Assembly: GCF_965641715.1 (NCBI RefSeq)
Contig: NZ_OZ282453.1
Source: Escherichia coli
GTDB taxonomy: Bacteria; Pseudomonadota; Gammaproteobacteria; Enterobacterales; Enterobacteriaceae
Direction: 5' to 3' (one strand)
Length of the DNA stretch: 64,000 nt
In this document: in pieces, positions 1 through 64,000 of the stretch
How positions within the stretch are numbered: position 1 is the stretch's first letter
How the letters are laid out: the number at the start of each line of letters is the position of its first letter
Program-made: the position numbers and the translations under genes
Notes under the pieces: generated by a model
What the model saw: only the letters and a program-made list of their open reading frames with translations
What the model was told of the DNA's origin: nothing
Databases searched by the model: none

Positions 1-478
1 GTGGCAACGCTAATTTAGCCGGACGATAGTACAGTTTAATGCGGCTGATAATTGCGAGCTGTAGCGTATTCTCAGTCAATTTTGATTTATCCATTGACGG
101 AATCGCTTTAACGTTCATCCAGAATAAACTTTCCCGGTCCTGTGGCAATTGGTTATTTGTTGCATCAAGAATACGCAAGGTATTCTCTTTTTTTCCCTTC
201 ATCGCAAATAGAGGAGGCGTCACGATAAAACGACCATCCTTTACACCATCGGCATTTTCCACCCATGATTGAATTAAATAGGTACTATTTTCATCATTAT
301 TTGTCACGGCAAGTTGCACTTGTTTTTGCCCTGCCGGATAAATTACGCGAGTCGCACCTAAGGCCACTCCCGCTTCAGCACGTCCGGCAACCATCATTGC
401 CATGAACATCAGGATACCTGCCAGCAAGCAGAATGTTATTTCCTGCGATTTCCTTACATTGACGTTTTTATTACTCAC
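1..478 (-). CDS. fimC: Type 1 fimbrial periplasmic chaperone FimC, N-terminal part (GTG start at 478; 3' end runs off the window)
   Basis: Minus-strand translation from 478 reads [56 protein letters not shown]..., matching FimC; sits downstream of fimI as in the fim operon. Confidence 0.9.
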
Positions 479-514
479 TGTCCTGTTCCTGTTATCACAT
501 TATCTGCTGAACAA

Positions 515-1054
515 TTACTGATAGGTTAAAGAGAACCAGGCCTGGGCATTGGCGATGCCGCCAGTAACCCGACGCCCGGTAGCACGATATTTGGCGATGA
601 AATGTAGCGAAGTAGAGCCTGAGTAAAGCCGTTTCCAGTTTGCTGGAGGACGATTAATCGGTACGAGGTTTCCTTCATCATCAAACAACGCTACGCCAAT
701 ATTGGTGGCTATCCCTGGCCCCTCTCCCACGGAAAGCACATCCGGATTTTTACCATCCGCGACACCGTGAAACGCCACCCCCACACGTTCACTCACCACC
801 GTGCTACATTCCCGTAAATGAATAACAAAAGGCACCGGTGCGCTATCTTCCCCTACCGCATGAAACCGGTTACTGCTGATTTGCCCCATATTGACCGTCA
901 TTTGTTTATCACCGGCTTCAATCCGGCAAGTTTCCGCAATAATGACGCCCTGAAATTGCATATTTCCGCCGGGCAACGTGGTATTCCATTTATTTCCGGC
1001 CAGAGCAAACATTGGCAGCAACGACGCTAATAGAAATAATCTCTTCCTTTTCAT
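515..1054 (-). CDS. fimI: Fimbrin-like protein FimI (179 aa from the internal ATG at 1054; the ORF track extends to 1186)
   Basis: Product [30 protein letters not shown]... ends ...AWFSLTYQ; pilin fold; position between fimA and fimC. Confidence 0.9.
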
Positions 1055-1118
1055 CGTTATTTTTATCGCACAAGGGTGGGCATCCCTGCCCGTAATGACG
1101 TCCCTGAACCTGGGTAGG

Positions 1119-1667
1119 TTATTGATACTGAACCTTGAAGGTCGCATCCGCATTAGCTGCGCCAGGGGTTGCGACACCAATTGCATAATAACGCGCCTGG
1201 AACGGAATGGTGTTGGTTCCGTTATTCAGGGTTGTTTGTGCACTAAATGACGCACCATCCAGCGCCAACGCAGCTCCTGTTTTATCCAGGATCTGCACAC
1301 CAACGTTTGTTGCGCTACCCGCAGCAGAACTCTGCAGAGCCAGTACGTTGGTATGATTCGTGTCAATTGTTGTACCTAAGAAGGCAACAGCAGCTTTGCT
1401 TGCAACATCGGTATCGCAATCATTCAGCTGAATGTTAAAACCGACAGCAGAGCTGGTCGCTCCATCCTGGTCCAGCGAAGCGGTACGAACCTGACCTAAC
1501 TGAACGGTTTGATCAACAGAGCCTGCATCAACTGCGCAAGCGGCGTTAACAACTTCCCCTTTAAAGTGAACGGTCCCACCATTAACCGTCGTGGCAGCGG
1601 CCAGAGCCGCTGTAGAACTGAGGGACAGAGCCGACAGAACAACGATTGCCAGAGTTTTAATTTTCAT
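1119..1667 (-). CDS. fimA: Type 1 fimbrial major subunit FimA (182 aa from the ATG at 1667)
   Basis: [49 protein letters not shown]... ends ...ATFKVQYQ; the ORF-track start at 1724 is an upstream in-frame extension. Confidence 0.95.
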
Positions 1668-1786
1668 GCTGCTTTCCTTTAAAAAAACTATTTCTAAATC
1701 GACATGGGCAGTCGTTCTGTACACTTTGTTTTGTCAACGAGTTTGACTGCCAACACTGCACAGTTTTCCCCCAAAAGATGAAACAT

Positions 1787-1795
1787 TTGGGGCCA
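1787..1795. repeat. fimS 9-bp inverted repeat, fimA-proximal
   Basis: TTGGGGCCA. Confidence 0.9.
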
Positions 1796-2051
1796 TTTTG
1801 ACTCATAGAGGAAAGCATCGCGCACAAACTTTTTCAGTTTATTTGTTGGCTTAATATTCTATTGTTATCTTTATTTATAGATTTTTATATTGCATGAGGT
1901 GGTTTTTGGAGAGAAGAATGAGGAAGATGCGTCGAGCCACAGAAACGTTAGCTTTACATATAGCGGAGGTGATGTGAAATTAATTTACAAGAGAAATAAT
2001 TTACATATCAAACAGTTAGATGGTTTTTGTCGTTTTTTAAAATTTTTATGC

Positions 2052-2081
2052 TTGAGAAAAAATACGTAACTTATTTATGAT
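2052..2081 (+). promoter_or_regulatory. Sigma-70-like promoter inside fimS (TTGAGA-N18-TATGAT), reading toward fimE in this assembly
   Basis: -35-like TTGAGA at 2052-2057 and -10-like TATGAT at 2076-2081; no comparable promoter found reading toward fimA at the other end of the switch. Confidence 0.5.
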
Positions 2082-2091
2082 ATGGACAGTT

Positions 2092-2100
2092 TGGCCCCAA
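2092..2100. repeat. fimS 9-bp inverted repeat, fimE-proximal
   Basis: TGGCCCCAA, the reverse complement of 1787-1795. Confidence 0.9.
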
Positions 2101-2147
2101 TTGTCTTGTATTTATTTTTTTTTTAACTTTATTATCAATAAGTTAAA

Positions 2148-2744
2148 TCAAACCTCTTCTCTTTTTAATTTTTCGTTTATGAGATTATTTCTTTCCCATA
2201 ATCCGGCAAAACGAGCAGCATTACTGGCGGTATAACGTACAGTATGGCGAATATTTCGATGCCCGAGATAATCCTGAATTAAACGAGTATCTGCACCACG
2301 CTCCGCCAGTTCATAACCGCAAGCATGCCTTAACATATGAGGATGAGTCTGCGTTACGGTTCCAGCTTCAATACCGGCATCGCGAATAATGCGATAGGCC
2401 TGCTGGCGAGAAAGCCGACTCCCGCGGCGAGAAATAAATATAGCGTCGGTCCGGTCAGCGCCTTTCCAGTTAGCACGTTCCTGGGTCCAGCGTTCCACAG
2501 CTTCACGCTCATCAAAACGTAACGGGTGAACGGTAGAAAATCCGTTCTTCAGTCGGCGAATATTTATTCGACCTTCATTAAGGTCAAGATCCTGATAATG
2601 CAGATCAAGTAGTTCACTAATACGCATCCCATGCCGATATGCCAACAGAATAAGGCAATAATCTCTGGCTCCCGTTGCCCCGTAACAAACCGCCTGCATC
2701 ATGGCCTGAACTTCTTTACCGGTAAGATAACGACGTTTACTCAC
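2148..2744 (-). CDS. fimE: Tyrosine recombinase FimE (fim switch ON-to-OFF recombinase)
   Basis: 198 aa, MSKRRYLTGKEVQAMMQAVCYGATGARDYCLILLAYRHGMRISELLDL..., with the HxxR...Y recombinase C-terminus (LGHRNIRHTVRYT). Confidence 0.95.
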   Translation of the reverse strand: MSKRRYLTGKEVQAMMQAVCYGATGARDYCLILLAYRHGMRISELLDLHYQDLDLNEGRINIRRLKNGFSTVHPLRFDEREAVERWTQERANWKGADRTDAIFISRRGSRLSRQQAYRIIRDAGIEAGTVTQTHPHMLRHACGYELAERGADTRLIQDYLGHRNIRHTVRYTASNAARFAGLWERNNLINEKLKREEV

Positions 2745-3221
2745 AATAGTAGTACTCCTAACTGAGATATATTTGAATGAATACCTATAGGAAACCTCAA
2801 TCGGTCAAAATTAGCCCAATAGATAAAAAGATAACCACACACGAAGTGATATGGCTATCAGTCAATTACATTAAATATCATACAAAAATAAAATATCACT
2901 GATGTGATAACATCTATTTTCATTGATTTGATTCAATATAACAATAGATTGCAGTGGATTAACTTCCAGTTGCTTAAAAAATAAAGAAAAAAGTGCAGAA
3001 ACAGGAGAATTTAAGTGATGTGTAAATTTATGAATGATTTTGTTTATTTATTTTGAAGAACATAAACCATTGTATTTTGTGTGGATATGGTTAACTTAAT
3101 GTTTATTATGAAAATTAATAATCACACTTACAATAACATCAATTAATAAATGGTTAATCATTTTTGATATATCGTAAGAATAATGTAGTTTTTAACACCA
3201 TCCCTGGTATCTCAACTATCT

Positions 3222-3824
3222 CTATAAAACAGCGTGACGCTGTCGTCCTCTGGCTCTATCCCAGATGCCGTAAAAACGCCCTGCATTGCTGGCGGTATAC
3301 CAGACAGTATGACGAATATTGCGATGCCCAAGATAATCCTGGATAAGTCGCGTATCTATTCCCATATTCGCCAAAGCAAAACCACACGAATGGCGTAACA
3401 TGTGCGGATGAATCTCCAGTGACAACCCGGCATTACCACCGGAAGTCGAGATAATATGGTAAAACTGTTGCCGAGAAAGCGGATTTCCCTTACGTGATAA
3501 AAATACCCACTCGCTCTCAGCATGCGGGTACGAAGTACGGATACTCAACCAGTTTTTTAAAGCCTGAACTTCTTTGTTCAATAGCGGATGCGTTGTTGAA
3601 AAGCCTTTTTTTAATCGATGGATATATATACACTTTGCCTTAAGATCAATATCCGAAATCCTCAATCGACAAATTTCACTCGCCCGGAAACCATGAATAA
3701 AACAAAGCAAAGTCAGACAATAATTACGTGCTGCATGAGGCCCGGTATTTGCTGCTTTAAGGAGTGATTCGATTTCACTATGGGTCAGGAAGTTCCTTTT
3801 TTTGTTATCAGCCTTATTCTTCAT
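3222..3824 (-). CDS. fimB: Tyrosine recombinase FimB (bidirectional fim switch recombinase; 200 aa from the ATG at 3824)
   Basis: MKNKADNKKRNFLTHSEIESLLKAANTGPHAARNYCLTLLCFIHGFRASEICRL...; paralogue of FimE upstream of it. Confidence 0.95.
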   Translation of the reverse strand: MKNKADNKKRNFLTHSEIESLLKAANTGPHAARNYCLTLLCFIHGFRASEICRLRISDIDLKAKCIYIHRLKKGFSTTHPLLNKEVQALKNWLSIRTSYPHAESEWVFLSRKGNPLSRQQFYHIISTSGGNAGLSLEIHPHMLRHSCGFALANMGIDTRLIQDYLGHRNIRHTVWYTASNAGRFYGIWDRARGRQRHAVL

Positions 3825-4834
3825 CGTTTTTCCCTTATAATTACAGACGCGCACTAGCTGTGCTGGGTTAGCAATAATCCAACATTTTTATCCTGATTAT
3901 GTTTATAAAAGCGAACGTTTGCTTAATAACTAACGTAAGTGGACCAGTTCTTCTGAGTGAACTTAAATGGAGTAGCAACAGTTAATTATAATAACGTTGC
4001 CATACAAACGCTATGCTCTTGCATGCTATGTACCTTTATATATTTATCAATCGGATACGAATCTAATAATAACCCTCATCATTAATGCAACTAATCTTAT
4101 CTATATATCATGTGATATGTTCTGTAACAAGTAAAATCAACATAAAAAATTCAGCAAAATTTAATATTCGTTCAACTAGCCGTCTCACATATGACATTAT
4201 TAGTCAACTCCATTTGCCACAAAATGGCTATTTCATGGAACGCAGTAATTTCTTAGTGGCTATTATCATGCTAATTCTTAGGTCCCTAGCGATTATTCCT
4301 GGCTGGTTCGTCAGTTTAGGCCATGAGATTGTTACATTCCTTTTTATCATGGAGATATGGGGGAAAGCAGGAAACGATTTTTTCATCTACATTCGTTGGT
4401 AAATATAGCTTTGGTCACTACGACTTAAACCTTCCTCAATCACAGGTATTCGCCGGGCGATACGGCAAACAAACTAAGTGAAACATCATCCTGAAAACAC
4501 CAACATCAACAAGCCTCTCCAGATCGACTTCAGAAGTGACCAGTTACAAGCCACAAACCAGGAAACATATTTCATGATGAGAATTATGCTCAGCCTGATG
4601 GCGGGTAAACACTGATTTTCACCAAGCTCACTGAGTTAGCTTGCAAAGCTTTCCTTGTTTAGACTCTAAATAAATTATTTATAAAACAAATAGTTAAACG
4701 AAGATCTTTAGTTTTTGAAGACCACCGCAAGTGTTCGTCTGGCTTCACATGGCATCTTCCTCTTAGAAAAAGATCGACATATTTTGTGACACGAATTGCA
4801 AATCTGGTTTTGTTGTATGGATTGCGTGATTTTT

Positions 4835-4858
4835 GATCTGGTATAACAGGTATAAAGG
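4835..4858. promoter_or_regulatory. NanR-type operator (GGTATA hexamer repeats) with an adjacent Dam GATC site in the fimB-nanC intergenic region
   Basis: GATCTGGTATAACAGGTATAAAGG: GATC followed by two GGTATA repeats and a partial third; NanR is known to act on fimB and nanC from this region. Confidence 0.55.
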
Positions 4859-5278
4859 TGAACCACGATAGACAATGAGACAGGGCATCTCGCAATCTAT
4901 GGCAAACATCACTTCAGTTCTTTCTCATCGGGTGATGAAAACGCACTTCAGTCTGAAAGGAATATGAAAATGAGATCAACAGACACTCTATTTTATGACT
5001 CTGGGTAAAATGAATTGAGTAAGTGATCTAGCTTACGAACATTCAAATCAATTAAACATCAGAATAGATTTTATACTCAAGTATTTAATCTGGCTCTCTG
5101 TTTATTTAAATAATGTGGAAAGAGATTTTTCACAGGAGACATTATACAAAAAATATAAAATACAGCTATCGGTTGCCAAAGACACTATAAGCCTGGCAAA
5201 AAATATTACACAACATAAATGCTAATTGTTTATGCGGGCTTTGTATTGCTTTCTGTATCCTACAAATGAGTGAAATTT

Positions 5279-5995
5279 ATGAAAAAGGCTAAAATACTTT
5301 CTGGCGTATTATTACTGTGCTTTTCGTCACCATTAATTTCTCAGGCTGCAACACTTGACGTACGTGGTGGATATCGTAGTGGAAGCCACGCCTATGAGAC
5401 TCGACTCAAAGTCAGTGAGGGATGGCAAAATGGATGGTGGGCAAGCATGGAAAGTAATACCTGGAATACCATTCATGATAATAAAAAGGAAAATGCCGCA
5501 CTCAATGATGTTCAGGTTGAAGTTAATTACGCAATTAAACTTGATGATCAATGGACGGTGCGCCCGGGAATGTTAACGCATTTTAGCAGCAACGGCACAC
5601 GCTACGGACCCTACGTAAAACTGTCCTGGGACGCGACAAAAGATCTTAATTTTGGCATTCGCTATCGTTACGACTGGAAAGCTTACCGACAACAAGACTT
5701 ATCCGGTGATATGTCTCGTGATAACGTTCATCGTTGGGATGGATATGTCACTTACCATATTAATAGTGATTTCACCTTCGCATGGCAAACGACGCTATAC
5801 AGCAAACAGAACGATTATCGCTATGCAAACCATAAGAAATGGGCGACGGAAAATGCATTTGTTCTACAATACCATATGACGCCCGATATTACGCCATACA
5901 TAGAATATGACTACCTGGACCGTCAGGGTGTTTACAACGGCAGAGATAATTTATCGGAAAACAGTTATCGCATTGGTGTGTCATTTAAACTGTAG
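5279..5995 (+). CDS. nanC: N-acetylneuraminic acid outer-membrane channel NanC (238 aa from the ATG at 5279)
   Basis: MKKAKILSGVLLLCFSSPLISQA signal peptide, C-terminal ...YRIGVSFKL beta-barrel signature; divergent from fimB. Confidence 0.9.
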   Translation: MKKAKILSGVLLLCFSSPLISQAATLDVRGGYRSGSHAYETRLKVSEGWQNGWWASMESNTWNTIHDNKKENAALNDVQVEVNYAIKLDDQWTVRPGMLTHFSSNGTRYGPYVKLSWDATKDLNFGIRYRYDWKAYRQQDLSGDMSRDNVHRWDGYVTYHINSDFTFAWQTTLYSKQNDYRYANHKKWATENAFVLQYHMTPDITPYIEYDYLDRQGVYNGRDNLSENSYRIGVSFKL

Positions 5996-6014
5996 TAGAC
6001 AGGAGACAGTCACA

Positions 6015-7121
6015 ATGAATAAAACAATAACGGCGCTTGCTATCATGATGGCTTCATTTGCCGCAAACGCGTCTGTATTACCGGAAACTCCTGTGCCATT
6101 TAAAAGTGGTACCGGAGCAATTGATAACGACACTGTCTACATTGGTTTAGGTAGCGCAGGTACGGCATGGTACAAGCTGGAGACACAGGCCAAAGATAAA
6201 AAATGGACAGCGTTAGCTTCATTCCCTGGCGGACCAAGAGATCAAGCAACCTCGGCATTTATTGATGGTGATCTGTATGTGTTTGGCGGCATTGGCAAAA
6301 ATAGCAAGGGCTTGACTCAGGTATTTAATGACGTACACAAATACAACCCCAAAACCAATAGTTGGGTTAAATTGATGTCGCACGCACCGATGGGCATGGC
6401 GGGTCATGTGACTTTTGTACACAACGGCAAGGCTTATGTTACTGGCGGTGTTAACCAGAATATCTTCAATGGCTATTTTGAAGATCTCAACGAGGCTGGA
6501 AAAGATTCAGCCGCTATAGATAAAATCAACGCTCACTATTTTGACAAAAAAGCAGAAGATTATTTCTTCAATAAGTTTCTGTTGTCTTTTGATCCCTCAA
6601 CCCAGCAATGGAGTTACGCTGGCGAATCTCCCTGGTACGGAACGGCTGGTGCGGCGGTTGTGAATAAAGGTGATAAAACCTGGCTTATTAATGGCGAAGC
6701 CAAACCCGGATTGCGAACGGATGCCGTATTTGAACTTGATTTCACCGGTAATAATTTAAAATGGAATAAGCTTGCTCCCGTCTCATCACCAGATGGCGTC
6801 GCTGGCGGTTTTGCGGGGATAAGCAATGATTCTCTTATATTTGCCGGAGGGGCCGGATTCAAAGGTTCACGAGAAAATTACCAGAACGGTAAGAACTATG
6901 CGCATGAAGGCCTGAAAAAATCATATAGCACTGATATTCATCTTTGGCATAACGGGAAATGGGATAAATCGGGTGAATTATCGCAAGGTCGGGCCTACGG
7001 AGTATCATTGCCCTGGAATAATAGTCTATTGATTATTGGCGGTGAATCTGCAGGCGGCAAAGCGGTGACGGATTCAGTTTTGATCTCTGTGAAGGATAAT
7101 AAAGTTACAGTACAAAACTAA
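6015..7121 (+). CDS. nanM: N-acetylneuraminate mutarotase NanM (Kelch-repeat periplasmic protein)
   Basis: MNKTITALAIMMASFAANA signal peptide, repeated GG/Kelch motifs; AGGAGA ribosome-binding site before the ATG at 6015; the ORF-track start at 5907 is an extension into nanC. Confidence 0.9.
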   Translation: MNKTITALAIMMASFAANASVLPETPVPFKSGTGAIDNDTVYIGLGSAGTAWYKLETQAKDKKWTALASFPGGPRDQATSAFIDGDLYVFGGIGKNSKGLTQVFNDVHKYNPKTNSWVKLMSHAPMGMAGHVTFVHNGKAYVTGGVNQNIFNGYFEDLNEAGKDSAAIDKINAHYFDKKAEDYFFNKFLLSFDPSTQQWSYAGESPWYGTAGAAVVNKGDKTWLINGEAKPGLRTDAVFELDFTGNNLKWNKLAPVSSPDGVAGGFAGISNDSLIFAGGAGFKGSRENYQNGKNYAHEGLKKSYSTDIHLWHNGKWDKSGELSQGRAYGVSLPWNNSLLIIGGESAGGKAVTDSVLISVKDNKVTVQN

Positions 7122-7185
7122 CGCTTCAGGGCCCCAGTAAAGGGGCCCTGCTATCAATTTGTCATTTCAATTACGCGAAATTTAT

Positions 7186-8166
7186 ATGAACGCAATAATA
7201 TCGCCTGATTATTACTATGTTCTTACTGTTGCTGGTCAGTCTAATGCCATGGCGTATGGCGAAGGACTGCCATTACCGGACAGGGAAGATGCGCCTCATC
7301 CCAGAATTAAACAATTAGCGAGATTTGCGCATACGCATCCCGGAGGCCCGTCATGTCACTTTAACGACATTATTCCACTGACTCACTGCCCACACGATGT
7401 TCAGGATATGCAGGGTTATCACCATCCTCTGGCAACGAATCATCAAACACAGTACGGCACCGTTGGCCAGGCACTGCATATTGCACGGAAATTACTGCCC
7501 TTCATTCCTGATAATGCAGGGGTTCTCATCGTTCCATGTTGCCGTGGCGGATCGGCTTTTACCGCGGGCAGCGAGGGGACATATTCAGAACGGCACGGAG
7601 CCAGCCATGATGCTTGTCGTTGGGGAACGGATACTCCGCTGTACCAGGATTTAGTCAGCAGAACGCGAGCCGCACTGGCAAAAAATCCGCAGAACAAATT
7701 CCTCGGCGTATGCTGGATGCAAGGCGAATTTGACTTAATGACCAGTGACTACGCGTCACACCCTCAACACTTTAATCATATGGTTGAAGCCTTTCGTAGG
7801 GATCTAAAACAATACCATTCTCAGCTGAATAATATTACTGACGCGCCGTGGTTTTGCGGCGATACCACCTGGTACTGGAAAGAAAATTTCCCTCATGCGT
7901 ATGAAGCTATTTATGGCAATTATCAAAATAATGTTTTAGCTAATATTATTTTCGTCGACTTCCAGCAACAAGGTGCAAGAGGGCTAACGAACGCGCCTGA
8001 TGAAGATCCGGACGATTTAAGCACGGGATATTACGGTTCAGCGTACCGGTCACCGGAGAACTGGACGACGGCACTGCGAAGCAGTCATTTCAGCTCAGCA
8101 GCCCGTCGGGGGATTATTTCTGACAGGTTTGTAGAAGCAATTTTGCAGTTTTGGCGCGAAAGGTGA
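7186..8166 (+). CDS. nanS: 9-O-acetyl-N-acetylneuraminate esterase NanS
   Basis: MNAIISPDYYYVLTVAGQSNAMAYGEGLPLPD... (SGNH-type GQSN motif); third gene of nanCMS; a hairpin at 7128-7149 separates it from nanM. Confidence 0.9.
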   Translation: MNAIISPDYYYVLTVAGQSNAMAYGEGLPLPDREDAPHPRIKQLARFAHTHPGGPSCHFNDIIPLTHCPHDVQDMQGYHHPLATNHQTQYGTVGQALHIARKLLPFIPDNAGVLIVPCCRGGSAFTAGSEGTYSERHGASHDACRWGTDTPLYQDLVSRTRAALAKNPQNKFLGVCWMQGEFDLMTSDYASHPQHFNHMVEAFRRDLKQYHSQLNNITDAPWFCGDTTWYWKENFPHAYEAIYGNYQNNVLANIIFVDFQQQGARGLTNAPDEDPDDLSTGYYGSAYRSPENWTTALRSSHFSSAARRGIISDRFVEAILQFWRER

Positions 8167-8173
8167 GCGTTCA

Positions 8174-8824
8174 TTAATTTGATTTATTCGCATCCATCAG
8201 CGCTTTTAACTCCTCCGGCGTAAACGGTGGTTTGCGTCGGTGCAACATCGCATGGCAATTAGGGCACACAGGAAGTAAATCATTAACTGGATCCAGCTGG
8301 TAATCCTCTTTAATGGCTGAAAGCGGCACCAGGTGATGCATATGGATAAAACCCTCAGCGATATCGCCATAGATCTTCACCAGATCAACGCCGCATACGT
8401 TGCACTGGCATCCGTGATGTTCGACTGCTTTCTCGCGAGCTTTTTTATCGCGTTCATAGCGGTTTACCGTCACCTTTATCGCCGCACCTTCAACGTAGGT
8501 CCCCTGCGACGGCAACTCATCCGGGAACAGAACATCGGCTATGGGAGCCGCAGCGGCTTTATCCTGATGAATATGAAATCCCTGATCTATAAGTAGCTTG
8601 ACGCATTTAGATTTTATTCCGCCGGTGAAATCCGCAGGGGTAAATTGCGTCCCCGTCATCAATGTCGCTGCGATGCCAGCAATCGCCTTCGAGGGGTAAC
8701 GTCGGCCATGATATTCAATCTCATACAACCGCGCAGGCTGGAACTGATGAGTTTCTCCCGCATCCCATAAATGGATAGCTTCGATGATATACCGCCGCGG
8801 AAGATGGTCGGGAAGTTTATTCAT
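8174..8824 (-). CDS. HNH endonuclease-domain protein (216 aa) with an uncharacterised N-terminal domain
   Basis: C-terminal His-Me finger: HHGCQCNVCGVDLVKIYGDIAEGFIHMHHLVPLS...NDLLPVCPNCHAMLHRR; convergent with nanS, 8 bp apart. Confidence 0.6.
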   Translation of the reverse strand: MNKLPDHLPRRYIIEAIHLWDAGETHQFQPARLYEIEYHGRRYPSKAIAGIAATLMTGTQFTPADFTGGIKSKCVKLLIDQGFHIHQDKAAAAPIADVLFPDELPSQGTYVEGAAIKVTVNRYERDKKAREKAVEHHGCQCNVCGVDLVKIYGDIAEGFIHMHHLVPLSAIKEDYQLDPVNDLLPVCPNCHAMLHRRKPPFTPEELKALMDANKSN

Positions 8825-8903
8825 GGGGAATATCCTTATACGTTCTCAGAACAGGCAGCAAAAAAACAAATGAGATCAAGGTAATATATCTTCACTTGCA
8901 GGC

Positions 8904-9146
8904 TTGAACAGCAGAAAATTTGCGAGCATGATCGCAATTATTTCACTGCCAGGGATATCAATGGCTTCCAGTAAATCGCTACAGCAGGCAATTGCCAATA
9001 TAAAAATCTGGCACAAGGGTGAACAGCGCACGCCGCATAAGCCATTGTTATTGCTATACGTATTAGCGGGATACCTGAATGGACATCCGCACCTTTTCGA
9101 TTATTGTAGTGGAACAGTCTACGAGGATGCAGTTCGAAGTGAGTAA
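8904..9146 (+). pseudogene. Truncated 5' fragment of a gene paralogous to the HNH protein at 40750-41670
   Basis: Fragment ...LQQAIANIKIWHKGEQRTPHKPLLLLYVLAGYLNGHPHLFDYCSG aligns with N-terminal ALKQAISNITIWRKGEQRAPHKPLLLLHVLSHYRQGHGRLFNYGSE of the 306-aa protein; the ORF stops after 80 aa. Confidence 0.55.
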
Positions 9147-9202
9147 GTAAAGGTTGCTGGAAACGATCAATGCCGCCATACAATGATATTTGAGGATCAA
9201 CA

Positions 9203-9388
9203 ATGAGTAATAAAAACTACGAAAGTCACCGCAAAGCGATTGTTAGTAAAGGTATACCACCCGCTCTATTAAATAGGCTCACCAATTCGGATGTTCAGGT
9301 GATCAATACCTTCTTAACACGAGTGAGCAAACTGGAACTATCTCAACAAGAGAAAGACTGGATCATAAAAATCATCTCTATGGTTTAG
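9203..9388 (+). CDS. Small hypothetical protein (61 aa)
   Basis: ORF only; no recognisable motif. Confidence 0.25.
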   Translation: MSNKNYESHRKAIVSKGIPPALLNRLTNSDVQVINTFLTRVSKLELSQQEKDWIIKIISMV

Positions 9389-9406
9389 AGAATTTCAGCC
9401 TTGTAG

Positions 9407-10075
<669 letters not shown>

Positions 10076-10301
10076 GTGGCGGTAACACGGTCTCAACGAT
10101 ATGACGCTGCACACTACGATAAAAAAGAGGAGTTTAAAGATAAGATAAAGGGCGGCTTCAGGGGGATAAAATAGAATGTAATGCGCAGAAAACACGTATA
10201 AATTTCAAACAACGATGGTTAAAAAGTTAGCTGGGTCAACTCCCCCACACTGAGTCGGTGGAGGAGTATTCGTGATTAAGGGACGAAGGTTATAGACCGT
10301 G

Positions 10302-12533
10302 TTAGTTCTCAACCATCAATCGGGAAAGTTTGGCAAAAATCGAACTCTTACTACTTTCGCCACTCCTGAGCATATCCAGGGTGAAGCTATTGAGGTAAGC
10401 ACCAGTTAACGGGTGGTTAAATACATCTACGGCCTTACCTTGGGCGTCCCATATCAGCAGATTTTCTACCAGGTTAGGCCGTGCAATAGTAGGATTTGTA
10501 GGCTGAGCATCGCTTACCAGAACAAACACTCCATTCACATGCGGTTGCAGGTAAATATGGTGATGCTTCATCTTTTGAGTTTTGGTCAACGAGTCGTATT
10601 TCGAGCGGCCCGGTGATATCAGATAGGGCAGTACGTTTTGCTCCAATTTTGCTGAGCGGGTGATGGTATAGCCGTTAAATTTATCACCTTTACGCTCCGC
10701 CAGCGCTTTTTCTTGTTCCTGATAAGCATATGAATCGACGATATTAAATTGCGCTGGGCCAATCAGGCGCGGCACGCGGGAGCTGTTATAGGTGGTAAGC
10801 AGCACATCTGCTGTGTGGTCGTAGAGATAGAAGCTTTTATCGAATAATTTCTTTAGTCGTCCCAGAGCTGGATGATCAACAGATAGATACTCGAATTCAC
10901 CTTCAGCGATCCCGGTATCAACCACCCTAAGTTGGCCGCGCTCTATTTTTAGTTCAACATATCCAAGCAGGGAGAGATAGCTTTTTGTTTTGCGTACTGA
11001 ATAGGCGGTATAGTGCCCATCCGCCAATTCTGGCAGTGGTATGTTATGTTGATTGAGTAAGCTCTCTTTGAACCATAGTTCAGTTTTTGTTCGGCGTACC
11101 TTACTTTTCAATAAGGTAACTGCTGACTTGAGACGACTGTGTGGTTTCGTCAGTTCGATTTCGTATTGTGCAGGGTTGCTTACCAATTGTTCATTAATAA
11201 AATCAATCGCATCCAGCAACTTACGATCAATATTCATTCCTTGTAAAACCACAGGCACCGGTTGCTGATTTAGCCACCCTTGCAAACGATCTAGCTTAAG
11301 CTGGGTATAGGTATCCCAGTTGAGTTCAGGCTGTTTTCGGGCGTCGTCAAAGGCTGCATAGAAATCATTGTACTCAACAGATTCATTCTCTTGCTGCCGG
11401 ATGCTGTTGCTTCGTTCTTCCTCTACCGCATTGAGTACCAGAATAGATGTATTGGCAGGCAGCTCAGCAAATCCGGTTTGTCGGGAATGCTTAAGCGATG
11501 CAAGAGGCCAGAGTTGATACCCAGGGAACTGGTTGGCTAATGCATCAAAGAAATAAGCTTCTTGCGTGACGCTGAATTCGACGCCGTTATTAACCACCAA
11601 CAGCGTATTAGCCAGCTGTTGATCGAGGTCGGTAGCAAACTGATTGACCTCGTGTGTAGCCTGAAATGGGATAGGTTGATGGGGGATCTCTAGTTCACTG
11701 AGGCGCTCGCTGGCAGCATTCATGACCACGTTATAGGTATAGACCTGGCATTCGCCATAGCCGCTGCGCTCACGAAAAAAATCCAGTTTGCTATCACGGG
11801 CATCAAGTTTGCGCCGAGCTTTAAGCCGACGATTATCGATGTTAAACCACACGCTGGTATCATCCAGGGATAGGTGCATCTCATCCGCCGGTTCGACCAG
11901 GAATTTTCGTTTGTGCAAGGTAAAAGCGAGTTCATTATATTCTGAGGCATAAATGTCGAGCTCAAAGGCTTCCATCACCCCGATGCCTTTTTTTTGTGTG
12001 ACGGGCTGACTCAGACGAGCGTTAAGGTAAAGCGTTGAGTTGAAGTAAGTCGGCGATACCGAAAAGCGCTCACTGGCTTTTTCCAGCATTACCATTTTCA
12101 AATGCAGGCTAAATAATCCCTGAATCAGGCGAGATAGGTCATGATTTTCAGCGGTGAGTTGCTGACAAAGCGTTTCAATACGTTCTGCCAACGTCCTATG
12201 AGCCTGACTGTTCGGGTTAGTTGCAGGCGCCAGGAAAAAAAAGACGTGATGGTAATTTGGTAAGCAATGCAGTTCATATTTTACCTCCTGCCCGGCCTCC
12301 AGCCCAAGCTTCTGCCGCACGCAAGATTTTACCTCCTGATGAATTCGCGCATAGTAATCAGCGGATTTTTCTTTTCGCTCTTTAGTAAAGCGCTGAACCA
12401 TAAAGTCTATCGTATAGATATTAGATACAGGGGCCAATAGACGCTGGATGGTCGTCAGCTGATCTTCTTCAAGCTTGATCAAATTGGTTCGGGCAATCGG
12501 AGCATCCGTCAGTTCATTCAAATTAGGGATCAT
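10302..12533 (-). CDS. Uncharacterised 743-aa protein, downstream partner of the helicase-like gene
   Basis: Long ORF whose ATG overlaps the stop of the upstream gene (ATGA at 12530-12533); no nucleotide-binding or methyltransferase motif recognised by eye. Confidence 0.7.
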   Translation of the reverse strand: MIPNLNELTDAPIARTNLIKLEEDQLTTIQRLLAPVSNIYTIDFMVQRFTKERKEKSADYYARIHQEVKSCVRQKLGLEAGQEVKYELHCLPNYHHVFFFLAPATNPNSQAHRTLAERIETLCQQLTAENHDLSRLIQGLFSLHLKMVMLEKASERFSVSPTYFNSTLYLNARLSQPVTQKKGIGVMEAFELDIYASEYNELAFTLHKRKFLVEPADEMHLSLDDTSVWFNIDNRRLKARRKLDARDSKLDFFRERSGYGECQVYTYNVVMNAASERLSELEIPHQPIPFQATHEVNQFATDLDQQLANTLLVVNNGVEFSVTQEAYFFDALANQFPGYQLWPLASLKHSRQTGFAELPANTSILVLNAVEEERSNSIRQQENESVEYNDFYAAFDDARKQPELNWDTYTQLKLDRLQGWLNQQPVPVVLQGMNIDRKLLDAIDFINEQLVSNPAQYEIELTKPHSRLKSAVTLLKSKVRRTKTELWFKESLLNQHNIPLPELADGHYTAYSVRKTKSYLSLLGYVELKIERGQLRVVDTGIAEGEFEYLSVDHPALGRLKKLFDKSFYLYDHTADVLLTTYNSSRVPRLIGPAQFNIVDSYAYQEQEKALAERKGDKFNGYTITRSAKLEQNVLPYLISPGRSKYDSLTKTQKMKHHHIYLQPHVNGVFVLVSDAQPTNPTIARPNLVENLLIWDAQGKAVDVFNHPLTGAYLNSFTLDMLRSGESSKSSIFAKLSRLMVEN

Positions 12534-15500
12534 GAGACTTTTCCTTTAGTCGGCAACTTTTCTACACCCAGCAGGGTTAGTAACATTGGGTTAATGTTCA
12601 ATGTCATGCTCAGTTTCGAATTTTCCAGAGCTCGTCCGCTCTCTCGATTTTTGGGCTGATAGTACTGATAGTCGGTTTGCAACAGGTTAAGGTAGTGGAT
12701 CGTGTGATCCACGTTATCTTGCCACATCAGATTATTGGGGTTCTGGCTGTAGGCGACGTTCAGATAGACAAATCGAATGCGTTCGTAACGGCCTGACAGC
12801 ACAGCCTGAAGCTGTTTCTGTCCCTCTGTATCCGCCTTTTGGCTGGTGATATTACGGATCTGGCGAATCTTGTTGTTGCTTTTCTCAAGCGTTTCTTCTG
12901 CCCGCGTTAAATCATCCAACTGCGTCGCCCAGCGTTTAACGTCGATGCAGAGCAGGTCGTTACCCACTTCAATAAAGCGGTCAAAAAACTCATATACTAG
13001 CGGTTCAAGGCGTTCAAACACCTGTTGATCAGAAAGTGGGGTAACGCCATAGCTTTTTAGCACTTTATCGAAGAGATATTCACCGACATTGCCTTTGAGC
13101 AACGGAACTAGCCTGGGGTTGGGTACCCATTTTTTGAATGCCGTTTCCTGGATGTTGTCACATTCACGAATCAACTCGCCGACCAGGTTGCCGGGGGTAA
13201 AATCGACATCGTTTCTATACTGCGGAAAGAGGGTGAGCTCAGGCCGGTACTCTCTTGCGCCGCCAGCGAAATCCGACAGGGCGGAATAATCTCTGTGGAC
13301 AAGTCCATCCGGGCCGCGTTTGTGGCAAAGTAAAATAGTTTGATTGCCCTGATGGCGGTCGATAAACAGGGCGTGGTGGATTGATTGCATTTGCCGATTG
13401 GCGGCATACAAGGAATTAGCCTGAAGTTTTTCCAGCCAACGCATGGGATTGGTAAAGGAGTCAGAATCGCGGAATAAATTACACAATTCGAGATATTCAA
13501 GGTTGCCGGCGCGTACCTGATTTATCCAGTCGGTTTTCAGGACTCGCTTATGAACAGCATCGATGCGGCGACCATTTTCTACGATAGCCTGTTCAAACGC
13601 ATACCGCTGTTCTGCATCTCTAAATGACTGGTTCTGACTCAGCTTTTCGCACTCCTCCATTAGGCGGTGGTTAAGCAAGGACATGCTTTCTGATACTACC
13701 TCGTTACCGCTATCTTCACTGAGAGCGGCGAACTGGAATGCAACATTACGGAACACATCGCGGGGTAAAAAGATTTCTGTTTTCAATAGAGTGTCGCGAC
13801 GCTCGACTCGCCCTACGGCCTGCACGACGACTTTGAATAAGCTCATATCATGTTCGGCCATTAACAGGCGATAGTTTTCGCCGTGGGCGAAATTAACGTT
13901 GAAATCGGCCAGCTTGTGGACGGTAATATCGTCATCAGCGTAGTGTTTAAGCACGGTAACGTAGTTAGGTAATGTATTAAGATTGCCGCTGTTGTCCTTT
14001 ACTTCGCTGTAAAACGAGGAGTTGATGAGCACTAAGCGCTCAAAATCGACATCCAGACGTGGTGCATTGATATCATTAATATCGCCGTCATGGTATTTCA
14101 CAAAGTAGTTGAGGCCAGTGCCTGCACTTTTGTAGCTGCTCATAAATACCAGTACGGTATTGCTGTTCTTGAGATAGGTTTCTTGCCTAATATCTTCGAC
14201 ATTAGCCAGTGGTGAATCGAAAAAGACCAAATGGACTGTGTGACGCCCTTTGAATGGGGTAAAGGTCAGGATCTGGTCATGTTTCTTATCGTTATCCGTT
14301 TTATCATCGCACCGGGAGTGCATACCGTACTGCTGACGCCAGGCTGATTGATGAGTGCGCCAGGCGCTGATAAAGGCCCGCTTAAATGTCCCTGAAAGGG
14401 ACAAAATCAGGCTGTTTTTACCCTCGTAGGCGGCAAGCAATAACGCTTCAAGCTCCCGCTGGTACTGACGCCGTTTATAGGTATTTTTCAGGTCGTACTC
14501 CAGCGGTTTCTTCAGCGCGTCGAAAAAGTTGTCATACGTCCTGCGATAGATCTCACAATTTTGGTAGATATCGGTCAATTTTAACTGCTTATCATCGAAC
14601 ACCCTGAAGTCGACGTTGCGGATACTGGCTCTCAACGCGCGTAGTGCTCTAAGCGTATCGATATCTGTTTTTTTACGTTCAATGACTCGATAGCCAAGGT
14701 CACGGCTATAGCGCTCCAGGAAGTGACGATTGAAGTTACCGTTTTTGGTGTGGCTAAAACCACTGGTGGCGCTAAATCCAATCACTTTATTGTGCGTGCC
14801 CGTTAATAAACGTAGCAGCATGGCTTCAGGCAACTCTTGTACCAGATCCATCTCAAACGCCAGAATAATTGTACGCTCGGCTCCACTGTTCACGTAATTG
14901 AGTTCAACTATCGGCGTCATCGTGAATACGGTTTTGGGTTGCAGATAAGTGTAGAAATGATCAATCAACAAGTTTTTATCGGTGGTGCGATCGAAGATAT
15001 GTCGCACCACTCCAGCTACATTATTGGCTGCGTCAACAAATTGGCCCAAAGGTGTATTCTGGCTGCTGGAGTTATCCTGGCCACCATTTTTTACCCAGCG
15101 CTTAAAGTGTCGGTTGGTGATATCAGAACAGGCGGCGAGGATGACGGAGACCAATTGGAACAGATCGTGCAGTGTGGGATTGGTGTCGCTGGCATCATTT
15201 TCGACTTCGTAATATAGCTCGGTGCGCGTTATGTCGCCTTCGCTGTTGCGCATACGAATGCGTTTCAGCCCCTCTTCATTAACGTACATTTTGGGGTTAA
15301 AACTGAACACATTCCGGGTAATGGAAATGATGCGTTCGGCGGCGTCGCCGTTAACTTCGAATGCTCCTAACTGGTCGCGAAACATCTCCAGGATCGAGCC
15401 CAGCGTCGTACCGGGTGATAATTCGCACTTTTTCGCCAGTAGGTCTCGAAGGATGGTGATGAATTTGACCATCTCTTGCTCAAAGGTCGTTTGCGCTTCT

Positions 15501-17239
15501 TTGGGCTTTTTCCGGCGCTCCAGGCTGAGTACCGCATTGTGAATACGTCCCGCGACAGAGATAACATGCGCCAGATTATTTTCCTGTGTGATTAGCTTTA
15601 CATGGCATGTTTCTTCAAGACGGGTGTAGGCTTCATGTAGTTCATCAATGATTACCGTAAAGCGAATATTTTTCTGGCGAAAAGGGCAGTCTGGATTACG
15701 TCTGAAGTGTTCATCACGAAGATAAGCAACCTGCCCGGAATGGCCAGCTGCCGCAACGGTGCTGATCTGTGGATCTTTGGGAGCCAGCTTGCCACCAATC
15801 AGCAAGTCGAAACCTACGGACTCAAAATGCACGCCTTCACCTCGCTGACGAGGCGCCAGTCGGTAAGTTGATGTGTCGAACTTATTTGTAGTCATTAATA
15901 GCACCGACGGGCGGTACTGGCAAACTTCGAAAGGCAATACCTGTTTGATAAGCTCGAAGTAGACTTCGTGTACGCTTAGTTCAGACTTGCTTGGTTTTCG
16001 TGCTGTCTCCGCGTGTTGCATTCGCTCTTGGCGCGCCTGGAGCCCGCGACGAATGTACTCTTTAATGGAAGCTTTTTCACTATCTGGTCCAAATAGTAAT
16101 TTACAGGCTGACTCAATCGTATTGCGGATACTATGACGACAGTTTTTTAGCTGCTCTTCAAGAATTTCTCTTTCGTAGTTGTTATCCTGAGAACCGTATG
16201 TTGTCAGCTTTTTTAACTGCTCTTCACAGCGATCAATTTGTGAGACATGGTAATTGAGCGAACGCATTGCGCTGCCAATATATTTGCTACCTTTCGCCCC
16301 TTCGTACCACTGAATATAGCGGTCGCGATTTTTCAGGCCCGTGGCCCAGTCCATAAAGTCGAGATCGGCAATATCCTTACGAGAGAGAACGCAAATGAAT
16401 TCGCCGCCAGAAGCCAGAATTTTATCTTTCTGGCTGCTATCCAGGTCGATTTGTGATTTTTGCGGCGACATGAACAGCAGGTTGGTAAAGCCACCTTCGG
16501 GAAACAGATCATCTGACTTTTGTTTTTTGGCGAAACACTCCAGATATTCGACATACCCTTGAATTACGCCATAACTTTTGCCAAACCCCGTGCCATCGGA
16601 ACTGAAGATGACCTCCGCGCCATCACGTTCATGCACGTGGTAAAGTTGAGAAACTTGGGCGCGGCAAGCGTTAATATCTTCAACCAGCGTTATGTCAGGA
16701 ATTTGCCTGGAGATGAGATCTTGCAGATTATTATTGATAGTTATCTCTCCCACACGCTCACACTCACGGTAACTATTGATGGTTATTTGGCTGCTTTCGA
16801 GCAGAATCTTTTCCACTTGCATGGGAGCAAGATGCAAGGCTGTTGCAATTTCATTGATAGTATCTGATAGAGGTTCGTGTGGATTGCTAATCGTGAAGTG
16901 GTTTAGTACTGCTGCAACGGTATCTGGATGCAATGCTTTTCTGAGAGTGGGGAAGGTGAGGCTGTAATCGTATAGCGCCAAATCATTGTTTATCAGACAG
17001 CGAAACAGCTGTTTAGTGGGATCGCCTCCAGGACGGCTGGCAAATCCCAGGATTTTTGCCTGTTCGAGTCGATACAACAATGCTGCAGCATCGCGATCAG
17101 GTGAGTCAAATGCATCGTGAAGCTGCTGGCTAAATGGCATTGTGGCATTCAGCCGGTTATGGCTGACCAACGCGGAAAAGTGCTGACGTACCAAGGTAAG
17201 CAGCTTACAATCTTCCTTTATAGTCCAGTTTTTTCTCAT
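12530..17239 (-). CDS. Large SF2-helicase-like NTPase (about 1570 aa from the ATG at 17239; the ORF track begins at a GTG at 17275)
   Basis: Walker A DGTGFGKSYG, DExH-like Walker B VIIDELHEAY, motif III-like GFSATSGF, motif V-like SSYKSAGTGLNYF, motif VI-like QAVGRVERR, then about 400 aa of C-terminal sequence without recognisable motifs; GGGGAAG ribosome-binding site before the ATG at 17239. Confidence 0.7.
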   Translation of the reverse strand: MRKNWTIKEDCKLLTLVRQHFSALVSHNRLNATMPFSQQLHDAFDSPDRDAAALLYRLEQAKILGFASRPGGDPTKQLFRCLINNDLALYDYSLTFPTLRKALHPDTVAAVLNHFTISNPHEPLSDTINEIATALHLAPMQVEKILLESSQITINSYRECERVGEITINNNLQDLISRQIPDITLVEDINACRAQVSQLYHVHERDGAEVIFSSDGTGFGKSYGVIQGYVEYLECFAKKQKSDDLFPEGGFTNLLFMSPQKSQIDLDSSQKDKILASGGEFICVLSRKDIADLDFMDWATGLKNRDRYIQWYEGAKGSKYIGSAMRSLNYHVSQIDRCEEQLKKLTTYGSQDNNYEREILEEQLKNCRHSIRNTIESACKLLFGPDSEKASIKEYIRRGLQARQERMQHAETARKPSKSELSVHEVYFELIKQVLPFEVCQYRPSVLLMTTNKFDTSTYRLAPRQRGEGVHFESVGFDLLIGGKLAPKDPQISTVAAAGHSGQVAYLRDEHFRRNPDCPFRQKNIRFTVIIDELHEAYTRLEETCHVKLITQENNLAHVISVAGRIHNAVLSLERRKKPKEAQTTFEQEMVKFITILRDLLAKKCELSPGTTLGSILEMFRDQLGAFEVNGDAAERIISITRNVFSFNPKMYVNEEGLKRIRMRNSEGDITRTELYYEVENDASDTNPTLHDLFQLVSVILAACSDITNRHFKRWVKNGGQDNSSSQNTPLGQFVDAANNVAGVVRHIFDRTTDKNLLIDHFYTYLQPKTVFTMTPIVELNYVNSGAERTIILAFEMDLVQELPEAMLLRLLTGTHNKVIGFSATSGFSHTKNGNFNRHFLERYSRDLGYRVIERKKTDIDTLRALRALRASIRNVDFRVFDDKQLKLTDIYQNCEIYRRTYDNFFDALKKPLEYDLKNTYKRRQYQRELEALLLAAYEGKNSLILSLSGTFKRAFISAWRTHQSAWRQQYGMHSRCDDKTDNDKKHDQILTFTPFKGRHTVHLVFFDSPLANVEDIRQETYLKNSNTVLVFMSSYKSAGTGLNYFVKYHDGDINDINAPRLDVDFERLVLINSSFYSEVKDNSGNLNTLPNYVTVLKHYADDDITVHKLADFNVNFAHGENYRLLMAEHDMSLFKVVVQAVGRVERRDTLLKTEIFLPRDVFRNVAFQFAALSEDSGNEVVSESMSLLNHRLMEECEKLSQNQSFRDAEQRYAFEQAIVENGRRIDAVHKRVLKTDWINQVRAGNLEYLELCNLFRDSDSFTNPMRWLEKLQANSLYAANRQMQSIHHALFIDRHQGNQTILLCHKRGPDGLVHRDYSALSDFAGGAREYRPELTLFPQYRNDVDFTPGNLVGELIRECDNIQETAFKKWVPNPRLVPLLKGNVGEYLFDKVLKSYGVTPLSDQQVFERLEPLVYEFFDRFIEVGNDLLCIDVKRWATQLDDLTRAEETLEKSNNKIRQIRNITSQKADTEGQKQLQAVLSGRYERIRFVYLNVAYSQNPNNLMWQDNVDHTIHYLNLLQTDYQYYQPKNRESGRALENSKLSMTLNINPMLLTLLGVEKLPTKGKVS

Positions 17240-18364
17240 TCTTCTTCCCCTTAATATAAATGCACCTGCAACCACTCAGCCAAACGCTCAACGTCAAAAC
17301 CCGTAATCCATACTCCCACGCCAAAAACGTCTTCGATAAATATTCATCATATTTTCGAGGCACTTTTCAGAGATGCTCTTGGCAAGACGGGACTCAGGGG
17401 GTAAACCTTCCTGTAGTAAATTGCTTAGCGTCTGCTTAACTTTCCCGAGCGTATTTTTTCAACTACGGCAGCAAATGAGACGGTCTTAAAACCGTGCAGG
17501 ATAGGCCATATCTACAACGTGTTTACTACTTGAGCACACATTGTGATATGGCAGTCACCTTTCCGACAAATGGTGAACCGTCCCTGACGAACAACAACAT
17601 TAACGCATATCTCTTCATCGCCTGATCAAAGTAGCTGCCAACTATTATTCGCCTCAACAATGAGTTTTTTTACTAACGATTTCTACTACCTTCCCAAAGC
17701 GACCACAACAATCAAAAATATTGTTTACACATCAGTCTCATATCACCGGAGTAAGTTGACTATTGATAAACCATTTCAAGATATTAATAGCTGATCATAC
17801 TTCCCCAAAGTGCTTATTTATAGCGAAGGCAAATAGCATAAACTGAAGGGCGAATTGTTAAATCATACCGTGAATGAGCTGAAGAACAAGCATAAAAATT
17901 ATATCATTTACATGACTTATGTGTTTTAGTTAAATGATAAATAGGCAGTATAAAATCCAATTCAACAGCCGAGTTCAAGCGATTAATTTTTTGATGAGCT
18001 TATCAAGCACGAGCAGCGATACCAGCAAATCCACTTGGTTGCTTGAAGAATATGACTCCTTCAACACATAGCAGATTATCTCCGCCGTTGGTAGAGAACC
18101 GTTCACCGTTGTTAGTCAACAGTTATAAATTTATATTAATGATTAGAAGAATCTATCTCGGGGTAGATCATCAACATTACTTATTCTAAACCACGTTACA
18201 CATGATCTCCGGGGCAGCGAAGTCATCAAAAAAGAGTATTATAAAACTCCGCCCTTAAGGAGAAAGGTTTCCTGGCGGTTGTAATGCCGTTGACGATACA
18301 GCGCACAACACGGATATAAACAACCATTTGATTGATTAATATCTGAAGGGCTGTTTATATTTAA

Positions 18365-18635
18365 TCAAGCTAACGATTCATTAATCTTTACATAGAGATG
18401 AGGTAATGTGGCCTCATTGCGATTCACATCCAGATAATCCGCCCCCCACTGCAGCATCTGCCGCTCTACCGCATCTCTCGGCCATAGCCCCGACTCAATC
18501 AACGACCTACACGCCATTGCCCTGAAACCATGCCCACAAAAAGCAGCTCTCAATTTCCATTCATGCTTTATACCTTTTCTAATAGGCTTTTGCTTCAGGC
18601 TTAGCCGAACGAACCTTCACATCACTCAAAGCCAT
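18365..18635 (-). pseudogene. Internally deleted P4-type integrase remnant
   Basis: N-terminal piece MALSDVKVRSAKPEAKAY-stop (18579-18635) and C-terminal piece ...GHGFRAMACRSLIESGLWPRDAVERQMLQWGADYLDVNR (18365-18553), both matching the intact integrase at 41841-43109. Confidence 0.7.
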
Positions 18636-18766
18636 GATGAATACCCTTTCAAGGGTTTTGTGTGGGTACAAACATTATCCAATCGGGATATACCCGCAGC
18701 TGTAGCTGTACCCGCATCAGTAAGTTGATGTAGATTCGAAAAATAGCGGAAACCCTGTGTGACACT

Positions 18767-18821
18767 GATTTCAGGCACAAAAAAAGACGTCTGTTGACGT
18801 CTATTGATGGTGCGAAGGCCG
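18767..18821. repeat. Degenerate copy of the leuX terminator and tRNA 3' end (attachment-site remnant)
   Basis: GATTTCAGGCACAAAAAAAGACGTCTGTTGACGTCTAT...TGGTGCGAAGGCCG compared with 43261-43325 GATTTCAGGCATAAAAAAAGACCTCAGTTGAGGTCTAT...TGGTGCCGAAGGCCGG; the hairpin keeps pairing through compensatory changes. Confidence 0.65.
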
Positions 18822-18937
18822 CACCGCGATTCCAGACTCAACAATATGAAATCAATGGATTTTTAAAAATGCGAAGTTACTTTGTATACTCACATGTATA
18901 CTCAGTACCATTTCTTAAGAAATCAATTCATTCAATA

Positions 18938-19744
18938 CTACTCATCATCGTCTTCCACTGGTTCCAGCACATCAAGCGCAACTCGCACCATAGCGATAGA
19001 ACCAATACGAATGAAAGCATCTTCTCCATCTTCGTCGGTTATCATAAAACGATCCGTGGTTTCAGGCTCGCAATCCAGCGCGTCAAAAAAAGCATTCAAC
19101 TGGCCGATATCATCCGTCTCTTCGTTTTGCGGCGCATCTGGCTCAACACTCAGTGGAATCACTGGTCCGCCGTTTACCAGCGTGATATGGACATTAAAAT
19201 AATCGTCTTCGTAGGCATCATCCTCTTCGTCAACGATTGGCCGCAGACCATCAGAAAGGAACTGATGAAATACCACTTCACGCATATTTAACGCATAACG
19301 ATACTCGGAAGAATCAAAAACGAAGAAGCGTTCTATGTTTGGGGCGTTTTTTTCCTGAAAATAATAATAAAACCTCCGCTTATCCGCTGCTGAAATGGGC
19401 AACAGCAAATAGTCCCTCTGCCCCTGTAGCCAAAGTTTTACGGTCCAGAGACCGCTATCCATTTCAATGCCGCTTGTGGCTATAGCCTCAAGATCTTCAT
19501 CAGTTTTACGACGCTTTTTGCGGAAGTCGTTTATCAACCGATCGCTTTCCGGGAACACTACGTTTAGAGGCTTATCCAGAGCATTACATATCGCCTGTGC
19601 GAGACCCAGCTTTGCAGCAACCTTCCCGGTTTCGATACGCTGAATTTGTTGCTGGCTGGTGCCGACCATAAACGCCAGCTCGCGCTGGGTGATAGATAGC
19701 TGGGTACGGAGCTGTTTGATGTTGTTCTGTAACATGGCATCCAT
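18938..19744 (-). CDS. XRE-family helix-turn-helix protein with a long acidic C-terminal region
   Basis: N-terminal HTH (LSITQRELAFMVGTSQQQIQRIETGK); C-terminus ends ...LDVLEPVEDDDE. Confidence 0.55.
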   Translation of the reverse strand: MDAMLQNNIKQLRTQLSITQRELAFMVGTSQQQIQRIETGKVAAKLGLAQAICNALDKPLNVVFPESDRLINDFRKKRRKTDEDLEAIATSGIEMDSGLWTVKLWLQGQRDYLLLPISAADKRRFYYYFQEKNAPNIERFFVFDSSEYRYALNMREVVFHQFLSDGLRPIVDEEDDAYEDDYFNVHITLVNGGPVIPLSVEPDAPQNEETDDIGQLNAFFDALDCEPETTDRFMITDEDGEDAFIRIGSIAMVRVALDVLEPVEDDDE

Positions 19745-19849
19745 CCTTCAGAAGGAATAGAAAGTGCCATTAAAACACAAAATTGAGTATAAACACATAA
19801 TCGTGTTTACACTCACTAATCAACACCCTTGAACGAAAAGAAAATCTCT

Positions 19850-20125
19850 TCATCGTTCTTCTCTGGTATGCCAGAGATCAACTATATAAATGTCATTGTC
19901 ACGAAGTTCGTAGTGAACCTCATAGTCATCAAATAACACTTTTCGGACTTCCCGAGGTTCATACCGAGTCTGCTGTACACCAATTGCCGGATGTGCTGTA
20001 AGACCAGCACAACCAGTAATCAGGCGATCCAAAACGTCATCGGCGTGCTGGCGGCTATACTGAAGGGCGAAACGATAGATACGCTCAAGGTCATCCTGAG
20101 CTTTAAGCGTCCAGTAAATTTCCAT
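19850..20125 (-). CDS. ParE/RelE-superfamily toxin (91 aa)
   Basis: Small protein directly downstream of a ribbon-helix-helix-type antitoxin gene with a 3-bp gap; ParE-like size and sequence character. Confidence 0.6.
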   Translation of the reverse strand: MEIYWTLKAQDDLERIYRFALQYSRQHADDVLDRLITGCAGLTAHPAIGVQQTRYEPREVRKVLFDDYEVHYELRDNDIYIVDLWHTREER

Positions 20126-20128
20126 TTA

Positions 20129-20377
20129 TCAGGATTTCTTTAAGCGATTAGCAAAATCCACCATGTCCGAGTGGCTCATCACACGACCGGCATCCACATC
20201 ATCAAGACCGGCCTGGATGCTCTGGTGACGCCGTTCTCTTTCGGCCAGCATACTGGTCAACGCTTCCTTAATAATCCAGCTCTTAGAACGGTCCAACTCA
20301 ATTGCCAGATTCTCAACAGCAGCGGCCAATTCAATAGGTATCTGTGCGCTGATGGTTTGTTTAGTAAGCGAACCCAT
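20129..20377 (-). CDS. ParD/CopG-type antitoxin (from the ATG at 20377; the ORF track starts at 20401)
   Basis: MGSLTKQTISAQIPIELAAAVENLAIELDRSKSWIIKEALTSML...; GAGG ribosome-binding site before 20377. Confidence 0.6.
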   Translation of the reverse strand: MGSLTKQTISAQIPIELAAAVENLAIELDRSKSWIIKEALTSMLAERERRHQSIQAGLDDVDAGRVMSHSDMVDFANRLKKS

Positions 20378-20453
20378 AGGGATTACCTCGTTTAATAACA
20401 TTTAATAACTCCTATTAATATTAGCATAGAGGTGCCTATAAAAACATCACATC

Positions 20454-21311
20454 TCATTTTGCAGGCAACATCCCGGGAAAGTGCTTCGCCACGATATCAT
20501 TCATCTTCTCCACCAGATCCAAACGTTTGAAAGTGATATGCCCACTGCCCTTCTGAAAGTAGCGAATAGTGAACAACTCATCTTCGAAAATCTGCTGATG
20601 CGGATTATCGCGCACAAAATCCATAAACCGGATGGAGACATCATGCCGGTTATCGGGAATGGCCTTCCCATCCAGCAGATAGAACATCCGTTCCAGATCG
20701 GCAAGCTGATCGCGCCGCCAGCCCCAGTTCAGGCTGTAGCCCCATCTGTCATGCTTCACCAGATTGTTAACGATAATCTTCTTACCGAAATAACAGGGAT
20801 TATTGGTTTTGTAGTCCCAGCTCAATCCCTTAAATACATTGATAATCCCACGTTCGAAAACATCCTGCTTATTGTGGTGAAGTTGTTCAAAGGTACTCAG
20901 GATGTTGGCTTCGCTAATCGCCGGGGGATCGCCCTCCTCCAGATTCTTTGCCCACTGACTGCGAGCTTCGGCATCCATCAGAGTCAACATACCGGACTTC
21001 AGCATGAGATCGCGCCAGATGCTGCGGTCGATATTGCGGGTGATCACCGGCATCGCTTTGTCGGTTGGCTGCATCAGCCAGCAGTCAAAGGCATATCCAT
21101 TCCGCATTGCCCAGGTTCCAGCCATATCACCGCCAATACTGGATGTCAGGCTGGAGATATCATCCAGTTTTTGGATTAACGTCGCTATCTGGTTCAGTGC
21201 ACTATCACGTCCTGTGACGATGCGCTCAATACTGGTCGAGCAAATTAGTTCGTTATGATCGGTTAAGACTTCAGCTTCTGTTTGCATAATCTTTTGTCCG
21301 TATAAAAGCAA
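20454..21311 (-). CDS. Hypothetical protein in the YeeW-like position downstream of the CbtA-like toxin
   Basis: ORF and position in the cryptic-prophage backbone only. Confidence 0.45.
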   Translation of the reverse strand: MLLYGQKIMQTEAEVLTDHNELICSTSIERIVTGRDSALNQIATLIQKLDDISSLTSSIGGDMAGTWAMRNGYAFDCWLMQPTDKAMPVITRNIDRSIWRDLMLKSGMLTLMDAEARSQWAKNLEEGDPPAISEANILSTFEQLHHNKQDVFERGIINVFKGLSWDYKTNNPCYFGKKIIVNNLVKHDRWGYSLNWGWRRDQLADLERMFYLLDGKAIPDNRHDVSIRFMDFVRDNPHQQIFEDELFTIRYFQKGSGHITFKRLDLVEKMNDIVAKHFPGMLPAK

Positions 21312-21401
21312 ATGCGCCAGCCATGAACAGCAGGCGCATTATGCAGGGAGTTATGAGGGAAGTAATTTTGGCGATGTAAATCGGGAAGGAGACTCGCAGA
21401 T

Positions 21402-21743
21402 TCACCGTGCCGTGGTGTTATGGCAGCGACGCAGCAGACCTGTAGCCTGCCTCGCCCGCAAAATATCGACCGCACGAAGATAAGGCATCTGTTCCTGCCA
21501 GCTAAATCCTTTCCTGTCGATACGGATCAATTCGTACTTCTCTACCAGAAAATTGACGGCATCGACCAGAGTGATCCCGGCGTCTATGTGTTCCTGAATC
21601 ACCTTTTCATTGTTGAATGGTGTGTCATTAAGATTCAGCCCGTAGTGCTGCTCCAGCAGGCGGGCCAGTAATATTTGCCAGACCACGACGGGCGACAGAT
21701 AAGACGTCGTCGCCCGCAGCGTCGTTGCAGGAATAATTTTCAT
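21402..21743 (-). CDS. CbtA/YeeV-family toxin (cytoskeleton-binding type IV toxin)
   Basis: ...[56 protein letters not shown]... resembles CbtA/YkfI/YpjF. Confidence 0.8.
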
Positions 21744-21773
21744 AACGATGTTCCGTATTAAGGAGGTTAAAAC

Positions 21774-22109
21774 TCAGCGTTGAGTGGGATAAATAGCGAT
21801 ATAGACGTAACCACAGGAACCCAGCGTATCGGCTTCGCAGGTTAGTCCTTTGGCGTATAGCGTGACGGTACGTTTTTGGCAGGCGGAGAGTTCACCGTCA
21901 GCCAGTTTCAGCTCCAGTTGTTTCATCAGCACCGGAAAAGCCTGGTCGATATGCAGCAGATCCGGGGAGCTGAATTTCCCGGTGATTGCGGCCCGATCAG
22001 CCAGGTAATGCAGGTTATGTCTTTCCTGTACCAGTCGAGCAGTGAAGCGTGGTGTTACGGTACAGGGAAGCCCCCATTCTTGTTGCATGACCTTGTCCTT
22101 TTGCAGCAT
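21774..22109 (-). CDS. CbeA/YeeU-family antitoxin
   Basis: ...WGLPCTVTPRFTARLVQERHNLHYLADRAAITGKFS...TVTLYAKGLTCEADTLGSCGYVYIAIYP resembles YeeU/YfjZ. Confidence 0.8.
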   Translation of the reverse strand: MLQKDKVMQQEWGLPCTVTPRFTARLVQERHNLHYLADRAAITGKFSSPDLLHIDQAFPVLMKQLELKLADGELSACQKRTVTLYAKGLTCEADTLGSCGYVYIAIYPTQR

Positions 22110-22582
22110 TACAGCCAGCCCCGTTCGGCAAAAGAGAGGACATCCCCCGCCCCAATAATGAAATGATCCAGCACTCTCACTTTCACCAAATCCAGTGTCT
22201 TAACAATATTCGTTGTAATAAGTCTGTCGGCCCGACTGGGTTCCGTCACGCCGGAGGGATGGTTATGCGCAAGGATCACTGCTGCGGCATTGTGCCGTAG
22301 CGCTGATTTCACAATCTCACGGGGATGTACTTCTGTGCTGTTAATCGTGCCGAGAAATAGCGTTTCGTGTTCCAGCAGTCGGTTCTGGTTATCGAGGTAG
22401 AGCACAACAAACATTTCCCGCTCCTGTCGTACCAGATTCAGTTGCAGCCAGGTTTTTGTGGCGTCAGAGGAAAGAAAAGATTCGCCAGGATTGCGTTGAT
22501 ATTTCTCCAGCAGACGCATCGCACGGCGGATAACGCGTTGTTCACTCACCGAAAATACCGGTGTTAGCATCAGTTCAGACAT
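22109..22582 (-). CDS. RadC-like JAB-domain protein (YeeS/YkfG/YfjY family)
   Basis: JAMM-like motif AAAVILAHNHPSGVTEPSRADRLIT. Confidence 0.85.
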   Translation of the reverse strand: MSELMLTPVFSVSEQRVIRRAMRLLEKYQRNPGESFLSSDATKTWLQLNLVRQEREMFVVLYLDNQNRLLEHETLFLGTINSTEVHPREIVKSALRHNAAAVILAHNHPSGVTEPSRADRLITTNIVKTLDLVKVRVLDHFIIGAGDVLSFAERGWL

Positions 22583-22611
22583 CGTGTTTCCTTTACCATT
22601 AATAGCGTTGT

Positions 22612-23430
22612 TTATGAGGCCAGTTGCAACATGTTTTCAGCCATCACCCACAGGGCGCGGTTGAGTTTGATATCGCCGTCGATGCCTTTAATGGCGCGGG
22701 TGTTCGTGCGACCACCTTTTGCCGTGCGCCCGTTTAACCCGCCTTTGATCAGGTTCTCCTGAATACGCTGGTAGGTCGTCCACAGATCGCCGGATTCATC
22801 CTGCCAGCGGCGCGGAGCCAGCAACTGGGATTCCGTCACTGGCTGGTGCTCTTCGCCAAAGCGGTAAGTCAGCGCCGCCTTTGCCAGCGCCTGTTGCGCA
22901 GGGGGAGGCAGCATCAGCGACTGCATGGCATCGAGTTTCTCTTCAACCTGGTCAAAAACACTGAGGACTTCAAAAGCGCCTTCAATCACTCTCTCCACCA
23001 CATTGCCTTTATGCGGTACCCGTACTTCACCAAACGACTCGCCGCAGACCAGTCCGTTACAACAAACAGATCGAAACAGCCCTGGCAGCATCTGATAAGA
23101 ACTGGAACCGTCATGGCTGTTGAGCAGAATAATTTCCGGCACCTGGTTGCGATTGATCTGGTCTTCCCGGCGCAGACGCAGCATGTGTTTTGTATGCTCA
23201 CGTTTACCCACATCACGAACGCGGGTCTGGCAGGCAAAGAAAGGATGAAATCCTTCACGCTGGAGGTTATCGAGCAGGGTAATGGTGGGAATATAGGTAT
23301 AGCGTTCGCTGCGTGATTCGTGCTTATTTTCCCCGAATACGCTGGGGACATACTGCATCAGTTCGTCATGCGTTAATGGGCGATCGCGACGGATTTGATA
23401 TACGCGACCAAAGCGGCTGGCTAATTTCAT
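22612..23430 (-). CDS. DUF932-like protein (YfjQ-like, cryptic-prophage backbone)
   Basis: 272-aa ORF in the conserved backbone position; family assignment from memory. Confidence 0.6.
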   Translation of the reverse strand: MKLASRFGRVYQIRRDRPLTHDELMQYVPSVFGENKHESRSERYTYIPTITLLDNLQREGFHPFFACQTRVRDVGKREHTKHMLRLRREDQINRNQVPEIILLNSHDGSSSYQMLPGLFRSVCCNGLVCGESFGEVRVPHKGNVVERVIEGAFEVLSVFDQVEEKLDAMQSLMLPPPAQQALAKAALTYRFGEEHQPVTESQLLAPRRWQDESGDLWTTYQRIQENLIKGGLNGRTAKGGRTNTRAIKGIDGDIKLNRALWVMAENMLQLAS

Positions 23431-23666
23431 GGTAAATTCCTTTATAAAGAATATAAAAAAACAGACCGCATCTTCTGAAAAATTGCGGTTAATTTAATGC
23501 GTGATTAAAACGGGTGGCAGTATGGGCGGGATTAAATAATAGGTGCGTGCAGATATTAAATTACATCCCGGCAGTGCATATATGAGCGTGATATAGTGCT
23601 GAAATAATACATATCTGAATTCTCCCGGTGATTATTACCGGGAGAATTTAAGTTTGAAATGACACC

Positions 23667-24620
23667 TCAACCACGGGATAATCTTGTTTCTATTCCCTGA
23701 ACCCTTTCATCTATTAGTCTTTCAATAACGGATATTTTATCTGACTTGTAAAATTTAACCAGAAAATCCAGACGTTCCTTATGCATATCACTGATAGACT
23801 CCCGTTCCCGTTTTTCAGAAAGTTTACGTCTGAAGTTTTTTTGGTAAAACGCTTTATTTATTTTCTTTACAGCATTCTGCTGGAGATCATCATCCGCTGA
23901 CCATAAATCCAGCATGGCATAAACTGCGTGATAGGTTTCTACACTATTCAGTGGTTCCGGAATCTGAACGGGGTCTAAATGGTTTCCTGTATTACCGCCG
24001 TGCTCTTTCTGGAATTTATTAATGTAATTATAAGCCCATGTACAGACTTCGCTATTATCCTCAGTAAGCCAGCGTAATTTTATTCTCTGATGTTCATTTG
24101 CTCTCCAGAATACAAGCCTCTCATATAGCCACTGTCTCATCAACGGTGCCTGATTAGTCTCAATATTAATATAGTCCAGTAATGCAACGATGAGTGAGTA
24201 TCTTTCGCTATGGCTTGCAGGAGAATCTGTTATTCCGGCTTTCTGATACCAGTTAGTGTTTAAATTCGTGCCCAGCTTATTGTTAATTGACTCCATACAG
24301 CGGTAATCAAGACACATCACACCCCATAGCCAGAACGTCGCTCTTTCATTTTCTTTTAACCAACTAAAATATTTCTCCGGCAGAAGTGTCGTATTAATTG
24401 CCAGTTCCAGTGAGCGAATAAAATTGCTCCGCTGAATGGGGTCGGGATACCCGGCCTCGAGTGCTGTATTAATAATTCTCTCCGAAAGGGATGTATCTGG
24501 ATTGTTCCCGTCAAACGCGAATTGATTTGCTCCCTGAATGTTTTTCCTGATGTACCAGAAGAGGAACCTGCTGGTTCGGATGTCCTTCACTGCTATTGAT
24601 GAGCGCACATTAACGGCCAT
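23667..24620 (-). CDS. Hypothetical protein (317 aa)
   Basis: ORF only; Trp/Tyr-rich, no motif recognised. Confidence 0.45.
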   Translation of the reverse strand: MAVNVRSSIAVKDIRTSRFLFWYIRKNIQGANQFAFDGNNPDTSLSERIINTALEAGYPDPIQRSNFIRSLELAINTTLLPEKYFSWLKENERATFWLWGVMCLDYRCMESINNKLGTNLNTNWYQKAGITDSPASHSERYSLIVALLDYINIETNQAPLMRQWLYERLVFWRANEHQRIKLRWLTEDNSEVCTWAYNYINKFQKEHGGNTGNHLDPVQIPEPLNSVETYHAVYAMLDLWSADDDLQQNAVKKINKAFYQKNFRRKLSEKRERESISDMHKERLDFLVKFYKSDKISVIERLIDERVQGIETRLSRG

Positions 24621-25213
24621 TGTTCTACCTCGTCATCCTTGTTAAATCAGTCGAAATCAATAGCGTAATTATGACGTGTTTTCGAAGTAAAACCGTAGCA
24701 ATAAATCAATAAAAGTGGAAAACACGTAGTAATATCGTGTTATTCCATAGTAATAGAGTACCATTAACGTAGTTTTTTATTTATCACCATACTCACAGAT
24801 CCCGCCTGTAGAAAATGGCTGGATAGACTTAAATTTATTGCACTTATAGACCTGGTGGCTTTACGGGTGAAACCTCCCAGGATAACGAGTTGACATCTGG
24901 AAGATGTCATTCATGACCGCAACTCATAGATTAAATCAATGTATTAATTATAACTTAAGAGTAAAACTCTTTGTCTTCAAGAACAGATAATTAACTACGA
25001 ACACCAGTAAATACCGGGCTTCTACTCTTTTTATCACCCTTTCTTTATGAATCAACATTGCCGGTATTAATATTATGTTTATCACTCATTCATTAGATTC
25101 AGCATATAGAGGGATGACACCAGAGACAGGGAAAAGTAATCCAGATCGGCATAGCTCAGTGAAAAGTTACTACAGCACTTATGGATATGTAACCAACCAC
25201 AAGGAACTGAAGC

Positions 25214-25828
25214 ATGAAACTGAATGAACGATATGGCAAGCCTAATGCACACTATATGAAACGTCTGGAAGAGATTACTCGCTATGCGATGGAGGATTAC
25301 GCCAGAATACTGGCTTTCAGAGTGGATTTATTACTGCCAGTGGATAATAGCCATAAAGGGTATGACTCTGCGGTTATTACCCGTTTTATAGCCTCACTGA
25401 AAGCACAGATAGCCGCATATTTACAACGTCGCAGGAGAGACGGTAAACGTGTTTATCCCTGTAAGCTGCGATATGCATGGGTAAGAGAATTTGGTGAACT
25501 GAATGGCAACAAGCATTATCACATGCTGTTGTTGGTTAATCGGGAAGTATTCAGAAACACCATGCTGAATACGGAGAATTCAGCGCAACCTCGCGGATTG
25601 CTGGTGGGAATGGTAGCGCGGGCATGGGCTGTGGCGCTTAGGCGTACCGGAGATATGGCAAATAAAGTCCCCTTTCATTTACCAGGCGTCTCTTATGAAC
25701 TTGATCGCAGAAATGGCACAAATACGGACTTTTTCCGCAGCTACATATACCACATCAGTTATCTGGCGAAGGAGTACACCAAAAACCACGATGACGGTGA
25801 ACGTAACTTTGGTTGTAGTCAGGGATAA
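25214..25828 (+). CDS. YfjJ/YagK-family protein (inovirus Gp2-like)
   Basis: 204-aa ORF upstream of the alpA-like gene; family assignment from recalled YagK/YfjJ similarity (NGNKHYHMLLLVN region). Confidence 0.55.
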   Translation: MKLNERYGKPNAHYMKRLEEITRYAMEDYARILAFRVDLLLPVDNSHKGYDSAVITRFIASLKAQIAAYLQRRRRDGKRVYPCKLRYAWVREFGELNGNKHYHMLLLVNREVFRNTMLNTENSAQPRGLLVGMVARAWAVALRRTGDMANKVPFHLPGVSYELDRRNGTNTDFFRSYIYHISYLAKEYTKNHDDGERNFGCSQG

Positions 25829-25945
25829 GTAATTTATTACCGGAGAAGTGATTGTAATGGCGGAGTATGTAACATCATCTTAAATCAAAGGGTTAGTGTT
25901 GCTGCTCCTGTCTTTTATCAACGTAAAGACAGAAGGACAATCGTC

Positions 25946-26164
25946 ATGAACAATCAACCGAATACCGATACTGACCTGATGAATGACAAACTGGTGACGA
26001 TGGCATTTATTACCACGTTTACTGGCCTGACCGACAAATGGTTTTATAAACTGATTAGTGAAGGCAAGTTTCCAAAGCCTATCAAACTGGGGCGTAGTTC
26101 CCGCTGGCGGGAAAGTGAAGTTAAACGCTGGCTGACGGAACGTATTGCAGAATCCCGCTATTAA
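25946..26164 (+). CDS. alpA: AlpA-family phage transcriptional regulator / excisionase-like protein
   Basis: Small HTH protein ...FITTFTGLTDKWFYKLISEGKFPKPIKLGRSSRWRESEVKRWL... Confidence 0.7.
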   Translation: MNNQPNTDTDLMNDKLVTMAFITTFTGLTDKWFYKLISEGKFPKPIKLGRSSRWRESEVKRWLTERIAESRY

Positions 26165-26366
26165 TCCCCCTGACACTATCTCTACACGCTTTACCCATAA
26201 CGCTATATCAGTGAGCGCCTGACAGGGCCGTTGCTGTGCATCTATCGACGTGTAACTTCATTATGCCCGGATGAAATACGTTTCGTTTAACGTTGTCGAA
26301 AAATAATTAACCGGGGAATAGCCTGCTTATTTAGCAGGAATTCCCCGGATGCTGCTACAGGTAAAA

Positions 26367-27152
26367 TTAGGAATTAAATGTCCAGCTCCCCGTATCGGTC
26401 ACAATGTCAGCTTCAATGATACGGTCACACTTCATATATTTGAACGTAGCCACATCACCGAATTTATATTTAGCTGGCAGGGTTCTGTTACCGACGCTCT
26501 CCATTTTACAGTTCCCTCTGTTTACCCGAATGGATTTCAGCACCACGTTGTCATCAGTGATAGTGAGCTGAATAACACCATATCTGGTATTCCAGCCTTC
26601 ATTGCTGACAGAGCTGCCGAACTGAACTTTAAACGGTGGTGTCGTAGATTGCTGTGCCTGCTGTTGTTGAGAGGGAGCAGGTTTATTAGCCTGCTGGCTA
26701 CCAACGCCATTAATGCCATTCTGAAGGAGGCTCCTGGAAACCTTAATGGTACCCGGCTTGCATGATACTGTGCTGGTTTCCTGCCCCATTGCATTCATGG
26801 CAGTGTAATAAGCATCACCTGTACCATCATATTCTGAGTAATTGACGGCAACCGCGCCTTCGATATCTTCATTTTCTCCACGTAATGTGAAAGAAGCAGT
26901 TCCTGCTCCCGGATTAGCCGCCAGAGTCTGTTTCGCTTCGCCGGAAGGAATATCCAGTTTGATAACGGAACCACCTTCTTCGGAGTCACCACCTGGCGTT
27001 TCAAAACTGATATAAACGGTATTGCTGACGTGGCTGAGTGTCATTTGCTCACCGTTATCAAGCAGACATTGCAGGTCATAGGCCCCGACAGCATAAGCAG
27101 GGTGGAATGCAAATAAAAATACAAACAATACAGGTATAATGATTGGTTTCAT
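26367..27152 (-). CDS. Secreted hypothetical protein (261 aa)
   Basis: Signal peptide MKPIIIPVLFVFLFAFHPAYA; Gln/Ser-rich linker; no enzymatic motif. Confidence 0.5.
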   Translation of the reverse strand: MKPIIIPVLFVFLFAFHPAYAVGAYDLQCLLDNGEQMTLSHVSNTVYISFETPGGDSEEGGSVIKLDIPSGEAKQTLAANPGAGTASFTLRGENEDIEGAVAVNYSEYDGTGDAYYTAMNAMGQETSTVSCKPGTIKVSRSLLQNGINGVGSQQANKPAPSQQQQAQQSTTPPFKVQFGSSVSNEGWNTRYGVIQLTITDDNVVLKSIRVNRGNCKMESVGNRTLPAKYKFGDVATFKYMKCDRIIEADIVTDTGSWTFNS

Positions 27153-27164
27153 TAAGCACTTTCC

Positions 27165-28178
27165 CTATCCAAAAAAATGGTCCCAGGCATTACCAGCCCA
27201 CTCGATAAGTTTGTCTTTCCCCTTACGGGTAAGCTCTTTGACAGGCTTTGGTAACGGAAAAGAATCAATAACGTCGTCGAGTATCCCGGAGATTACGCTG
27301 CCGAAGCCGTTTTTTGCTTCCGTCTTGACCTCTTCGGTTTTGAACTCATCCTTAAACTGCGAAGCCGTGCTACTTTTAGCCCGATCAGGCAAAGCCCGAA
27401 TAATAGTCTCTACCAGACGAAGAATGTTGTAGCCCTCATCGGCGGAGACAGGTGTCACCGGATAGTGCGTAAAACCAAATCGTTCAGTAATGTAGGCTTC
27501 TTTCTTTTCGATGTTGATGCGCTGTGCAGGAGATGGCTGATGCAGATGAGTATCCCACTCGCGGAATGGCTCAATTTTATCAACCTGGTTAAGGACGAAT
27601 AAAACGCGCTCACCCCCACCAGCAGGGAGCAGAACATTGTTGTAGAAATGCTCATCCGCAGAAAAGGCCCGATCGTCTCCTTTTATTACCCACAGGATAA
27701 GATCCAGGGAGGGAAGCAAATTGCGGTATAAATCTTCATACTCCTTATCCCGCCGGGCATTCTCACCGACACCAGGTATATCAATGATCTTTAGCGAATG
27801 TTTGCCGAAGCGTATACGCAATTCCTGAACTTCGCGAGTACATGCCTCAACGTCGCTAACTGCACAAACCTCCCCTTTAAACAGCGCATTACATACGCTG
27901 CTTTTCCCCGCGCCTGTTTTTCCCATGACACCAATCACAGGTTCATAGTCGATGGCTTCACTGATTTTGTTCAACAGCTTTTCCCGCAGTGGCTGAGGGA
28001 AAATATCAAGAATATCCCTGATGTCGGGTATGTGCGGTTTGCTATCACCTTTTTGCTCGTTGCTACCATTACGTTCTGGAAATATATTGCCCCACATTCC
28101 AAAAATCCCGCCTTCCCTTCTGGTGACGCCACTGGCATCAGTAATCATCCGGCCTTCGCCCTTTACCGGGTCATCCAT
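27165..28178 (-). CDS. YfjP/YeeP-family GTPase
   Basis: P-loop GVMGKTGAGKSS and G3-like DIPGVGE. Confidence 0.75.
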   Translation of the reverse strand: MDDPVKGEGRMITDASGVTRREGGIFGMWGNIFPERNGSNEQKGDSKPHIPDIRDILDIFPQPLREKLLNKISEAIDYEPVIGVMGKTGAGKSSVCNALFKGEVCAVSDVEACTREVQELRIRFGKHSLKIIDIPGVGENARRDKEYEDLYRNLLPSLDLILWVIKGDDRAFSADEHFYNNVLLPAGGGERVLFVLNQVDKIEPFREWDTHLHQPSPAQRINIEKKEAYITERFGFTHYPVTPVSADEGYNILRLVETIIRALPDRAKSSTASQFKDEFKTEEVKTEAKNGFGSVISGILDDVIDSFPLPKPVKELTRKGKDKLIEWAGNAWDHFFG

Positions 28179-28217
28179 ACGAGGTCTCCTTTTTTAATTT
28201 GAAATAAACGTTGTCTG

Positions 28218-28901
28218 TTACTCTCTGAAGGTCTGAATTACGTCACTTATGAAACGAAAGTGTGGGAGGGCTGAAATGAACTCTTCACTGGCAGTCAGAG
28301 CATCAAGTTCAGGCTTTCTGCGAAAAGAGGTATCCAGAACGGTTACGGCGTTAACGTCTTCCATCCGAAACACCTGTAAATTTCTGGTGCGGGTAGCAAC
28401 AAGAAACCAGTTTTTGGACTGAAATATCAGACGGCGGGGAGCTACTGCTTCGTAGCTTTTACCGTTAACTAATAATGTAACGGCGCGGTAGTCGCGGATA
28501 GCTTCCGCCAGTTCCAGAAAACAGGCGGTTTGTGTAACTGGAGATGGCAGCCCTCCATGCCCTATAAGGCACGGCGAGCTTCCGGAGTTACTGGTAATCA
28601 GTCGAATTAACCTGCGATTCTGAGCCGGAATAATCCCTGAAATCCCGGAATTACGGATAAACGCAAAGGTGTTGGGTGAGTGCTCCCGGCCCGTTCGGCG
28701 GGTAAGTCGATAGCTTCCGCTGGAATGCTCAAGATCCAGATGGATTAGGCGTTGCTGAAAATCCCTCTGTAGGGTGCGTTCTGAGACACCAAATTCATCA
28801 GCTAACGCTTTAAGCTCCAGAGATTCGCCAGCTAGTAAGCGGGTGATAATGACCGATAGCCTGACAGACAGGCGGTCATAATGATCATGCTGTGTTTTCA
28901 T
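28218..28901 (-). CDS. HTH/WYL-domain transcriptional regulator (YfjR-like; from the ATG at 28901, the ORF track starts at 28988)
   Basis: N-terminal HTH LKALADEFGVSERTLQRDFQQ...; C-terminal WYL-like region. Confidence 0.6.
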   Translation of the reverse strand: MKTQHDHYDRLSVRLSVIITRLLAGESLELKALADEFGVSERTLQRDFQQRLIHLDLEHSSGSYRLTRRTGREHSPNTFAFIRNSGISGIIPAQNRRLIRLITSNSGSSPCLIGHGGLPSPVTQTACFLELAEAIRDYRAVTLLVNGKSYEAVAPRRLIFQSKNWFLVATRTRNLQVFRMEDVNAVTVLDTSFRRKPELDALTASEEFISALPHFRFISDVIQTFRE

Positions 28902-29216
28902 GGTGGGGACAGTCCTGTTCTCCCAAAATATCATGGTATTGATACGAGAGATTATGCCGTACAGGTACGACACGTTATGTCGTAGCAAAGGGGAGTGGAT
29001 AGAAAAAATGGCGAAGATGTGAAGAGTTGATTAATTCATTGAAACAAAATGAATTAATAATAATTTTGGGTAAAAGCGACGTCAAAATACGACATAACCT
29101 GTCGTATTTTGTTTTAGCCGGGAAAGGATAACTGCTACTTACTAAAATGATTTAGTGCTGAAAATATTTATAAGCCAATAAATAGACCGGTATTACGGAG
29201 TAACGCCCCGGCTATG

Positions 29217-30194
29217 TTAACGTGCCCGCTGTTTTATCGGCTCAAAAAACATATCCCAGAGATGTTCAGCCATACCCTCGTTAGTGAGCAAGGTATCCCT
29301 TGAGTAGCCAGGGCTGAAGACGCCCATTGATGGGCGAAAACCAAGGTTCTGGCCGTTATTGTCAATGGTTAAGATTTCATTGTAAGCATTGCCAATCACG
29401 CCATCCTGGCTATAACCAATATCGCCCATCCCCATATTTCGCCCGCTATTACGCCAGATTGCACATTGACCTACTTTGCTTCCCCCAATGTAGATCGCAC
29501 AAGTGAAGGCATCTGCGTCACGCTTATTAAAATCGACCTCTAACCCGGCATGGCGTTTTTTGAGTTCAGTCAGCGAGCCTTCAAAATAACGGGCGACATA
29601 TTCAAAACCGTCACGGCAGGCACGATCCTTATCAAGATCGGTAAAACGTTTTGGCAGTGAAAGGTTGCTCGAGCGTGGTGTAAAAACGGTATCCGTCGCC
29701 TGAAGCATTGGATTAGCCGGAGCTGGGGCGTGCACAATCTGTTGCGGCTTTTTCGCTTCCAAATTGGCAATAGCGCGGGAAACGGCATCGACAACCTGAA
29801 CATAGCCTTCATCATGGCTGGCAAATTTATCAATTGGCTTACCGTCAACAGTTGCCGCCAGAATGCGGCCAAACGGTAACATCTTCCACGCGCATTCTCT
29901 TAAGATCACCGGAATGACCACCGCCTCGCCCCGGCTATGTCGCTCCAGAGCGTTGGTCATTTCTACCTGATAGCAATAATCAGAAGCGATAAAATCACTG
30001 CTAATCAGCAACAGGATGATGTCTGCCTGAGAAAAGTAATGATCTATTTGGTTCTCAAACTCTTGTCCTGGAATGATGCGACGATCATGCCATGTCGTGA
30101 TCTTGCCCATGCGTTTCAGGGGGGAAAGATGCTTCTCAAGCTCATTGCGCAGAGCTTCGTCTGCATGAGAATAGGAAAAAACAAGAGAGGTCAT
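29217..30194 (-). CDS. TIR-domain protein with an uncharacterised C-terminal domain (325 aa)
   Basis: N-terminal TIR signature LVFSYSHADEALRNELEKHL...IILLLISSDFIASDYCYQVEMTNALER...VVIPVILREC; divergent from hsdM. Confidence 0.65.
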   Translation of the reverse strand: MTSLVFSYSHADEALRNELEKHLSPLKRMGKITTWHDRRIIPGQEFENQIDHYFSQADIILLLISSDFIASDYCYQVEMTNALERHSRGEAVVIPVILRECAWKMLPFGRILAATVDGKPIDKFASHDEGYVQVVDAVSRAIANLEAKKPQQIVHAPAPANPMLQATDTVFTPRSSNLSLPKRFTDLDKDRACRDGFEYVARYFEGSLTELKKRHAGLEVDFNKRDADAFTCAIYIGGSKVGQCAIWRNSGRNMGMGDIGYSQDGVIGNAYNEILTIDNNGQNLGFRPSMGVFSPGYSRDTLLTNEGMAEHLWDMFFEPIKQRAR

Positions 30195-30409
30195 AGTGCG
30201 TAAGATGCTCCGATAGGGATGTGGAAAATACCGTTATTCTGCGCCGATAAGTGTAAAAGAGTTATCCCCCCTTACCACAAGGTATTGATGCGGAAATCAG
30301 TCCTACATCTTGGTATCGCTCTGACGTCAGGGTATGATCTCTAACAATTTCCCCGATTTTACACAACCTAGACACCAAACCAGGATCAGATGATTTTTTT
30401 GAGGTTTTA

Positions 30410-32116
30410 ATGGACAACGCTGAACAGCAATTTCTGAACGATCTGGATACTAAGTTCTGGAAAGCCGCAGACAAGCTACGCGCCAATATGGACGCAGCCA
30501 ACTACAAGCATGTGGTACTTGGGCTTATCTTTCTGAAGTATGTTTCAGATGCCTTTGACGCACGCCAGAAGGAACTGAAAGGACTGTTTGAAGACAAGTC
30601 CAACCCGGACAACATTTACGCGCTGTCTCGTGACGATTACGACACAGAAGAGGCGTACCAGCAGGCGATCGCAGAAGAGCTGGAAGTTCAGGATTACTAC
30701 ACTGAGAAAAACGTCTTCTGGGTACCCAAACTGGCTCGCTGGGAAACGCTTAAAACCAATGCTGCTCTACCTGTAGGGACGGTTCTGGGGAAAGACGATA
30801 GCGGCAAAGATATCGTCATGACGTCAGTATCGAAGCTGATTGATATCGCTCTGGATACTATCGAAAACAGCAACCCGAAACTGAAAAACATCCTTAACTG
30901 TATCGGACACTATCAGCTTGGTAACGACCTGCTAATTAGCCTGATTAACGTTTTCTCCGATACCAGTTTCAGCGAACCCAAATACAATGGCGTGAAGCTC
31001 AATTTGAAGAGCAAAGATATTCTCGGCCACGTTTACGAATACTTCCTTGGTCAGTTTGCACTGGCGGAAGGCAAACAGGGCGGCCAGTATTACACGCCGA
31101 AAAGCATCGTTACGCTGATTGTTGAAATGCTCCAGCCCTACAATGGCCGCGTGTATGACCCGGCGATGGGATCTGGCGGTTTCTTCGTTTCCAGCGATCG
31201 CTTTATCGAAGCACACGCTGATGAAAAGCATTACAACGCCGCTGAACAAAAACGCAATATCTCCGTTTACGGGCAGGAGTCCAACCCTACCACCTGGCGT
31301 CTGGCTGCGATGAATATGGTGATTCGCGGTATTGATTTTAACTTCGGTAAACAAAACGCCGATACGTTCCTGAACGACCAGCACCCGGATTTACGTGCCG
31401 ATTTTGTTATGGCGAACCCGCCATTCAACATGAAGGAGTGGTGGAACGCCAAGCTGGAAAACGACGTGCGCTGGAAATACGGCACGCCGCCTCAGGGCAA
31501 CGCCAACTTTGCGTGGATGCAGCACATGATCCACCACCTGGCGCCAAAAGGCTCGATGGCGCTGCTGCTGGCGAACGGTTCGATGAGCTCTAACACCAAC
31601 AACGAAGGCGAGATCCGCCGCAACCTGATCGAAGCCGATCTGGTCGAGTGCATGGTCGCGCTGCCAGGTCAGTTGTTTACCAACACCCAAATCCCGGCCT
31701 GTATCTGGTTCCTGACCAAAGACAAATCCGGCGGTAACGGCAAAGCACACCGTAAAGGCGAAGTGTTGTTTATCGACGCGCGTCAGATTGGCTTTATGAA
31801 AGACCGCGTGCTGCGTGATTTTAGCCGTGAAGATATCGCCAGAATTGCTGATATCTTCCACGCCTGGCAGACGGATAAAGGCTATGAAGACGAAGCTGGA
31901 TTCTGTTTCTCCGCAACGCTGGAAGATATCCAGAAAAACGACTTTGTGTTGACCCCTGGGCGCTATGTCGGTGCGGCCGAGCAAGACGAAGACGATGAGC
32001 CTTTTGCCGAGAAGATGGCACGACTGACGGCGCAGCTGAAAGATCAGCTGGAAGAGAGCGCGAAGCTGGAAGCACAGATTAAGGCGAATCTGGGGGGGCT
32101 GGGTTATGAGTTCTAA
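30410..32116 (+). CDS. hsdM: Type I restriction-modification methyltransferase subunit HsdM
   Basis: N6-adenine methyltransferase motifs: DPAMGSGGFF (AdoMet binding) and NPPF (MANPPFNM). Confidence 0.9.
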   Translation: MDNAEQQFLNDLDTKFWKAADKLRANMDAANYKHVVLGLIFLKYVSDAFDARQKELKGLFEDKSNPDNIYALSRDDYDTEEAYQQAIAEELEVQDYYTEKNVFWVPKLARWETLKTNAALPVGTVLGKDDSGKDIVMTSVSKLIDIALDTIENSNPKLKNILNCIGHYQLGNDLLISLINVFSDTSFSEPKYNGVKLNLKSKDILGHVYEYFLGQFALAEGKQGGQYYTPKSIVTLIVEMLQPYNGRVYDPAMGSGGFFVSSDRFIEAHADEKHYNAAEQKRNISVYGQESNPTTWRLAAMNMVIRGIDFNFGKQNADTFLNDQHPDLRADFVMANPPFNMKEWWNAKLENDVRWKYGTPPQGNANFAWMQHMIHHLAPKGSMALLLANGSMSSNTNNEGEIRRNLIEADLVECMVALPGQLFTNTQIPACIWFLTKDKSGGNGKAHRKGEVLFIDARQIGFMKDRVLRDFSREDIARIADIFHAWQTDKGYEDEAGFCFSATLEDIQKNDFVLTPGRYVGAAEQDEDDEPFAEKMARLTAQLKDQLEESAKLEAQIKANLGGLGYEF

Positions 32117-33461
32117 GTTTCGGAAAGTAAAACTATGTGAAATCCTCTCATTTAAGACAGGTAAACTCGACTCGAATGCAGCAGTAGATAATGGTTGTTA
32201 TCCTTTTTTTACTTGCTCGCCAGTTACACTTTCGATTAATACGCATGCTTTTGACACTGAAGCAGTATTATTAGCTGGTAATAACGCAAATGGGGTATTT
32301 TCAGTAAAATACCACAATGGTAAGTTTAATGCTTACCAAAGAACATATGTTATTACTCCTCTGGATAATTCAGCGGTCAATGTGAAATGGCTTTATTTTA
32401 GAATAAAATATGTTACGTCAGAATTACAATCAATGTCAGTTGGCACTGCAACAAAATTCTTAACAAAAAAGATTTTGGATTCATTTGAGATTGAACTGCC
32501 AACTTTTGAAGAGCAAACATATCAAGCTCAGATTTTATGGGCGTTACAGGATAAATTAGCTAATAATGAAGCTATAAACCAAACTCTCGAACAAATGGCG
32601 CAAGCCCTGTTCAAAAGCTGGTTTGTCGATTTTGAACCGGTAAAAGCCAAAATGGCAGCGTTGGAAGCGGGCGGTTCGCAGGAAGACGCGACACGTGCCG
32701 CCATGACGGCAATTTCCGGGAAAGATGCTGATGCGTTGGTGGTTTTTGCGCGTGAACATCCTGAGCAATATGCCGAGTTAAAAGCCACGGCAGAACTGTT
32801 TCCGTCTGCGGTGCAGGAAAGTGAGTTGGGGGCGATTCCTAAAGGATGGGGGGTGGCGTCAATTAGTGAGATGGGGAAGATTACTTGTGGCAAAACTCCG
32901 TCAAAAAAAGAACCAAAGTATTACGGTGGTGATGTTCCATTCATAAAGATACCAGATATGCATGGGCAACTCTTTGTGCTTAAAACTAATGAATATTTAA
33001 GCGAAGTCGGTTCAAAGTCGCAACTAAAAAAACTTGTGCCCGCTAACTCTATCTGTGTTAGTTGTATAGCTACTATTGGTGTTGTTTCTATCACCAATGA
33101 ACCATCTCATACCAATCAGCAAATAAATTCGGTTACACCTTATAAGAGTTCATTACTTTATTATCTTTATTTTTGTATATTGGGATTGAAAGATCATCTT
33201 CACGTTTTAGGTAGCGCAGGTAGTGCAACCTTAAATGTCAATACGTCTACTTTCTCAGGAATTAAAATCGCTCAGCCTGATGCTAAAGTATTGGAGTTAT
33301 TTCATGCCAAATGTACACAATTATTTAATGAGATTAAATCGCTCTGTGTACAAACTGAATCACTTGCACAACTACGAGACACCCTCCTCCCCAAACTCCT
33401 CTCCGGAGAAATTACGTTACCGGATGCCGAGGAAATAGCCAAGGAAGCTGACTATGTTTAA
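32106..33461 (+). CDS. hsdS: Type I restriction-modification specificity subunit HsdS
   Basis: Overlaps the hsdM stop; two AT-rich variable segments alternating with GC-richer conserved segments, as expected for two target-recognition domains. Confidence 0.85.
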   Translation: MSSKFRKVKLCEILSFKTGKLDSNAAVDNGCYPFFTCSPVTLSINTHAFDTEAVLLAGNNANGVFSVKYHNGKFNAYQRTYVITPLDNSAVNVKWLYFRIKYVTSELQSMSVGTATKFLTKKILDSFEIELPTFEEQTYQAQILWALQDKLANNEAINQTLEQMAQALFKSWFVDFEPVKAKMAALEAGGSQEDATRAAMTAISGKDADALVVFAREHPEQYAELKATAELFPSAVQESELGAIPKGWGVASISEMGKITCGKTPSKKEPKYYGGDVPFIKIPDMHGQLFVLKTNEYLSEVGSKSQLKKLVPANSICVSCIATIGVVSITNEPSHTNQQINSVTPYKSSLLYYLYFCILGLKDHLHVLGSAGSATLNVNTSTFSGIKIAQPDAKVLELFHAKCTQLFNEIKSLCVQTESLAQLRDTLLPKLLSGEITLPDAEEIAKEADYV

Positions 33462-34647
33462 AGTCGATCAGCCCAGTAATAGCCTGCAACCGCTTCAGGA
33501 AACCACCTTCACTAACGCGGGTTTCACCGAGCGCTACCACTTACAGGAGTGGCTGGCAAAGCATCCGCAAGCATTGACTCGCAACAGCGATGACGAACTA
33601 CTTATCATCCAGAAAGAGTTTGCCGGGTTTGACGACACCAAAGAGCGGTTAGATCTGCTGGCGATCGACAAAGACGGCAATCTGGTGATCATCGAGAACA
33701 AGCTCGATGATTCCGGGCGTGATGTCGTATGGCAGGCGCTGAAGTACGCGGGCTACTGCGCGAATCTACGCAAAGAACATATTGTTGAGATCTTCCAGCG
33801 TTACCTCGATCAGAACGATCCAGAAGAAACACGCCCAGCCTCTGATGTGCTCGCAGAATTCCTCGAACATGAAAGCCTGGATGAAGTGCAAATTAACCAA
33901 AGCCGTTCCCAGCGTGTGATGATGGTTGCGGCAAATTTCCGCAAGGAAGTTACCAATACTGCGCTCTGGCTGATGCAGTTCAACATCCGTGTCCAATGCT
34001 TTAAGGTCACGCCTTACCGTTATGGAAATGATGTATTCATCGACATCCGCCAGGTTATTCCCACACCGGAAGCCGAATCCTACATGATCGGTATGGCGCA
34101 GAAGGAAGCAGAAGAACAATCAACCAGCGGTGAACTGAAACAGAGCCAACGCCTGCGCAAGGCGTTCTGGACGCAGATGCTGGAGAAATTTCATGCCAGC
34201 GACTGTACGCTGTATAACAACATCAGCCCGTCTATGGATCACTGGTTATGTGCAGGCTCTGGCATAAGTGGTATGCCTTATAGCCTAATATTCAGCAAGA
34301 AGGAAATCCGCGTAGAATTATGGATTTCGCGAGCATCGGCAGACATCAACACCATGGCGTTGAACTGGCTTGAACAACACCGCACATCTGTCGAAGAGGT
34401 ATTCGGCAACCCACTGGAGTGGCTATCGCTACCTGGTAAAAAAGCCTGCCGTATTCAATACCGCCAAAAAATAGATGGCTTCCAGCAGGAAAATTGGCCG
34501 CAAATGATCGACTGGCTGGTGGAACATATGACCCGTTTTGAGAATGCGCTTTCGCCGTATCTGCCACAGCTTAACCAGTTGATCAAGCAGACCTTTAACG
34601 GGCATGATGAAGCTGAAAATACAACAGAAGAAGCCGAACACGTATAA
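33454..34647 (+). CDS. Uncharacterised 397-aa protein inside the RM operon, with a PD-(D/E)xK-like motif
   Basis: Start overlaps the hsdS stop; 16 bp before hsdR; RLDLLAIDKDGNLVIIENKLDD resembles a D...E-x-K nuclease core; no Walker A. Confidence 0.6.
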   Translation: MFKVDQPSNSLQPLQETTFTNAGFTERYHLQEWLAKHPQALTRNSDDELLIIQKEFAGFDDTKERLDLLAIDKDGNLVIIENKLDDSGRDVVWQALKYAGYCANLRKEHIVEIFQRYLDQNDPEETRPASDVLAEFLEHESLDEVQINQSRSQRVMMVAANFRKEVTNTALWLMQFNIRVQCFKVTPYRYGNDVFIDIRQVIPTPEAESYMIGMAQKEAEEQSTSGELKQSQRLRKAFWTQMLEKFHASDCTLYNNISPSMDHWLCAGSGISGMPYSLIFSKKEIRVELWISRASADINTMALNWLEQHRTSVEEVFGNPLEWLSLPGKKACRIQYRQKIDGFQQENWPQMIDWLVEHMTRFENALSPYLPQLNQLIKQTFNGHDEAENTTEEAEHV

Positions 34648-34662
34648 CACAGGACGTTACCG

Positions 34663-37600
34663 ATGCTTACCGAAGACGACTTAGAACAGCTTTGCCAGGG
34701 CTGGTTTGCCGAACAAGGTTGGGAAATCCATCATGGGCCAGATATTGCCCCCGATGGCTGTAACCCGCAACGCGCCAGCTATCATGATGTATTCCTGACG
34801 CCCGTGTTGAACGCCTGCCTGCAAAAAATCAACCCGCACCTGCCCACTGACGTCTTCGAACAGGTCATCTCCCGTATTACTCGCGCTGAAAGCCCGGATC
34901 TGATTGCCAGTAACAAAGCCTTTCATCACTGGTTGCTGGAAGGGGTTCCGGTACAGTACCGTCGCGACGAAGAACTTATCCACGACCACGCCCTGCTGGT
35001 GGATTTTAGCCAGCCGCAAAACAACCGTTTTATGGTGGTCAATCAAATGACTATCAGCGGAACGAAACAGCCTCGCCGCCCGGATATCATCTGCTTTATT
35101 AACGGAATACCACTGGCGGTTGTGGAACTAAAAAGCCCTGTCGATGACAAGGTAGATATCTGGGATGCGTACCACCAGTTACAGACCTATAAAGATGAAA
35201 TACGCGACCTGTTTATCAGCAATGAAGCGTTGATTGTCAGTGATGGTTATCTGGCGCGTGTGGGGTCCCTGACCGCCACGGAAGAACGTTTTATGCCGTG
35301 GAAGACCATCAGCAATGAAAATGACAAGCCGTTGCTGGAATGGCAACTGGAAACTATGGTACGGGGTTTCTTCAACCGGGAATTGCTGCTCGACTATATC
35401 CGCTATTTCGTTCTGTTTGAAAATAACGATGAAAGGCTAATTAAGAAAATAGCTGGTTATCACCAGTTCCACGCGGTGCGTGAGGCCGTGCAGGCGACGA
35501 TCGTTGCTTCGACCGGTAAGCAACTGGTACTGCACAGTAATATTCAGCCAGGCAGTAAGAAAGCAGGCGTGGTCTGGCATACGCAGGGTTCCGGTAAAAG
35601 CATCTCCATGTGTTGCTATGTCGGCAAACTGTTGCAACAGCCGGAGATGGGCAACCCGACGATTGTTGTTGTGACCGATCGTAACGATCTGGACGGCCAG
35701 CTTTATGGTACATTCTGCCAGGCACAGGAGCTGCTCAAGCAAATGCCGGTACAGGCAGATGATCGTGAAACATTGCGTGATCTGCTTGCAACTCGCGATG
35801 CTGGCGGCATTATCTTTACCACCGTGCAGAAATTCTCCCCGGAAGAAGGGGAAAACGCCCATCCGATTCTCAATGGACGCAGCAATATCGTTGTTATTTC
35901 CGATGAAGCGCACCGCAGCCAGTACGGCATGAAAGCCAACCTGGATCGTAAAACCGGCGTCTATAAATACGGTTACGCTAAACATATGCGCGACGCGCTA
36001 CCTAACGCCTCGTTTCTGGGATTTACCGGTACACCGGTTTCGGCAGAGGATCGCGATACTCGCGCTGTATTTGGCGATTACGTCTCAATTTATGATATTC
36101 AGGACGCTGTGGACGATGGCGCAACGGTGCCTATTCACTATGAATCCCGGCTGGCAAAACTCGATCTCAATCATGAAGAGCTGGCGGCGCTGTCCGATCA
36201 GGTTGAAGAACTGATTGAGGACGATGAGCTGGATCAGAGAGAAAAAACCAAAGGTGAATGGAGCCGTCTGGAGAAACTAGTTGGTGCTAAACCACGTCTT
36301 CAGCAGATCGCTGCCGATCTGATTTCTCACTTTGAGAAGCGCAATACCGTAATGGACGGCAAGGCGATGATTGTCGCCATGAGCCGTGAAATCTGCGTCC
36401 ATCTTTACGATGAAATTATTGCGTTGCGTCCGGAGTGGCACGATGACGATCCTGAAAAAGGGCAAATCAAAATCGTGATGACCGGTACAGCATCTGATAA
36501 GGCAATGCTGCAACCGCATATCTACAACAAACGGACTAAAAAACGGCTGGAATCCCGCTTCAAGAATGTGAACGACCCGCTGAAGCTGGTGATAGTGCGT
36601 GATATGTGGCTGACCGGCTTTGATGCCCCATGCTGTCACACTATGTATATCGACAAACCGATGCGCGGCCATAACCTGATGCAGGCTATTGCCCGTGTCA
36701 ACCGGGTATTCAAAGACAAGCCCGGCGGGCTGGTGGTGGATTATATTGGTATCGCCAATGAGCTGAAACTGGCGCTGAAAACTTATACCGATGCAAACGG
36801 TAAAGGTGATGCGACCGTCAACGCTGAAGAAGCACTGGCAATCATGCTGGAAAAGCTGGACATCATCCACGGTATGTTTGCCAAAACGGCAACGTCAGCG
36901 GGTTTTGATTACACCGGCTTTGAAGCTCATGCGCAGAAGTTGCTAGTACCAGTTGCAAACTATGTGCTCGGCCTTGAAGACGGTAAGAAGCGTTTTCTCG
37001 ATAACGTACTGGCAATTACTAAAGCCTGGTCGCTTTGCTGTACGCTGGATGCGGCGCAGCCTTATAAACTAGAGATTGCTTTCTTGTCGGCGGTAAAAGC
37101 TGCTATCAGCAAATTCACCAGTGTGGACAAAAAAATAAGCCAGGCTGAGAAGAACTCCGCGCTGAAACAGATTCTGGATAATGCCGTAATTGCTAACGGC
37201 GTGGATGATATTTTCACGCTGGCTGGTCTGGATAAACCGAATATTGGCTTGCTTTCAGATGAATTCTTGCAGGAAGTCCGCGATATGCCATATCGAAATC
37301 TGGCGGTAGAGCTGCTGGAAAAACTGATTAATGACGGTATCCAGTCCCGTACAAAAAACAATGTAGTGCAGGAGAGGAAATATTCAGAACGTCTTCAGGC
37401 TGTATTGATTAAATACAACAACCGGGCTATTGAGACGGCGCAGGTGATTGAAGAGCTGATCCAGATGGCGAAGGATTTTCAGTCTGCAATGGCGCGTGAT
37501 GATGCGCTTGGCCTGAATCCTGACGAGATCGCTTTCTACGATGCACTGGCAGAAAACGAAAGCGCCGTCCGGGAGTTAGGAGATGAGGTACTTAAGAAAC

Positions 37601-37797
37601 TGGCGATAGAAGTGACGCTGAAGCTGCGCCAATCCACTACCGTTGACTGGCAGGTACGGGAAAGCGTTCGTGCAAGGCTGCGTATCCTGGTTCGCCAGAC
37701 TCTGCGTCGGTATAAGTATCCGCCAGATAAAACGCCGGGTGCGGTGGAGTTAATTTTGAAACAAGCGGAAGTTATTTCGAATCATTGGACGATGTGA
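34663..37797 (+). CDS. hsdR: Type I restriction-modification endonuclease/helicase subunit HsdR
   Basis: 1044 aa; Walker A TQGSGKS, DEAH box [11 protein letters not shown], and further helicase motifs. Confidence 0.9.
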
Positions 37798-37861
37798 ATT
37801 TTAGGCTGGCTGTATCAACTGCCAGCCATATTTAAATTATCATCAGTTAAAAGGCACAATT

Positions 37862-39604
37862 GTGAGTAAATATAGCGAAATACAACGTCAATTAGATGAA
37901 GTAAGCCCAATACCGAAAGGTATTCCTAAAGTATACCTTTTAGGGGACACTGGAGCAGGAAAGACGACTTTTATTCGAAAAATATTAGGAACTGAAAATA
38001 CCAAATTCCCTACCACCAGACAAAGTAGAACAACCGTTGCACCAACTGAGTATGTAATATGTAAATCATCCAATTATGAATTAACGATTCTGTTAAAATC
38101 TTTTGATGAGATTAATGGATATGTCAGAGAAATTCTAAAAGAAGCATTAGAGAAATCATTGAAAGGTGAAGATGTTAAAAGAAGCTTACGTCAAACAAAT
38201 GATCAGCGGTTTCGTTTATACTATCTTCTTGACGTCAGTGATATTGCAAATTTTGCTGAAGAAGTTATCTCTCTTACACCTCTTCTTTCCGAAAAAATTG
38301 ACGAATTAAAAGAAATTTTTACCGATGATATAACGGATCAAGATGAGTATATTAGTTTTGCTATTGATGAATTAAATGATAAAGTTGAATGTATCCAAAA
38401 TAAGATTATGGACTCCATTCAGAGTAATGTAATGTCCATTTGTAATGGAAGTATGTTAAGTAATGAATCACAGATATTTAAATACATTTCAACCGAAAAA
38501 GAAGACTTTATCAAAAAATGTAAAAAAATATTATCAAGTGATAAAGAGTCTATATCACCTGTTGTCGAGTATGCGAGACTGAGTGGAGAACTCAAATCAG
38601 AATGGGTGAATAGTTGTGCAGAAATAGTTATTATTGATGGTGAAGGTATTGGGCATAATACAAAAGAAACGGCACAACTAGACTCCAGGCATTATGATTT
38701 CTTTTATGATGTTAACTCAATCTTGCTTATCGAAGAGTCAAAAAAACCTTTTATTGCTGGGGGCAAAAATGCATTAAAAAGTATTTTTCAGCGTGGATAT
38801 GGTGATAAATTAAAACTAATCTTCACTAAGCTGGATGAAGTTATACCTTATGATTCAGACGAATCAACAGATGAAGATAGAATTGATTATGTAAAAGATG
38901 GTCTCAATAATGTTCTGGATGCATTAAAAAAAGAAGAGGTGAAGTGTAACATTGATATCGAGGATATTTATTTCATCGGAGATCTTGATAAACCTGAGCA
39001 TAACGCAAGACTTGAATTGGCTTTTAATTCCATATATGAAAACACAGTTTCCATGATAAATAATGATGAGGTTTTCATTGAGCCTAAGTATGACTTTGAG
39101 TTATTGGCCTTGCATATAAATTCTACTTCTAATGATTTTAAAACATACTATAGAAAATTATTAGATAGAGAACATTGGAAAACAATAGAAGCATTTAATC
39201 GACGGATGTATTCAAATATAGATGGGTTTAGGATGTTTATGCCTATTACCGATTTTGAGGAAACTGTGAGTAAATATATTGGTGGTTTTTTGACCTCGCC
39301 AATGGATTGGAAATATGAAGCGGTTGATAACTTGAAGCAAAAAAGTATTAATAAAATCAAGAGGGAATTCAACAAGCTTATTCTTAGCTTTATTCGCAAT
39401 AAGTTAATTATGGAACCATATGAAAAATGGAAAGAATCCTATTTCTTAGCTGGCACTGGTTCAACGATTAGTAGAAAACGTGAGATAACTACTATTTTTA
39501 GTGACACAATTATTGATGCCTCCCAAACTGAACGCTTTAAGGTGTTCAAGGATCAAATTAAAGAGATTGTTGTCAAGTCAATAGAGAACTGTAAGTCAAT
39601 ATAA
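37862..39604 (+). CDS. AT-rich P-loop GTPase-like protein (580 aa, GTG start)
   Basis: G1 GDTGAGKTT, G3-like DGEGIG, G4-like TKLD; much more AT-rich than the flanking hsdR. Confidence 0.6.
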   Translation: MSKYSEIQRQLDEVSPIPKGIPKVYLLGDTGAGKTTFIRKILGTENTKFPTTRQSRTTVAPTEYVICKSSNYELTILLKSFDEINGYVREILKEALEKSLKGEDVKRSLRQTNDQRFRLYYLLDVSDIANFAEEVISLTPLLSEKIDELKEIFTDDITDQDEYISFAIDELNDKVECIQNKIMDSIQSNVMSICNGSMLSNESQIFKYISTEKEDFIKKCKKILSSDKESISPVVEYARLSGELKSEWVNSCAEIVIIDGEGIGHNTKETAQLDSRHYDFFYDVNSILLIEESKKPFIAGGKNALKSIFQRGYGDKLKLIFTKLDEVIPYDSDESTDEDRIDYVKDGLNNVLDALKKEEVKCNIDIEDIYFIGDLDKPEHNARLELAFNSIYENTVSMINNDEVFIEPKYDFELLALHINSTSNDFKTYYRKLLDREHWKTIEAFNRRMYSNIDGFRMFMPITDFEETVSKYIGGFLTSPMDWKYEAVDNLKQKSINKIKREFNKLILSFIRNKLIMEPYEKWKESYFLAGTGSTISRKREITTIFSDTIIDASQTERFKVFKDQIKEIVVKSIENCKSI

Positions 39605-39706
39605 TAAGATAGAACAGTCCCGGATAATATTCGGGACTCATACACTTACAGATGGAGCTATGAATTTAGCAGTAAGAGTATTTGTGATTATTTAAGGAAA
39701 GTAACA

Positions 39707-40672
39707 ATGCCTTTAGATTTAAGTAACACTTTAGTTATTGGCATTAGCGCGACTGCGCTTTTTGACATGAGCGAATCCGACCATATGTTTCGGGAAACCT
39801 TTGCGACTGATCCTGATAGCGCCATTGAAAAATACCGCGCTTATATGCTAGAACACGAAAACCAACCTTTACAGCCCGGAACAGGCTACCCCTTAGTCAA
39901 AGCGTTGCTGGGTCTGAACCAGTACCGTCAACCGGATGATAAATCGCCGTTGGTTGAGGTTGTTGTGATGTCACGTAACAGCCCTGATACAGGTATCCGC
40001 GTTCTCAATACCATTCGCCATGACAAACTCGATATTACACGTTCAGCTTTTACCGCAGGCGAAACCGTTGCCGATTACCTTGATGCCTTTGATGTGGATC
40101 TGTTTTTAACGACCAACGTTGAAGATGCGCAAAAGGTGATTGATTCCCGATTCTGCGCCGCTGCAATCCTGAAAGATCCACCTTCTGACGCATCTGATAT
40201 CCCAGAAGGGCAAGTGCGCATTGCTTTTGATGGCGACGCGGTACTTTTTTCCGATCAAAGCGAACTGGTTTATAAGACCCAAGGAATGGCTGCCTTCCAT
40301 GCTCAGGAAGACGCGCAGCAGGATATCCCTATGGAAGAGGGGCCTTATGCCACTTTGCTAAAAAAAATAGCCAAGCTTCAGGAACGATTGCCGACCCGCG
40401 TTGAGTATTCTCCTGTTCGTATTGCGCTGGTGACAGCCCGAAATAGCCCTTCGGAAATGCGCGTTATTAAAACGCTAAGAAGCTGGGGGGTATATGTCGA
40501 TGAAGCTTTTTTTCTTGGCGGTGTAGAGAAAACAAAAGTTCTGAAGGCGTTTAGGCCACACATTTTCTTTGACGATCAGGATGTGCATTTGATCGCGGCT
40601 GCAAAGGTAGTACCTTCTGGTAAAGTACCTTATGCCAGTAACTCCGAACTTGCAGAACGTGAAGCATCGTGA
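39707..40672 (+). CDS. 5'-nucleotidase-family protein (HAD-like)
   Basis: HAD-type motif IAFDGDAVLFSD and C-terminal FFDDQDVH; family assignment from memory. Confidence 0.5.
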   Translation: MPLDLSNTLVIGISATALFDMSESDHMFRETFATDPDSAIEKYRAYMLEHENQPLQPGTGYPLVKALLGLNQYRQPDDKSPLVEVVVMSRNSPDTGIRVLNTIRHDKLDITRSAFTAGETVADYLDAFDVDLFLTTNVEDAQKVIDSRFCAAAILKDPPSDASDIPEGQVRIAFDGDAVLFSDQSELVYKTQGMAAFHAQEDAQQDIPMEEGPYATLLKKIAKLQERLPTRVEYSPVRIALVTARNSPSEMRVIKTLRSWGVYVDEAFFLGGVEKTKVLKAFRPHIFFDDQDVHLIAAAKVVPSGKVPYASNSELAEREAS

Positions 40673-40749
40673 TTATCGCTGACAAACCATTTAGTCATTA
40701 AGACTGAATGGTTTGTATGCCACTCGCAAAATATCTGCCCTACCTCAAA

Positions 40750-41670
40750 TCAATGCTCTCCTCTGAACACCTCTTTTCTGTGCCATTCCACAAACTGCTC
40801 GCCCGGATAATTTTCTTTAACCGGTGGCAACGCAATCGCCTTTCCCGCAAAATCCCAGAACAGTCGCTGTACCACTCCACCACCATTTACCGCGCCGGAA
40901 ACCACCACACGCATATTTTCATCCAAGCCAATCGAACCGCGATCAAACGCTTTATGATGGATTGCGCACAATGCCAGGCCATTAGGTACTTCACAAGGGC
41001 CATGGTGCTGCTTCCATCTGATATGAGCAGCTTCCAGAGCAATTGGCGCATTGTCGTGGCGCATGTTGAAGCCGCAGATCGCACACTGATAATTGTAAGC
41101 ACGTAGCACCATCTGGCGGAACTTCGGATCGCGTTGACGGAGAGAGGTGCGAATATCAAAACCCATCTCGTCAGCTATCTCTTCCTGAATACTGGCCGGG
41201 AAATGCGCCTCCAGGAGCTGCTGCGCCAGCGTATCAATTAACCTGTGATTTTTTGCCACCAACGCAAAATTATCGGCATCAAATCCACCAGCGACATTAT
41301 ATTCAATGAGTTCACGTCGGGGCGGCTGGCGGCTACCACTGGTTGAGCACAGTTGTGCGTTTTGTAGTTCCCAGAAGCCATCGCCCTTCAGACGCCAGAA
41401 CGGCATGTCCGGGCGCTGGTCACGGCGCTGCGGTCCATAACGTTCCAGAAGATCCAACAGGGGCTCGTAGATTTCAGAACCATAGTTAAACAGGCGACCA
41501 TGACCCTGCCGATAGTGTGAGAGGACGTGCAGCAGCAATAATGGCTTATGTGGCGCACGTTGTTCGCCTTTGCGCCAGATGGTGATATTTGATATCGCTT
41601 GCTTTAGGGCTTTGTCAGAGGTCATTGCGTTGAAGAATCCATGAGCACATATTTGCGATGATGCTCGCAA
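40750..41670 (-). CDS. HNH-nuclease-domain protein (306 aa) beside the integrase
   Basis: C-terminal His-Me finger YQCAICGFNMRHDNAPIALEAAHIRWKQHHGPCEVPNGLALCAIHHKAFDRG; N-terminal region shares the KPLLLL motif with the fragment at 8904-9146. Confidence 0.6.
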   Translation of the reverse strand: MRASSQICAHGFFNAMTSDKALKQAISNITIWRKGEQRAPHKPLLLLHVLSHYRQGHGRLFNYGSEIYEPLLDLLERYGPQRRDQRPDMPFWRLKGDGFWELQNAQLCSTSGSRQPPRRELIEYNVAGGFDADNFALVAKNHRLIDTLAQQLLEAHFPASIQEEIADEMGFDIRTSLRQRDPKFRQMVLRAYNYQCAICGFNMRHDNAPIALEAAHIRWKQHHGPCEVPNGLALCAIHHKAFDRGSIGLDENMRVVVSGAVNGGGVVQRLFWDFAGKAIALPPVKENYPGEQFVEWHRKEVFRGEH

Positions 41671-41840
41671 CTATATGTACATTCAAGGCATTATTGCAGA
41701 CATCCTTTTTGCCTGACTGCTCTGTACCTGGCAGATGAAATTCTGATAACAACGGTAAAAAATACAGCGACCAACCAGTCCTAAGCGGGCTGGTTGGTCT
41801 TTTAAATTTAAACATCAGCCGAGGAATAACGGCATTCAAC

Positions 41841-43109
41841 TCACTCGCCATTACCCCGATTGATCTTCGCATAGTCAAACGGCGTAATCGCTCTCTCCCG
41901 ATTGGCATCCAGAAAATCAGCCCACCACTGCAACATCAGCTTGCGCTCATCCAGGTGTTCCGCTTTATGGATATACGCCGCCCTCACCGAGCTGCGTTCC
42001 ATATGGCTCATCTGCCTTTCCACCGCATCCTTCGACCATAACCCTGACTCAATCAATGAGCTACAGGCCATTGTGCGGAAGCCGTGGCCGCAAACTTCAA
42101 CCTTAGTGTCATAACCCATCACCCGTAGCGCACTGTTTACCGTGTTCTCGCTCATGGGCTTACGCGGATCGTGATCGCCAATAAAAATCAGCTCATGTTC
42201 GCCACAGAACTGTTTTATCTGCTTCAGGATCGCCAGCGCCTGCTTTGAAAGCGGCACCAGATGCGGTGTACGCATCTTTGAACCTCGCTGAGAATGTTTC
42301 ACACCGGGAATCGGTTCTCGCTCAGGCGGGATGGTCCACATTGACGTTTCAAAATCGATTTCTGACCAGCGAGCAAAACGTAGCTCACTGGATCGAATAA
42401 AGATAAGCAGAGTGAGTTCTGTCGCCCAGCGGGTTAGCGGCCTGCCTGTATAGCTATCTATTTTCTCAAGTAACTCAGGGATACGCTTTAATTCCAGCGC
42501 CGGGCGATGCTGTCGATTGCCAGAGGCGACTGCTCCAGCCATCTCCTGCGCTGGGTTGTAATCAATCAGCCCACTTTGCACTGCATAACGCATAATGGCC
42601 GTGGTACGCTGTTGGAGACGAGAAGCCACCTCAAGACGTCCAGACAGTTCCACCGCTTTAATGGGTGCCAGTAAGTCACGAGTGCCCAATTCGGCAATAT
42701 TGCGAGAACCAATTGCCGGGAAGATATTGTCCTCCAGGCTCTTTTTTACACGATTAGCATGATCTTCTGACCATTTTTGGTTGGTTACGAGCCACTCTCT
42801 GGCAACCTTCTCGAAAGTAATAATCTCTTTCGCCTGCTCTTCTTTCACAGCACGCTTATGCTCACGAGGATCGATACCAGCAGCTACCAGCTTTCTGGCC
42901 TCTTCCCTTTTCTTCCTGGCATCTGCCAGCGAAACATCCGGGTAAACGCCGAACGCCATCAAATGTTGTTTACCGCCAAAACGGAAACGAAATCGCCAAT
43001 ACTTTGAACCGCCAGGTTTTACAAGTAAGGACATGCCATCGCCGTCAACAAGTGAATACTCTTTCTCCTCAGGTTTCGCAGAGCGAACTTTAGTATCCGT
43101 TAGGGCCAT
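41841..43109 (-). CDS. intB: P4-type tyrosine integrase (from the ATG at 43109; the ORF track starts at 43187)
   Basis: MALTDTKVRSAKPEEKEYSLVDGDG...; C-terminal ...HGFRTMACSSLIESG... catalytic region; about 200 bp from the leuX 3' end. Confidence 0.9.
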   Translation of the reverse strand: MALTDTKVRSAKPEEKEYSLVDGDGMSLLVKPGGSKYWRFRFRFGGKQHLMAFGVYPDVSLADARKKREEARKLVAAGIDPREHKRAVKEEQAKEIITFEKVAREWLVTNQKWSEDHANRVKKSLEDNIFPAIGSRNIAELGTRDLLAPIKAVELSGRLEVASRLQQRTTAIMRYAVQSGLIDYNPAQEMAGAVASGNRQHRPALELKRIPELLEKIDSYTGRPLTRWATELTLLIFIRSSELRFARWSEIDFETSMWTIPPEREPIPGVKHSQRGSKMRTPHLVPLSKQALAILKQIKQFCGEHELIFIGDHDPRKPMSENTVNSALRVMGYDTKVEVCGHGFRTMACSSLIESGLWSKDAVERQMSHMERSSVRAAYIHKAEHLDERKLMLQWWADFLDANRERAITPFDYAKINRGNGE

Positions 43110-43270
43110 AATGGTCTTCCTTCCATTGGTATCTCGTGAGTATACAAGCAATATCGAATCGGCAAATATACTCATTAGTATACTCACAAGCCTGTTGATG
43201 TGGGTTGGTTCAGGTTGACTTCAGTTGAGGAGAAAAGCTGGAAAAGCCTTGCGTGGCGCGGATTTCAGGC

Positions 43271-43298
43271 ATAAAAAAAGACCTCAGTTGAGGTCTAT
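43271..43298 (-). terminator. Rho-independent terminator downstream of leuX
   Basis: Hairpin AGACCTCAGTTGAGGTCT followed by a T-run on the tRNA strand. Confidence 0.6.
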
Positions 43299-43309
43299 TT
43301 ACATACTTT

Positions 43310-43394
43310 TGGTGCCGAAGGCCGGACTCGAACCGGCACGTATTTCTACGGTTGATTTTGAATCAACTGCGTCTACCGATTTCGCCACTTCGGC
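43310..43394 (-). tRNA. leuX: tRNA-Leu (leuX), intact with CCA end
   Basis: Reverse complement GCCGAAGTGGCGAAATCGGTAGACGCAGTTGATTCAAAATCAACCGTAGAAATACGTGCCGGTTCGAGTCCGGCCTTCGGCACCA; 85 nt. Confidence 0.95.
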
Positions 43395-43589
43395 ACTGAA
43401 GAGGTATGCGGAAAACGTTGTGGATTATACCTGTCGCACGCCACCATGCAAGCGCCAGCTTGCTCGCACCTCGCTAAGTGCTGAAATTTTCAGCATTGCA
43501 TACAGCGATGTGTAACCTTTGTCACACTCCAGGCACCCCGCCCTGCCATGCTCTACACTTCCCAGACAACACCAGAGAAGGACCAAAAA

Positions 43590-44609
43590 ATGTCGATGAT
43601 AAGAAGCTATGCCGCAAAAGAAGCGGGCGGCGAACTGGAAGTTTATGAGTACGATCCCGGTGAGCTGAAGCCACAAGATGTTGAAGTGCAGGTGGATTAC
43701 TGCGGGATCTGCCATTCCGATCTGACGATGATCGATAACGAATGGGGATTTTCACAATATCCGCTGGTTGCCGGGCATGAGGTGATTGGGCGCGTGGTGG
43801 CACTCGGGAGCGCCGCGCAGGATAAAGGTTTGCAGGTCGGTCAGCGTGTCGGGATTGGCTGGACGGCGCGTAGCTGTGGTCACTGCGACGCCTGTATTAG
43901 CGGTAATCAGATCAACTGCGAGCAAGGTGCGGTGCCGACGATTATGAATCGCGGCGGTTTTGCCGAGAAGTTGCGTGCAGACTGGCAATGGGTGATTCCA
44001 CTGCCAGAAAATATTGATATCGAGTCCGCCGGGCCGCTGCTGTGTGGTGGTATCACGGTCTTTAAACCACTGTTGATGCACCATATCACTGCTACCAGCC
44101 GCGTTGGGGTAATTGGTATTGGCGGGCTGGGGCATATCGCTATAAAACTTCTGCACGCAATGGGATGCGAGGTGACAGCCTTTAGTTCTAATCCGGCGAA
44201 AGAGCAGGAAGTACTGGCGATGGGTGCCGATAAAGTGGTGAATAGCCGCGATCCGCAGGCACTGAAAGCCCTGTCGGGGCAGTTTGATCTCATTATCAAT
44301 ACTGTGAACGTCAGCCTCGACTGGCAGCCTTATTTTGAGGCGCTGGCCTATGGCGGTAATTTCCATACGGTCGGTGCGGTTCTCACGCCGCTATCTGTTC
44401 CGGCCTTTACGTTAATTGCGGGCGACCGCAGCATCTCTGGTTCTGCTACCGGCACGCCTTATGAGCTGCGAAAGCTGATGCGCTTTGCCGCCCGTAGCAA
44501 GGTTGCGCCGACCACCGAACTGTTCCCGATGTCGAAAATTAACGACGCCATCCAGCATGTGCGCGACGGTAAGGCGCGTTACCGCGTGGTGTTGAAAGCC
44601 GATTTTTGA
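43590..44609 (+). CDS. ahr: NADPH-dependent aldehyde reductase Ahr (YjgB; 339 aa from the ATG at 43590)
   Basis: [24 protein letters not shown]...; zinc-ADH motifs GHEVIGRV and CGICHSD. Confidence 0.9.
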
Positions 44610-44612
44610 AAA

Positions 44613-45176
44613 TCATTCGCAGCGCTGATCTGAGGCGCTGCCCTCTTTCGCACATATTCTGTTTTGTCGTATCGCCAGCACAGCCTGCCGACATTGTTCG
44701 GTGACATTGGCAATATCATGGTTGATATCAATGCGCACAATATCCTGTTCATCTGCTTGTGGACGCTCCAGCGCCTCAAACTGACTTTTTAGTAACGCTA
44801 CCGGCATAAAATGCCCAGCCCGACGCTGCATTCGCGCGAGGATAGTTTCATAGTCGCCATCTAACCAGAGGAAATGAACATGGGGGCTACCCTTGCGTAA
44901 AATATCACGATACTGTTTTTTTAATGATGAACAGACAATAAATCCTGTTTCATTCTTTTTATAAAGACTGTATGAAGCATCATTTAAGCGTTCCAGCCAG
45001 GGAAGTCGATCTTCATCAGATAATGGAATACCCTGCGACATTTTATCTATATTTTTGGCTGGATGAAGATCGTCACCATCAATAAATTTAGCAGATAATA
45101 ACGCGGCAACCTTGCTACCAATTAATGTTTTACCACTCCCTGAAACGCCCATCAAAATAAAGCTTTCACCCGCCAT
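44613..45176 (-). CDS. idnK: Gluconokinase IdnK
   Basis: MAGESFILMGVSGSGKTLIGSKVAALLSAKFIDGDDLHP...; divergent from idnD. Confidence 0.9.
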   Translation of the reverse strand: MAGESFILMGVSGSGKTLIGSKVAALLSAKFIDGDDLHPAKNIDKMSQGIPLSDEDRLPWLERLNDASYSLYKKNETGFIVCSSLKKQYRDILRKGSPHVHFLWLDGDYETILARMQRRAGHFMPVALLKSQFEALERPQADEQDIVRIDINHDIANVTEQCRQAVLAIRQNRICAKEGSASDQRCE

Positions 45177-45276
45177 TTAAAATCTCCTGAATCATCTTAC
45201 CTGCTGCGATACTACGCCTGGTGGCATAATAATTTCACGTTTTTTTATTTCTGCTGATAAGAATTACAAGGCACAT

Positions 45277-45293
45277 CACGTTATGCGTAACAT
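45277..45293. promoter_or_regulatory. GntR/IdnR-type operator in the idnK-idnD divergent promoter region
   Basis: CACGTTATGCGTAACAT, fitting the GTTA-N4-TAACAT half-palindrome. Confidence 0.45.
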
Positions 45294-45392
45294 AGTAATG
45301 TAACAATTTTCTGACGTGATCTTCATCACAAATAATGACAATTAAAACCGCTTAAATGCTTCCGAGGTGTCTACCTGACCAGTGAGGAATTT

Positions 45393-46424
45393 ATGCAAGT
45401 GAAAACACAGTCCTGCGTTGTTGCGGGCAAGAAAACTGTTGCCGTTACCGAGCAGACGATAGATTGGAATAATAATGGAACATTAGTACAAATAACCCGA
45501 GGTGGAATTTGCGGTTCCGATTTACATTATTATCAGGAAGGAAAAGTAGGTAATTTCATGATAAAGGCACCGATGGTGTTAGGTCATGAAGTTATCGGTA
45601 AAGTTATTCATAGCGACTCATCAGAATTACATGAAGGGCAAACGGTAGCCATTAATCCGTCTAAACCGTGCGGTCACTGCAAATACTGCATTGAACATAA
45701 CGAGAATCAGTGTACAGAGATGCGTTTTTTTGGCAGTGCCATGTATTTCCCTCATGTTGATGGTGGCTTTACCCGTTATAAAATGGTCGAAACGTCGCAA
45801 TGTGTCCCTTATCCGGCCAAAGCTGACGAAAAGGTTATGGCTTTTGCCGAACCTTTAGCCGTCGCGATTCATGCCGCACATCAGGCCGGCGAGTTACAGG
45901 GCAAGCGAGTATTTATTTCTGGTGTTGGGCCCATTGGCTGCCTGATTGTCAGTGCTGTGAAAACACTGGGGGCCGCGGAAATTGTCTGTGCCGATGTGAG
46001 TCCCCGTTCCCTTTCGCTGGGCAAAGAGATGGGGGCGGATGTGCTCGTAAACCCACAAAACGACGACATGGATCACTGGAAAGCGGAAAAAGGCTATTTC
46101 GATGTCAGCTTTGAAGTGTCCGGTCATCCTTCATCAGTGAATACCTGTCTGGAGGTCACTCGTGCACGCGGCGTAATGGTGCAGGTAGGTATGGGAGGCG
46201 CGATGGCAGAATTCCCAATGATGGCATTGATTGGTAAGGAGATTTCACTCAAAGGCTCTTTCCGTTTTACCAGCGAATTTAATACCGCAGTGTCATGGCT
46301 GGCGAATGGCGTTATCAATCCACTGCCTTTACTGAGTGCTGAATATCCCTTCACTGACCTGGAAGAGGCGCTACGTTTCGCCGGTGATAAAACCCAGGCA
46401 GCAAAAGTCCAGCTTGTTTTCTAA
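45393..46424 (+). CDS. idnD: L-idonate 5-dehydrogenase IdnD
   Basis: Zinc-dependent dehydrogenase (GICGSDLHYY, GHEVIGKV); first gene of idnDOTR. Confidence 0.9.
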   Translation: MQVKTQSCVVAGKKTVAVTEQTIDWNNNGTLVQITRGGICGSDLHYYQEGKVGNFMIKAPMVLGHEVIGKVIHSDSSELHEGQTVAINPSKPCGHCKYCIEHNENQCTEMRFFGSAMYFPHVDGGFTRYKMVETSQCVPYPAKADEKVMAFAEPLAVAIHAAHQAGELQGKRVFISGVGPIGCLIVSAVKTLGAAEIVCADVSPRSLSLGKEMGADVLVNPQNDDMDHWKAEKGYFDVSFEVSGHPSSVNTCLEVTRARGVMVQVGMGGAMAEFPMMALIGKEISLKGSFRFTSEFNTAVSWLANGVINPLPLLSAEYPFTDLEEALRFAGDKTQAAKVQLVF

Positions 46425-46447
46425 GAGATAAATAAAGGAATAATACA

Positions 46448-47212
46448 ATGAACGATCTATTTTCACTGGCAGGAAAAAATATCTTGATTACCGGTTCAGC
46501 ACAGGGCATTGGCTTTTTACTGGCAACCGGCCTGGGTAAATATGGCGCACAAATAATTATTAATGATATTACTGCCGAACGCGCAGAACTTGCTGTAGAA
46601 AAACTCCACCAGGAGGGTATTCAGGCCGTTGCCGCACCTTTTAATGTTACTCATAAACATGAAATTGATGCCGCCGTTGAACATATCGAAAAGGACATCG
46701 GCCCCATTGATGTGCTGGTGAATAACGCCGGTATCCAGCGCCGTCATCCTTTTACTGAGTTCCCTGAACAAGAGTGGAATGATGTGATCGCAGTAAACCA
46801 GACCGCCGTGTTCCTGGTATCGCAAGCGGTAACTCGTCACATGGTTGAACGCAAGGCAGGTAAAGTTATTAATATTTGCTCGATGCAAAGCGAACTGGGA
46901 CGTGACACCATCACCCCTTATGCCGCATCGAAAGGGGCGGTAAAAATGCTCACCCGCGGCATGTGCGTCGAGCTGGCGCGCCACAATATTCAGGTCAACG
47001 GTATTGCGCCGGGCTATTTCAAAACAGAAATGACTAAAGCACTGGTTGAGGACGAAGCCTTCACCGCCTGGTTGTGCAAACGGACCCCCGCCGCACGCTG
47101 GGGAGATCCGCAGGAACTGATTGGTGCTGCGGTGTTCCTTTCTTCAAAAGCCTCTGATTTCGTAAACGGCCACCTGTTGTTTGTTGATGGCGGCATGTTA
47201 GTGGCTGTTTAA
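46448..47212 (+). CDS. idnO: 5-keto-D-gluconate 5-reductase IdnO (short-chain dehydrogenase)
   Basis: SDR motifs TGSAQGIG and YAASKGA. Confidence 0.9.
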   Translation: MNDLFSLAGKNILITGSAQGIGFLLATGLGKYGAQIIINDITAERAELAVEKLHQEGIQAVAAPFNVTHKHEIDAAVEHIEKDIGPIDVLVNNAGIQRRHPFTEFPEQEWNDVIAVNQTAVFLVSQAVTRHMVERKAGKVINICSMQSELGRDTITPYAASKGAVKMLTRGMCVELARHNIQVNGIAPGYFKTEMTKALVEDEAFTAWLCKRTPAARWGDPQELIGAAVFLSSKASDFVNGHLLFVDGGMLVAV

Positions 47213-47274
47213 CAGCCCCCCCTACGTGCAGCGCGAAAGCGCTGCTTTTCTGGCACTAATAAGAGATAAAGACT

Positions 47275-48594
47275 ATGCCATTAATCATTATTGCGGCAGG
47301 CGTCGCGCTGCTTCTTATCCTGATGATCGGCTTTAAAGTTAACGGCTTTATTGCCCTCGTTCTGGTAGCTGCCGTCGTCGGATTTGCCGAAGGGATGGAT
47401 GCACAGGCCGTCCTGCACTCTATACAAAATGGTATCGGCAGCACGCTCGGCGGGCTGGCAATGATCCTCGGTTTCGGGGCCATGTTAGGCAAGCTGATTT
47501 CTGATACGGGTGCGGCACAACGTATCGCCACTACGCTGATTGCTACTTTTGGTAAAAAACGCGTGCAATGGGCGCTAGTGATCACCGGTCTGGTTGTGGG
47601 CCTCGCCATGTTTTTTGAAGTGGGTTTTGTCCTGCTGTTGCCGTTGGTATTTACCATCGTAGCATCATCAGGATTACCCCTGTTGTATGTTGGCGTACCA
47701 ATGGTAGCAGCGCTCTCTGTAACCCACTGTTTTCTGCCGCCACATCCAGGGCCTACTGCCATCGCGACTATCTTTGAGGCTAATCTCGGAACGACTTTAC
47801 TGTATGGATTTATCATTACCATTCCGACAGTTATTGTCGCAGGACCGCTGTTTTCTAAACTGCTAACTCGCTTTGAGAAAGCACCACCGGAAGGCTTATT
47901 TAATCCTCATCTGTTTAGCGAAGAGGAGATGCCCTCCTTCTGGAACAGTATTTTCGCTGCCGTGATCCCGGTCATCCTGATGGCTATCGCCGCCGTTTGT
48001 GAAATTACGTTACCGAAAACTAACACCGTGCGCCTCTTCTTTGAATTTGTCGGTAACCCTGCCGTTGCGCTGTTTATTGCCATTGTTATTGCGATGTTCA
48101 CACTGGGCCGACGTAATGGACGCACCATCGAGCAAATCATGGATATCATTGGGGATTCTATAGGCGCTATCGCGATGATTGTGTTTATTATCGCTGGCGG
48201 CGGCGCGTTTAAGCAGGTATTAGTAGATAGCGGTGTCGGGCACTATATTTCACACTTAATGACCGGAACTACGCTTTCGCCGTTATTGATGTGCTGGACT
48301 GTTGCGGCGCTGTTGCGTATCGCTCTGGGCTCTGCCACCGTCGCGGCCATTACCACCGCGGGTGTGGTGTTGCCGATTATCAACGTTACCCATGCCGATC
48401 CCGCTTTAATGGTACTGGCAACCGGTGCGGGCAGCGTGATCGCGTCACACGTAAACGACCCTGGCTTCTGGCTATTTAAAGGGTATTTTAATCTGACGGT
48501 TGGTGAAACGTTGCGTACCTGGACGGTGATGGAAACCCTTATTTCTATTATGGGTTTGCTGGGCGTGTTAGCCATTAACGCCGTATTGCACTGA
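47275..48594 (+). CDS. idnT: L-idonate/gluconate transporter IdnT (GntP family)
   Basis: 439-aa polytopic membrane protein in the idn operon. Confidence 0.9.
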   Translation: MPLIIIAAGVALLLILMIGFKVNGFIALVLVAAVVGFAEGMDAQAVLHSIQNGIGSTLGGLAMILGFGAMLGKLISDTGAAQRIATTLIATFGKKRVQWALVITGLVVGLAMFFEVGFVLLLPLVFTIVASSGLPLLYVGVPMVAALSVTHCFLPPHPGPTAIATIFEANLGTTLLYGFIITIPTVIVAGPLFSKLLTRFEKAPPEGLFNPHLFSEEEMPSFWNSIFAAVIPVILMAIAAVCEITLPKTNTVRLFFEFVGNPAVALFIAIVIAMFTLGRRNGRTIEQIMDIIGDSIGAIAMIVFIIAGGGAFKQVLVDSGVGHYISHLMTGTTLSPLLMCWTVAALLRIALGSATVAAITTAGVVLPIINVTHADPALMVLATGAGSVIASHVNDPGFWLFKGYFNLTVGETLRTWTVMETLISIMGLLGVLAINAVLH

Positions 48595-48660
48595 AAGAAT
48601 AAAATATTGTGATGTAGTTTCGGGGGAAGATTGAAGATTCCCCCGACGTTGGGAGAAGTT

Positions 48661-49659
48661 ATGCGCAATCACAGAATTTCTTTACAGGATATCGCTACGC
48701 TGGCTGGCGTAACAAAAATGACCGTGAGTCGTTATATCCGCTCGCCGAAAAAGGTGGCAAAGGAAACAGGCGAGCGCATCGCCAAAATTATGGAAGAGAT
48801 CAATTATATCCCTAATCGCGCTCCCGGCATGTTGTTGAATGCACAAAGTTATACCCTCGGTATCTTGATTCCGTCATTTCAAAATCAACTCTTCGCTGAC
48901 ATTCTCGCGGGAATAGAATCCGTCACCTCTGAGCATAATTATCAGACCCTTATTGCTAATTACAATTACGATCGCGATTCCGAAGAAGAGTCGGTGATTA
49001 ACCTGCTCTCTTATAACATTGACGGGATTATACTTTCGGAAAAATATCACACCATCAGGACGGTGAAATTTCTGCGTTCAGCCACCATTCCGGTCGTGGA
49101 ATTGATGGATGTACAGGGAGAACGGCTGGATATGGAGGTCGGTTTTGATAATCGGCAGGCCGCTTTTGACATGGTGTGTACCATGCTGGAGAAGCGAGTC
49201 AGGCACAAAATTCTGTATCTCGGTTCCAAAGATGACACCCGCGATGAACAGCGTTATCAGGGGTATTGCGATGCGATGATGCTGCATAATCTTTCCCCAT
49301 TACGCATGAATCCACGCGCCATCTCATCCATTCATTTAGGAATGCAGTTAATGCGTGATGCCCTTAGCGCAAACCCGGATTTAGACGGTGTATTTTGCAC
49401 CAATGACGATATTGCGATGGGTGCGCTTCTGCTGTGCCGCGAGCGAAACCTCGCCGTGCCAGAACAAATTTCCATTGCGGGTTTTCATGGGCTGGAGATT
49501 GGCAGGCAAATGATCCCAAGCCTCGCCAGCGTAATTACTCCCCGTTTTGATATTGGTCGGATGGCCGCCCAAATGTTGCTGAGCAAAATTAAAAATAACG
49601 ATCACAACCACAACACTGTTGACCTCGGGTATCAGATTTATCACGGCAACACGCTTTAG
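48661..49659 (+). CDS. idnR: LacI-family regulator IdnR (332 aa from the ATG at 48661)
   Basis: [29 protein letters not shown]... HTH. Confidence 0.85.
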
Positions 49660-49736
49660 GTTATTTTCTCTTCATTACACGTATTCTCTTTGCCGGACGT
49701 TGCCTATACTCCAGGCAGGAAACTGGAGGATATCTC

Positions 49737-51239
49737 ATGAGCGAACCCCTGTTAATTGCCCGCACGCCGGACACAGAACTATTTTTACTGCCGGGAATGG
49801 CTAACCGTCACGGGCTGATTACTGGCGCAACGGGGACGGGTAAAACTGTCACGCTGCAAAAACTGGCGGAGTCTCTATCGGAAATCGGTGTTCCGGTGTT
49901 TATGGCTGATGTGAAAGGCGATCTGACCGGTATCGCGCAGGCAGGAACGGCGTCGGAAAAACTGCTCACAAGGCTTAAAAATATCGGCGTCAATGACTGG
50001 CAACCGCATGCCAATCCGGTGGTGGTGTGGGATATCTTTGGCGAGAAAGGCCACCCGGTGCGGGCGACGGTTTCGGATCTGGGGCCGCTGTTGCTGGCGC
50101 GGCTGTTGAATCTCAACGATGTGCAATCTGGCGTGCTGAATATCATCTTCCGCATTGCTGACGATCAGGGGCTGTTACTGCTCGACTTTAAAGATCTGCG
50201 GGCAATTACCCAGTACATCGGCGATAACGCCAAATCCTTCCAGAATCAGTACGGAAATATCAGTAGCGCATCGGTTGGTGCCATCCAGCGCGGGCTGTTG
50301 TCGCTGGAACAGCAAGGCGCAGCACACTTCTTTGGTGAGCCGATGCTGGATATCAAAGACTGGATGCGCACCGATGCCAACGGTAAAGGCGTTATCAATA
50401 TCCTCAGCGCCGAGAAACTTTATCAGATGCCGAAACTGTACGCCGCCAGCCTGCTGTGGATGCTTTCAGAGTTGTATGAACAATTGCCGGAAGCGGGCGA
50501 TCTGGAGAAACCAAAACTGGTGTTTTTCTTCGACGAGGCACATCTGCTGTTTAACGATGCCCCGCAGGTACTGCTGGATAAGATTGAGCAGGTGATAAGG
50601 CTTATTCGCTCAAAAGGCGTGGGCGTCTGGTTCGTTTCGCAAAACCCGTCTGATATTCCAGATAATGTGCTCGGCCAGCTCGGTAATCGCGTTCAACACG
50701 CTTTGCGTGCTTTTACGCCCAAAGATCAGAAAGCGGTAAAAGCTGCGGCGCAAACCATGCGCCCCAACCCTGCATTTGATACGGAAAAGGCAATCCAGGA
50801 ACTGGGGACCGGCGAGGCGTTAATCTCGTTTCTCGATGCAAAAGGAAGTCCTTCTGTGGTGGAACGGGCGATGGTGATTGCGCCTTGTTCGCGGATGGGA
50901 CCGGTGACGGAAGATGAGCGTAATGGCTTGATTAATCACTCTCCGGTGTATGGCAAGTACGAGGATGACGTGGACCGGGAATCCGCCTATGAGATGTTGC
51001 AAAAAGGCTTTCAGGCCAGTAACGAGCAGCAAAATAATCCCCCCGCGAAAGGGAAAGAGGTAGCGGTAGATGACGGCATTCTTGGTGGATTGAAGGATAT
51101 TTTGTTCGGCACTACCGGACCACGCGGCGGGAAGAAAGATGGTGTTGTGCAAACAATGGCGAAAAGCGCCGCCCGCCAGGTGACGAATCAGATTGTACGC
51201 GGGATGTTGGGGAGTTTGCTGGGGGGGAGAAAAAGGTAA
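49737..51239 (+). CDS. yjgR: DUF853-family P-loop NTPase YjgR
   Basis: 500 aa; Walker A GATGTGKT. Confidence 0.85.
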
Positions 51240-51259
51240 GCCAAGTGCGATTTGTCTTT

Positions 51260-51296
51260 GCCTGATGCGACGCTGGCGCGTCTTATCATGCCTACA
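51260..51296. repeat. REP (repetitive extragenic palindromic) element
   Basis: GCCTGATGCGACGCTGGCGCGTCTTATCATGCCTACA. Confidence 0.55.
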
Positions 51297-51363
51297 CCAC
51301 TGCAATATATTGGATTTTCATAATTTTTCAGTAATGAACGAAGCACACTTTGCTAATAATAAT

Positions 51364-51385
51364 AAAGGGAGCTTTCGCTCCCTTT
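51364..51385. terminator. Hairpin between convergent yjgR and lptG (possible bidirectional terminator)
   Basis: AAAGGGAGCTTTCGCTCCCTTT. Confidence 0.45.
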
Positions 51386-51399
51386 ATGCGTTCATTAGA

Positions 51400-64000: not shown

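What the first reader, a model, noticed from the sequence alone, without database searches (positions are those of the whole stretch)
29217..30194. Stand-alone TIR-domain protein divergent from the type I RM operon
Seen in sequence: the N-terminal 130 residues carry a TIR-like signature (VFSYSHAD..., IILLLISSDFIASDYCYQVEM, VVIPVILREC) followed by about 190 residues of unknown function. Established knowledge: bacterial TIR proteins act in Thoeris, CBASS and related defences as NAD-consuming or signal-generating enzymes. Here no ThsA-like (SIR2 or SLOG) partner is adjacent; the neighbours are a WYL regulator on one side and hsdM, divergently transcribed, on the other. Inference: either a single-gene TIR effector or a ThsB-like sensor whose partner lies elsewhere.
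Basis: partly seen in the sequence, partly recalled or inferred. Interest (0 to 1): 0.65.

Follow-up and report, generated by a model that had tools for sequence, protein, structure and literature searches.

The report
Solo SDIC1A-type TIR anti-phage gene
The gene is real and encodes a TIR-domain protein, but it belongs to an already tested anti-phage family (SDIC1A of Serratia); here it lacks its usual small partner and sits beside a type I restriction system in an E. coli defence island.

Summary
The 325-aa ORF at 29217-30194 (-) is exactly as described. It has an N-terminal TIR domain (Pfam TIR_2 E=4e-13; fold matches to MAL, AbTir, SPARTA and Cat1) with a conserved candidate catalytic Glu (E78). 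A disordered linker follows, then a 150-aa C-terminal domain (newer Pfam PF27176 'Y4lF').

No ThsA is present in the window or in 79 species-level homologous loci. The WYL neighbour is island backbone, not a partner.

The family is not new. Cloning primers for SDIC1A and SDIC1B (Cummins et al., bioRxiv 2024; cited as Cell Rep 2024) match, with zero mismatches, the gene starts of a 64%-identical allele and its small downstream gene. In that study SDIC1A alone gave abortive-infection-type defence in E. coli. It needed both domains, self-interacted and depolarised cells, and the NAD+ loss was not significant. SDIC1B only reduced its toxicity. The window copy lacks SDIC1B.

New here:
- It is also fused to CHAT proteases and a Pycsar-type TIR.
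- It evolves faster than the TIR domain.
- Three unrelated small partner families exist.
- The gene is often next to or inside R-M operons.

Verdict: a new member of a known kind, of modest interest.

The parts
29217..30194 (-). Complete gene for the 325-aa TIR-Y4lF protein, an SDIC1A homolog (stop codon 29217-29219)
   Evidence: ORF. Full-length match to PADLOC PDLC00420 'ThsB1|ThsB' at E=3e-157. 64% identical to the L023/L014 allele whose gene ends match the SDIC1A primers.
29751..30194 (-). TIR domain, residues 1-148
   Evidence: Pfam TIR_2 at residues 6-114, E=3.9e-13. Secondary structure of the model. Foldseek hits to solved TIR domains.
29961..29963 (-). GAA codon of E78, the candidate catalytic glutamate in the motif SSDFIASDYCYQVEM
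   Evidence: Sequence read. E78 is conserved in >=90% of 51 diverse family members. Its role is inferred from its position in the canonical TIR motif (own knowledge) and was not tested.
29679..29750 (-). Variable, disordered linker, residues 149-172
   Evidence: pLDDT of 47-62 in this stretch. Lowest conservation in the family, 0.26.
29220..29678 (-). C-terminal Y4lF domain (PF27176), residues 173-325. It opens with the near-invariant PRSSNL motif and has a frataxin-like alpha-beta6-alpha fold.
30195..30409 (.). 215-bp divergent spacer between the TIR gene and hsdM; presumed to hold the promoters of both
   Evidence: Coordinates and sequence. One weak plus-strand promoter-like match lies at 30310-30338. 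No promoter was demonstrated.
30410..37797 (+). Context only: type I R-M operon hsdM (30410-32116), hsdS (32106-33461), DUF4268/PDC-S11 (33454-34647), hsdR (34663-37797). It is a recurrent neighbour; a functional link is not shown.
   Evidence: ORFs. PDC-S11 E=1e-177. RefSeq annotation of the relative. Type I R-M lies within 10 kb in 17/79 loci and directly adjacent in 9/79.
28218..28901 (-). Context only: WYL-domain regulator, part of the CP4-like island backbone together with the GTPase at 27165-28178. It is not a partner of the TIR gene.
   Evidence: PADLOC WYL hit. WYL homologs occur in only 2 of the other 78 loci, 6-7 genes away and next to the GTPase.

Best explanation
The gene encodes a self-contained abortive-infection protein of the SDIC1A family.

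Shown here: it has a TIR domain with the conserved active-site-type glutamate (E78), a flexible linker, and a fast-evolving C-terminal Y4lF domain with a frataxin-like fold. Elsewhere that same C-terminal domain is fused to other cell-killing domains (CHAT protease, Pycsar-type TIR). The gene sits in the leuX/lptG defence island among other defence modules and has no obligate partner gene.

Shown by others for a homolog 64% identical to the window protein: the protein alone reduces phage output at the cost of infected cells, needs both domains, self-associates, is toxic when overproduced, and depolarises the membrane. A small downstream protein (SDIC1B) binds it and reduces that toxicity.

Inferred: the Y4lF domain is the sensing or regulatory module. 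It holds the protein inactive until a phage cue appears. It then lets the TIR domains assemble into oligomers whose composite active sites cleave NAD+, and loss of membrane potential and growth arrest follow. In the window copy SDIC1B is absent, so control must be intrinsic or come from low native expression.
For: - Family membership: the SDIC1A and SDIC1B primers from Table S29 match with zero mismatches at the start codons of the TIR-Y4lF gene and its small downstream gene in L014 and L023. The window protein is 64% identical to that allele.
- Experimental properties of SDIC1A.
- TIR domain. E78 conservation.
- Portability of the C-terminal domain: 688 representatives at 50% identity, always C-terminal. 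N-terminal partners are TIR_2, CHAT and CAP12-PCTIR_TIR. A 1176-aa CHAT protein also appears in AFDB.
- The C-terminal domain evolves faster than the TIR domain: 38% against 49% mean pairwise identity, and lower in 97% of 1176 pairs.
- No conserved partner.
- Defence-island setting: neighbours include PD-T7-5, RmrT, PDC-S39, PglX, HsdS, PDC-S25 and Dsr1. The window has leuX, an integrase, lptG and lptF.
- Precedent for a single-protein TIR NADase activated by a phage protein: SpbK.
Against: - The NADase step is not established. Whole-cell NAD+ in SDIC1A-expressing cells fell, but not significantly, and the authors favour depolarisation as the primary effect.
- No trigger is known.
- The tested allele shares only 63% identity with the window protein in the C-terminal domain, so specificity, toxicity and even activity of the window copy are extrapolated.
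- About 400 E. coli genomes retain only a 3' stump of the gene, so the gene is often lost.
- The sensor role of the Y4lF domain rests on modularity and evolutionary rate, not on any binding data.
Confidence: 0.6

Rival explanations
1. The TIR domain is mainly an oligomerisation scaffold, and the protein kills by directly disturbing the membrane or another target through its C-terminal domain. NAD+ loss is secondary or absent.
For: The SDIC1 authors saw consistent depolarisation but no significant NAD+ drop, and both domains were required. The closest solved TIR fold is the adaptor MAL/TIRAP, which signals by assembly.
Against: - E78 and the surrounding motif are conserved in >=90% of a very diverse family. 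That is hard to explain for a pure scaffold.
- The protein has no predicted membrane segment; the model is a soluble alpha/beta protein.
- The same C-terminal domain is fused to enzymes (CHAT, PCTIR) in place of the TIR. This suggests the N-terminal part is the effector.
- NAD+ was measured at steady state in whole cells, not during infection.
Confidence: 0.22
2. It is a back-up 'guard' of restriction-modification. It is kept silent by an intact R-M complex, or senses phage anti-restriction proteins, and fires when restriction is disabled, as PrrC does with EcoprrI.
For: - Type I R-M genes are within 10 kb in 17/79 loci and directly adjacent in 9. This includes 10 of 11 Enterobacterales loci, with at least three different hsd gene orders.
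- The gene is co-directional and nearly abutting or overlapping inside hsd operons in L039, L040 and L064.
- Type III-like Mod and type IIG/PglX methylase genes lie directly upstream in L031, L067 and L025.
- The host used for the SDIC1 tests, MG1655, carries its own type I system (own knowledge), so those tests do not exclude a dependence on R-M.
Against: - 62 of 79 loci have no type I R-M within 10 kb, and only 7 of 68 loci outside Enterobacterales do.
- The adjacent R-M families differ, which fits hotspot sharing better than a specific protein-protein partnership.
- Other neighbours are unrelated defence modules.
- No baseline for other defence genes was computed here.
Confidence: 0.1
3. 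It is a Thoeris-type ThsB that makes a nucleotide signal for an effector encoded elsewhere in the genome.
For: There is a full-length match to a PADLOC model named ThsB. TIR proteins of Thoeris produce signals.
Against: - No ThsA model hit in the window.
- No SIR2-type ThsA in 79 loci.
- The Pfam ThsB_TIR family is not matched; TIR_2 is.
- SDIC1A alone works in a heterologous host and is itself toxic.
Confidence: 0.05
4. It is a virulence-type TIR protein (like TcpC or BtpA) that interferes with host Toll-like receptor signalling, not a phage defence gene.
For: The closest solved fold is MAL/TIRAP. E. coli is known to carry TIR virulence factors (own knowledge).
Against: - The family is spread through free-living soil, water and marine bacteria of many phyla.
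- It lies among defence genes.
- It has no secretion signal or linked secretion system.
- A homolog protects against phages.
Confidence: 0.03

Closest known systems
SDIC1 (SDIC1A + SDIC1B) of Serratia marcescens, LptG-YjiA island (Cummins, Garrett, Blower, Mariano; bioRxiv 10.1101/2024.01.28.577318; cited as Cell Rep 2024;43:115055)
   Same: - Same protein family and architecture: about 323 aa, N-terminal TIR and a C-terminal domain of then-unknown fold.
- Same chromosomal hotspot next to lptG.
- 64% identity to the allele that matches the SDIC1 primers.
   Different: - The window copy has no SDIC1B gene or remnant.
- Its C-terminal domain is only 63% identical.
- It is divergently paired with a type I R-M operon and followed by a WYL gene.
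Thoeris ThsB
   Same: It is a TIR-domain protein, and a PADLOC model labelled ThsB covers it end to end.
   Different: - No ThsA partner anywhere nearby, in this locus or in 79 others.
- It has an extra C-terminal domain.
- The homolog acts alone and is itself toxic.
SpbK of ICEBs1 (Bacillus subtilis)
   Same: It is a single protein with a TIR domain plus a second domain, carried on a mobile element and giving abortive infection. In SpbK the non-TIR part binds a phage protein, which switches on NADase.
   Different: - Domain order is reversed (TIR is C-terminal in SpbK).
- No detectable sequence relationship outside the TIR domain.
- NADase activity and the trigger are demonstrated for SpbK and not for this family.
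PrrC anticodon nuclease embedded in the EcoprrI type I R-M locus (own knowledge)
   Same: It is a suicide-type effector gene physically nested in or beside type I hsd operons in several lineages.
   Different: - A different enzyme.
- The link to R-M is facultative here (17/79 loci).
- No evidence of a physical or regulatory tie to the R-M enzyme.
Frataxin / CyaY / Nqo15 fold
   Different: - 8-14% identity.
- No Pfam or PDB sequence match.
- No reason to expect iron or Fe-S chemistry.
- The resemblance is one of fold only.

Membership tests
SDIC1 (Serratia defence island candidate 1) | SDIC1A-type protein: about 323 aa, N-terminal TIR plus the specific C-terminal domain | tested here: met
   The SDIC1A primers match L014 and L023 exactly. 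The window protein aligns end to end with that allele at 64% identity, E=4e-163.
SDIC1 (Serratia defence island candidate 1) | SDIC1B gene immediately downstream | tested here: not met
   tblastn with three SDIC1B-like proteins finds hits in L006-9, L014, L018, L019 and L021-23, but none in the window. The 315-bp stretch after the stop codon has no ORF.
SDIC1 (Serratia defence island candidate 1) | Location in the variable island next to lptG | tested here: met
   lptG at 51400-52485 and lptF at 52482-53582 score above the NCBIfam cut-offs. leuX tRNA is at 43310-43394 and an integrase at 41841-43187.
SDIC1 (Serratia defence island candidate 1) | Protection against phages by population-level (abortive) immunity | not testable with these tools
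   Reported only for the Serratia allele.
Thoeris | TIR-domain ThsB component | tested here: met
   PADLOC PDLC00420 'ThsB1|ThsB' at E=3e-157. However, Pfam ThsB_TIR PF08937 is not matched.
Thoeris | Adjacent ThsA effector (SIR2-SLOG or Macro-TM) | tested here: not met
   No ThsA hit among the window ORFs. In 79 loci the only SIR2 proteins are PDC-S25 and Dsr1. Macro-type ThsA was not searched with a dedicated seed, but no neighbour family exceeds 22% of loci.
Thoeris | Production of a cADPR-isomer or His-ADPR signal | not testable with these tools
   Requires metabolite analysis.
Enzymatic TIR NADases | TIR fold | tested here: met
Enzymatic TIR NADases | Conserved catalytic glutamate after the beta-C strand | tested here: met
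   E78 is conserved in >=90% of 51 sequences. It aligns with the corresponding Glu of Cat1 in the phmmer alignment.
Enzymatic TIR NADases | NAD+ cleavage activity | not testable with these tools
   The only published measurement on a homolog was not significant.
Frataxin/CyaY | Sequence-level homology to frataxin | tested here: not met
   No Pfam hit and no PDB profile hit. There is fold similarity only.
R-M-embedded guard effectors (PrrC-like) | Gene consistently nested in an R-M operon | tested here: inconclusive
   Adjacent in 9/79 loci and within 10 kb in 17/79. In the window the arrangement is divergent, not nested.

The most novel reading that the evidence does not exclude
The Y4lF domain is a portable, frataxin-fold infection sensor. 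Bacteria have plugged it into at least three different suicide effectors (TIR, CHAT protease, Pycsar-type TIR). In part of the family, including this E. coli locus, it is wired to restriction-modification as a second line that fires when restriction is evaded or inhibited. Three unrelated small partner proteins (SDIC1B, 'family 2', 'family 24') would be independently acquired brakes, and solo copies like this one would be self-restrained.
Probability: 0.15. Interest if true: 0.65.

Novelty: new member of a known kind. Interest (0 to 1): 0.33.

Why it matters
The locus itself is an ordinary member of a defence family that has already been cloned and shown to work, so it does not open a new category. 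Its value lies in what it adds to a family whose mechanism is still open.
- **Solo copies:** a natural copy without SDIC1B shows that the brake protein is not universal.
- **A fold for the C-terminal domain:** the domain now has a fold assignment, and there is evidence that it is an exchangeable module attached to different killing domains.
- **Breadth and partners:** the family extends well beyond enterobacteria and has other small partner proteins.
- **Link to R-M:** the repeated placement next to or inside R-M operons gives a concrete, testable idea about what triggers it.
- **Annotation:** defence-annotation pipelines will label this gene 'ThsB' without a system, which is misleading.

Tried and rejected
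- **ThsA in the window:** PADLOC scans of 19 ORFs found none.
- **The SIR2 gene near the E. coli L012 allele as a hidden ThsA:** it is PDC-S25. The two SIR2 proteins in the 79 loci are PDC-S25 and Dsr1.
- **WYL as regulator or partner of the TIR gene:** rejected. WYL recurs in only 2 other loci, far from the TIR gene and next to the CP4-type GTPase. The palindromes lie in front of the WYL gene, not the TIR gene.
- **Sequence identification of the C-terminal domain:** the Pfam release available to me gave nothing. PHROGs gave nothing. NCBIfam gave only a sub-threshold ThcB4 hit in the TIR part. A PDB profile search gave nothing. A literature search for 'Y4lF' returned 0 papers.
- **Common origin of the three small partner families:** hhalign probabilities were <=1.1%.
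- **Short 'stand-alone Y4lF' proteins:** on reading, most are N-terminally truncated TIR-Y4lF fragments, so they are not evidence for a free-standing domain.
- **Published Cell Reports version:** not held, so I relied on the preprint.
- **Neighbourhood ORF calling:** it was a simple longest-ORF procedure, so small gaps and overlaps are approximate.

Full report
**Observation.** The ORF at 29217-30194 on the minus strand exists as described: 325 aa, ATG start, with all three quoted motifs in its translation. Pfam places TIR_2 at residues 6-114 (E=3.9e-13) and finds nothing in the C-terminal ~200 residues. A 51-sequence alignment gave a confident AlphaFold model (mean pLDDT 89.5). It shows a TIR domain at 1-148, a disordered linker at about 150-182, and a compact C-terminal domain. 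Foldseek against the PDB returns TIR domains only: MAL/TIRAP, AbTir, SPARTA TIR-APAZ, Cat1, plant TIRs and SARM1. hsdM begins 215 bp away on the other strand, and a WYL-domain gene follows downstream.

**Setting.** The window is E. coli. Part of it is 99.9% identical to strain A30. The TIR region is 96.5% identical to strain SCU-115, which has the same gene order. The gene lies in an island of about 35 kb, bounded on one side by tRNA-Leu(CAA) at 43310-43394 with a tyrosine integrase beside it. lptG, lptF and pepA lie beyond that boundary, and nanM lies on the other side. The island also holds:
- a CP4-like backbone (GTPase, DUF932, RadC, YeeU/CbtA);
- a type I R-M operon with an inserted DUF4268/PDC-S11 gene;
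- a PDC-S08 gene and an HNH/phosphorothioate-type endonuclease.

About 117 of 5426 complete E. coli genomes carry at least 80% of the gene.

**No Thoeris partner.** A PADLOC model named ThsB covers the protein from end to end (E=3e-157). This means the model was built from this family; it does not mean the locus is Thoeris. No ThsA model matches any ORF scanned in the window.

I collected 80 loci, one genome per species, from Proteobacteria, Cyanobacteria, Verrucomicrobia, Planctomycetes, Acidobacteria, Chloroflexi, Bacteroidota and Saccharibacteria, and clustered all neighbouring ORFs. No neighbour family is present in more than 22% of loci. In 33 of 79 loci no same-strand gene lies within 100 bp on either side. 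The only SIR2-like proteins in these loci are PDC-S25 and Dsr1, and the SIR2 gene near one E. coli allele is also PDC-S25. WYL homologs recur in two loci only, six to seven genes away and next to the CP4-type GTPase, so WYL belongs to the island backbone.

**Identity of the family.** A full-text search led to the study of Serratia defence islands by Cummins, Garrett, Blower and Mariano. It describes SDIC1 from the LptG-YjiA island as follows:
- SDIC1A is 323 aa, with an N-terminal TIR and a C-terminal domain for which Foldseek found no match.
- SDIC1B is a small downstream protein.
- SDIC1A alone was necessary and sufficient for protection in E. coli MG1655, with an abortive-infection type of phenotype.
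- SDIC1A was toxic without SDIC1B, needed both of its domains, interacted with itself and with SDIC1B, and depolarised the membrane.
- Whole-cell NAD+ fell, but not significantly.

I could not fetch the Serratia record, so I used the primers in the paper's Table S29. The SDIC1A forward primer matches, with zero mismatches, the start of the TIR-Y4lF gene in an E. coli allele (L014) and a Pantoea allele (L023). The SDIC1B forward primer matches the start of the small gene just downstream, also with zero mismatches. The internal and reverse primers translate to family peptides (ILRNCA, EAIVIPV, IKQRMT*). The window protein is 64% identical to that allele over its full length: 72% in the TIR domain and 63% in the C-terminal domain. 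So the gene is an SDIC1A homolog. The work is cited as Cell Rep 2024;43:115055; I could not read that version.

**How this copy differs.** SDIC1B-like genes are found downstream in Enterobacter ludwigii, Rouxiella, Hafnia, Serratia quinivorans, Erwinia endophytica, Pantoea and one E. coli allele. They are absent from the window, from its close relatives in E. coli, Citrobacter, Enterobacter asburiae and Cedecea, and from Serratia proteamaculans and Moellerella. The window copy is therefore a natural solo version. SDIC1B was dispensable for defence, so this is compatible with function. It does raise the question of how toxicity is restrained.

**What the analysis adds about the family.**
1. *The C-terminal domain is a defined module.* It is PF27176 'Y4lF', seen in the precomputed Pfam of homologs. 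It has 688 representatives at 50% identity and is always at the C-terminus. Most carriers are TIR-Y4lF proteins. It is also fused to CHAT proteases and to a CAP12/Pycsar-type TIR domain with DUF2513. All of these N-terminal domains are effector domains of defence systems.
3. *It evolves faster than the TIR domain.* Mean pairwise identity is 38% against 49%, and it is lower in 97% of pairs. The most variable stretch is residues ~250-300. A PRSSNL motif at the entry to the domain and E78 in the TIR domain are nearly invariant.
4. *There are three small partner families.* Besides SDIC1B (5 loci), two other small gene families sit tightly next to the gene. 'Family 2' (about 160 aa) is downstream in 18 loci of alpha-, beta- and gammaproteobacteria, and 'family 24' (about 100 aa) is in 4 loci. 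They are unrelated to each other and to SDIC1B (hhalign probability <=1.1%) and have no PADLOC match. Together they cover 27 of 79 loci.
5. *R-M is the commonest neighbour.* Type I genes are within 10 kb in 17/79 loci and directly adjacent in 9. That is 10 of 11 Enterobacterales loci but only 7 of 68 others. In E. coli alone, diverged alleles face three different hsd layouts: M-S-DUF4268-R, R-M-S and M-M-S-R. In L039, L040 and L064 the gene is co-directional within the hsd operon. In L031, L067 and L025 it follows type III-like or type IIG/PglX methylase genes.

**Mechanism.** The best-supported account is a self-contained abortive-infection protein. The modularity and faster evolution of the Y4lF domain point to it as the sensing or regulatory part, and to the N-terminal domain as the effector. 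The conserved glutamate and the reported self-association fit the usual way enzymatic TIR domains work, by assembly into oligomers with composite NAD+-cleaving sites. SpbK is a precedent for a single TIR protein switched on by a phage protein. The NADase step is an inference. The only measurement on a homolog was not significant, and the authors lean towards depolarisation as the primary effect. I keep that as the main rival.

The R-M guard idea is attractive because of the repeated adjacency, and because MG1655, the test host, has its own type I system (own knowledge). But most loci have no R-M nearby, and the adjacent R-M families differ, which fits shared hotspots just as well. A Thoeris-like remote partner and a virulence role are both unlikely.

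**Verdict.** The gene is a new member of a known, experimentally tested kind, notable mainly as a solo, R-M-adjacent variant. Interest is modest. The open questions are the trigger, the chemistry, and the meaning of the R-M linkage.

Noticed in passing
window 10302-17275 (-): A two-gene operon encodes proteins of 1581 aa (12530-17275) and 743 aa (10302-12533), with a 4-nt overlap. Neither has a PADLOC, NCBIfam or Pfam match. The operon is conserved in 142 of 5426 E. coli genomes, where both genes are annotated 'hypothetical protein'. It lies in the same defence island.
   Followed up: partly
E. coli genomes, e.g. L095 7001-7128 (strain 746): About 400 complete E. coli genomes keep only the last ~128-142 nt of the TIR-Y4lF gene, unannotated. 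In strain 746 this stump lies ~120 bp from an hsdR-like helicase-hsdM-hsdS operon. This records deletion of the gene in widespread lineages.
   Followed up: partly
window 33454-34647 (+): A DUF4268 / PDC-S11 gene (E=1e-177) is inserted between hsdS and hsdR of the type I operon. The same insertion is seen in Enterobacter and other loci.
   Followed up: no
window 37862-40672 (+): Just after hsdR there is a low-GC (32%) 580-aa P-loop protein with only weak mad3/mad8 hits, followed by a PDC-S08 (5'-nucleotidase-like) gene at E=5e-134. This may be another candidate defence pair.
   Followed up: no
window 29087-29107 and 28966-28984: Two palindromes of the form ACGACA-N-TGTCGT lie upstream of and at the start of the WYL gene. 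The first abuts a good promoter-like site at 29085-29057. They are probably WYL autoregulatory operators. No such site lies upstream of the TIR gene.
   Followed up: no
L037-L088 (e.g. L055 10971-11462; L038 10983-11453): 'Family 2' is a ~160-aa protein encoded immediately downstream of TIR-Y4lF (gaps of -43 to +12 nt) in 18 loci of alpha-, beta- and gammaproteobacteria. It has no PADLOC match and is unrelated to SDIC1B. It is probably an alternative brake or partner.
   Followed up: partly
proteins P0154, P0204 (CHAT-Y4lF), P0237 (DUF2513 + CAP12/Pycsar TIR + Y4lF): The Y4lF domain is fused to effector domains other than the canonical TIR. AFDB also has a 1176-aa CHAT protein with this domain. 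Their loci were not examined.
   Followed up: partly
L012 16512-18101 and L063 14449-15813: A PDC-S25 SIR2-family gene lies within a few genes of TIR-Y4lF in two unrelated genomes, E. coli and Novosphingobium. With only two cases, this may be coincidence within defence islands.
   Followed up: no

Follow-up and report, generated by a model that had tools for sequence, protein, structure and literature searches.

We found that the hsdS gene at positions 32106–33461 of the window (the whole 64,000-nt stretch of E. coli DNA analysed here) is a compositional mosaic, in which AT-rich segments encode the variable target-recognition domains (TRDs) and GC-richer segments encode the conserved regions. 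On the available sequence comparisons, the gene is very probably an ordinary type I hsdS with a variable/conserved mosaic and represents a recombinant allele, the activity of which we infer. In type I HsdS proteins, each globular TRD recognises one of the two half-sites of a bipartite target, and the long helices pair with each other, set the spacing of the half-sites and dock two HsdM subunits, to which HsdR adds restriction.

The gene lies in an operon with the order hsdM, hsdS, a DUF4268 gene and hsdR, all on the + strand. The methyltransferase subunit is encoded by hsdM (30410–32116; 568 aa; Pfam N6_Mtase, E = 5e-115, and HsdM_N; PADLOC MTase_I, E = 2e-176), whose end overlaps the start of hsdS by 11 nt. 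The 451-aa specificity subunit encoded by hsdS matches Pfam Methylase_S (PF01420) in two stretches (E = 2e-38; best stretch aa 245–392) and PADLOC Specificity_I over its full length (E = 7e-161). A PDB search with HsdS gave 1yf2 (E = 1e-28), and solved HsdS chains were matched by both halves of the protein. NCBI already contains a protein identical to this HsdS, which occurs in 33 E. coli contigs. The hsdS stop is overlapped by 8 nt by the start of a putative accessory gene of the operon (33454–34647; 397 aa; Pfam DUF4268, E = 2e-36), the product of which matches the PADLOC candidate family PDC-S11 (E = 1e-177). The restriction/translocase subunit is encoded by hsdR (34663–37797; 1044 aa; Pfam HSDR_N, SWI2_SNF2, T1R_D3-like and T1RH-like_C; PADLOC REase_I, 1207 bits), and both hsdM and hsdR have full Pfam domain sets. 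A tyrosine recombinase gene is located about 8 kb downstream, adjoining a tRNA-Leu gene at 43310–43394; it is the island integrase beside leuX, an arrangement shared with other E. coli strains. The operon is thus a complete set of type I restriction-modification genes on a defence island anchored at leuX in an E. coli-like chromosome. An Rfam scan of the window gave no match in or near the operon. A promoter/terminator scan of 30000–38000 gave 7 promoter-like sites, with 10.1 expected from shuffles, and these were not concentrated in the AT-rich TRDs. Spurious intragenic promoters in the TRDs were therefore dropped as a candidate feature, since promoter-like sites are no commoner than in shuffles.

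An earlier reading of the sequence alone (the sequence-only reading) had described alternating AT-rich and GC-richer segments in hsdS. This alternation was borne out, with GC contents of 0.337 at 32150–32520, 0.514 at 32560–32880, 0.346 at 32900–33330 and 0.495 at 33360–33460, the window mean being 0.465. A binomial change-point search over 31500–34500, with the number of segments chosen by BIC, gave an optimum of five segments, with change points at 32106, 32598, 32862 and 33366 and GC contents of 0.548, 0.337, 0.549, 0.351 and 0.503 in order. These change points indicate that the limits first proposed for the segments are correct within about 40–80 nt. Uniform composition, which had been named beforehand as the observation that would speak against the mosaic, was not seen in this quantitative segmentation. 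The GC contrast within hsdS is greatest at third codon positions: GC3 is 0.24 in TRD1, 0.50 in the central region, 0.27 in TRD2 and 0.48 in the C-terminal region, and 0.55–0.63 in hsdM, the DUF4268 gene and hsdR. The AT-rich parts of hsdS lie at about the 5th percentile of 370-nt windows, which is not extreme for such an island-rich stretch; the unusual feature is the alternation within one gene, rather than the depth of AT-richness.

Alignment with other alleles, proposed earlier as a check, was carried out on ten hsdS alleles, that of the window and nine others (L001–L009), and the AT-rich segments proved to be variable and the GC-richer ones conserved. DNA similarity to the nine other alleles ends at 32109–32117, spans 32574–32849 and restarts at 33350–33369. 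These homology limits lie no more than about 25 nt from the compositional change points. The AT-rich segments are therefore the TRD-encoding variable regions and the GC-richer segments the conserved ones, and the proposal of two TRDs separated by conserved regions holds. Variable region 1 (32106–32573, +; GC 0.338) encodes TRD1 (aa 1–131) and the variable first half of a helix (aa 134–175); it is identical (100%) to that of L006, L008 and L009, and similarity to L001–L005 and L007 is absent. The central conserved region (32574–32849, +; GC 0.522) encodes the end of helix 1 (INQTLEQMAQALFKSWFVDF), an insert (aa 177–230) and a linker ending in IPKGW. Its nucleotide identity to all nine alleles is 76–100%, and its invariant residues cluster at aa 161–178 and 245–248. 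Variable region 2 (32850–33367, +; GC 0.36) encodes TRD2 (aa 249–390) and the variable first two thirds of a second helix (aa 393–432); it is 95–98% identical to those of L006 and L007 and unrelated to those of the remaining alleles. The C-terminal conserved region (33368–33461, +; GC 0.50–0.51) encodes the end of helix 2 (LRDTLLPKLLSGEI) and a tail, with invariant residues from R424 to L431. Exact limits are thus now given for the two variable and two conserved regions of hsdS, which is mainly of value for annotation.

The TRDs, helices and insert were delimited in an AlphaFold model of HsdS (pLDDT 81.8), whose pTM of only 0.45 makes the relative placement of the domains uncertain. The best Foldseek matches to the model are HsdS structures (1yf2, 7vru_C, 1ydx, 2y7c_A, 5ybb_D and 7bst_A). 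In the model, each AT-rich variable region consists of a globular TRD and the first 23–27 residues of the following helix, and the conserved, GC-richer regions begin mid-helix, at residues 157 and 420, rather than where TRD and helix meet. The predicted plan of HsdS is the standard TRD1-CR1-TRD2-CR2, to which the central region adds a family-specific helical insert of about 55 aa. Similarity between the first and second halves of HsdS was undetectable by BLASTp. This mutual dissimilarity indicates that the halves are not a recent duplication, and a palindromic target is not expected.

The domain shuffling invoked by the sequence-only reading was confirmed, as TRDs are reassorted among natural alleles both in the ten-allele alignment and in database clusters. 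With TRD types denoted by letters (TRD1/TRD2), the a type is found in the combinations a/x (the window and L006), a/y (L008) and a/z (L009), and the others are b/y (L001), c/u (L002), d/u (L004), c'/x (L007), e/v (L003) and f/v (L005). Natural alleles sharing one TRD with the window's HsdS can now be named: L008 (strain PSS-08-1), L009 (FACU 2024) and L007 (LHM10-1); L006, with both TRD types in common, is from AL.H8. When TRD sharing was scored at 80% identity or more among the best 120 database clusters (90%-identity clusters), both TRDs were common to two of the 120, TRD1 only to 22 and TRD2 only to 67. TRD shuffling has been described previously (PMC3874165, PMC12707154). Because the alleles are alike only in the conserved regions, homologous recombination can reassort TRDs there. 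The window's allele is itself a recombinant of this kind.

Two recombination breakpoints were located in the operon. The left one lies inside hsdM at 31409–31428, where the sequence changes from lineage A to lineage B: 198 of the 199 informative sites in 30413–31408 match lineage A (L002–L004), and 54 of the 61 in 31429–32065 match lineage B (L006, L008 and L009). A sliding identity profile also supports this breakpoint. The right one, at which the sequence returns from lineage B to lineage A, lies where the C-terminal conserved region begins (33350–33386); in the alignment, the window resembles L006/L007 up to about 33348 and L002–L004 from about 33386, and the identity profile agrees. A patch of about 1.95 kb (approximately 31409–33386) was thus acquired from a second, about 75–80% identical lineage within the family. 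The patch comprises the final 690 nt of hsdM together with TRD1, the central region and TRD2, and the operon outside it is a backbone with 97–100% conservation. The window's allele therefore arose when an entire specificity cassette was imported from a sister lineage.

We also investigated the cause of the AT/GC contrast, about half of which comes from amino-acid content and about half from synonymous codon choice. The TRDs are rich in Lys, Asn, Ile and Phe and the helices in Ala, Glu and Gly; the FYMINK fraction is 0.33/0.30 in the TRDs and 0.21 in the central region, and the GARP fraction is 0.17/0.16 and 0.32, respectively. Given the codon usage of the operon, the amino-acid sequence predicts a GC content of 0.47/0.48 in the TRDs and 0.56 in the central region. 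The observed values are 0.34/0.36 and 0.52, so that the TRDs are 0.12–0.13 below the prediction. The likeliest reason for the AT-ending codons is that the TRDs belong to a horizontally exchanged pool that would never have been homogenised with the host; frequent recombination would keep the conserved segments host-like. In a Marinobacter relative, TRD GC3 reaches about 0.5 and hsdM GC3 is 0.83. TRD composition therefore partly tracks the host, an observation at odds with one unameliorated low-GC source. In L002–L004, GC3 of the central region is merely 0.30–0.39, so the conserved part is not uniformly host-like.

Alternatively, the synonymous AT-richness of the TRDs might arise in place. Lacking a homologous partner, the TRDs would escape recombination and GC-biased gene conversion and drift to an AT-rich mutational equilibrium, while the often-recombining conserved regions would be kept GC-richer. 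This alternative competes only on the cause of the contrast, not on the identity of the segments. It agrees with the similar size of the TRD GC3 deficit, relative to the central region and hsdM, across hosts that differ in GC content (E. coli, Morganella, Marinobacter and metagenomic contigs), with the presence of the deficit in three type I families of E. coli, and with the position of the mapped recombination breakpoints in conserved sequence. However, the TRD1 DNA is 100% identical across distinct operon lineages, and the a/x TRD pair is common to many Klebsiella genomes (at least 90% aa identity); together these indicate recent horizontal movement, not long residence. The low central-region GC3 of L002–L004 is a further point against it. 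We regard an origin in place as possible, though doubtful, and favor the exchanged TRD pool.

It is very unlikely that the mosaic is a by-product of protein composition alone, with no difference in evolutionary history. By that explanation, likewise very unlikely, β-rich TRDs would call for residues with AT-rich codons (Lys, Asn, Ile, Phe and Tyr), and helical linkers for residues with GC-rich codons (Ala, Glu, Gly and Arg). Amino-acid content does account for about half of the observed GC gap, but the TRDs remain 0.12–0.13 under the amino-acid expectation, and the compositional limits are the homology limits inside the helices, not the domain boundaries of the fold. As the sole cause, amino-acid content is refuted by the GC3 difference (0.24–0.27 in the TRDs versus 0.50 in conserved regions and 0.55–0.63 in hsdM/hsdR).

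The four-segment log-likelihood gain of hsdS was 20.2, compared with 7.9 ± 2.3 in codon shuffles, and was reached by one of 1000 shuffles. When the codon-shuffle test was applied to every non-overlapping ORF of 300 codons or more in the window (26 in all), hsdS (z = 5.3) was the sole outlier, the next gene having z = 1.8. Although the window has further AT-rich patches as deep, these results, together with the recurrence of the alternation in every allele examined, leave a chance fluctuation in base composition practically negligible as an explanation. Known hsdS shufflons carry more than one hsdS copy, together with inverted repeats and a recombinase of their own. That the window's hsdS belongs to such a programmed phase-variable system, with the mosaic representing invertible cassettes as in Mycoplasma and pneumococcal systems, is exceedingly improbable: the tyrosine recombinase near tRNA-Leu would fit, but it is the leuX island integrase, tblastn and blastn searches of hsdS across the 64-kb window found no second full or partial copy, and a search for inverted and tandem repeats in and around hsdS gave none that was significant, only short chance matches. 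With a single hsdS copy and no relevant inverted repeats, a shufflon is refuted for the window.

The TRD/conserved-region plan of hsdS is a textbook pattern, and the window's gene is ordinary. In all 16 fully segmented alleles, TRD GC3 is lower than central-region GC3. Compared with hsdM and the conserved regions on either side, it is about 0.2–0.3 lower in three E. coli families and in relatives from Morganella, Marinobacter and metagenomes, and the mosaic is also found in the EcoKI hsdS of K-12 and in the hsdMSR of the Nissle 1917 immigration control region. Only tentatively do we suggest that AT-richness of TRDs at synonymous sites marks type I specificity genes in general, independently of the host. 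Such a signature may reflect a distinct evolutionary regime, for example an escape from recombination-driven GC enrichment for want of a homologous partner; alternatively, it may reflect a trans-species pool with turnover faster than amelioration. If the signature is real, segmenting unannotated hsdS genes by composition could be enough to delimit their TRDs and recombination-prone linkers. Its occurrence across several families and hosts, a small evolutionary observation, could make composition a cheap TRD delimiter. When the literature was searched for GC mosaicism within hsdS, the only description retrieved was of a whole-gene GC deviation, which was read as evidence of horizontal transfer (PMC12255300).

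Finally, we compared the system with known type I families. The enterobacterial type IA systems (EcoKI, and StySB/StySP giving rise to StySQ) have the same plan of TRD1, central conserved region, TRD2 and C-terminal conserved region, and crossover in their conserved regions generates new specificities (PMC3874165). The EcoKI hsdS of K-12 is likewise a mosaic, with GC3 values of 0.13–0.20 in the TRDs versus 0.37–0.70 in the conserved parts and 0.66 in hsdM. However, the window's HsdM is merely 27% identical to EcoKI HsdM over 275 residues (PDB EcoKI M, E = 2e-22), and BLASTp of the window's HsdS against EcoKI HsdS gave no match, which rules out type IA membership. The gene order (hsdM-hsdS-X-hsdR versus hsdR-hsdM-hsdS in type IA) and the locus (leuX island versus the immigration control region for EcoKI) differ as well. 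Type IC systems (EcoR124I/II) share the hsdM-hsdS-hsdR order with the window. The nearest solved structure to the window's HsdR is EcoR124I HsdR (E = 7e-29), over residues 104–488 (the motor domain) only, and the HsdM is distant from EcoR124II M (E = 2e-33). The central region (32574–32849) carries the helical insert, unlike type IC, and a tandem 12-nt (4-aa) type IC-like repeat was not found in it. Type IC membership is ruled out by the distant HsdM and HsdR matches and the lack of this repeat. The window's TRD2 weakly resembles the second TRD of EcoR124II HsdS (E = 7e-10), the only characterised TRD relative found, which is too distant for a half-site of the recognition sequence to be derived from it.

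The E. coli Nissle 1917 system, located in the immigration control region and probably of the type ID (StySBLI/EcoR9I) family, shares with the window the order hsdM-hsdS-hsdR, the AT-rich-TRD mosaic and similar conserved HsdS motifs (NQTLEQM.Q.LFKSWFVDF.PV and LR.TLLPKL.SGEL). It differs in having no DUF4268 gene, and its HsdM and HsdR are merely 44% and 32% identical to those of the window, far below the identity within a complementation family. The structure of a type I methylation subunit in PDB 3khk, which we take to be from the archaeon Methanosarcina mazei, includes the M subunit only and is uninformative on the window's HsdS or TRDs. The window's HsdM aligns with it over 524 residues (E = 5e-270) with most columns identical, indicating that the two proteins belong to the same HsdM family.

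The hsdS gene (32106-33461, +), which encodes the specificity subunit of a type I restriction-modification operon, is a compositional mosaic. The sequence-only reading had described four alternating AT-rich and GC-richer segments, and we measured GC contents of 0.337, 0.514, 0.346 and 0.495 for them; the window mean is 0.465. An unsupervised change-point search of 31500-34500 reached its BIC optimum at five segments (GC 0.548, 0.337, 0.549, 0.351 and 0.503) with change points at 32106, 32598, 32862 and 33366, so that the segment limits first proposed are correct to about 40-80 nt. Uniform composition had been set beforehand as the refuting outcome, and the gene is non-uniform not only by BIC: its segmentation gain is 20.2 versus 7.9 ± 2.3 in codon shuffles, a value reached by 1 of 1000 shuffles, and of the window's 26 long ORFs only hsdS is a segmentation outlier (z = 5.3; next 1.8). 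Other AT-rich patches lie at 1651-5400, where the window is at its most AT-rich, and at 59101-60300 and 62301-63700; their GC minima over 400 nt are 0.25, 0.33 and 0.29, respectively.

We then compared hsdS at the DNA level with nine alleles of the same operon, the alignment that had been named as a check. Similarity stops at 32109-32117, returns only in 32574-32849 and returns for good at 33350-33369. Because these homology limits lie no more than about 25 nt from the change points, the variable regions are the AT-rich segments and the conserved regions the GC-richer segments, as anticipated. An AlphaFold model of HsdS (pLDDT 81.8, pTM 0.45), whose closest structural matches are solved HsdS subunits, contains a globular domain at residues 1-131 (target-recognition domain 1, TRD1), a long helix (134-175), a four-helix insert (177-230), a second globular domain (249-390, TRD2) and another long helix (393-432). 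On this model, the variable, AT-rich blocks reach 23-27 residues into each long helix, with conservation beginning at residues 157 and 420. The central region (32574-32849) is itself of at least two sequence types among same-island alleles (90-100% versus 75-84% nucleotide identity), and the latter type, found at L002-L004, has a GC3 of only 0.30-0.39. Among relatives (L012, L013 and L015 included), this region is 40, 59, 89-92 or 103 aa long, and the length of the helical insert varies.

The two TRDs assort separately among the ten aligned alleles. With TRD1 types named a-f and TRD2 types named u-z, the window and L006 are a/x, L008 is a/y, L009 is a/z, L001 is b/y, L002 is c/u, L004 is d/u, L007 is c'/x, L003 is e/v and L005 is f/v. 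In a search of 5.8 billion proteins with HsdS, the best 120 clusters (90% identity) were compared TRD by TRD; at 80% identity or more, 2 share both TRDs with the window, 22 share TRD1 alone and 67 share TRD2 alone. Both TRDs occur, at 50-57% identity, in some metagenomic proteins whose scaffold has a far shorter central region, and thus TRDs also move across scaffold variants. A programmed shufflon is ruled out, since neither a second hsdS copy nor relevant repeats are found within the 64-kb window. Reassortment is instead recombination between strains, and TRD exchange is established to change specificity (PMC3874165).

The present allele bears the marks of such an exchange. In sliding comparisons with the nine loci, the backbone (30401-31400 and from about 33400 to 37600) is 97-100% identical to a same-island lineage (L001-L004). 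Between these stretches, the window matches a second lineage (L006, L008 and L009), whose identity over the rest of the operon is about 70-80% and which is found in other islands, beside Zorya genes in L006 and L009 and in another setting in L008. The final 700 nt of hsdM are 92-100% identical to the second lineage, TRD1 is 100% identical to it and the central region 94-100%; TRD2 is 95-98% identical to those of L006 and L007. The left breakpoint falls at 31408-31429, with 198 of 199 informative sites of the first lineage before it and 54 of 61 of the second after it; the right one, at about 33350-33386, lies at the start of the C-terminal conserved region. Both TRDs were thus imported together, in a cassette of about 1.95 kb, via homologous recombination in conserved flanks. 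The imported 3' end of hsdM may keep a co-adapted M-S interface.

What causes the contrast? If codons were used as in hsdM, the DUF4268 gene and hsdR, amino acids alone would give the two TRD regions a GC of 0.47 and 0.48 and the central region one of 0.56, versus 0.34, 0.36 and 0.52 observed; GC3 is 0.24-0.27 in the TRDs versus 0.50 in the central region. Therefore, about half of the contrast is protein composition and about half is synonymous. The pattern is a general one: TRD GC3 is below central-region GC3 in all 16 fully segmented alleles (E. coli, Klebsiella, Morganella, Marinobacter and metagenomes). The EcoKI hsdS of K-12 shows GC3 of 0.13-0.20 in the TRDs and 0.37-0.70 in the conserved parts (hsdM, 0.66), and AT-rich TRDs are also present in the hsdMSR system of the Nissle 1917 immigration control region. 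In Marinobacter, TRD GC3 is about 0.5 versus 0.83 for hsdM; thus, TRD composition tracks that of the host only partially. The composition data are compatible with a fast-turning horizontal pool of TRDs, and also with an escape of TRDs from recombination-linked GC enrichment.

The operon comprises hsdM (30410-32116, +; Pfam N6_Mtase and HsdM_N), hsdS (451 aa; two Methylase_S stretches, E 2e-38), a DUF4268 gene (33454-34647, +; PADLOC candidate family PDC-S11, E 1e-177) and hsdR (34663-37797, +; HSDR_N, SWI2_SNF2, T1R_D3-like and T1RH-like_C). hsdM and hsdS overlap by 11 nt, and the hsdS stop overlaps the DUF4268 gene by 8 nt. PADLOC type I models matched the MTase (E 2e-176), specificity (E 7e-161) and REase (1207 bits) genes. 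Complete E. coli genomes with the same operon number 139, and Klebsiella plasmids carry it too. L001 (E. coli 2EC1, same island) has intact hsdS and hsdR genes, but its hsdM (3001-4710) is, by annotation, a pseudogene interrupted by a stop codon. The hsdS-hsdR interval varies among relatives (L007, L011, L013, L015-L018): L007 has no gene there, other E. coli loci have only DUF4268, Marinobacter has DUF4268 with an SLFN/ATPase gene, Morganella has an uncharacterised 301-aa gene, and elsewhere the interval contains DUF4268 with a Fic/RhuM gene, HEPN_AbiU2 or an FRG-domain gene. On one contig, a YhcG gene instead separates hsdM from hsdS. This variable interval resembles a docking site for accessory defence genes.

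The operon is located in a defence island that adjoins tRNA-Leu(CAA) (43310-43394) and an island integrase, on an E. coli-like chromosome (flanks 96-99% identical to E. coli genomes; idn genes, yjgR, lptFG, pepA and valS on the right). This site is called leuX-anchored hotspot 37 in a recent review that places type I systems in 17% of its loci (PMC12707154). Upstream (27165-30194, -), the island encodes a ThsB-like TIR protein (PADLOC E 3e-157) whose ThsA partner is not seen, together with a WYL-domain protein and a GTPase weakly similar to LeoA/LeoBC. Directly 3' of hsdR, a 580-aa ORF with a GTG start (37862-39604, +) occupies a markedly AT-rich stretch (GC down to 0.29) and has no match in Pfam or PADLOC; it is annotated as hypothetical in E. 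coli EC291 and missing from other island carriers, where a gene of about 110-165 aa takes its place (L003 has no annotated gene at this point). A PDC-S08 candidate follows (39707-40672, +; a 5'-nucleotidase by E. coli annotation). At syntenic E. coli loci (L001-L004, L010), a phosphorothioated-DNA-binding restriction endonuclease (by annotation) and the island integrase adjoin leuX; in the corresponding part of the window (about 41800-43400), the integrase position is taken by a 445-codon ORF (41841-43175, -). Farther right, a match to Rfam Ysr276 (Yersinia sRNA 276, antisense type; 54407-54601, -; 179.6 bits, gathering score 100) is antisense to an ORF (53849-55360, +) that corresponds to pepA of the E. 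coli locus L010.

As for known systems, type IA is rejected because HsdM is only 27% identical to EcoKI M, and type IC because EcoR124II M matches at E 2e-33 and EcoR124I HsdR at E 7e-29 in the motor domain only. The Nissle hsdMSR system, which is probably type ID, is 44% (M) and 32% (R) identical. HsdM matches PDB 3khk (chain 3khk_A; E 5e-270) along 524 residues, most of the aligned columns being identical. This structure presumably comes from the archaeon Methanosarcina mazei; if it is truly archaeal, this M subunit family has recently crossed between domains of life. The exact HsdS protein is already in NCBI on 33 E. coli contigs, and Klebsiella pneumoniae commonly carries relatives that are at least 90% identical and have this TRD pair. 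Neither the architecture nor the shuffling nor the low GC of hsd genes is new, and the sequence-only reading is a correct description of an ordinary gene.

Follow-up and report, generated by a model that had tools for sequence, protein, structure and literature searches.

Introduction

What does a gene lodged between hsdS and hsdR of a type I restriction-modification (RM) operon contribute to its host? In the Escherichia coli prr locus, this position is held by prrC, which encodes an ABC-type NTPase combined with a tRNA(Lys) anticodon nuclease that the RM complex keeps latent and that T4 Stp activates. A 64,000-nucleotide stretch of E. coli DNA (hereafter the window) carries another gene in the equivalent slot, and an initial annotation from the sequence alone proposed that it is not PrrC but may be an analogous backup effector guarded by the RM complex. 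We directly examined its ORF and operon anatomy, family membership, catalytic-residue conservation, fold, and association with type I genes, and we infer its dependence on modification, the substrate on which this orthologue acts, and its Hsd independence in the window gene's clade.

Operon anatomy

ORF calling across the window placed an ATG-initiated gene between hsdS and hsdR (Table 1). Judged from its sequence, the type I system flanking this gene is genuine and apparently intact: the hsdR match to TIGR00348 exceeds the curated cutoff, and the encoded HsdR distantly matches that of EcoR124I (E about 1e-29). The initial annotation correctly described a 397-aa ORF whose start overlaps the hsdS stop. 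The hsdS TAA (33459-33461) overlaps the embedded ATG by 8 nt (junction ATGTTTAA); 7-13 nt before that ATG stands AAGGAAG, which resembles a Shine-Dalgarno sequence. The embedded gene's own TAA (34645-34647) falls shortly before the hsdR ATG (34663), as was also claimed, although the gap measures 15 nt and not 16 bp. Scanning positions 29900-40800 for promoters and terminators yielded sites not above shuffled-sequence expectation, none of them convincing within the operon as an element that would uncouple the embedded gene from hsd. This fits the earlier suggestion of co-transcription as hsdM-hsdS-ORF-hsdR. Composition was also considered as an indicator of separate acquisition, but it is uninformative because the GC content of the embedded gene (49.5%) matches that of hsdM and hsdR (50-51%); that of hsdS is 39.5%.

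Table 1. Features of the type I operon and of the embedded gene, in window coordinates
Feature	Position	Strand	Description
Candidate sigma-70-like promoter	30310-30338		before hsdM; not above chance
hsdM	30410..32116	+	type I RM methyltransferase subunit, 568 aa, first gene of the operon; TIGR00497 E=1.8e-49
hsdS	32106..33461	+	specificity subunit, 451 aa, two target-recognition halves; NF007278 E=7e-10
Embedded gene	33454..34647	+	PDC-S11/MdgA-family nuclease, 'DUF4268 domain-containing protein', 397 aa
N-terminal NucS/RecB-type PD-(D/E)xK nuclease domain	33454..34065	+	aa 1-204
Predicted catalytic/motif residues	E26 33529-31; D67 33652-54; E81 33694-96; K83 33700-02; Q94 33733-35; Y98 33745-47
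Active-site segment LDLLAIDKDGNLVIIENKLDD	33649..33711	+	aa 66-86; E81 is the counterpart of MdgA E77
C-terminal DUF4268 domain	34153..34563	+	Pfam match, aa 234-370
hsdR	34663..37797	+	type I restriction subunit, 1044 aa; TIGR00348 E=5.5e-186

Protein architecture and active site

The embedded protein combines an N-terminal nuclease domain and a C-terminal DUF4268 domain, connected by a long helix (aa 205-248). The PD-(D/E)xK-like segment seen in the initial annotation was borne out by residue conservation and by structure prediction. Across 95 diverse homologues, E26, D67, K83, Q94, and Y98 were invariant and E81 was kept in at least 90%; the PDC-S11 family profile aligned to NucS over D-ExK-QxxxY, as a marginal match; and the AF2 model reached a pLDDT of 91.8. 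The protein sequence by itself matched nothing in the PDB. The catalytic arrangement D...ExK...QxxxY is shared with NucS/EndoMS, but the embedded protein lacks the NucS N-terminal DNA-binding and dimerisation domain, carries its nuclease N-terminally beside DUF4268, and occurs in the context of defence islands rather than repair. Membership in NucS/EndoMS was rejected, with NF003270 scoring 15.1 bits against a curated cutoff of 216, over profile positions 161-203 only, and with no NucS_N match.

Pfam DUF4268 (PF14088) matched over the whole model (positions 1-140 of 140, E=3e-36). Within this half, the full-length alignment shows F238, W239, and W323 as nearly invariant, and the C-terminal alignment adds W348. 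Conservation is nevertheless lower in DUF4268 than in the nuclease half, with a mean column identity of 31% and no residue that is invariant; orthologues may therefore differ in substrate specificity. Its fold resembles T3SS-chaperone/YbjN-like protein-binding modules and not known base-flipping readers, and structural comparison revealed no solved homologue with a known modified-base-binding function. PHROGs gave a match to a single, unannotated family covering the same half. DUF4268 is presumed to be the module that recognises the substrate or its modification, a reader role that is conjecture in the source paper too (PMC12366544). MspJI/AspBHI-type type IV enzymes differ in that their reader is an N-terminal SRA-like domain, to which DUF4268 has no similarity.

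The initial annotation also held that the protein has no Walker A motif and is not PrrC, and both points stand. A scan for [AG]xxxxGK[ST] was empty, the sole GK being part of a GKK at aa 328, and the protein has neither an NTPase nor an anticodon-nuclease domain; its C-terminus is DUF4268. With PrrC of the EcoprrI locus, it shares the hsdS-hsdR slot, the co-orientation, and a defence role, whereas its DNA-nuclease fold without an NTPase contrasts with the NTPase and anticodon nuclease of PrrC. PrrC is, moreover, almost exclusively embedded in type I loci (Payne et al.), whereas the PDC-S11 family acts alone and often lies outside them. We rejected assignment of the embedded gene to PrrC.

Family membership and relation to MdgA

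By its profile matches, the embedded gene is a new member of the PDC-S11/MdgA family, which is already catalogued. The PADLOC PDC-S11 model PDLC04913 matched aa 1-379 over model positions 1-373 of 375 (E=1.1e-177), and seven further PDC-S11 models matched with E-values of 2e-64 to 3e-28. The family comprises at least 6978 homologous clusters and has V[IV][IV]ENKLDDS as its hallmark; among sampled members, the motif E falls at position 77 in 78 and at position 81 in 113. RefSeq annotates the embedded gene as 'DUF4268 domain-containing protein' in 65 E. coli genomes; its carriers make up about 1-2% of complete E. coli genomes, and the gene is 97-98% conserved across 59 E. coli genomes.

The genotype of E. 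coli DH10B lacks hsdRMS. One family member, MdgA ('modification defense gene A', Cell Host Microbe 2025, PMC12366544), was on its own necessary and sufficient for defence against T4 in DH10B, and all phage assays of that study were made in MegaX DH10B. Purified MdgA alone degraded glucosyl-hydroxymethylcytosine (glucosyl-hmC) T4 DNA in vitro and T4-GT7 DNA far less; T4 and T4-GT7 were told apart in vivo and in vitro. Mu was likewise subject to MdgA defence, and E77A in the motif VIVENKLDD inactivated MdgA (PMC12366544). MdgA originates from insert T4-29 (contig F01A_T4_pc4_2), itself among the listed PDC-S11 matches, and such matches occurred on four independent inserts selected with T4 or T2 (PMC12366544).

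MdgA and the embedded protein share the NucS-type PD-(D/E)xK plus DUF4268 architecture, the PADLOC family, a family-typical N-terminus, and a single-gene organisation. Their catalytic motifs are essentially identical: the MdgA E77A primer encodes VIV[E>A]NKLDD, and the embedded protein has VIIE81NKLDD. They differ in surroundings, with a short-chain dehydrogenase gene next to mdgA in its insert (PMC12366544) and a type I operon around the embedded gene, and the DUF4268 domains of the two proteins may differ in specificity. What ties the embedded protein to MdgA is how the MdgA domains are described, the listing of its contig under the PADLOC family, and two peptides encoded by primers; identity between the two proteins is probably 35-50%, judged from family members with E at position 77. 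The 27-nt wild-type version of the E77A primer had no exact match in the metagenome collection, and none of 270 fetched homologues contained both primer-encoded MdgA peptides. P0187 was considered as MdgA and rejected: it contains VIVE77NKLDD, but its N-terminus differs, and it lies on a short contig adjoining a PLD-like gene.

Genomic context of homologues

Our context census comprised 49 species-level homologue loci with adequate flanks, type I genes being called absent when none lay within 6 kb. The family gene was embedded in a type I operon at 27 of these loci and had no type I gene within 6 kb at 16. Because the order hsdS-ORF-hsdR recurs in 27/49 loci, with the 8-nt hsdS overlap common to 15, it is far from a chance arrangement. 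In the window gene's clade (Enterobacterales and neighbouring Gammaproteobacteria), every locus was embedded and the 8-nt overlap was conserved. Across the family, a neighbor-joining tree requires at least nine changes in whether the gene is associated with type I genes. On IncFII plasmids, a homologue with 61% identity stands by itself next to repA. The family gene is also whole where its type I neighbours have decayed: in E. coli AH65 the adjacent hsdM is truncated, and in Photorhabdus only remnants of hsdS and hsdR adjoin it. An E. coli hsdMSR operon ~80% identical to that of the window has no insert, hsdS abutting hsdR. In other genomes, the same slot holds RhuM/Fic, DarT/DarG-like, GmrSD-like, or AAA+HNH genes, and at two loci (L033 and L041) GmrSD-like pairs occupy it together with the family gene. 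A 99%-identical copy in a Citrobacter amalonaticus assembly (L009) is apparently frameshifted.

The association with type I operons is facultative but strongly non-random. The embedded gene is a defence nuclease statistically linked to RM and mechanistically separable from it, and not a mobile-element gene unrelated to RM, the contrary outcome that the initial annotation had allowed for.

Proposed function and alternatives

We consider it probable that the embedded gene encodes an autonomous, modification-dependent (type IV-like) nuclease, co-transcribed with the type I genes and covering modified phage DNA that escapes the type I enzyme. It would act as a single chain, with a NucS-type site (E26...D67...E81-x-K83...Q94xxxY98), a long helix, and a C-terminal DUF4268. 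DUF4268 would read the hypermodification of phage DNA, for instance the glucosyl-hydroxymethylcytosine of T-even phages, and the PD-(D/E)xK site would cleave the DNA so recognised; neither a methyltransferase nor an NTPase nor Hsd proteins would be required. The architecture and the stand-alone homologues are compatible with the type IV class, the reader function of DUF4268 being conjecture. Placement between hsdS and hsdR would give co-transcription, translational coupling, and joint inheritance of two functions, whereby the type I enzyme would take unmodified DNA and the embedded nuclease the hypermodified phage DNA that escapes it.

Such nesting has parallels. The type IV pair TgvAB is embedded in a type I operon of Vibrio cholerae (VPI-2) and works without HsdR nuclease activity. 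TgvAB and BrxU/GmrSD are modification-dependent nucleases nested in type I RM or BREX systems, giving complementary coverage and functioning without the nuclease of the host system. They differ from the embedded protein in combining a DUF262 NTPase with a DUF1524 His-Me nuclease, as opposed to an NTP-independent PD-(D/E)xK site, and TgvAB needs two proteins.

The best-surviving alternative, which we regard as unlikely, is an autonomous nuclease with a trigger other than hypermodification (a DNA structure, a replication intermediate, or a phage protein), to which the MdgA phenotype would not transfer. The DUF4268 sensor half diverges strongly between orthologues and folds like protein-binding modules, and NucS recognises mismatches and branched DNA rather than modifications. 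The recovery of four independent PDC-S11 inserts from T4 and T2 selections, together with the discrimination by MdgA between T4 and T4-GT7, argues against such a trigger. So do the GmrSD-like pairs that share the slot with the family gene and, according to the cited papers, the fusion of DUF4268 to GmrSD type IV enzymes and to MdgB.

Guarding in the manner of PrrC, with a nuclease held latent on HsdMSR and freed when Ocr, Stp, or ArdA disables the type I enzyme, appears improbable. The slot is of the prrC type (hsdS - X - hsdR), more than half of the homologue loci are embedded, and the hsdS overlap extends throughout the window gene's clade; the full TgvAB type I cluster, too, protected 10-100-fold better than the embedded genes alone. 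Yet the protein has no NTPase/ABC or anticodon-nuclease domain, and no PrrC model, assumed to be present in the library, matched at E<=0.01. MdgA protects DH10B as a lone gene, and the purified protein is active; about one in three homologues lacks type I neighbours, with one lineage solitary on plasmids; the family gene outlives decay of hsdM, hsdS, or hsdR; the same hsdMSR family occurs without it; and the family is not confined to type I loci as PrrC almost exclusively is. The single-gene action of MdgA and the type I-free homologues indicate that the embedded nuclease most likely complements RM rather than being guarded by it. Of the backup effector first proposed, the phage-defence role is upheld, and latency and release by the RM complex are not.

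The window gene's clade is always embedded with the 8-nt overlap, and coupling to the type I complex may have arisen there. We entertain only tentatively, as an outside chance, that the nuclease in this enterobacterial and gammaproteobacterial clade is physically or regulatorily coupled to that complex; it might dock on HsdM2S, be brought to targets by HsdR translocation, or be released when an Ocr-type mimic binds. If true, it would be an analogue of the PrrC guard that cuts DNA. A separate and similarly doubtful idea is that DUF4268 forms a structurally new reader class: with its T3SS-chaperone/YbjN-like fold and conserved Trp residues, it could be a new reader of modified DNA or sugar.

That the gene is a selfish hitch-hiker, or a decayed passenger now without a function in this genome, is very improbable. 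Embedding ties inheritance to a selected system, an argument already made in the literature, and the C. amalonaticus copy is apparently frameshifted, but the reading frame is unbroken, every catalytic residue is conserved, the gene is highly conserved among E. coli genomes, and its family counts thousands of clusters. Least credible is that the gene serves the type I enzyme in an accessory role, as subunit or regulator (an extra nuclease, restriction-alleviation factor, or assembly factor) without a separate defence role, to which the translational coupling to hsdS, the close hsdR spacing, and the matching GC content would conform, but not the complete, closely related hsdMSR operon without the gene, the frequent homologues away from type I genes, or the unrelated cargo of the slot in other genomes.

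Implications

Embedding of this kind was already catalogued through guilt-by-embedding (PDC-S11), and one member has been biochemically characterised; the locus opens no new type of mechanism. For annotation, the 'DUF4268 domain-containing protein' of E. coli and of thousands of further clusters becomes an MdgA-like candidate type IV nuclease. More broadly, accessory defence genes repeatedly occupy the hsdS-hsdR slot of type I operons, and in this genome the pairing most likely joins defences against unmodified and hypermodified DNA.

Results and discussion

The 397-aa ORF embedded in the type I restriction-modification (RM) operon, established from the ORF list and the raw sequence, has its ATG within the 3′ end of hsdS (ATGTTTAA, an 8-nt overlap) downstream of a Shine-Dalgarno-like AAGGAAG. 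Its TAA stop (34645–34647) precedes the hsdR ATG at 34663 by a short gap, as the initial annotation had described, although the 16 bp given there are 15 nt by our count. Scanning the operon for consensus motifs revealed no internal promoter or terminator signals beyond those expected from shuffled sequence; the four genes therefore look co-transcribed, as had been supposed, with the embedded gene apparently coupled to hsdS in translation. The surrounding genes, which encode HsdM (TIGR00497, E = 2e-49), HsdR (TIGR00348, E = 5e-186) and an HsdS with two target-recognition domains, make up a complete and apparently intact type I system. The GC content of hsdS is 39.5% (GC3 32%) and that of hsdM and hsdR ~50% (GC3 55–63%); in E. 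coli relatives the hsdS region alone fails to align (operon coverage ~82%), and both observations suggest exchange of target-recognition domains.

Features of the island and of the embedded gene product (nt, positions in the window; aa, residues of the product in its AlphaFold2 model)
Feature	Position	Strand	Observation
Neighbouring large ORFs of 743 aa and 1581 aa	10302–17275	-	same island
WYL-domain regulator and GTPase-family protein	27165–28988	-	PADLOC WYL E = 5e-17; LeoA/LeoBC-like dynamin E = 4e-11
ThsB-like TIR-domain gene	29217–30194	-	PADLOC ThsB1 E = 2e-156; directly upstream of hsdM, divergent
hsdS	32106–33461	+	3′ end contains ATG of embedded gene
Embedded gene	33454–34647	+	397 aa
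580-aa ORF	37862–39604	+	starts 64 nt past hsdR stop; N-terminal P-loop GDTGAGKTTF
321-aa protein	39707–40672	+	PADLOC candidate PDC-S08 E = 5e-134; Pfam PF06189 5′-nucleotidase E = 5e-119
Phosphorothioated-DNA-binding restriction endonuclease	40750–41670	-	NF045808 E = 5e-133; HNH
Tyrosine integrase	41841–43187	-	adjoins tRNA-Leu(CAA)
tRNA-Leu(CAA)	43310–43394	-	next to tyrosine integrase
N-terminal alpha/beta nuclease domain	aa 1–204
Long helix	aa 205–248
Compact C-terminal domain	after long helix

The PADLOC profile of the candidate defence family PDC-S11 matched the protein end to end (E = 1.1e-177), seven sibling PDC-S11 profiles also matched strongly, and Pfam placed DUF4268 at aa 234–370 (E = 3e-36); RefSeq names the product 'DUF4268 domain-containing protein'. 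At the N-terminus, the Pfam signals for PD-(D/E)xK and NucS_C were weak, and the NCBIfam NucS match was far below threshold and confined to the active site. The PD-(D/E)xK-like segment read earlier from the sequence (LDLLAIDKDGNLVIIENKLDD, aa 66–86) nevertheless holds up: across 95 diverse aligned members, E26, D67, K83, Q94 and Y98 do not vary and at least 90% have E81. E...D...ExK...QxxxY is a NucS/RecB-type nuclease signature, and the family profile aligns with Pyrococcus NucS (2vld) precisely over D-ExK-QxxxY. Structure prediction, proposed as a check, gave a confident model (pLDDT 91.8) with an N-terminal nuclease domain and a separate C-terminal domain. The protein is almost certainly a nuclease of the PDC-S11/MdgA family, whose clusters number at least 6978 at the 90% level and 5102 at the 50% level (E ≤ 1e-3); the gene itself occurs in 65/5426 complete E. 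coli genomes at 97–98% identity. The definition of PDC families goes back to Payne et al., and the observation of the embedded gene was therefore already systematised.

The phage-defence nuclease MdgA was characterised in a functional-metagenomics study (Cell Host Microbe 2025, PMC12366544; bioRxiv 10.1101/2025.02.28.640651). It protected MegaX DH10B, in which its phage phenotypes were measured, from T4 and Mu, whereas it gave no protection from T4-GT7, a T4 derivative with unmodified C; once purified, the protein was far poorer at degrading T4-GT7 DNA than T4 DNA, and both defence and cleavage were lost with E77A (PMC12366544). Its source, insert T4-29 (contig F01A_T4_pc4_2), is one of four T4/T2-selected inserts matching PDC-S11 in the tables of that study (PMC12366544). 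Compared via the peptide encoded by the E77A primer, V-I-V-[E>A]-N-K-L-D-D (PMC12366544), MdgA reads V-I-V-E77-N-K-L-D-D where the window protein reads V-I-I-E81-N-K-L-D-D. The V[IV][IV]ENKLDDS motif is the family hallmark, with Glu at position 77 in 78 sampled members, and the mdgA start-codon primers may be read as M-Y-K-V-N-I-P, which would fit the family consensus MYK[VI].

We fetched 80 species-representative loci with the closest homologues (46–99% identity), annotated their type I genes by iterated HMM searches seeded with the window HsdM, HsdS and HsdR, and counted contexts in the 49 loci having at least 5 kb on each side. The gene was co-oriented with, and flanked by, hsdM/S and hsdR in 27 of the 49, near type I genes in another arrangement in 6, and without type I genes within 6 kb by HMM annotation in 16; the association is therefore very strong, not obligatory. 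A neighbour-joining tree requires at least nine switches between type I-associated and non-associated homologues, the window's own clade being uniformly embedded (8-nt hsdS overlap in 15 loci). One homologue (P0109, 61% identical, all catalytic residues) is solitary and adjoins repA on IncFII plasmids; it has 245 member sequences and, in E. coli IncFII plasmids (L003, L005–L008), lies ~1.2 kb from repA in the leading/maintenance region. More distant family members are either solitary or once more embedded. The gene is intact beside a truncated hsdM in E. coli AH65 and in Photorhabdus asymbiotica, where just hsdS and hsdR remnants of the RM genes are left, while in an E. coli hsdMSR operon ~80% identical to that of the window, hsdS directly abuts hsdR with no insert. 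These distributions, together with MdgA activity in DH10B, which we take to carry the mrr-hsdRMS-mcrBC deletion, argue that the nuclease can dispense with the Hsd proteins, and the RM system with the nuclease. Separately, a 99%-identical copy in Citrobacter amalonaticus AUH_CA_2023_1 (L009, 10001–14346) is split into two ORFs, as is its hsdR, reflecting either pseudogenes or assembly frameshifts.

The hsdS–hsdR slot is a general cargo site. Other genes lie between the DUF4268 gene and hsdR in homologue loci L018–L023, L025, L031, L033, L041, L043 and L076; assigned by eye from the sequences, slot cargo comprises RhuM/Fic-type proteins in related loci, a DarT/DarG-like pair (L025), an AAA ATPase with an HNH-like protein (L031) and DUF262/DUF1524 GmrSD-like pairs (L033, L041). 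The last mirror TgvAB, a type IV system within the Vibrio cholerae VPI-2 type I operon, which defends against glucosylated and arabinosylated T-even phages without requiring HsdR nuclease activity, and which its authors view as providing complementary coverage of phages with and without modified DNA (PMC11411939).

An island at tRNA-Leu(CAA) that carries an integrase, and that corresponds to the E. coli leuX island, harbours the operon; the whole defence cluster lies in this leuX-type integrated island. No ThsA-like partner of the ThsB-like gene was recognised among the neighbours examined; E. coli AH65 lacks the ThsB-like gene, its hsdM being truncated at that point, and keeps the WYL regulator/GTPase-family pair. 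The 580-aa ORF (GC 32% versus ~50% for the hsd genes) had no family match in Pfam or NCBIfam, and its PADLOC hits, to mad3/mad8, were marginal; it may be further uncharacterised defence cargo attached to the operon. The PDC-S08 protein could be a nucleotide-depleting defence candidate, the HNH endonuclease would be the island's second modification-dependent (type IV-like) nuclease, and the 743-aa protein had no NCBIfam match.

We propose that the window protein is an autonomous PD-(D/E)xK endonuclease, presumably Mg2+-dependent, that the DUF4268 module is the part that would target it to phage DNA carrying hypermodified bases, and that the co-expressed type I enzyme would deal with unmodified DNA. 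Taken as a whole, this mechanism is probable, with modification dependence and Hsd independence suggested by the MdgA and TgvAB precedents. An autonomous nuclease with another trigger is unlikely but conceivable, given a divergent sensor domain that lacks structural precedent. Less likely still is the backup effector guarded by the RM complex, in the manner of the anticodon nuclease PrrC, that the initial annotation had put forward: position and tight coupling would suit it, whereas PrrC domains are missing, a family member is active stand-alone and the homologues are distributed as described. That annotation was right that the protein is not PrrC and has no Walker A motif (none in a motif scan of the sequence); its placing of a defence gene where prrC would lie also stands, but the gene is most likely not RM-guarded. 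A functionless passenger is very improbable, and an accessory subunit of the RM enzyme marginally more so.

The modification-directed nuclease proposed here would be a new member of a known, recently characterised kind, and its solitary IncFII relative raises the question of a plasmid-borne anti-phage role or inter-plasmid competition.

Follow-up and report, generated by a model that had tools for sequence, protein, structure and literature searches.

A predicted dynamin-like GTPase gene in an AT-rich cassette beside hsdR of Escherichia coli is a candidate for a new single-gene phage-defence determinant

The window analyzed here is a stretch of 64,000 nucleotides of Escherichia coli DNA, in which an open reading frame on the + strand (37862..39604), with a GTG start codon and a TAA stop codon, encodes a product of 580 amino acids. 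The stop codon of hsdR lies at 37797, which leaves a gap of 64 bp before the ORF, and 102 bp separate the ORF from the next gene, which is 5'-nucleotidase-like (39707). The N-termini of the homologous proteins agree with the MSKYSEIQ... sequence of the 580-aa protein, which shows that the GTG start is correct. Moreover, the pairwise dN/dS values of five enterobacterial alleles (0.07-0.15), together with the existence of hundreds of full-length homologues, show that the ORF is genuine and that purifying selection acts on it. An earlier note on this DNA had described a 580-aa P-loop gene located 64 bp after hsdR and bearing the motifs GDTGAGKTT, DGEGIG and TKLD, and the position of the ORF and those of the motifs confirmed this description. 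The features of the locus are listed below, with motif conservation given as column counts over 312 family members.

37804..37827, + strand: stem-loop GGCTGGC...GCCAGCC, directly 3' of the hsdR stop codon, at the left edge of the AT-rich cassette
37862..39604, + strand: coding sequence of the 580-aa predicted compact dynamin-like GTPase, from an unnamed family
37943..37969, + strand: G1 or P-loop motif GDTGAGKTT, residues 28-36, with G28, G31, G33 and K34 invariant or nearly so in the 312 members
38027..38050, + strand: candidate G2 or switch I motif RTTVAPTE, residues 56-63, with T58 in 310/312 and E63 in 307/312
38102..38461, + strand: mostly helical insertion of about 120 residues in the G domain, residues 81-200, from the secondary structure of the model
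Residues 114-121, inside that insertion: conserved motif DQRFRLYY, with F117, R118 and Y121 in at least 292 of the 312 members
38624..38656, + strand: G3 or Walker B motif IVIIDGEGIGH, residues 255-265, with D259, G262 and H265 each in 312/312
38822..38836, + strand: G4-like motif FTKLD, residues 321-325, family consensus F[TS][KH][LF]D
39095..39598, + strand: all-helical C-terminal domain, residues 412-579, with the helices taken from the model
Residues 438-449 and 523-538: invariant C-terminal motifs HWxxIxAFxRR and WxxxxxxxGxGSTxxR
39616..39638, + strand: stem-loop AGTCCCGGAT...ATTCGGGACT, 3' of the GTPase stop codon, at the right end of the cassette

The GTPase gene has a GC content of 0.320 (GC3 0.26) versus 0.500 in hsdR (GC3 0.55) and 0.473 in the 5'-nucleotidase-like gene, which confirms the statement of the earlier note that it is far more AT-rich than hsdR. 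The GC content falls and recovers at the borders of the gene, which is the AT-richest gene-sized stretch of the window: just 0.2% of all 1743-bp windows along the 64 kb are equally AT-rich, and the minimum lies inside the gene. The protein is rich in isoleucine (10.7%), lysine (9.8%) and glutamate (9.5%). It lacks any hydrophobic segment, the maximum Kyte-Doolittle score of a 19-mer being 0.87, and no membrane-binding paddle was detectable in it.

The stem-loop on the left side of the gene folds as RNA with -15.8 kcal/mol (z -4.5 versus shuffled sequences). Four relatives preserve the base pairs, and a Citrobacter locus (L014) shows a compensatory change (GACTGGC/GTCAGTC). It is not a canonical terminator, because no T-run follows the stem. 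The stem-loop on the right side (-13.9 kcal/mol, z -3.1) is also devoid of a T-run, and a hairpin of different sequence occupies the equivalent place in the Buttiauxella locus. A scan for intrinsic terminators and promoters revealed nothing exceeding the shuffled expectation. Homology to islands that do not carry the GTPase gene resumes near 39695, at the ribosome-binding site of the 5'-nucleotidase-like gene, and the sequence of E. coli W is unrelated up to that same ribosome-binding site. The gene sits in an AT-rich cassette of 1.9 kb with stem-loops on both sides, within a variable cargo slot of the leuX (tRNA-Leu) defence island located between the type I restriction-modification (R-M) operon and the integrase end.

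The complete motif set of the dynamin superfamily, i.e. G1, the Thr of G2, the DxxG of G3 and the TKLD of G4, is present in the 580-aa protein, and TKLD is the G4 motif of classical dynamin too. The conservation of G1, G2, G3 and the G4-like motif over the 312 members bears out the view that this is a P-loop protein of the GTPase type, and we infer that it uses GTP, with a specificity that is uncertain because half of the family has His instead of the Lys of G4 (154 members carry K at position 323 and 144 carry H; D325 is kept in 301/312). In the C-terminal domain, W439, A444, R448, W523, G531, S534 and R538 are each kept in at least 303 of the 312 members. No nuclease or other effector domain was recognized in the 580-aa form.

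An AF2 model of the protein (pLDDT 90, pTM 0.89), in which a helix at residues 3-14 and the C-terminal helical domain might together supply a neck or stalk, was compared with the PDB by using Foldseek. All of the top 25 matches belong to the dynamin superfamily (best SynDLP, 4.8e-8), and they include dynamin, Campylobacter DLP1/2, BDLP, Drp1, OPA1, MxA/MxB, IniA and mitofusins. The G domain is enlarged, and the fold is closer to dynamins than to small GTPases. The global TM-scores reach just about 0.3 against the solved dynamins, since apart from the G domain no more than a portion of the helical region can be superposed; the alignment with BDLP spans 324 residues. At the sequence level, Pfam Dynamin_N did not match the 580-aa protein even at E <= 10, and a distant family member (P0150) gave a borderline match (E 9.5e-4) across the split G domain. 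On the strength of the model, the 580-aa protein very probably adopts a soluble, compact dynamin-like fold, and the structure search thereby places in a superfamily a protein that the earlier note could not assign to any named family.

Searches in Pfam (with the single protein and with all 40 proteins of the alignment), NCBIfam, PADLOC, PHROGs and the PDB sequences (single and profile) returned P-loop-level matches at most, and none of the first four libraries names the family. No NCBIfam model reached its cut-off, the sole match being TIGR00231 small_GTP with 16.1 bits against a cut-off of 42.5. A housekeeping TRAFAC GTPase (Era, Der, EngB, ObgE and the like), the finding that would have overturned the earlier proposal, is discarded by these subthreshold scores and by the rarity of the gene, which just 2 of the 5426 complete E. 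coli genomes carry. The literature yielded no mention of the family, of its accessions or of a link between dynamins and Septu.

The order hsdR, a gap of 64 or 65 bp and the GTPase gene is common to E. coli, Buttiauxella and Citrobacter, and the enterobacterial alleles of the GTPase are 75-95% identical in amino acid sequence. When the window is compared with the Citrobacter locus L014, hsdR shows 98.5% identity and the GTPase gene 75%, whereas the comparison with the locus of E. coli G3/10 (L001) gives 76.5% for hsdR and 95% for the GTPase gene. The contents of the slot after hsdR also vary: a 165-aa ORF, read in strain SA186, fills it in about 50 genomes with the same upstream block, and E. 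coli W has unrelated genes there. A 582-aa gene that precedes the 5'-nucleotidase gene in E. coli W was considered as a divergent homologue and rejected (BLASTP E 2.2); it has no PADLOC match. The core-clade genes have a GC content 0.06-0.24 lower than that of their flanks in every host examined except for two short contigs of Vibrio and Photobacterium and for Aliidiomarina (0.02-0.04 lower). Since the low GC content is a property of the core clade and the arrangement is common to three genera, AT-richness marks mobility and not a recent event in this strain. Of the separate and recent acquisition proposed in the earlier note, the separateness is supported by the shuffling of alleles relative to hsdR and by the varying slot contents, but the recency is not supported, given the arrangement common to E. 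coli, Buttiauxella and Citrobacter. A phage origin was rejected, as 50,697 phage records contained no match; IMG/VR (2.9 million contigs) gave only 22, all of them distant (21-30% identity) and none from the core clade. Taken together, these data indicate that the GTPase gene is a separate, swappable and horizontally mobile cassette from a sparsely distributed family.

The family comprises more than 500 clusters at 50% identity from many phyla and shows three architectures. The bare core of about 583 aa is the form found here. In a second architecture, the core is fused to a PtuA-like (PtuA/AriA-like) ABC ATPase of the Septu type, and a PtuB-like HNH gene lies directly downstream in all eight of the fusion loci. 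The third one (the 750-aa clade) carries a conserved N-terminal domain of about 95 aa before the core, which in one protein (P0265) is replaced by a Swt1-like HEPN domain. This 95-aa domain matches DUF6538 weakly (E 0.003) and nothing in the PDB, and our hunch is that it is an integrase-arm-like DNA-binding domain; a 489-aa gene recurs beside the 750-aa clade in four loci. The wiring of the core to nucleases in the sister architectures, i.e. to a PtuA-like ATPase with its PtuB-like HNH partner and to HEPN, argues that the core has a conserved job in sensing and switching.

The neighbourhood of the family was analyzed in about 90 loci, whose flanking ORFs were clustered all against all; a PtuB-like HNH partner came out for the fusions only. 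No universal or conserved partner of the core clade and no adjacent paralogue of the GTPase gene were found among these loci; a 598-aa gene following the Agrobacterium homologue was considered as a tandem paralogue and proved to be unrelated (hhalign probability 0.1). Within 10 kb of family genes, there are hsdM-like genes in 13 loci (of which 8 do not belong to the enterobacterial clade), hsdR genes in 9 loci and integrases in 6. In other phyla, family members adjoin genes for DISARM DrmD and DrmMI and SspH/DndH-like, Orf5/SspE-like and MADS3-like genes, and in Photobacterium a CRISPR-Cas system is located at a distance of about 6 kb. E. coli G3/10 and EC291 carry TerY-P and R-M genes together with the GTPase gene, and the cargo slot of the window adjoins R-M, TIR, PDC-S11, PDC-S08 and phosphorothioate-dependent nuclease genes. 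Of the other large ORFs of the window, those tested from 5907 to 27152, among them a pair encoding 743 and 1581 aa (10302-17275), had no match in PADLOC. The family gene adjoins an integrase in Vibrio and stands alone among housekeeping genes, with no defence neighbour, in Aeromonas and Pectobacterium. The link to defence is guilt by association, from a hand-chosen and uncontrolled sample of neighbours (large adjacent ORFs).

Two readings would tie the GTPase to the genes beside it. In the first, the protein would act as a guard or backup of the neighbouring type I R-M system and stay silent until a phage anti-restriction protein disables that system; there is a precedent in PrrC, an NTPase-nuclease whose gene lies inside a type Ic hsd locus. 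Such a role would suit the five of five enterobacterial loci in which the GTPase gene follows hsdR on the same strand at 64-65 bp with a conserved stem-loop ahead, as well as the position of type I R-M genes as the commonest neighbours in unrelated phyla (84-92 bp from an hsdM-like gene in loci L050 and L070) and beside the family copy carried by a Rhodococcus plasmid. We nevertheless regard it as quite unlikely, given that the R-M genes differ between loci in their distance and orientation (L007 is divergent and L016 convergent, and in L037 and L086 they are encoded on the other strand), that R-M genes are absent within 8-10 kb of many family copies, that the GTPase alleles recombine independently of hsdR, and that the candidate guard carries neither a nuclease nor any other effector domain. 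The pairing with the downstream 5'-nucleotidase-like gene, raised in the earlier note, is very unlikely. This gene is a defence candidate in itself (PADLOC PDC-S08), and it directly follows the GTPase gene, in the same orientation, in the window, E. coli G3/10, EC291 and Buttiauxella. Yet each is found without the other: the 5'-nucleotidase-like gene lacks the GTPase gene in about 150 E. coli genomes and has unrelated genes ahead of it in E. coli W, and the GTPase gene lacks the 5'-nucleotidase-like gene in Citrobacter farmeri and in all distant loci examined. Besides, the 5'-nucleotidase cluster did not recur outside the enterobacterial loci when flanking ORFs were clustered, the two are set apart by a stem-loop, and the sequence becomes homologous to other islands precisely from the ribosome-binding site of the 5'-nucleotidase gene onwards.

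A role outside defence, either in membrane remodelling and repair or in maintenance and segregation of the island, with the gene merely carried as cargo, is unlikely, even though the characterized bacterial dynamin-like proteins (BDLP, DynA, IniA, LeoA, SynDLP) act on membranes, the family gene travels with integrases and plasmids, and some copies have no defence neighbours. The 580-aa protein has no hydrophobic or transmembrane segment; the fusion partners within the family are PtuA/PtuB-type and HEPN defence modules and not membrane or transfer proteins; and the patchy distribution, low GC content, fast allele turnover and location in a variable slot among defence genes fit a gene involved in conflict. 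Finally, an ABC/SMC-type ATPase related to MAD3 and MAD8 of the MADS system, instead of a GTPase, might be suspected from PADLOC matches to mad3 (E 0.0012) and mad8 (E 0.002), from weak PDB sequence matches to ABC proteins and from the long inserted stretch that, as in ABC ATPases, separates Walker A from Walker B. The PADLOC matches (15-17 bits) are not significant, NCBIfam antiphage_MADS3 did not match the 580-aa protein, and we consider this assignment extremely improbable.

The reading that we favour, with a probability of about 0.6, is that the gene encodes a stand-alone, GTP-driven, Mx/DynA-like anti-phage protein that occupies the leuX island as a swappable cassette. A defence role as such is probable, and the defence-island neighbours in many phyla and the PtuA/PtuB and HEPN fusions give it indirect support. 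That a single dynamin-like protein may restrict phages is made plausible by three reports: defence by the two-gene Dynamins system requires its P-loops (bioRxiv 10.1101/2022.05.11.491447), DynA delays lysis and protects against phages (PMC8844932), and human MX1 restricted Bas25 and Bas30 in bacteria in a GTPase-dependent manner in a cross-kingdom screen (bioRxiv 10.64898/2026.06.11.731453). The specific mechanism is speculative. The helical regions would recognize a phage-derived structure or perturbation, and G domains would then dimerize or oligomerize in a GTP-dependent manner. The resulting assembly might trap or disrupt a phage component, as Mx does, or, alternatively, stabilize the envelope so that lysis is delayed, as with DynA; neither endpoint is directly indicated, because the protein has no effector domain and no evident membrane-binding segment. 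A bolder and more doubtful proposal is that the module of about 550 aa is a self-sufficient bacterial counterpart of Mx, which would directly sense an assembly of the phage, be it the capsid, a nucleoprotein or the replication compartment, and restrict it by GTP-driven oligomerization, the same sensor being reused as the trigger of PtuA-PtuB and HEPN nucleases. In a variant of this proposal, the module next to hsdR would sense the anti-restriction attack of a phage on the type I enzyme.

Given the defence-island neighbours of its family and the occasional fusions to known anti-phage nucleases, the 580-aa GTPase is a good candidate for a new single-gene phage-defence protein. If it protects, it would found a defence family of more than 500 clusters that the PADLOC, NCBIfam and Pfam detectors miss as a whole, and E. 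coli would offer a dynamin-like GTPase that is both minimal and soluble, a tractable model for the sensing and blocking of viruses by Mx-type proteins, which is still unclear in animals. If it does not, a widespread orphan dynamin-like family on mobile islands will have been described. In addition, the fusions reveal an undescribed variant of Septu, a PtuA with a dynamin-like N-terminal module, and suggest a route to couple Septu-type nucleases with a GTPase sensor.

Among the known dynamin-like proteins, SynDLP, BDLP, Campylobacter DLP1/2, IniA and Fzo1/MFN have about 600-800 aa versus 580 aa here. In contrast with these bacterial and mitofusin types, the protein described here combines a helical insertion of about 120 aa bearing the family-specific DQRFRLxY with a short C-terminal domain that has its own invariant motifs, and it shows neither a Dynamin_N match nor a paddle or hydrophobic segment. 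DynA of Bacillus subtilis is a two-headed, membrane-binding fusion protein encoded by a housekeeping gene of the chromosome, whereas the GTPase gene here is rare and accessory and encodes one G domain. Both proteins are dynamin-like, and DynA protects against phages by delaying lysis (PMC8844932). The Dynamins/Eleos systems (LeoA and LeoBC; Millman et al. 2022, bioRxiv 10.1101/2022.05.11.491447) also have a dynamin fold and reside in defence islands, but they consist of two or three tandem dynamin-like genes, unlike the single gene found between hsdR and the 5'-nucleotidase-like gene, and the 580-aa protein matched neither LeoA/LeoBC in PADLOC at E <= 0.01 nor DLP_LeoA_gen in NCBIfam. Sequence homology to the animal proteins MxA/MX1 and MxB is undetectable past the G motifs, and the architecture of the stalk seems to differ. 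The likeness to Septu is that relatives of the 580-aa protein form the N-terminal 550 aa or so of PtuA-like proteins with a PtuB-like gene next to them. The 580-aa protein has no PtuA match in PADLOC, no ABC (AAA_15/21) ATPase domain and no HNH gene in its operon, and its equivalent in those Septu-like fusions is just the additional module at the N-terminus.

The 580-aa open reading frame that follows hsdR is a real gene, whose N-terminus matches those of its homologues and whose pairwise dN/dS values among five enterobacterial alleles are 0.07-0.15. It sits inside an island integrated at leuX, with the following features:

27165-28178, minus strand: YeeP-type GTPase
28218-28988, minus strand: WYL protein
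29217-30194, minus strand: ThsB-like TIR protein (PADLOC ThsB1, 3e-157)
30410-32116, plus strand: hsdM, divergent from the TIR gene
32106-33461, plus strand: hsdS
33454-34647, plus strand: DUF4268 protein, PADLOC candidate PDC-S11 (1e-177)
34663-37797, plus strand: hsdR
37804-37827: stem-loop directly 3' of the hsdR stop (-15.8 kcal/mol, z -4.5)
37862-39604, plus strand: the 580-aa gene (GTG start, TAA stop), with the motifs, read from sequence, GDTGAGKTT (P-loop, aa 28-36), IVIIDGEGIGH (aa 255-265) and FTKLD (aa 321-325)
39616-39638: stem-loop 3' of the 580-aa gene stop (-13.9 kcal/mol, z -3.1)
39707-40672, plus strand: 5'-nucleotidase-like gene, PADLOC candidate PDC-S08 (5e-134)
40750-41670, minus strand: phosphorothioated-DNA-binding HNH restriction endonuclease (NCBIfam NF045808, 5e-133)
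41841-43187, minus strand: P4-type integrase
43310-43394: tRNA-Leu(CAA), leuX

The reading frame, its three motifs and the 64-bp gap after the hsdR stop are all as the earlier note had claimed, and 102 bp separate the gene from the next one. The pronounced AT-richness relative to hsdR, also claimed there, was borne out by a GC content of 0.320 (GC3 0.26) vs 0.500 (GC3 0.55) in hsdR; that of the downstream PDC-S08 gene is 0.473. The GC shift coincides with both borders of the 580-aa gene, which is itself the AT-richest 1743-bp stretch of the entire 64 kb. Other AT-rich stretches of the window (GC 0.34-0.39; 2001-6000, 59001-60000 and 62001-64000) are possibly further horizontally acquired segments. 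Both stem-loops retain their pairing in relatives though the sequence differs, and no T-run follows either of them.

Several observations concern the surrounding genes. The YeeP/YkfA-type small GTPase, the second GTPase of the island, is paired with the WYL-domain regulator and gives weak LeoBC/LeoA and Der/Era matches; no similarity to the 580-aa protein was detected past weak P-loop-level matches. A WYL gene likewise lies ahead of hsdM at the Aliidiomarina locus of a relative (L020). In E. coli, Buttiauxella and Citrobacter the ThsB-like TIR gene and the hsd block occur together, and ThsA was not found among its tested neighbours. The DUF4268 gene, which shows a faint NucS-like match at its N-terminus, is embedded between hsdS (8-bp overlap) and hsdR, a position constant in every related type I locus seen (L001, L002, L013, L014 and L099). 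The GC content of hsdS (0.395; GC3 0.32) is far below that of hsdM and hsdR and its length varies among relatives (442-491 aa), which is consistent with swapped target-recognition domains. In E. coli the usual neighbour of the PDC-S08 gene, whose Buttiauxella homologue contains PF06189 (Pfam), is the phosphorothioate-dependent HNH nuclease, and the genes preceding it vary. This nuclease adjoins the integrase and has, judged from homologues, a ScoMcrA-like SBD+HNH architecture; no modification genes of the dnd or ssp type were seen near it. The ahr-idnK-idnD region of the window is 99.7% identical to strain MLI104K1, and two big adjoining ORFs of 743 and 1581 aa (10302-17275, minus strand) gave no PADLOC match.

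Among 5426 complete E. coli genomes the 580-aa gene is present in only two: G3/10, where it lies in a tRNA-Sec island and has 95% amino-acid identity, and EC291 (81%, at leuX). TerY-P and R-M genes accompany it in both; the PDC-S08 gene occurs in about 150. The GTPase-WYL-TIR-hsdMS-DUF4268-hsdR block is present in 52 genomes with ~96% DNA identity, and in SA186, the one inspected, a 165-aa hypothetical gene follows hsdR, both the 580-aa and the PDC-S08 genes being absent. In E. coli W unrelated 582-aa and 88-aa genes lie ahead of the PDC-S08 gene, and homology to the window picks up only at the RBS of the latter, near 39695. The presence of other genes in this slot and the E. coli W homology edge indicate that the AT-rich 1.9 kb (37798 to ~39695) forms a cassette the size of one gene, within a cargo slot of variable content. 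The order hsdR-spacer-580-aa gene is also found in Buttiauxella, followed by the PDC-S08 gene, and in Citrobacter farmeri, without that gene next. Because this order is common to several genera, it does not reflect a recent strain-specific event, and the recent acquisition proposed in the earlier note does not hold. The window hsdR is 98.5% identical to that of C. farmeri but 76.5% to that of G3/10, whereas the 580-aa gene is 75% and 95% identical, respectively; hsdR and the DUF4268 gene together are 98-99% identical to the C. farmeri copies, a pattern reversed with G3/10. From these discordant identities it follows that recombination shuffles alleles of the 580-aa gene relative to hsdR and that the gene is a mobile cassette; a breakpoint must fall at, or close to, the conserved hairpin that follows hsdR. 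Mosaic histories were observed across 34663-39604 in comparison with the loci of G3/10 (L001), Citrobacter (L014), L002 and L013.

To delimit the family, 1.84 billion representative proteins were searched with HMMER, which yielded 516 clusters (50% identity) at E <= 1e-3 and 122 at E <= 1e-30. A word-indexed search returned 315 proteins, mostly full-length and of 583-590 aa, of which none has a meaningful name or Pfam domain; hosts include Klebsiella, Salmonella, Pectobacterium, Aeromonas, Vibrio, Photobacterium, Accumulibacter, Desulfobacteraceae, Opitutaceae and KSB1. When one genome was scanned for each species, 80 loci emerged in Proteobacteria, Campylobacterota, Actinomycetota, Bacillota, Chloroflexota, Planctomycetota, Verrucomicrobiota, Acidobacteriota, Bacteroidota and Nitrospirota, and also in Leptospira. 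Distant members occur on eleven plasmids. No match was found in 50,697 phage genomes, and the 2.9 million IMG/VR contigs gave just 22 matches, all distant; by these searches the 580-aa gene is not a phage gene. A literature search found no publication on the family. Among 327 full-length members, ~200 are the bare core, 119 carry one conserved ~95-aa N-terminal domain (~750 aa in total) and 21 a ~400-aa C-terminal extension like PtuA/AriA-type ABC ATPases (AriA 3e-51, PtuA 4e-25); other N-terminal domains are single cases, one of them a Swt1-like HEPN domain (2.8e-27). In E. coli, Aeromonas, Pectobacterium and Accumulibacter, genes of the core clade, that of the bare form, have GC values 0.06-0.24 below those of the flanking DNA, with a gap of only 0.02-0.04 in a few loci (e.g. 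Aliidiomarina and two short Vibrio/Photobacterium contigs); in the 750-aa clade GC mostly equals that of the host.

(Near-)invariant in 312 distinct members are GxTGxGK[TS][TS], [RK]-T-T58, E63, D259-G-E-G262-[IL]-G-H265 and F-[TS]-[KH]-[LF]-D325, an insertion motif, DQRFRLxY, and the C-terminal-domain motifs HWxx[IV]KA[FL]xRR, W523 and G531-x-G-S-T-x-x-R538. This conservation of GTPase motifs, with the rarity in E. coli, agrees with the accessory GTPase previously proposed, the activity being predicted. Pfam, NCBIfam, PADLOC, PHROGs and PDB sequences revealed nothing past the P-loop: the best matches were MMR_HSR1 (Pfam, E 0.005, aa 23-69), mad3 and mad8 (PADLOC, E ~1e-3) and P-loops such as that of LRRK2 Roc (PDB), with no match in PHROGs. 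The profile check suggested in the earlier note likewise gave no housekeeping GTPase, small_GTP, the best in NCBIfam, scoring 16 bits where 42.5 is the cut-off. The AlphaFold2 model (40-sequence alignment; mean pLDDT 90, pTM 0.89) runs from an N-terminal helix through beta1, P-loop and alpha1 to a beta2-beta3 hairpin, a mostly helical ~120-aa insertion (aa 81-200), the remaining G domain and an all-helical C-terminal domain (aa 412-579). The top 25 Foldseek matches in the PDB were all dynamin-superfamily proteins, SynDLP first (4.8e-8), then dynamin, Campylobacter DLP1/2, BDLP, Drp1, OPA1, MxB/MxA, IniA and mitofusins. Whole-fold matches in AFDB50 were uncharacterised family members only, including PtuA fusions (TM 0.84-0.87) and the 750-aa clade, and one distant member gave a borderline Pfam Dynamin_N match (E 9.5e-4) across the split G domain. 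No transmembrane or strongly hydrophobic segment was found. The protein is therefore very probably, on its predicted structure, a compact, divergent dynamin-superfamily GTPase, which supplies the named family that had seemed unassignable; an ABC/MADS-like ATPase is contradicted by both predicted structure and motif pattern.

When flanking ORFs of ~90 non-redundant loci were clustered, no universal neighbour emerged. Core-clade copies stand alone among housekeeping genes in Aeromonas and Pectobacterium, adjoin an integrase in Vibrio and a divergent XRE regulator in Accumulibacter, and lie ~6 kb from CRISPR-Cas genes in Photobacterium. The neighbours that do recur are defence genes. Within 10 kb, hsdM-like genes occur in 13 loci, of which 8 do not belong to the enterobacterial clade; hsdR occurs in 9 and integrases in 6. 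On a Rhodococcus plasmid the adjoining genes are those of a type I R-M system, and on an Agrobacterium plasmid they are DGQHR and radical-SAM genes. PADLOC matched 8 of 19 large adjacent ORFs from 15 diverse loci, among them DISARM DrmD and DrmMI (E = 0) in Actinoallomurus and SspH/DndH-like, Orf5/SspE-like and MADS3-like ATPase proteins, a hand-picked, uncontrolled sample that is only suggestive. The core is also the N-terminal half of PtuA-like fusions, and in all eight such loci with downstream sequence a PtuB-like HNH gene comes next (3e-19 for L015), which makes this a Septu variant. In these operons (L015, L025, L026, L027, L029, L030, L031 and L034) the dynamin-like module spans ~550 aa and the HNH gene overlaps the PtuA-like gene or is <=6 bp off; at L034 a MADS3-like ATPase gene lies 4 bp upstream. 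Four loci of the 750-aa clade, all betaproteobacterial (L064, L067, L073 and L080), share a conserved ~489-aa gene that overlaps the end of the dynamin-like gene; it belongs to no clear family (marginal PDC-S12 match only) and is a possible partner specific to this clade.

On the indirect evidence of neighbours, fusions, mobility and precedent, we consider the 580-aa gene a defence gene with a probability of about 0.65, so that the earlier note's reading of it is upheld in part. A membrane or mobile-element function outside defence is improbable, because family fusions join defence modules and the gene occupies a cargo slot. That it guards the type I R-M system with PrrC-like logic would suit the constant place that it occupies behind hsdR in Enterobacteriaceae, as well as the recurrence of R-M genes as neighbours; however, orientation and distance to these genes vary, many copies lack them in the vicinity and recombination of the alleles is independent of hsdR, so that we regard such a guard as quite improbable. 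A two-gene system with the 5'-nucleotidase-like gene, a pairing that the earlier note proposed to check, is contradicted by the occurrence of each gene without the other.

Precedents for defence by dynamin-like proteins include the two-gene Dynamins system (LeoA/LeoBC homologues), which protects B. subtilis against jumbo phages and requires the P-loops (bioRxiv 10.1101/2022.05.11.491447), DynA, which delays phage lysis (PMC8844932), and human MX1, which restricted Bas25 and Bas30 in a GTPase-dependent manner in a cross-kingdom bacterial screen (bioRxiv 10.64898/2026.06.11.731453). The G1-G4 pattern with its conserved G4 Asp predicts guanine-nucleotide use, and from the modelled fold the G domains would be expected to dimerise, and the protein to assemble, in a nucleotide-dependent manner. 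Because nuclease systems are attached to the core in related architectures, the core may be a sensor or switch, in which case the output of the bare form would have to be assembly itself. Assembly might sequester or disrupt a phage structure, as with Mx, or support the envelope, as with DynA; with no evident membrane-binding element, we lean slightly to the former. The HW..KA..RR, GxGST..R and DQRFRLxY motifs are candidates for target recognition or, otherwise, for an intramolecular arginine finger or regulatory contact. This specific mechanism is tentative and rather unlikely to be correct as proposed.

The family should interest phage-defence and dynamin specialists, all functional claims being predictions. 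Both neighbours, PDC-S11 and PDC-S08, are in the PADLOC candidate lists, from which the 580-aa gene is absent. By sequence profile the protein falls outside Pfam Dynamin_N, and it lacks the defining features, as tested, of the LeoA/LeoBC (Eleos/Dynamins) system, Septu, MADS and housekeeping GTPases. It is predicted to fold and work like dynamin-like proteins, but it differs from the known dynamin-like antiviral GTPases in being a single compact gene with its own sequence family, and in that its module is also part of an undescribed Septu variant.

What the first reader, a model, noticed from the sequence alone, without database searches (positions are those of the whole stretch)
39707..41670. 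5'-nucleotidase-like protein and HNH nuclease as integrase-adjacent cargo
Seen in sequence: a 321-aa protein with HAD-type aspartate motifs (IAFDGDAVLFSD, FFDDQDVH) and a convergent 306-aa protein with a C-terminal His-Me finger (CAICGFNMRHDNAPIALEAAHIRW...NGLALCAIHHKAFDRG). Inference: nucleotide-depleting enzymes and HNH nucleases are recurrent defence effectors, and the site next to the integrase is a typical cargo hotspot. The pairing may be coincidental.
Basis: partly seen in the sequence, partly recalled or inferred. Interest (0 to 1): 0.45.

Follow-up and report, generated by a model that had tools for sequence, protein, structure and literature searches.

The report
EcoWI-type restriction enzyme beside stray nucleotidase
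Next to the integrase of a tRNA-Leu genomic island sit a near-identical copy of EcoWI, a known restriction enzyme that cuts phosphorothioate-modified DNA, and a separately mobile 5'-nucleotidase gene already catalogued as an untested phage-defence candidate; they are neighbours by accident, not a two-gene system.

Summary

- **HNH protein.** It most likely starts at the ATG at 41625, giving 291 aa rather than 306. It is 98% identical to the E. coli W protein named "phosphorothioated DNA-binding restriction endonuclease" (NF045808, 443 bits against a cutoff of 180). This is the EcoWI family, already shown to cut GpsAAC/GpsTTC DNA and to restrict dnd+ plasmids.
- **321-aa protein.** It is a full-length PF06189 5'-nucleotidase and matches PADLOC candidate PDC-S08. 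It is a tandem HAD duplication: the N-half has lost the catalytic residues and the C-half keeps all four HAD motifs.
- **The pairing is not conserved.**
  - None of 80 species-level loci carrying the nucleotidase has an EcoWI-like gene within 10 kb.
  - In E. coli, 100 of 5426 genomes carry the nucleotidase and 3045 carry a PT-restriction-like gene. Only 48 carry the pair.
  - Breakpoint mapping shows each gene moves as its own cassette.
- **Setting.** The region is a defence island holding a ThsB-like TIR protein, a Type I R-M system with embedded PDC-S11, an orphan 580-aa P-loop protein, PDC-S08, the EcoWI-like enzyme and the integrase at tRNA-Leu(CAA).

The only open question is what the nucleotidase does. 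Its mobile relatives repeatedly sit among defence systems, while distant relatives sit in conserved housekeeping neighbourhoods. Overall this is ordinary and largely known.

The parts
39707..40672 (+). 5'-nucleotidase of Pfam family PF06189, matching PADLOC candidate PDC-S08. It is a tandem HAD-fold duplication. The N-half (about 1-156) is catalytically dead: S14/T16 replace the two Asp of motif I, and T135/T136 replace the DD of motif IV. The C-half (about 170-310) keeps motif I D175-x-D177, motif II T243, motif III K275/K277 and motif IV D289-D290.
   Evidence: Pfam E 4.6e-119; PADLOC PDC-S08 5.3e-134; 99% identical to E. coli W WP_001115625.1; invariant motifs; AF2 model with mean pLDDT 83 shows two similar halves; hhalign of N-half against C-half gives probability 98%, E 2e-13.
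40682..40716 (.). Inverted repeat (ACAAACCATT, 15-nt loop, AATGGTTTGT) in the 77-nt spacer between the two convergent genes. It is a possible bidirectional terminator.
   Evidence: Read directly from the sequence. The consensus terminator scan did not flag it, so its function is inferred.
40750..41625 (-). EcoWI-type phosphorothioate-dependent restriction endonuclease, 291 aa. It has an N-terminal sulfur-binding domain (H26-K27-P28 and P74-F75-W76) and a C-terminal HNH/His-Me finger (C181, C184, H201, N215, C220, H223, H224). The maximal ORF extends to a TTG at 41670.
   Evidence: NF045808 PT-DNA_restrict 442.6 bits against cutoff 180; HNH_2; residues 8-142 match the ScoMcrA SBD (5zmo) and residues 174-248 match the TagI HNH (6ghs); 286/291 identical to E. 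coli W WP_000199891.1; mass 33.4 kDa, as published for EcoWI.
41841..43187 (-). P4-family tyrosine integrase of the island. The probable start is the ATG giving 422 aa, as annotated in E. coli W.
   Evidence: NF007246 integrase domain 1e-82; RefSeq annotation of the homologous locus.
43310..43394 (-). tRNA-Leu(CAA), the leuX-type integration site. Core genes (ahr, idnK, idnD, idnO) follow.
   Evidence: ARAGORN; Rfam tRNA 59.4 bits; synteny with E. coli W.
37862..39604 (+). Context: an orphan 580-aa P-loop NTPase with 32% GC, immediately upstream of the nucleotidase. It is a separate cassette.
   Evidence: Only weak P-loop hits in Pfam, NCBIfam and PADLOC; GC content; found with and without the nucleotidase elsewhere.
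30410..37797 (+). Context: a Type I R-M system. It comprises hsdM (30410-32116), hsdS (32106-33461), an embedded DUF4268/PDC-S11 gene (33454-34647) and hsdR (34663-37797).
   Evidence: NCBIfam hsdM and hsdR matches and a weak hsdS match; PDC-S11 1.1e-177.

Best explanation
These are two unrelated single-gene cassettes. They happen to lie side by side in the variable, integrase-proximal end of a defence island inserted at tRNA-Leu(CAA).

(1) The gene at 40750-41625 (-) is an allele of EcoWI, a modification-dependent restriction endonuclease. From the published work on EcoWI:
- The enzyme is a dimer.
- The N-terminal sulfur-binding domain recognises phosphorothioate linkages in GpsAAC/GpsTTC.
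- The C-terminal HNH domain uses Mg2+ to cut both strands N7/N6 from the site.
- Incoming plasmid DNA made in Dnd+ donors is therefore destroyed, while the unmodified host genome is spared. That phage DNA from such donors is restricted in the same way is inferred, not shown.

(2) The gene at 39707-40672 (+) is a stand-alone PF06189 HAD-type 5'-nucleotidase. Its C-terminal half has a complete catalytic site. Its N-terminal half is a conserved but catalytically dead copy, possibly an allosteric or oligomerisation module.
- It is predicted to hydrolyse (deoxy)nucleoside 5'-monophosphates to nucleoside plus phosphate.
- Its mobile relatives are embedded among defence systems, so an anti-phage role is plausible but untested. 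One possible route is draining the dNMPs that phages salvage or modify.

Shown here: domain identity, orthology, the cassette boundaries and the lack of conserved linkage. Inferred: the substrate specificity of this EcoWI allele, any enzymatic activity of the nucleotidase, and any defence role for it.
For: Identity of the HNH protein:
- NF045808 at 442.6 bits against a cutoff of 180, and HNH_2.
- Matches to solved SBD and HNH structures.
- 98% identity to the E. coli W protein. All five differences lie in the N-terminal 91 residues, and the HK-P and PFW motifs are unchanged.
- EcoWI biochemistry and in vivo restriction of dnd+ plasmids are published (PMC7461809).
- The E. coli W protein's calculated mass of 33,410 Da matches the published 33.4 kDa.

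Identity of the nucleotidase.

Independence of the two genes:
- None of 80 species-level loci with the nucleotidase has an EcoWI-like ORF within 10 kb.
- In E. coli, the nucleotidase is in 100 genomes and PT-REase-like sequence in 3045. The pair occurs in 48.
- Strain E9 has the same R-M system, PT-REase and integrase but lacks 37802-40755.
- selC-site islands share only the nucleotidase gene itself, directly beside their integrase.
- K. pneumoniae has an extra 300-aa gene between the two.

Defence-island setting of the nucleotidase:
- In the window: ThsB-like protein, Type I R-M and PDC-S11.
- Elsewhere: Gabija, an NsnB-like ATPase, PD-T4-2/NsnA, ZorE, PDC-S25 and PDC-M01.
Against: - The module nucleotidase + PT-REase + integrase is kept intact at about 97% identity in 48 E. 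coli genomes, and a similar arrangement exists in K. pneumoniae. Some local co-selection therefore cannot be excluded.
- The EcoWI papers in the library do not give an accession. Equating EcoWI with WP_000199891.1 rests on the strain name, the RefSeq product name and the matching mass.
- Five substitutions in the sulfur-binding domain (A6T, H33Y, H37L, Q88H, Q91E) could alter sequence preference.
- For the nucleotidase, no experiment supports defence. Homologues at 45-55% identity sit in conserved core neighbourhoods: Lachnospiraceae (DUF1653, the nucleotidase, an SfsA-MutY fusion, a glycosyltransferase, PAP2, glyA), Psychrobacter and Amphritea. Ten neighbours tested at other, mostly more distant, homologues had no PADLOC hits.
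Confidence: 0.82

Rival explanations
1. The nucleotidase and the HNH enzyme form a functional two-gene system. For example, the nucleotidase could remove phosphorothioate-bearing or other modified mononucleotides released when restricted DNA is degraded. Those nucleotides would then not be salvaged into host DNA and would not provoke self-restriction.
For: - The two genes are adjacent, convergent and only 77 nt apart.
- The pair plus the integrase is conserved as a block in 48 E. coli genomes. Both genes occur within 1.4 kb of each other in K. pneumoniae.
- In one E. coli strain both are pseudogenes together.
Against: - None of 80 species-level loci with the nucleotidase has an EcoWI-like gene within 10 kb.
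- The closest allele of the PT-REase (99.2%, strain E9) has no nucleotidase.
- More than 2800 E. coli genomes have a PT-REase-like sequence of 60-80% identity, and the one such locus examined has no nucleotidase next to it.
- EcoWI restricts dnd+ plasmids when expressed alone from pACYC184 (PMC7461809).
- Homology breakpoints fall between the two genes.
Confidence: 0.05
2. The nucleotidase is not a defence gene at all. It is a metabolic or house-cleaning nucleotidase carried as passenger cargo of the island.
For: - Homologues in Lachnospiraceae, Psychrobacter and Amphritea lie in conserved core-genome neighbourhoods.
- Sequence conservation is extreme for a defence gene: 70-85% identity across Gammaproteobacteria, Desulfuromonas and Desulfomicrobium.
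- No sensor domain or partner is evident.
- PDC-S08 has no experimental validation in the searched literature.
- The family is nearly absent from phages (3 of 50,697 records).
Against: - In E. coli it is accessory (100 of 5426 genomes) and lies in integrase-bearing islands in each of the loci examined, at three or more different sites.
- Relatives at 48-96% identity in other taxa are flanked by Type I R-M, Gabija, an NsnB-like ATPase, PD-T4-2/NsnA, ZorE, PDC-S25 and PDC-M01.
- PADLOC's authors flagged it independently.
Confidence: 0.35
3. The nucleotidase works with the upstream 580-aa P-loop NTPase as a two-gene module. The NTPase would act as sensor or regulator and the nucleotidase as effector.
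For: - The two genes are co-directional with a 102-nt gap.
- The 580-aa gene followed by the nucleotidase recurs in K. aerogenes, K. pneumoniae, Buttiauxella and an identical metagenomic contig. The flanks on the far side differ between these.
Against: - GC content is 32% for the P-loop gene against 47% for the nucleotidase.
- The P-loop family occurs without the nucleotidase in Citrobacter, Pectobacterium, Aeromonas and Vibrio.
- The nucleotidase occurs without it in E. coli W, in selC islands, and in Yersinia, Pseudoalteromonas and others.
- The 582-aa protein at the same slot in E. coli W is unrelated.
Confidence: 0.08
4. The nucleotidase is an accessory of Type I restriction-modification systems.
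For: - A Type I R-M system lies within 10 kb in the window and in E. coli W.
- The same holds in three other E. coli islands and in Enterobacter, Pseudoalteromonas, Pseudomonas endophytica, a Magnetococcales MAG, a Bacillota MAG and a Campylobacteraceae MAG.
- The nucleotidase often comes directly after hsdS.
Against: - 74 of 80 species-level loci have no Type I R-M within 10 kb.
- One to three variable genes usually separate them.
- Type I R-M loci are known hubs of defence islands, so co-location is expected for any defence-island resident.
Confidence: 0.08

Closest known systems
EcoWI (E. coli W), an SBD-HNH phosphorothioate-dependent restriction endonuclease of Type IIM/IV; NCBIfam NF045808
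   Same: - 291 aa, 98% identical, with the same SBD + HNH architecture.
- Identical HNH domain and identical HK-P and PFW motifs.
- Same genomic position beside the leuX integrase, and the same nucleotidase neighbour.
   Different: - Five substitutions in the N-terminal 91 residues (A6T, H33Y, H37L, Q88H, Q91E).
- The cargo upstream of the nucleotidase differs from E. coli W.
- The activity of this allele has not been measured.
ScoMcrA and SprMcrA (Streptomyces), PT-dependent Type IV enzymes
   Same: Homologous sulfur-binding domain (5zmo, 7cc9) and an HNH effector.
   Different: - There is no SRA domain.
- Similarity is low (E about 1e-5).
- According to PMC7461809, EcoWI-type enzymes cut at a fixed distance with Mg2+, unlike the Streptomyces enzymes.
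PADLOC PDC-S08 / Pfam PF06189 (the 5'-nucleotidase family that Pfam names for cytosolic 5'-nucleotidase; the link to eukaryotic cN-IA is from my own knowledge)
   Same: Full-length, high-scoring match to both models, with HAD motifs I-IV intact in the C-half.
   Different: - PDC-S08 is only a candidate, and no defence phenotype or bacterial substrate is reported in the library searched.
- No solved structure is related by sequence or by overall fold.
HAD phosphatase effectors of defence systems: CARF-HAD (Chp) in type III CRISPR, and PUA-Calcineurin-HAD
   Same: HAD-fold phosphatases that attack nucleotide pools to stop phage (PMC12715507; bioRxiv 10.64898/2026.01.15.699771).
   Different: - Those effectors carry or bind a sensor (CARF, or a PUA-Cal hexamer) and remove phosphate from (d)NTPs.
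- The protein here has no such sensor domain and no such partner gene next to it. It belongs to a different HAD family that is annotated as acting on monophosphates.

Membership tests
EcoWI-type SBD-HNH PT-dependent restriction endonuclease (NF045808) | Full-length match to the family model above the curated cutoff | tested here: met
   442.6 bits against a cutoff of 180, covering residues 21-303 of the 306-aa ORF on profile positions 2-284 of 284.
EcoWI-type SBD-HNH PT-dependent restriction endonuclease (NF045808) | N-terminal sulfur-binding domain with the HR/HK and (Y)P sulfur-recognition residues | tested here: met
   - Residues 8-142 align to the ScoMcrA SBD 5zmo (2.7e-5), with H26-K27 opposite H-R and P74-F75-W76 opposite P-F-W.
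- The same 291-aa architecture on the contig carrying the identical 580-aa protein (L090) has a precomputed PF26340 DNA-SBD_ScoMcrA hit.
- The Y of the YP motif is M73 here, as it is in the E. coli W protein.
EcoWI-type SBD-HNH PT-dependent restriction endonuclease (NF045808) | C-terminal HNH / His-Me finger with Cys/His zinc ligands | tested here: met
   HNH_2 at 1.1e-9; TagI HNH 6ghs at 1.6e-5; C181, C184, H201, N215, C220, H223 and H224 located.
EcoWI-type SBD-HNH PT-dependent restriction endonuclease (NF045808) | Preferential cleavage of phosphorothioate-modified DNA and restriction of dnd+ DNA in vivo | not testable with these tools
   Published for EcoWI (PMC7461809). Inferred for this allele from 98% identity.
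EcoWI-type SBD-HNH PT-dependent restriction endonuclease (NF045808) | Host lacks a dnd modification cluster of the same specificity | tested here: inconclusive
   No Dnd or Ssp match among the window ORFs scanned with PADLOC. Only 64 kb of the genome is visible.
HAD-superfamily 5'-nucleotidase, Pfam PF06189 | Full-length family match and the four HAD catalytic motifs | tested here: met
   PF06189 at 4.6e-119. D175-x-D177, T243, K275/K277 and D289-D290 are invariant in 11 homologues. The HAD-like fold of each half is supported by the AF2 model and by half-length PDB matches to HAD phosphatases.
HAD-superfamily 5'-nucleotidase, Pfam PF06189 | Hydrolysis of nucleoside 5'-monophosphates | not testable with these tools
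   No bacterial member was found characterised in the searched literature.
PADLOC phage-defence candidate PDC-S08 | Match to the PDC-S08 model and residence in defence islands | tested here: met
   - 444 bits.
- Window neighbours: ThsB-like protein, Type I R-M, PDC-S11 and a PT-REase.
- Neighbours in other taxa: Gabija, an NsnB-like ATPase, PD-T4-2/NsnA, ZorE, PDC-S25 and PDC-M01.
PADLOC phage-defence candidate PDC-S08 | Demonstrated protection against phage | not testable with these tools
   The only paper in the library containing 'PDC-S08' holds a single occurrence of the name, so it cannot be a functional study.
Hypothetical two-gene nucleotidase + HNH system | Conserved co-occurrence of the two genes across divergent genomes | tested here: not met
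   - None of 80 species-level loci has both.
- E. coli counts are 100, 3045 and 48.
- Cassette breakpoints fall between the genes.
- Strain E9 lacks the nucleotidase.
Sensor-coupled HAD nucleotide-depletion effectors (CARF-HAD, PUA-Cal-HAD) | A fused or adjacent sensor (CARF domain, or a PUA-calcineurin partner) | tested here: not met
   The only Pfam domain is PF06189. The neighbours are a P-loop orphan and the PT-REase.

The most novel reading that the evidence does not exclude
The mobile clade of PF06189 nucleotidases (PDC-S08) could be a genuine stand-alone anti-phage effector of a new mechanistic type.
- It would be a monophosphate-level 'drain' that dephosphorylates the dNMPs phages depend on. 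These are either salvaged from degraded host DNA or are the monophosphate intermediates at which phages build modified bases such as hm-dCMP or hm-dUMP.
- The conserved but catalytically dead N-terminal HAD copy would act as an allosteric nucleotide sensor.
- This would complement the modification-targeting restriction enzymes it sits beside.
Probability: 0.2. Interest if true: 0.6.

Novelty: already known. Interest (0 to 1): 0.2.

Why it matters
**Annotation.** The HNH gene can be named as an EcoWI allele. This tells us the host is very unlikely to carry GpsAAC/GpsTTC phosphorothioation, and that it should resist plasmids and phages coming from Dnd+ donors.

**Defence-system discovery.** The result removes a false lead, because nucleotidase plus HNH is not a system.

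**The residual question.** A very highly conserved, internally duplicated 5'-nucleotidase hops as a single-gene cassette between defence islands of distant bacteria, while its more distant relatives are housekeeping genes. A simple phage-challenge and substrate-profiling experiment on this gene would either validate or retire PADLOC candidate PDC-S08.

Tried and rejected
- **Two-gene system hypothesis.** Rejected by the 80-locus survey, the E. coli counts and the breakpoint mapping.
- **Link between the nucleotidase and the upstream 580-aa P-loop protein.**
  - The adjacency recurs only in closely related enterobacterial islands. It is absent in more distant relatives.
  - The 582-aa protein at the same slot in E. 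coli W is unrelated.
- **Link to Type I R-M.** Enriched (6 of 80 species loci, plus the E. coli islands) but not obligatory.
- **Solved-structure relatives of the nucleotidase.**
  - None was found by sequence.
  - Foldseek found only half-length HAD matches and spurious two-lobe glycosyltransferase matches.
- **Literature on PDC-S08, or on PF06189 in defence.** Nothing functional was found.
- **PHROGs.** There was no phage family for the nucleotidase. A tblastn search of phage genomes gave three short records only, including cyanophage AS-1.
- **Distal attachment-site repeat of the tRNA 3' end within the window.** None was found.
- **Consensus promoter and terminator scan of 39.4-42.0 kb.** Matches were not above shuffled expectation.
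- **Rfam scan of 37-44 kb.** Only the tRNA was found.
- **EcoWI accession.** It could not be found in the two EcoWI papers or in the held supplement.
Full report
**Observation.** ORF listing confirms a 321-aa ORF at 39707-40672 (+) and a convergent 306-aa maximal ORF at 40750-41670 (-). A P4-family integrase at 41841-43187 (-) and tRNA-Leu(CAA) at 43310-43394 (-) lie just beyond them. Past the tRNA come ORFs syntenic with E. coli ahr, idnK, idnD and idnO. The site is therefore the leuX integration hotspot of an E. coli-like chromosome. The left end of the window carries fimI, fimE, fimB and nanM.

**The HNH protein.**
- It scores 442.6 bits against NCBIfam NF045808, "phosphorothioated DNA-binding restriction endonuclease" (cutoff 180), over the whole profile. 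It also carries a Pfam HNH_2 domain.
- Against solved structures, residues 8-142 align with the sulfur-binding domain of ScoMcrA (5zmo) and SprMcrA (7cc9). Residues 174-248 align with the HNH domain of TagI (6ghs).
- A megablast search found the same nucleotidase, HNH and integrase block at about 97% identity in 48 complete E. coli genomes, including E. coli W.
- RefSeq annotates the E. coli W gene as 291 aa. The window protein read from the ATG at 41625 is 286/291 identical to it. All five differences fall within the first 91 residues, and the HNH domain is identical.
- EcoWI is named after E. coli W. Its published predicted mass of 33.4 kDa equals the 33,410 Da calculated for this E. coli W protein. 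The papers held here do not print an accession, so this identification is strong but indirect.
- EcoWI has been characterised (PMC7461809):
  - It is a Mg2+-dependent dimer.
  - It prefers GpsAAC/GpsTTC and cuts at N7/N6, leaving 1-nt 3' overhangs.
  - It works on fully and hemi-modified sites.
  - Expressed alone from pACYC184, it abolishes transformation by dnd+ plasmids.

**The nucleotidase.**
- It is a full-length PF06189 5'-nucleotidase (E 4.6e-119). It matches PADLOC model PDC-S08, a single-gene "phage defence candidate" (5.3e-134). NCBIfam and PHROGs have no model for it.
- It is 99% identical to the E. coli W neighbour of EcoWI.
- Homologues are numerous: at least 7994 clusters were scored in one search. 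They are unusually conserved, with 70-85% identity to proteins from Shewanella, Pseudoalteromonas, Photobacterium, Azotobacter, Desulfuromonas and Desulfomicrobium.
- An AlphaFold2 model (mean pLDDT 83, pTM 0.83) shows two halves with the same secondary-structure order. A profile-profile comparison of the N-half against the C-half gives 98% probability, E 2e-13.
- The C-half keeps the HAD motifs: D175-x-D177, T243, K275/K277 and D289-D290. At the equivalent positions the N-half has S14/T16 and T135/T136. It is therefore a dead but strongly conserved copy.
- No solved structure is close. Only half-length HAD phosphatase matches appear.

**Is the pair a system?** Four tests say no.

1. *Cross-species survey.*
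   - A scan of one genome per species returned 80 loci encoding relatives of the nucleotidase, at 42-96% identity and from many phyla.
   - I called ORFs in 10-kb flanks, clustered them, and searched them with the EcoWI-like protein.
   - The only hits were the two E. coli loci I had fetched separately. None of the 80 species loci had one.
2. *E. coli counts.* The nucleotidase is present in 100 of 5426 complete genomes. PT-restriction-like sequence is present in 3045. The adjacent pair is present in 48.
3. *Alternative contexts.*
   - At tRNA-Sec (selC) islands the nucleotidase sits directly against the integrase with no HNH gene.
   - A 65%-identical allele sits beside an HrgA gene and a Type I R-M system.
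   - The closest PT-REase allele (99.2%, strain E9) lies in an island with the same R-M system and integrase but no nucleotidase.
   - In K. pneumoniae a 300-aa gene is inserted between the two.
4. *Breakpoints.*
   - Homology to the E9 island stops at 37801 and resumes at 40756.
   - Homology to E. coli W starts at 39696.
   - Homology to selC islands covers only 39602/39688 to 40651/40672, which is the nucleotidase gene alone.

Each gene is thus a separate cassette. I also tested whether the upstream 580-aa P-loop protein is a partner. That adjacency recurs in Klebsiella and Buttiauxella islands. The P-loop family also occurs alone in Citrobacter, Pectobacterium, Aeromonas and Vibrio, and the nucleotidase often occurs without it. 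The 582-aa protein in the same slot of E. coli W is unrelated.

**Setting.** The segment from about 29 to 43 kb is a defence island:
- a ThsB-like TIR protein (2.2e-156);
- Type I hsdM and hsdS, an embedded DUF4268/PDC-S11 gene, and hsdR;
- the orphan P-loop protein;
- PDC-S08;
- the EcoWI-like enzyme;
- the integrase.

No complete E. coli genome in the collection has this exact mosaic. The best covers 71%. A metagenomic contig carries the identical 580-aa protein followed by a nucleotidase, an SBD-HNH gene and an integrase of the same sizes and in the same order.

**Is the nucleotidase a defence gene?** The evidence is mixed.

*For a defence role:*
- In E. coli it is accessory, and every locus examined lies in an integrase-bearing island.
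- Of the 80 species loci, 6 have a Type I R-M system within 10 kb, often with the nucleotidase directly after hsdS.
- Immediate neighbours at these and other island loci include Gabija GajA/GajB, an NsnB-like ATPase, PD-T4-2/NsnA, ZorE, PDC-S25 and PDC-M01A/B.

*Against a defence role:*
- Homologues in Lachnospiraceae, Psychrobacter and Amphritea sit in conserved housekeeping neighbourhoods.
- Ten neighbours tested at other, mostly more distant, homologues have no PADLOC match.
- No defence experiment exists in the searched literature.

HAD phosphatases are proven defence effectors elsewhere, in CARF-HAD and PUA-Cal-HAD systems. Those are sensor-coupled and act on (d)NTPs, whereas this protein has no sensor domain or partner. 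My working model is a monophosphate-level drain on phage nucleotide salvage or on modified-nucleotide synthesis, with the dead N-half as a regulatory module. This is inference only.

**Verdict.** The HNH enzyme is a known, characterised restriction enzyme family member. The nucleotidase is a known but untested defence candidate. The pairing is coincidental. Interest is low, apart from the open function of PDC-S08 and the unannotated P-loop family next to it.

Noticed in passing
window 37862-39604 (+): A 580-aa P-loop protein (GDTGAGKT) with 32% GC and no Pfam, NCBIfam, PADLOC or PHROG family.
- It belongs to a length-conserved (about 583 aa) uncharacterised family with about 315 relatives.
- It occurs as a lone insertion in Pectobacterium and Aeromonas, and directly beside an integrase in Vibrio.
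- Here it sits between a Type I R-M system and PDC-S08, so it is a plausible unrecognised single-gene defence candidate.
   Followed up: partly
window 29217-30194 (-): A 324-aa protein with a full-length match to the PADLOC ThsB (TIR-like) model (2.2e-156). No ThsA is adjacent. The neighbours are a WYL-domain protein (28218-28988) and a small GTPase-family protein (27165-28178).
   Followed up: no
window 33454-34647 (+): A DUF4268 / PDC-S11 gene (1.1e-177, with a weak NucS-like N-terminus) is embedded between hsdS and hsdR, and its start overlaps the hsdS stop. The same embedded arrangement occurs in E. coli E9, Buttiauxella and Citrobacter.
   Followed up: partly
window 8961-9125 (+): A remnant of a second PT-restriction-endonuclease paralogue lies downstream of the ORF after nanM. 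Only the first 54 codons remain, at 64% identity to the intact gene. Many E. coli carry an intact paralogue of about 70% identity at this nanS-proximal position. The variable island therefore probably spans roughly 8-43 kb of the window.
   Followed up: partly
window 39707-40672; loci L006-L085: The PF06189 protein is an internal tandem duplication of the HAD fold with a dead N-terminal copy. It is 70-85% identical between Enterobacteriaceae, marine Gammaproteobacteria and Desulfobacterota-type organisms. That is unusually high for an island-borne gene.
   Followed up: yes
phage record DQ115828.1 (cyanophage AS-1), hit H120: One of only three phage records with a PF06189-like ORF (37% identity over 89% of the protein). 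A phage-encoded member of the family hints at a role in nucleotide-pool manipulation during infection.
   Followed up: no
window 10302-12533 (-) and 12530-17275 (-): Two large overlapping-stop ORFs (743 aa and 1581 aa) inside the island have no NCBIfam or PADLOC match at E <= 1e-5.
   Followed up: no
window 41769-41799: A 13-bp-stem GC-rich hairpin lies about 40 nt downstream of the integrase stop codon, in the 215-nt gap before the PT-restriction gene. The T-run is on the + strand. It probably insulates the two co-directional genes.
   Followed up: no
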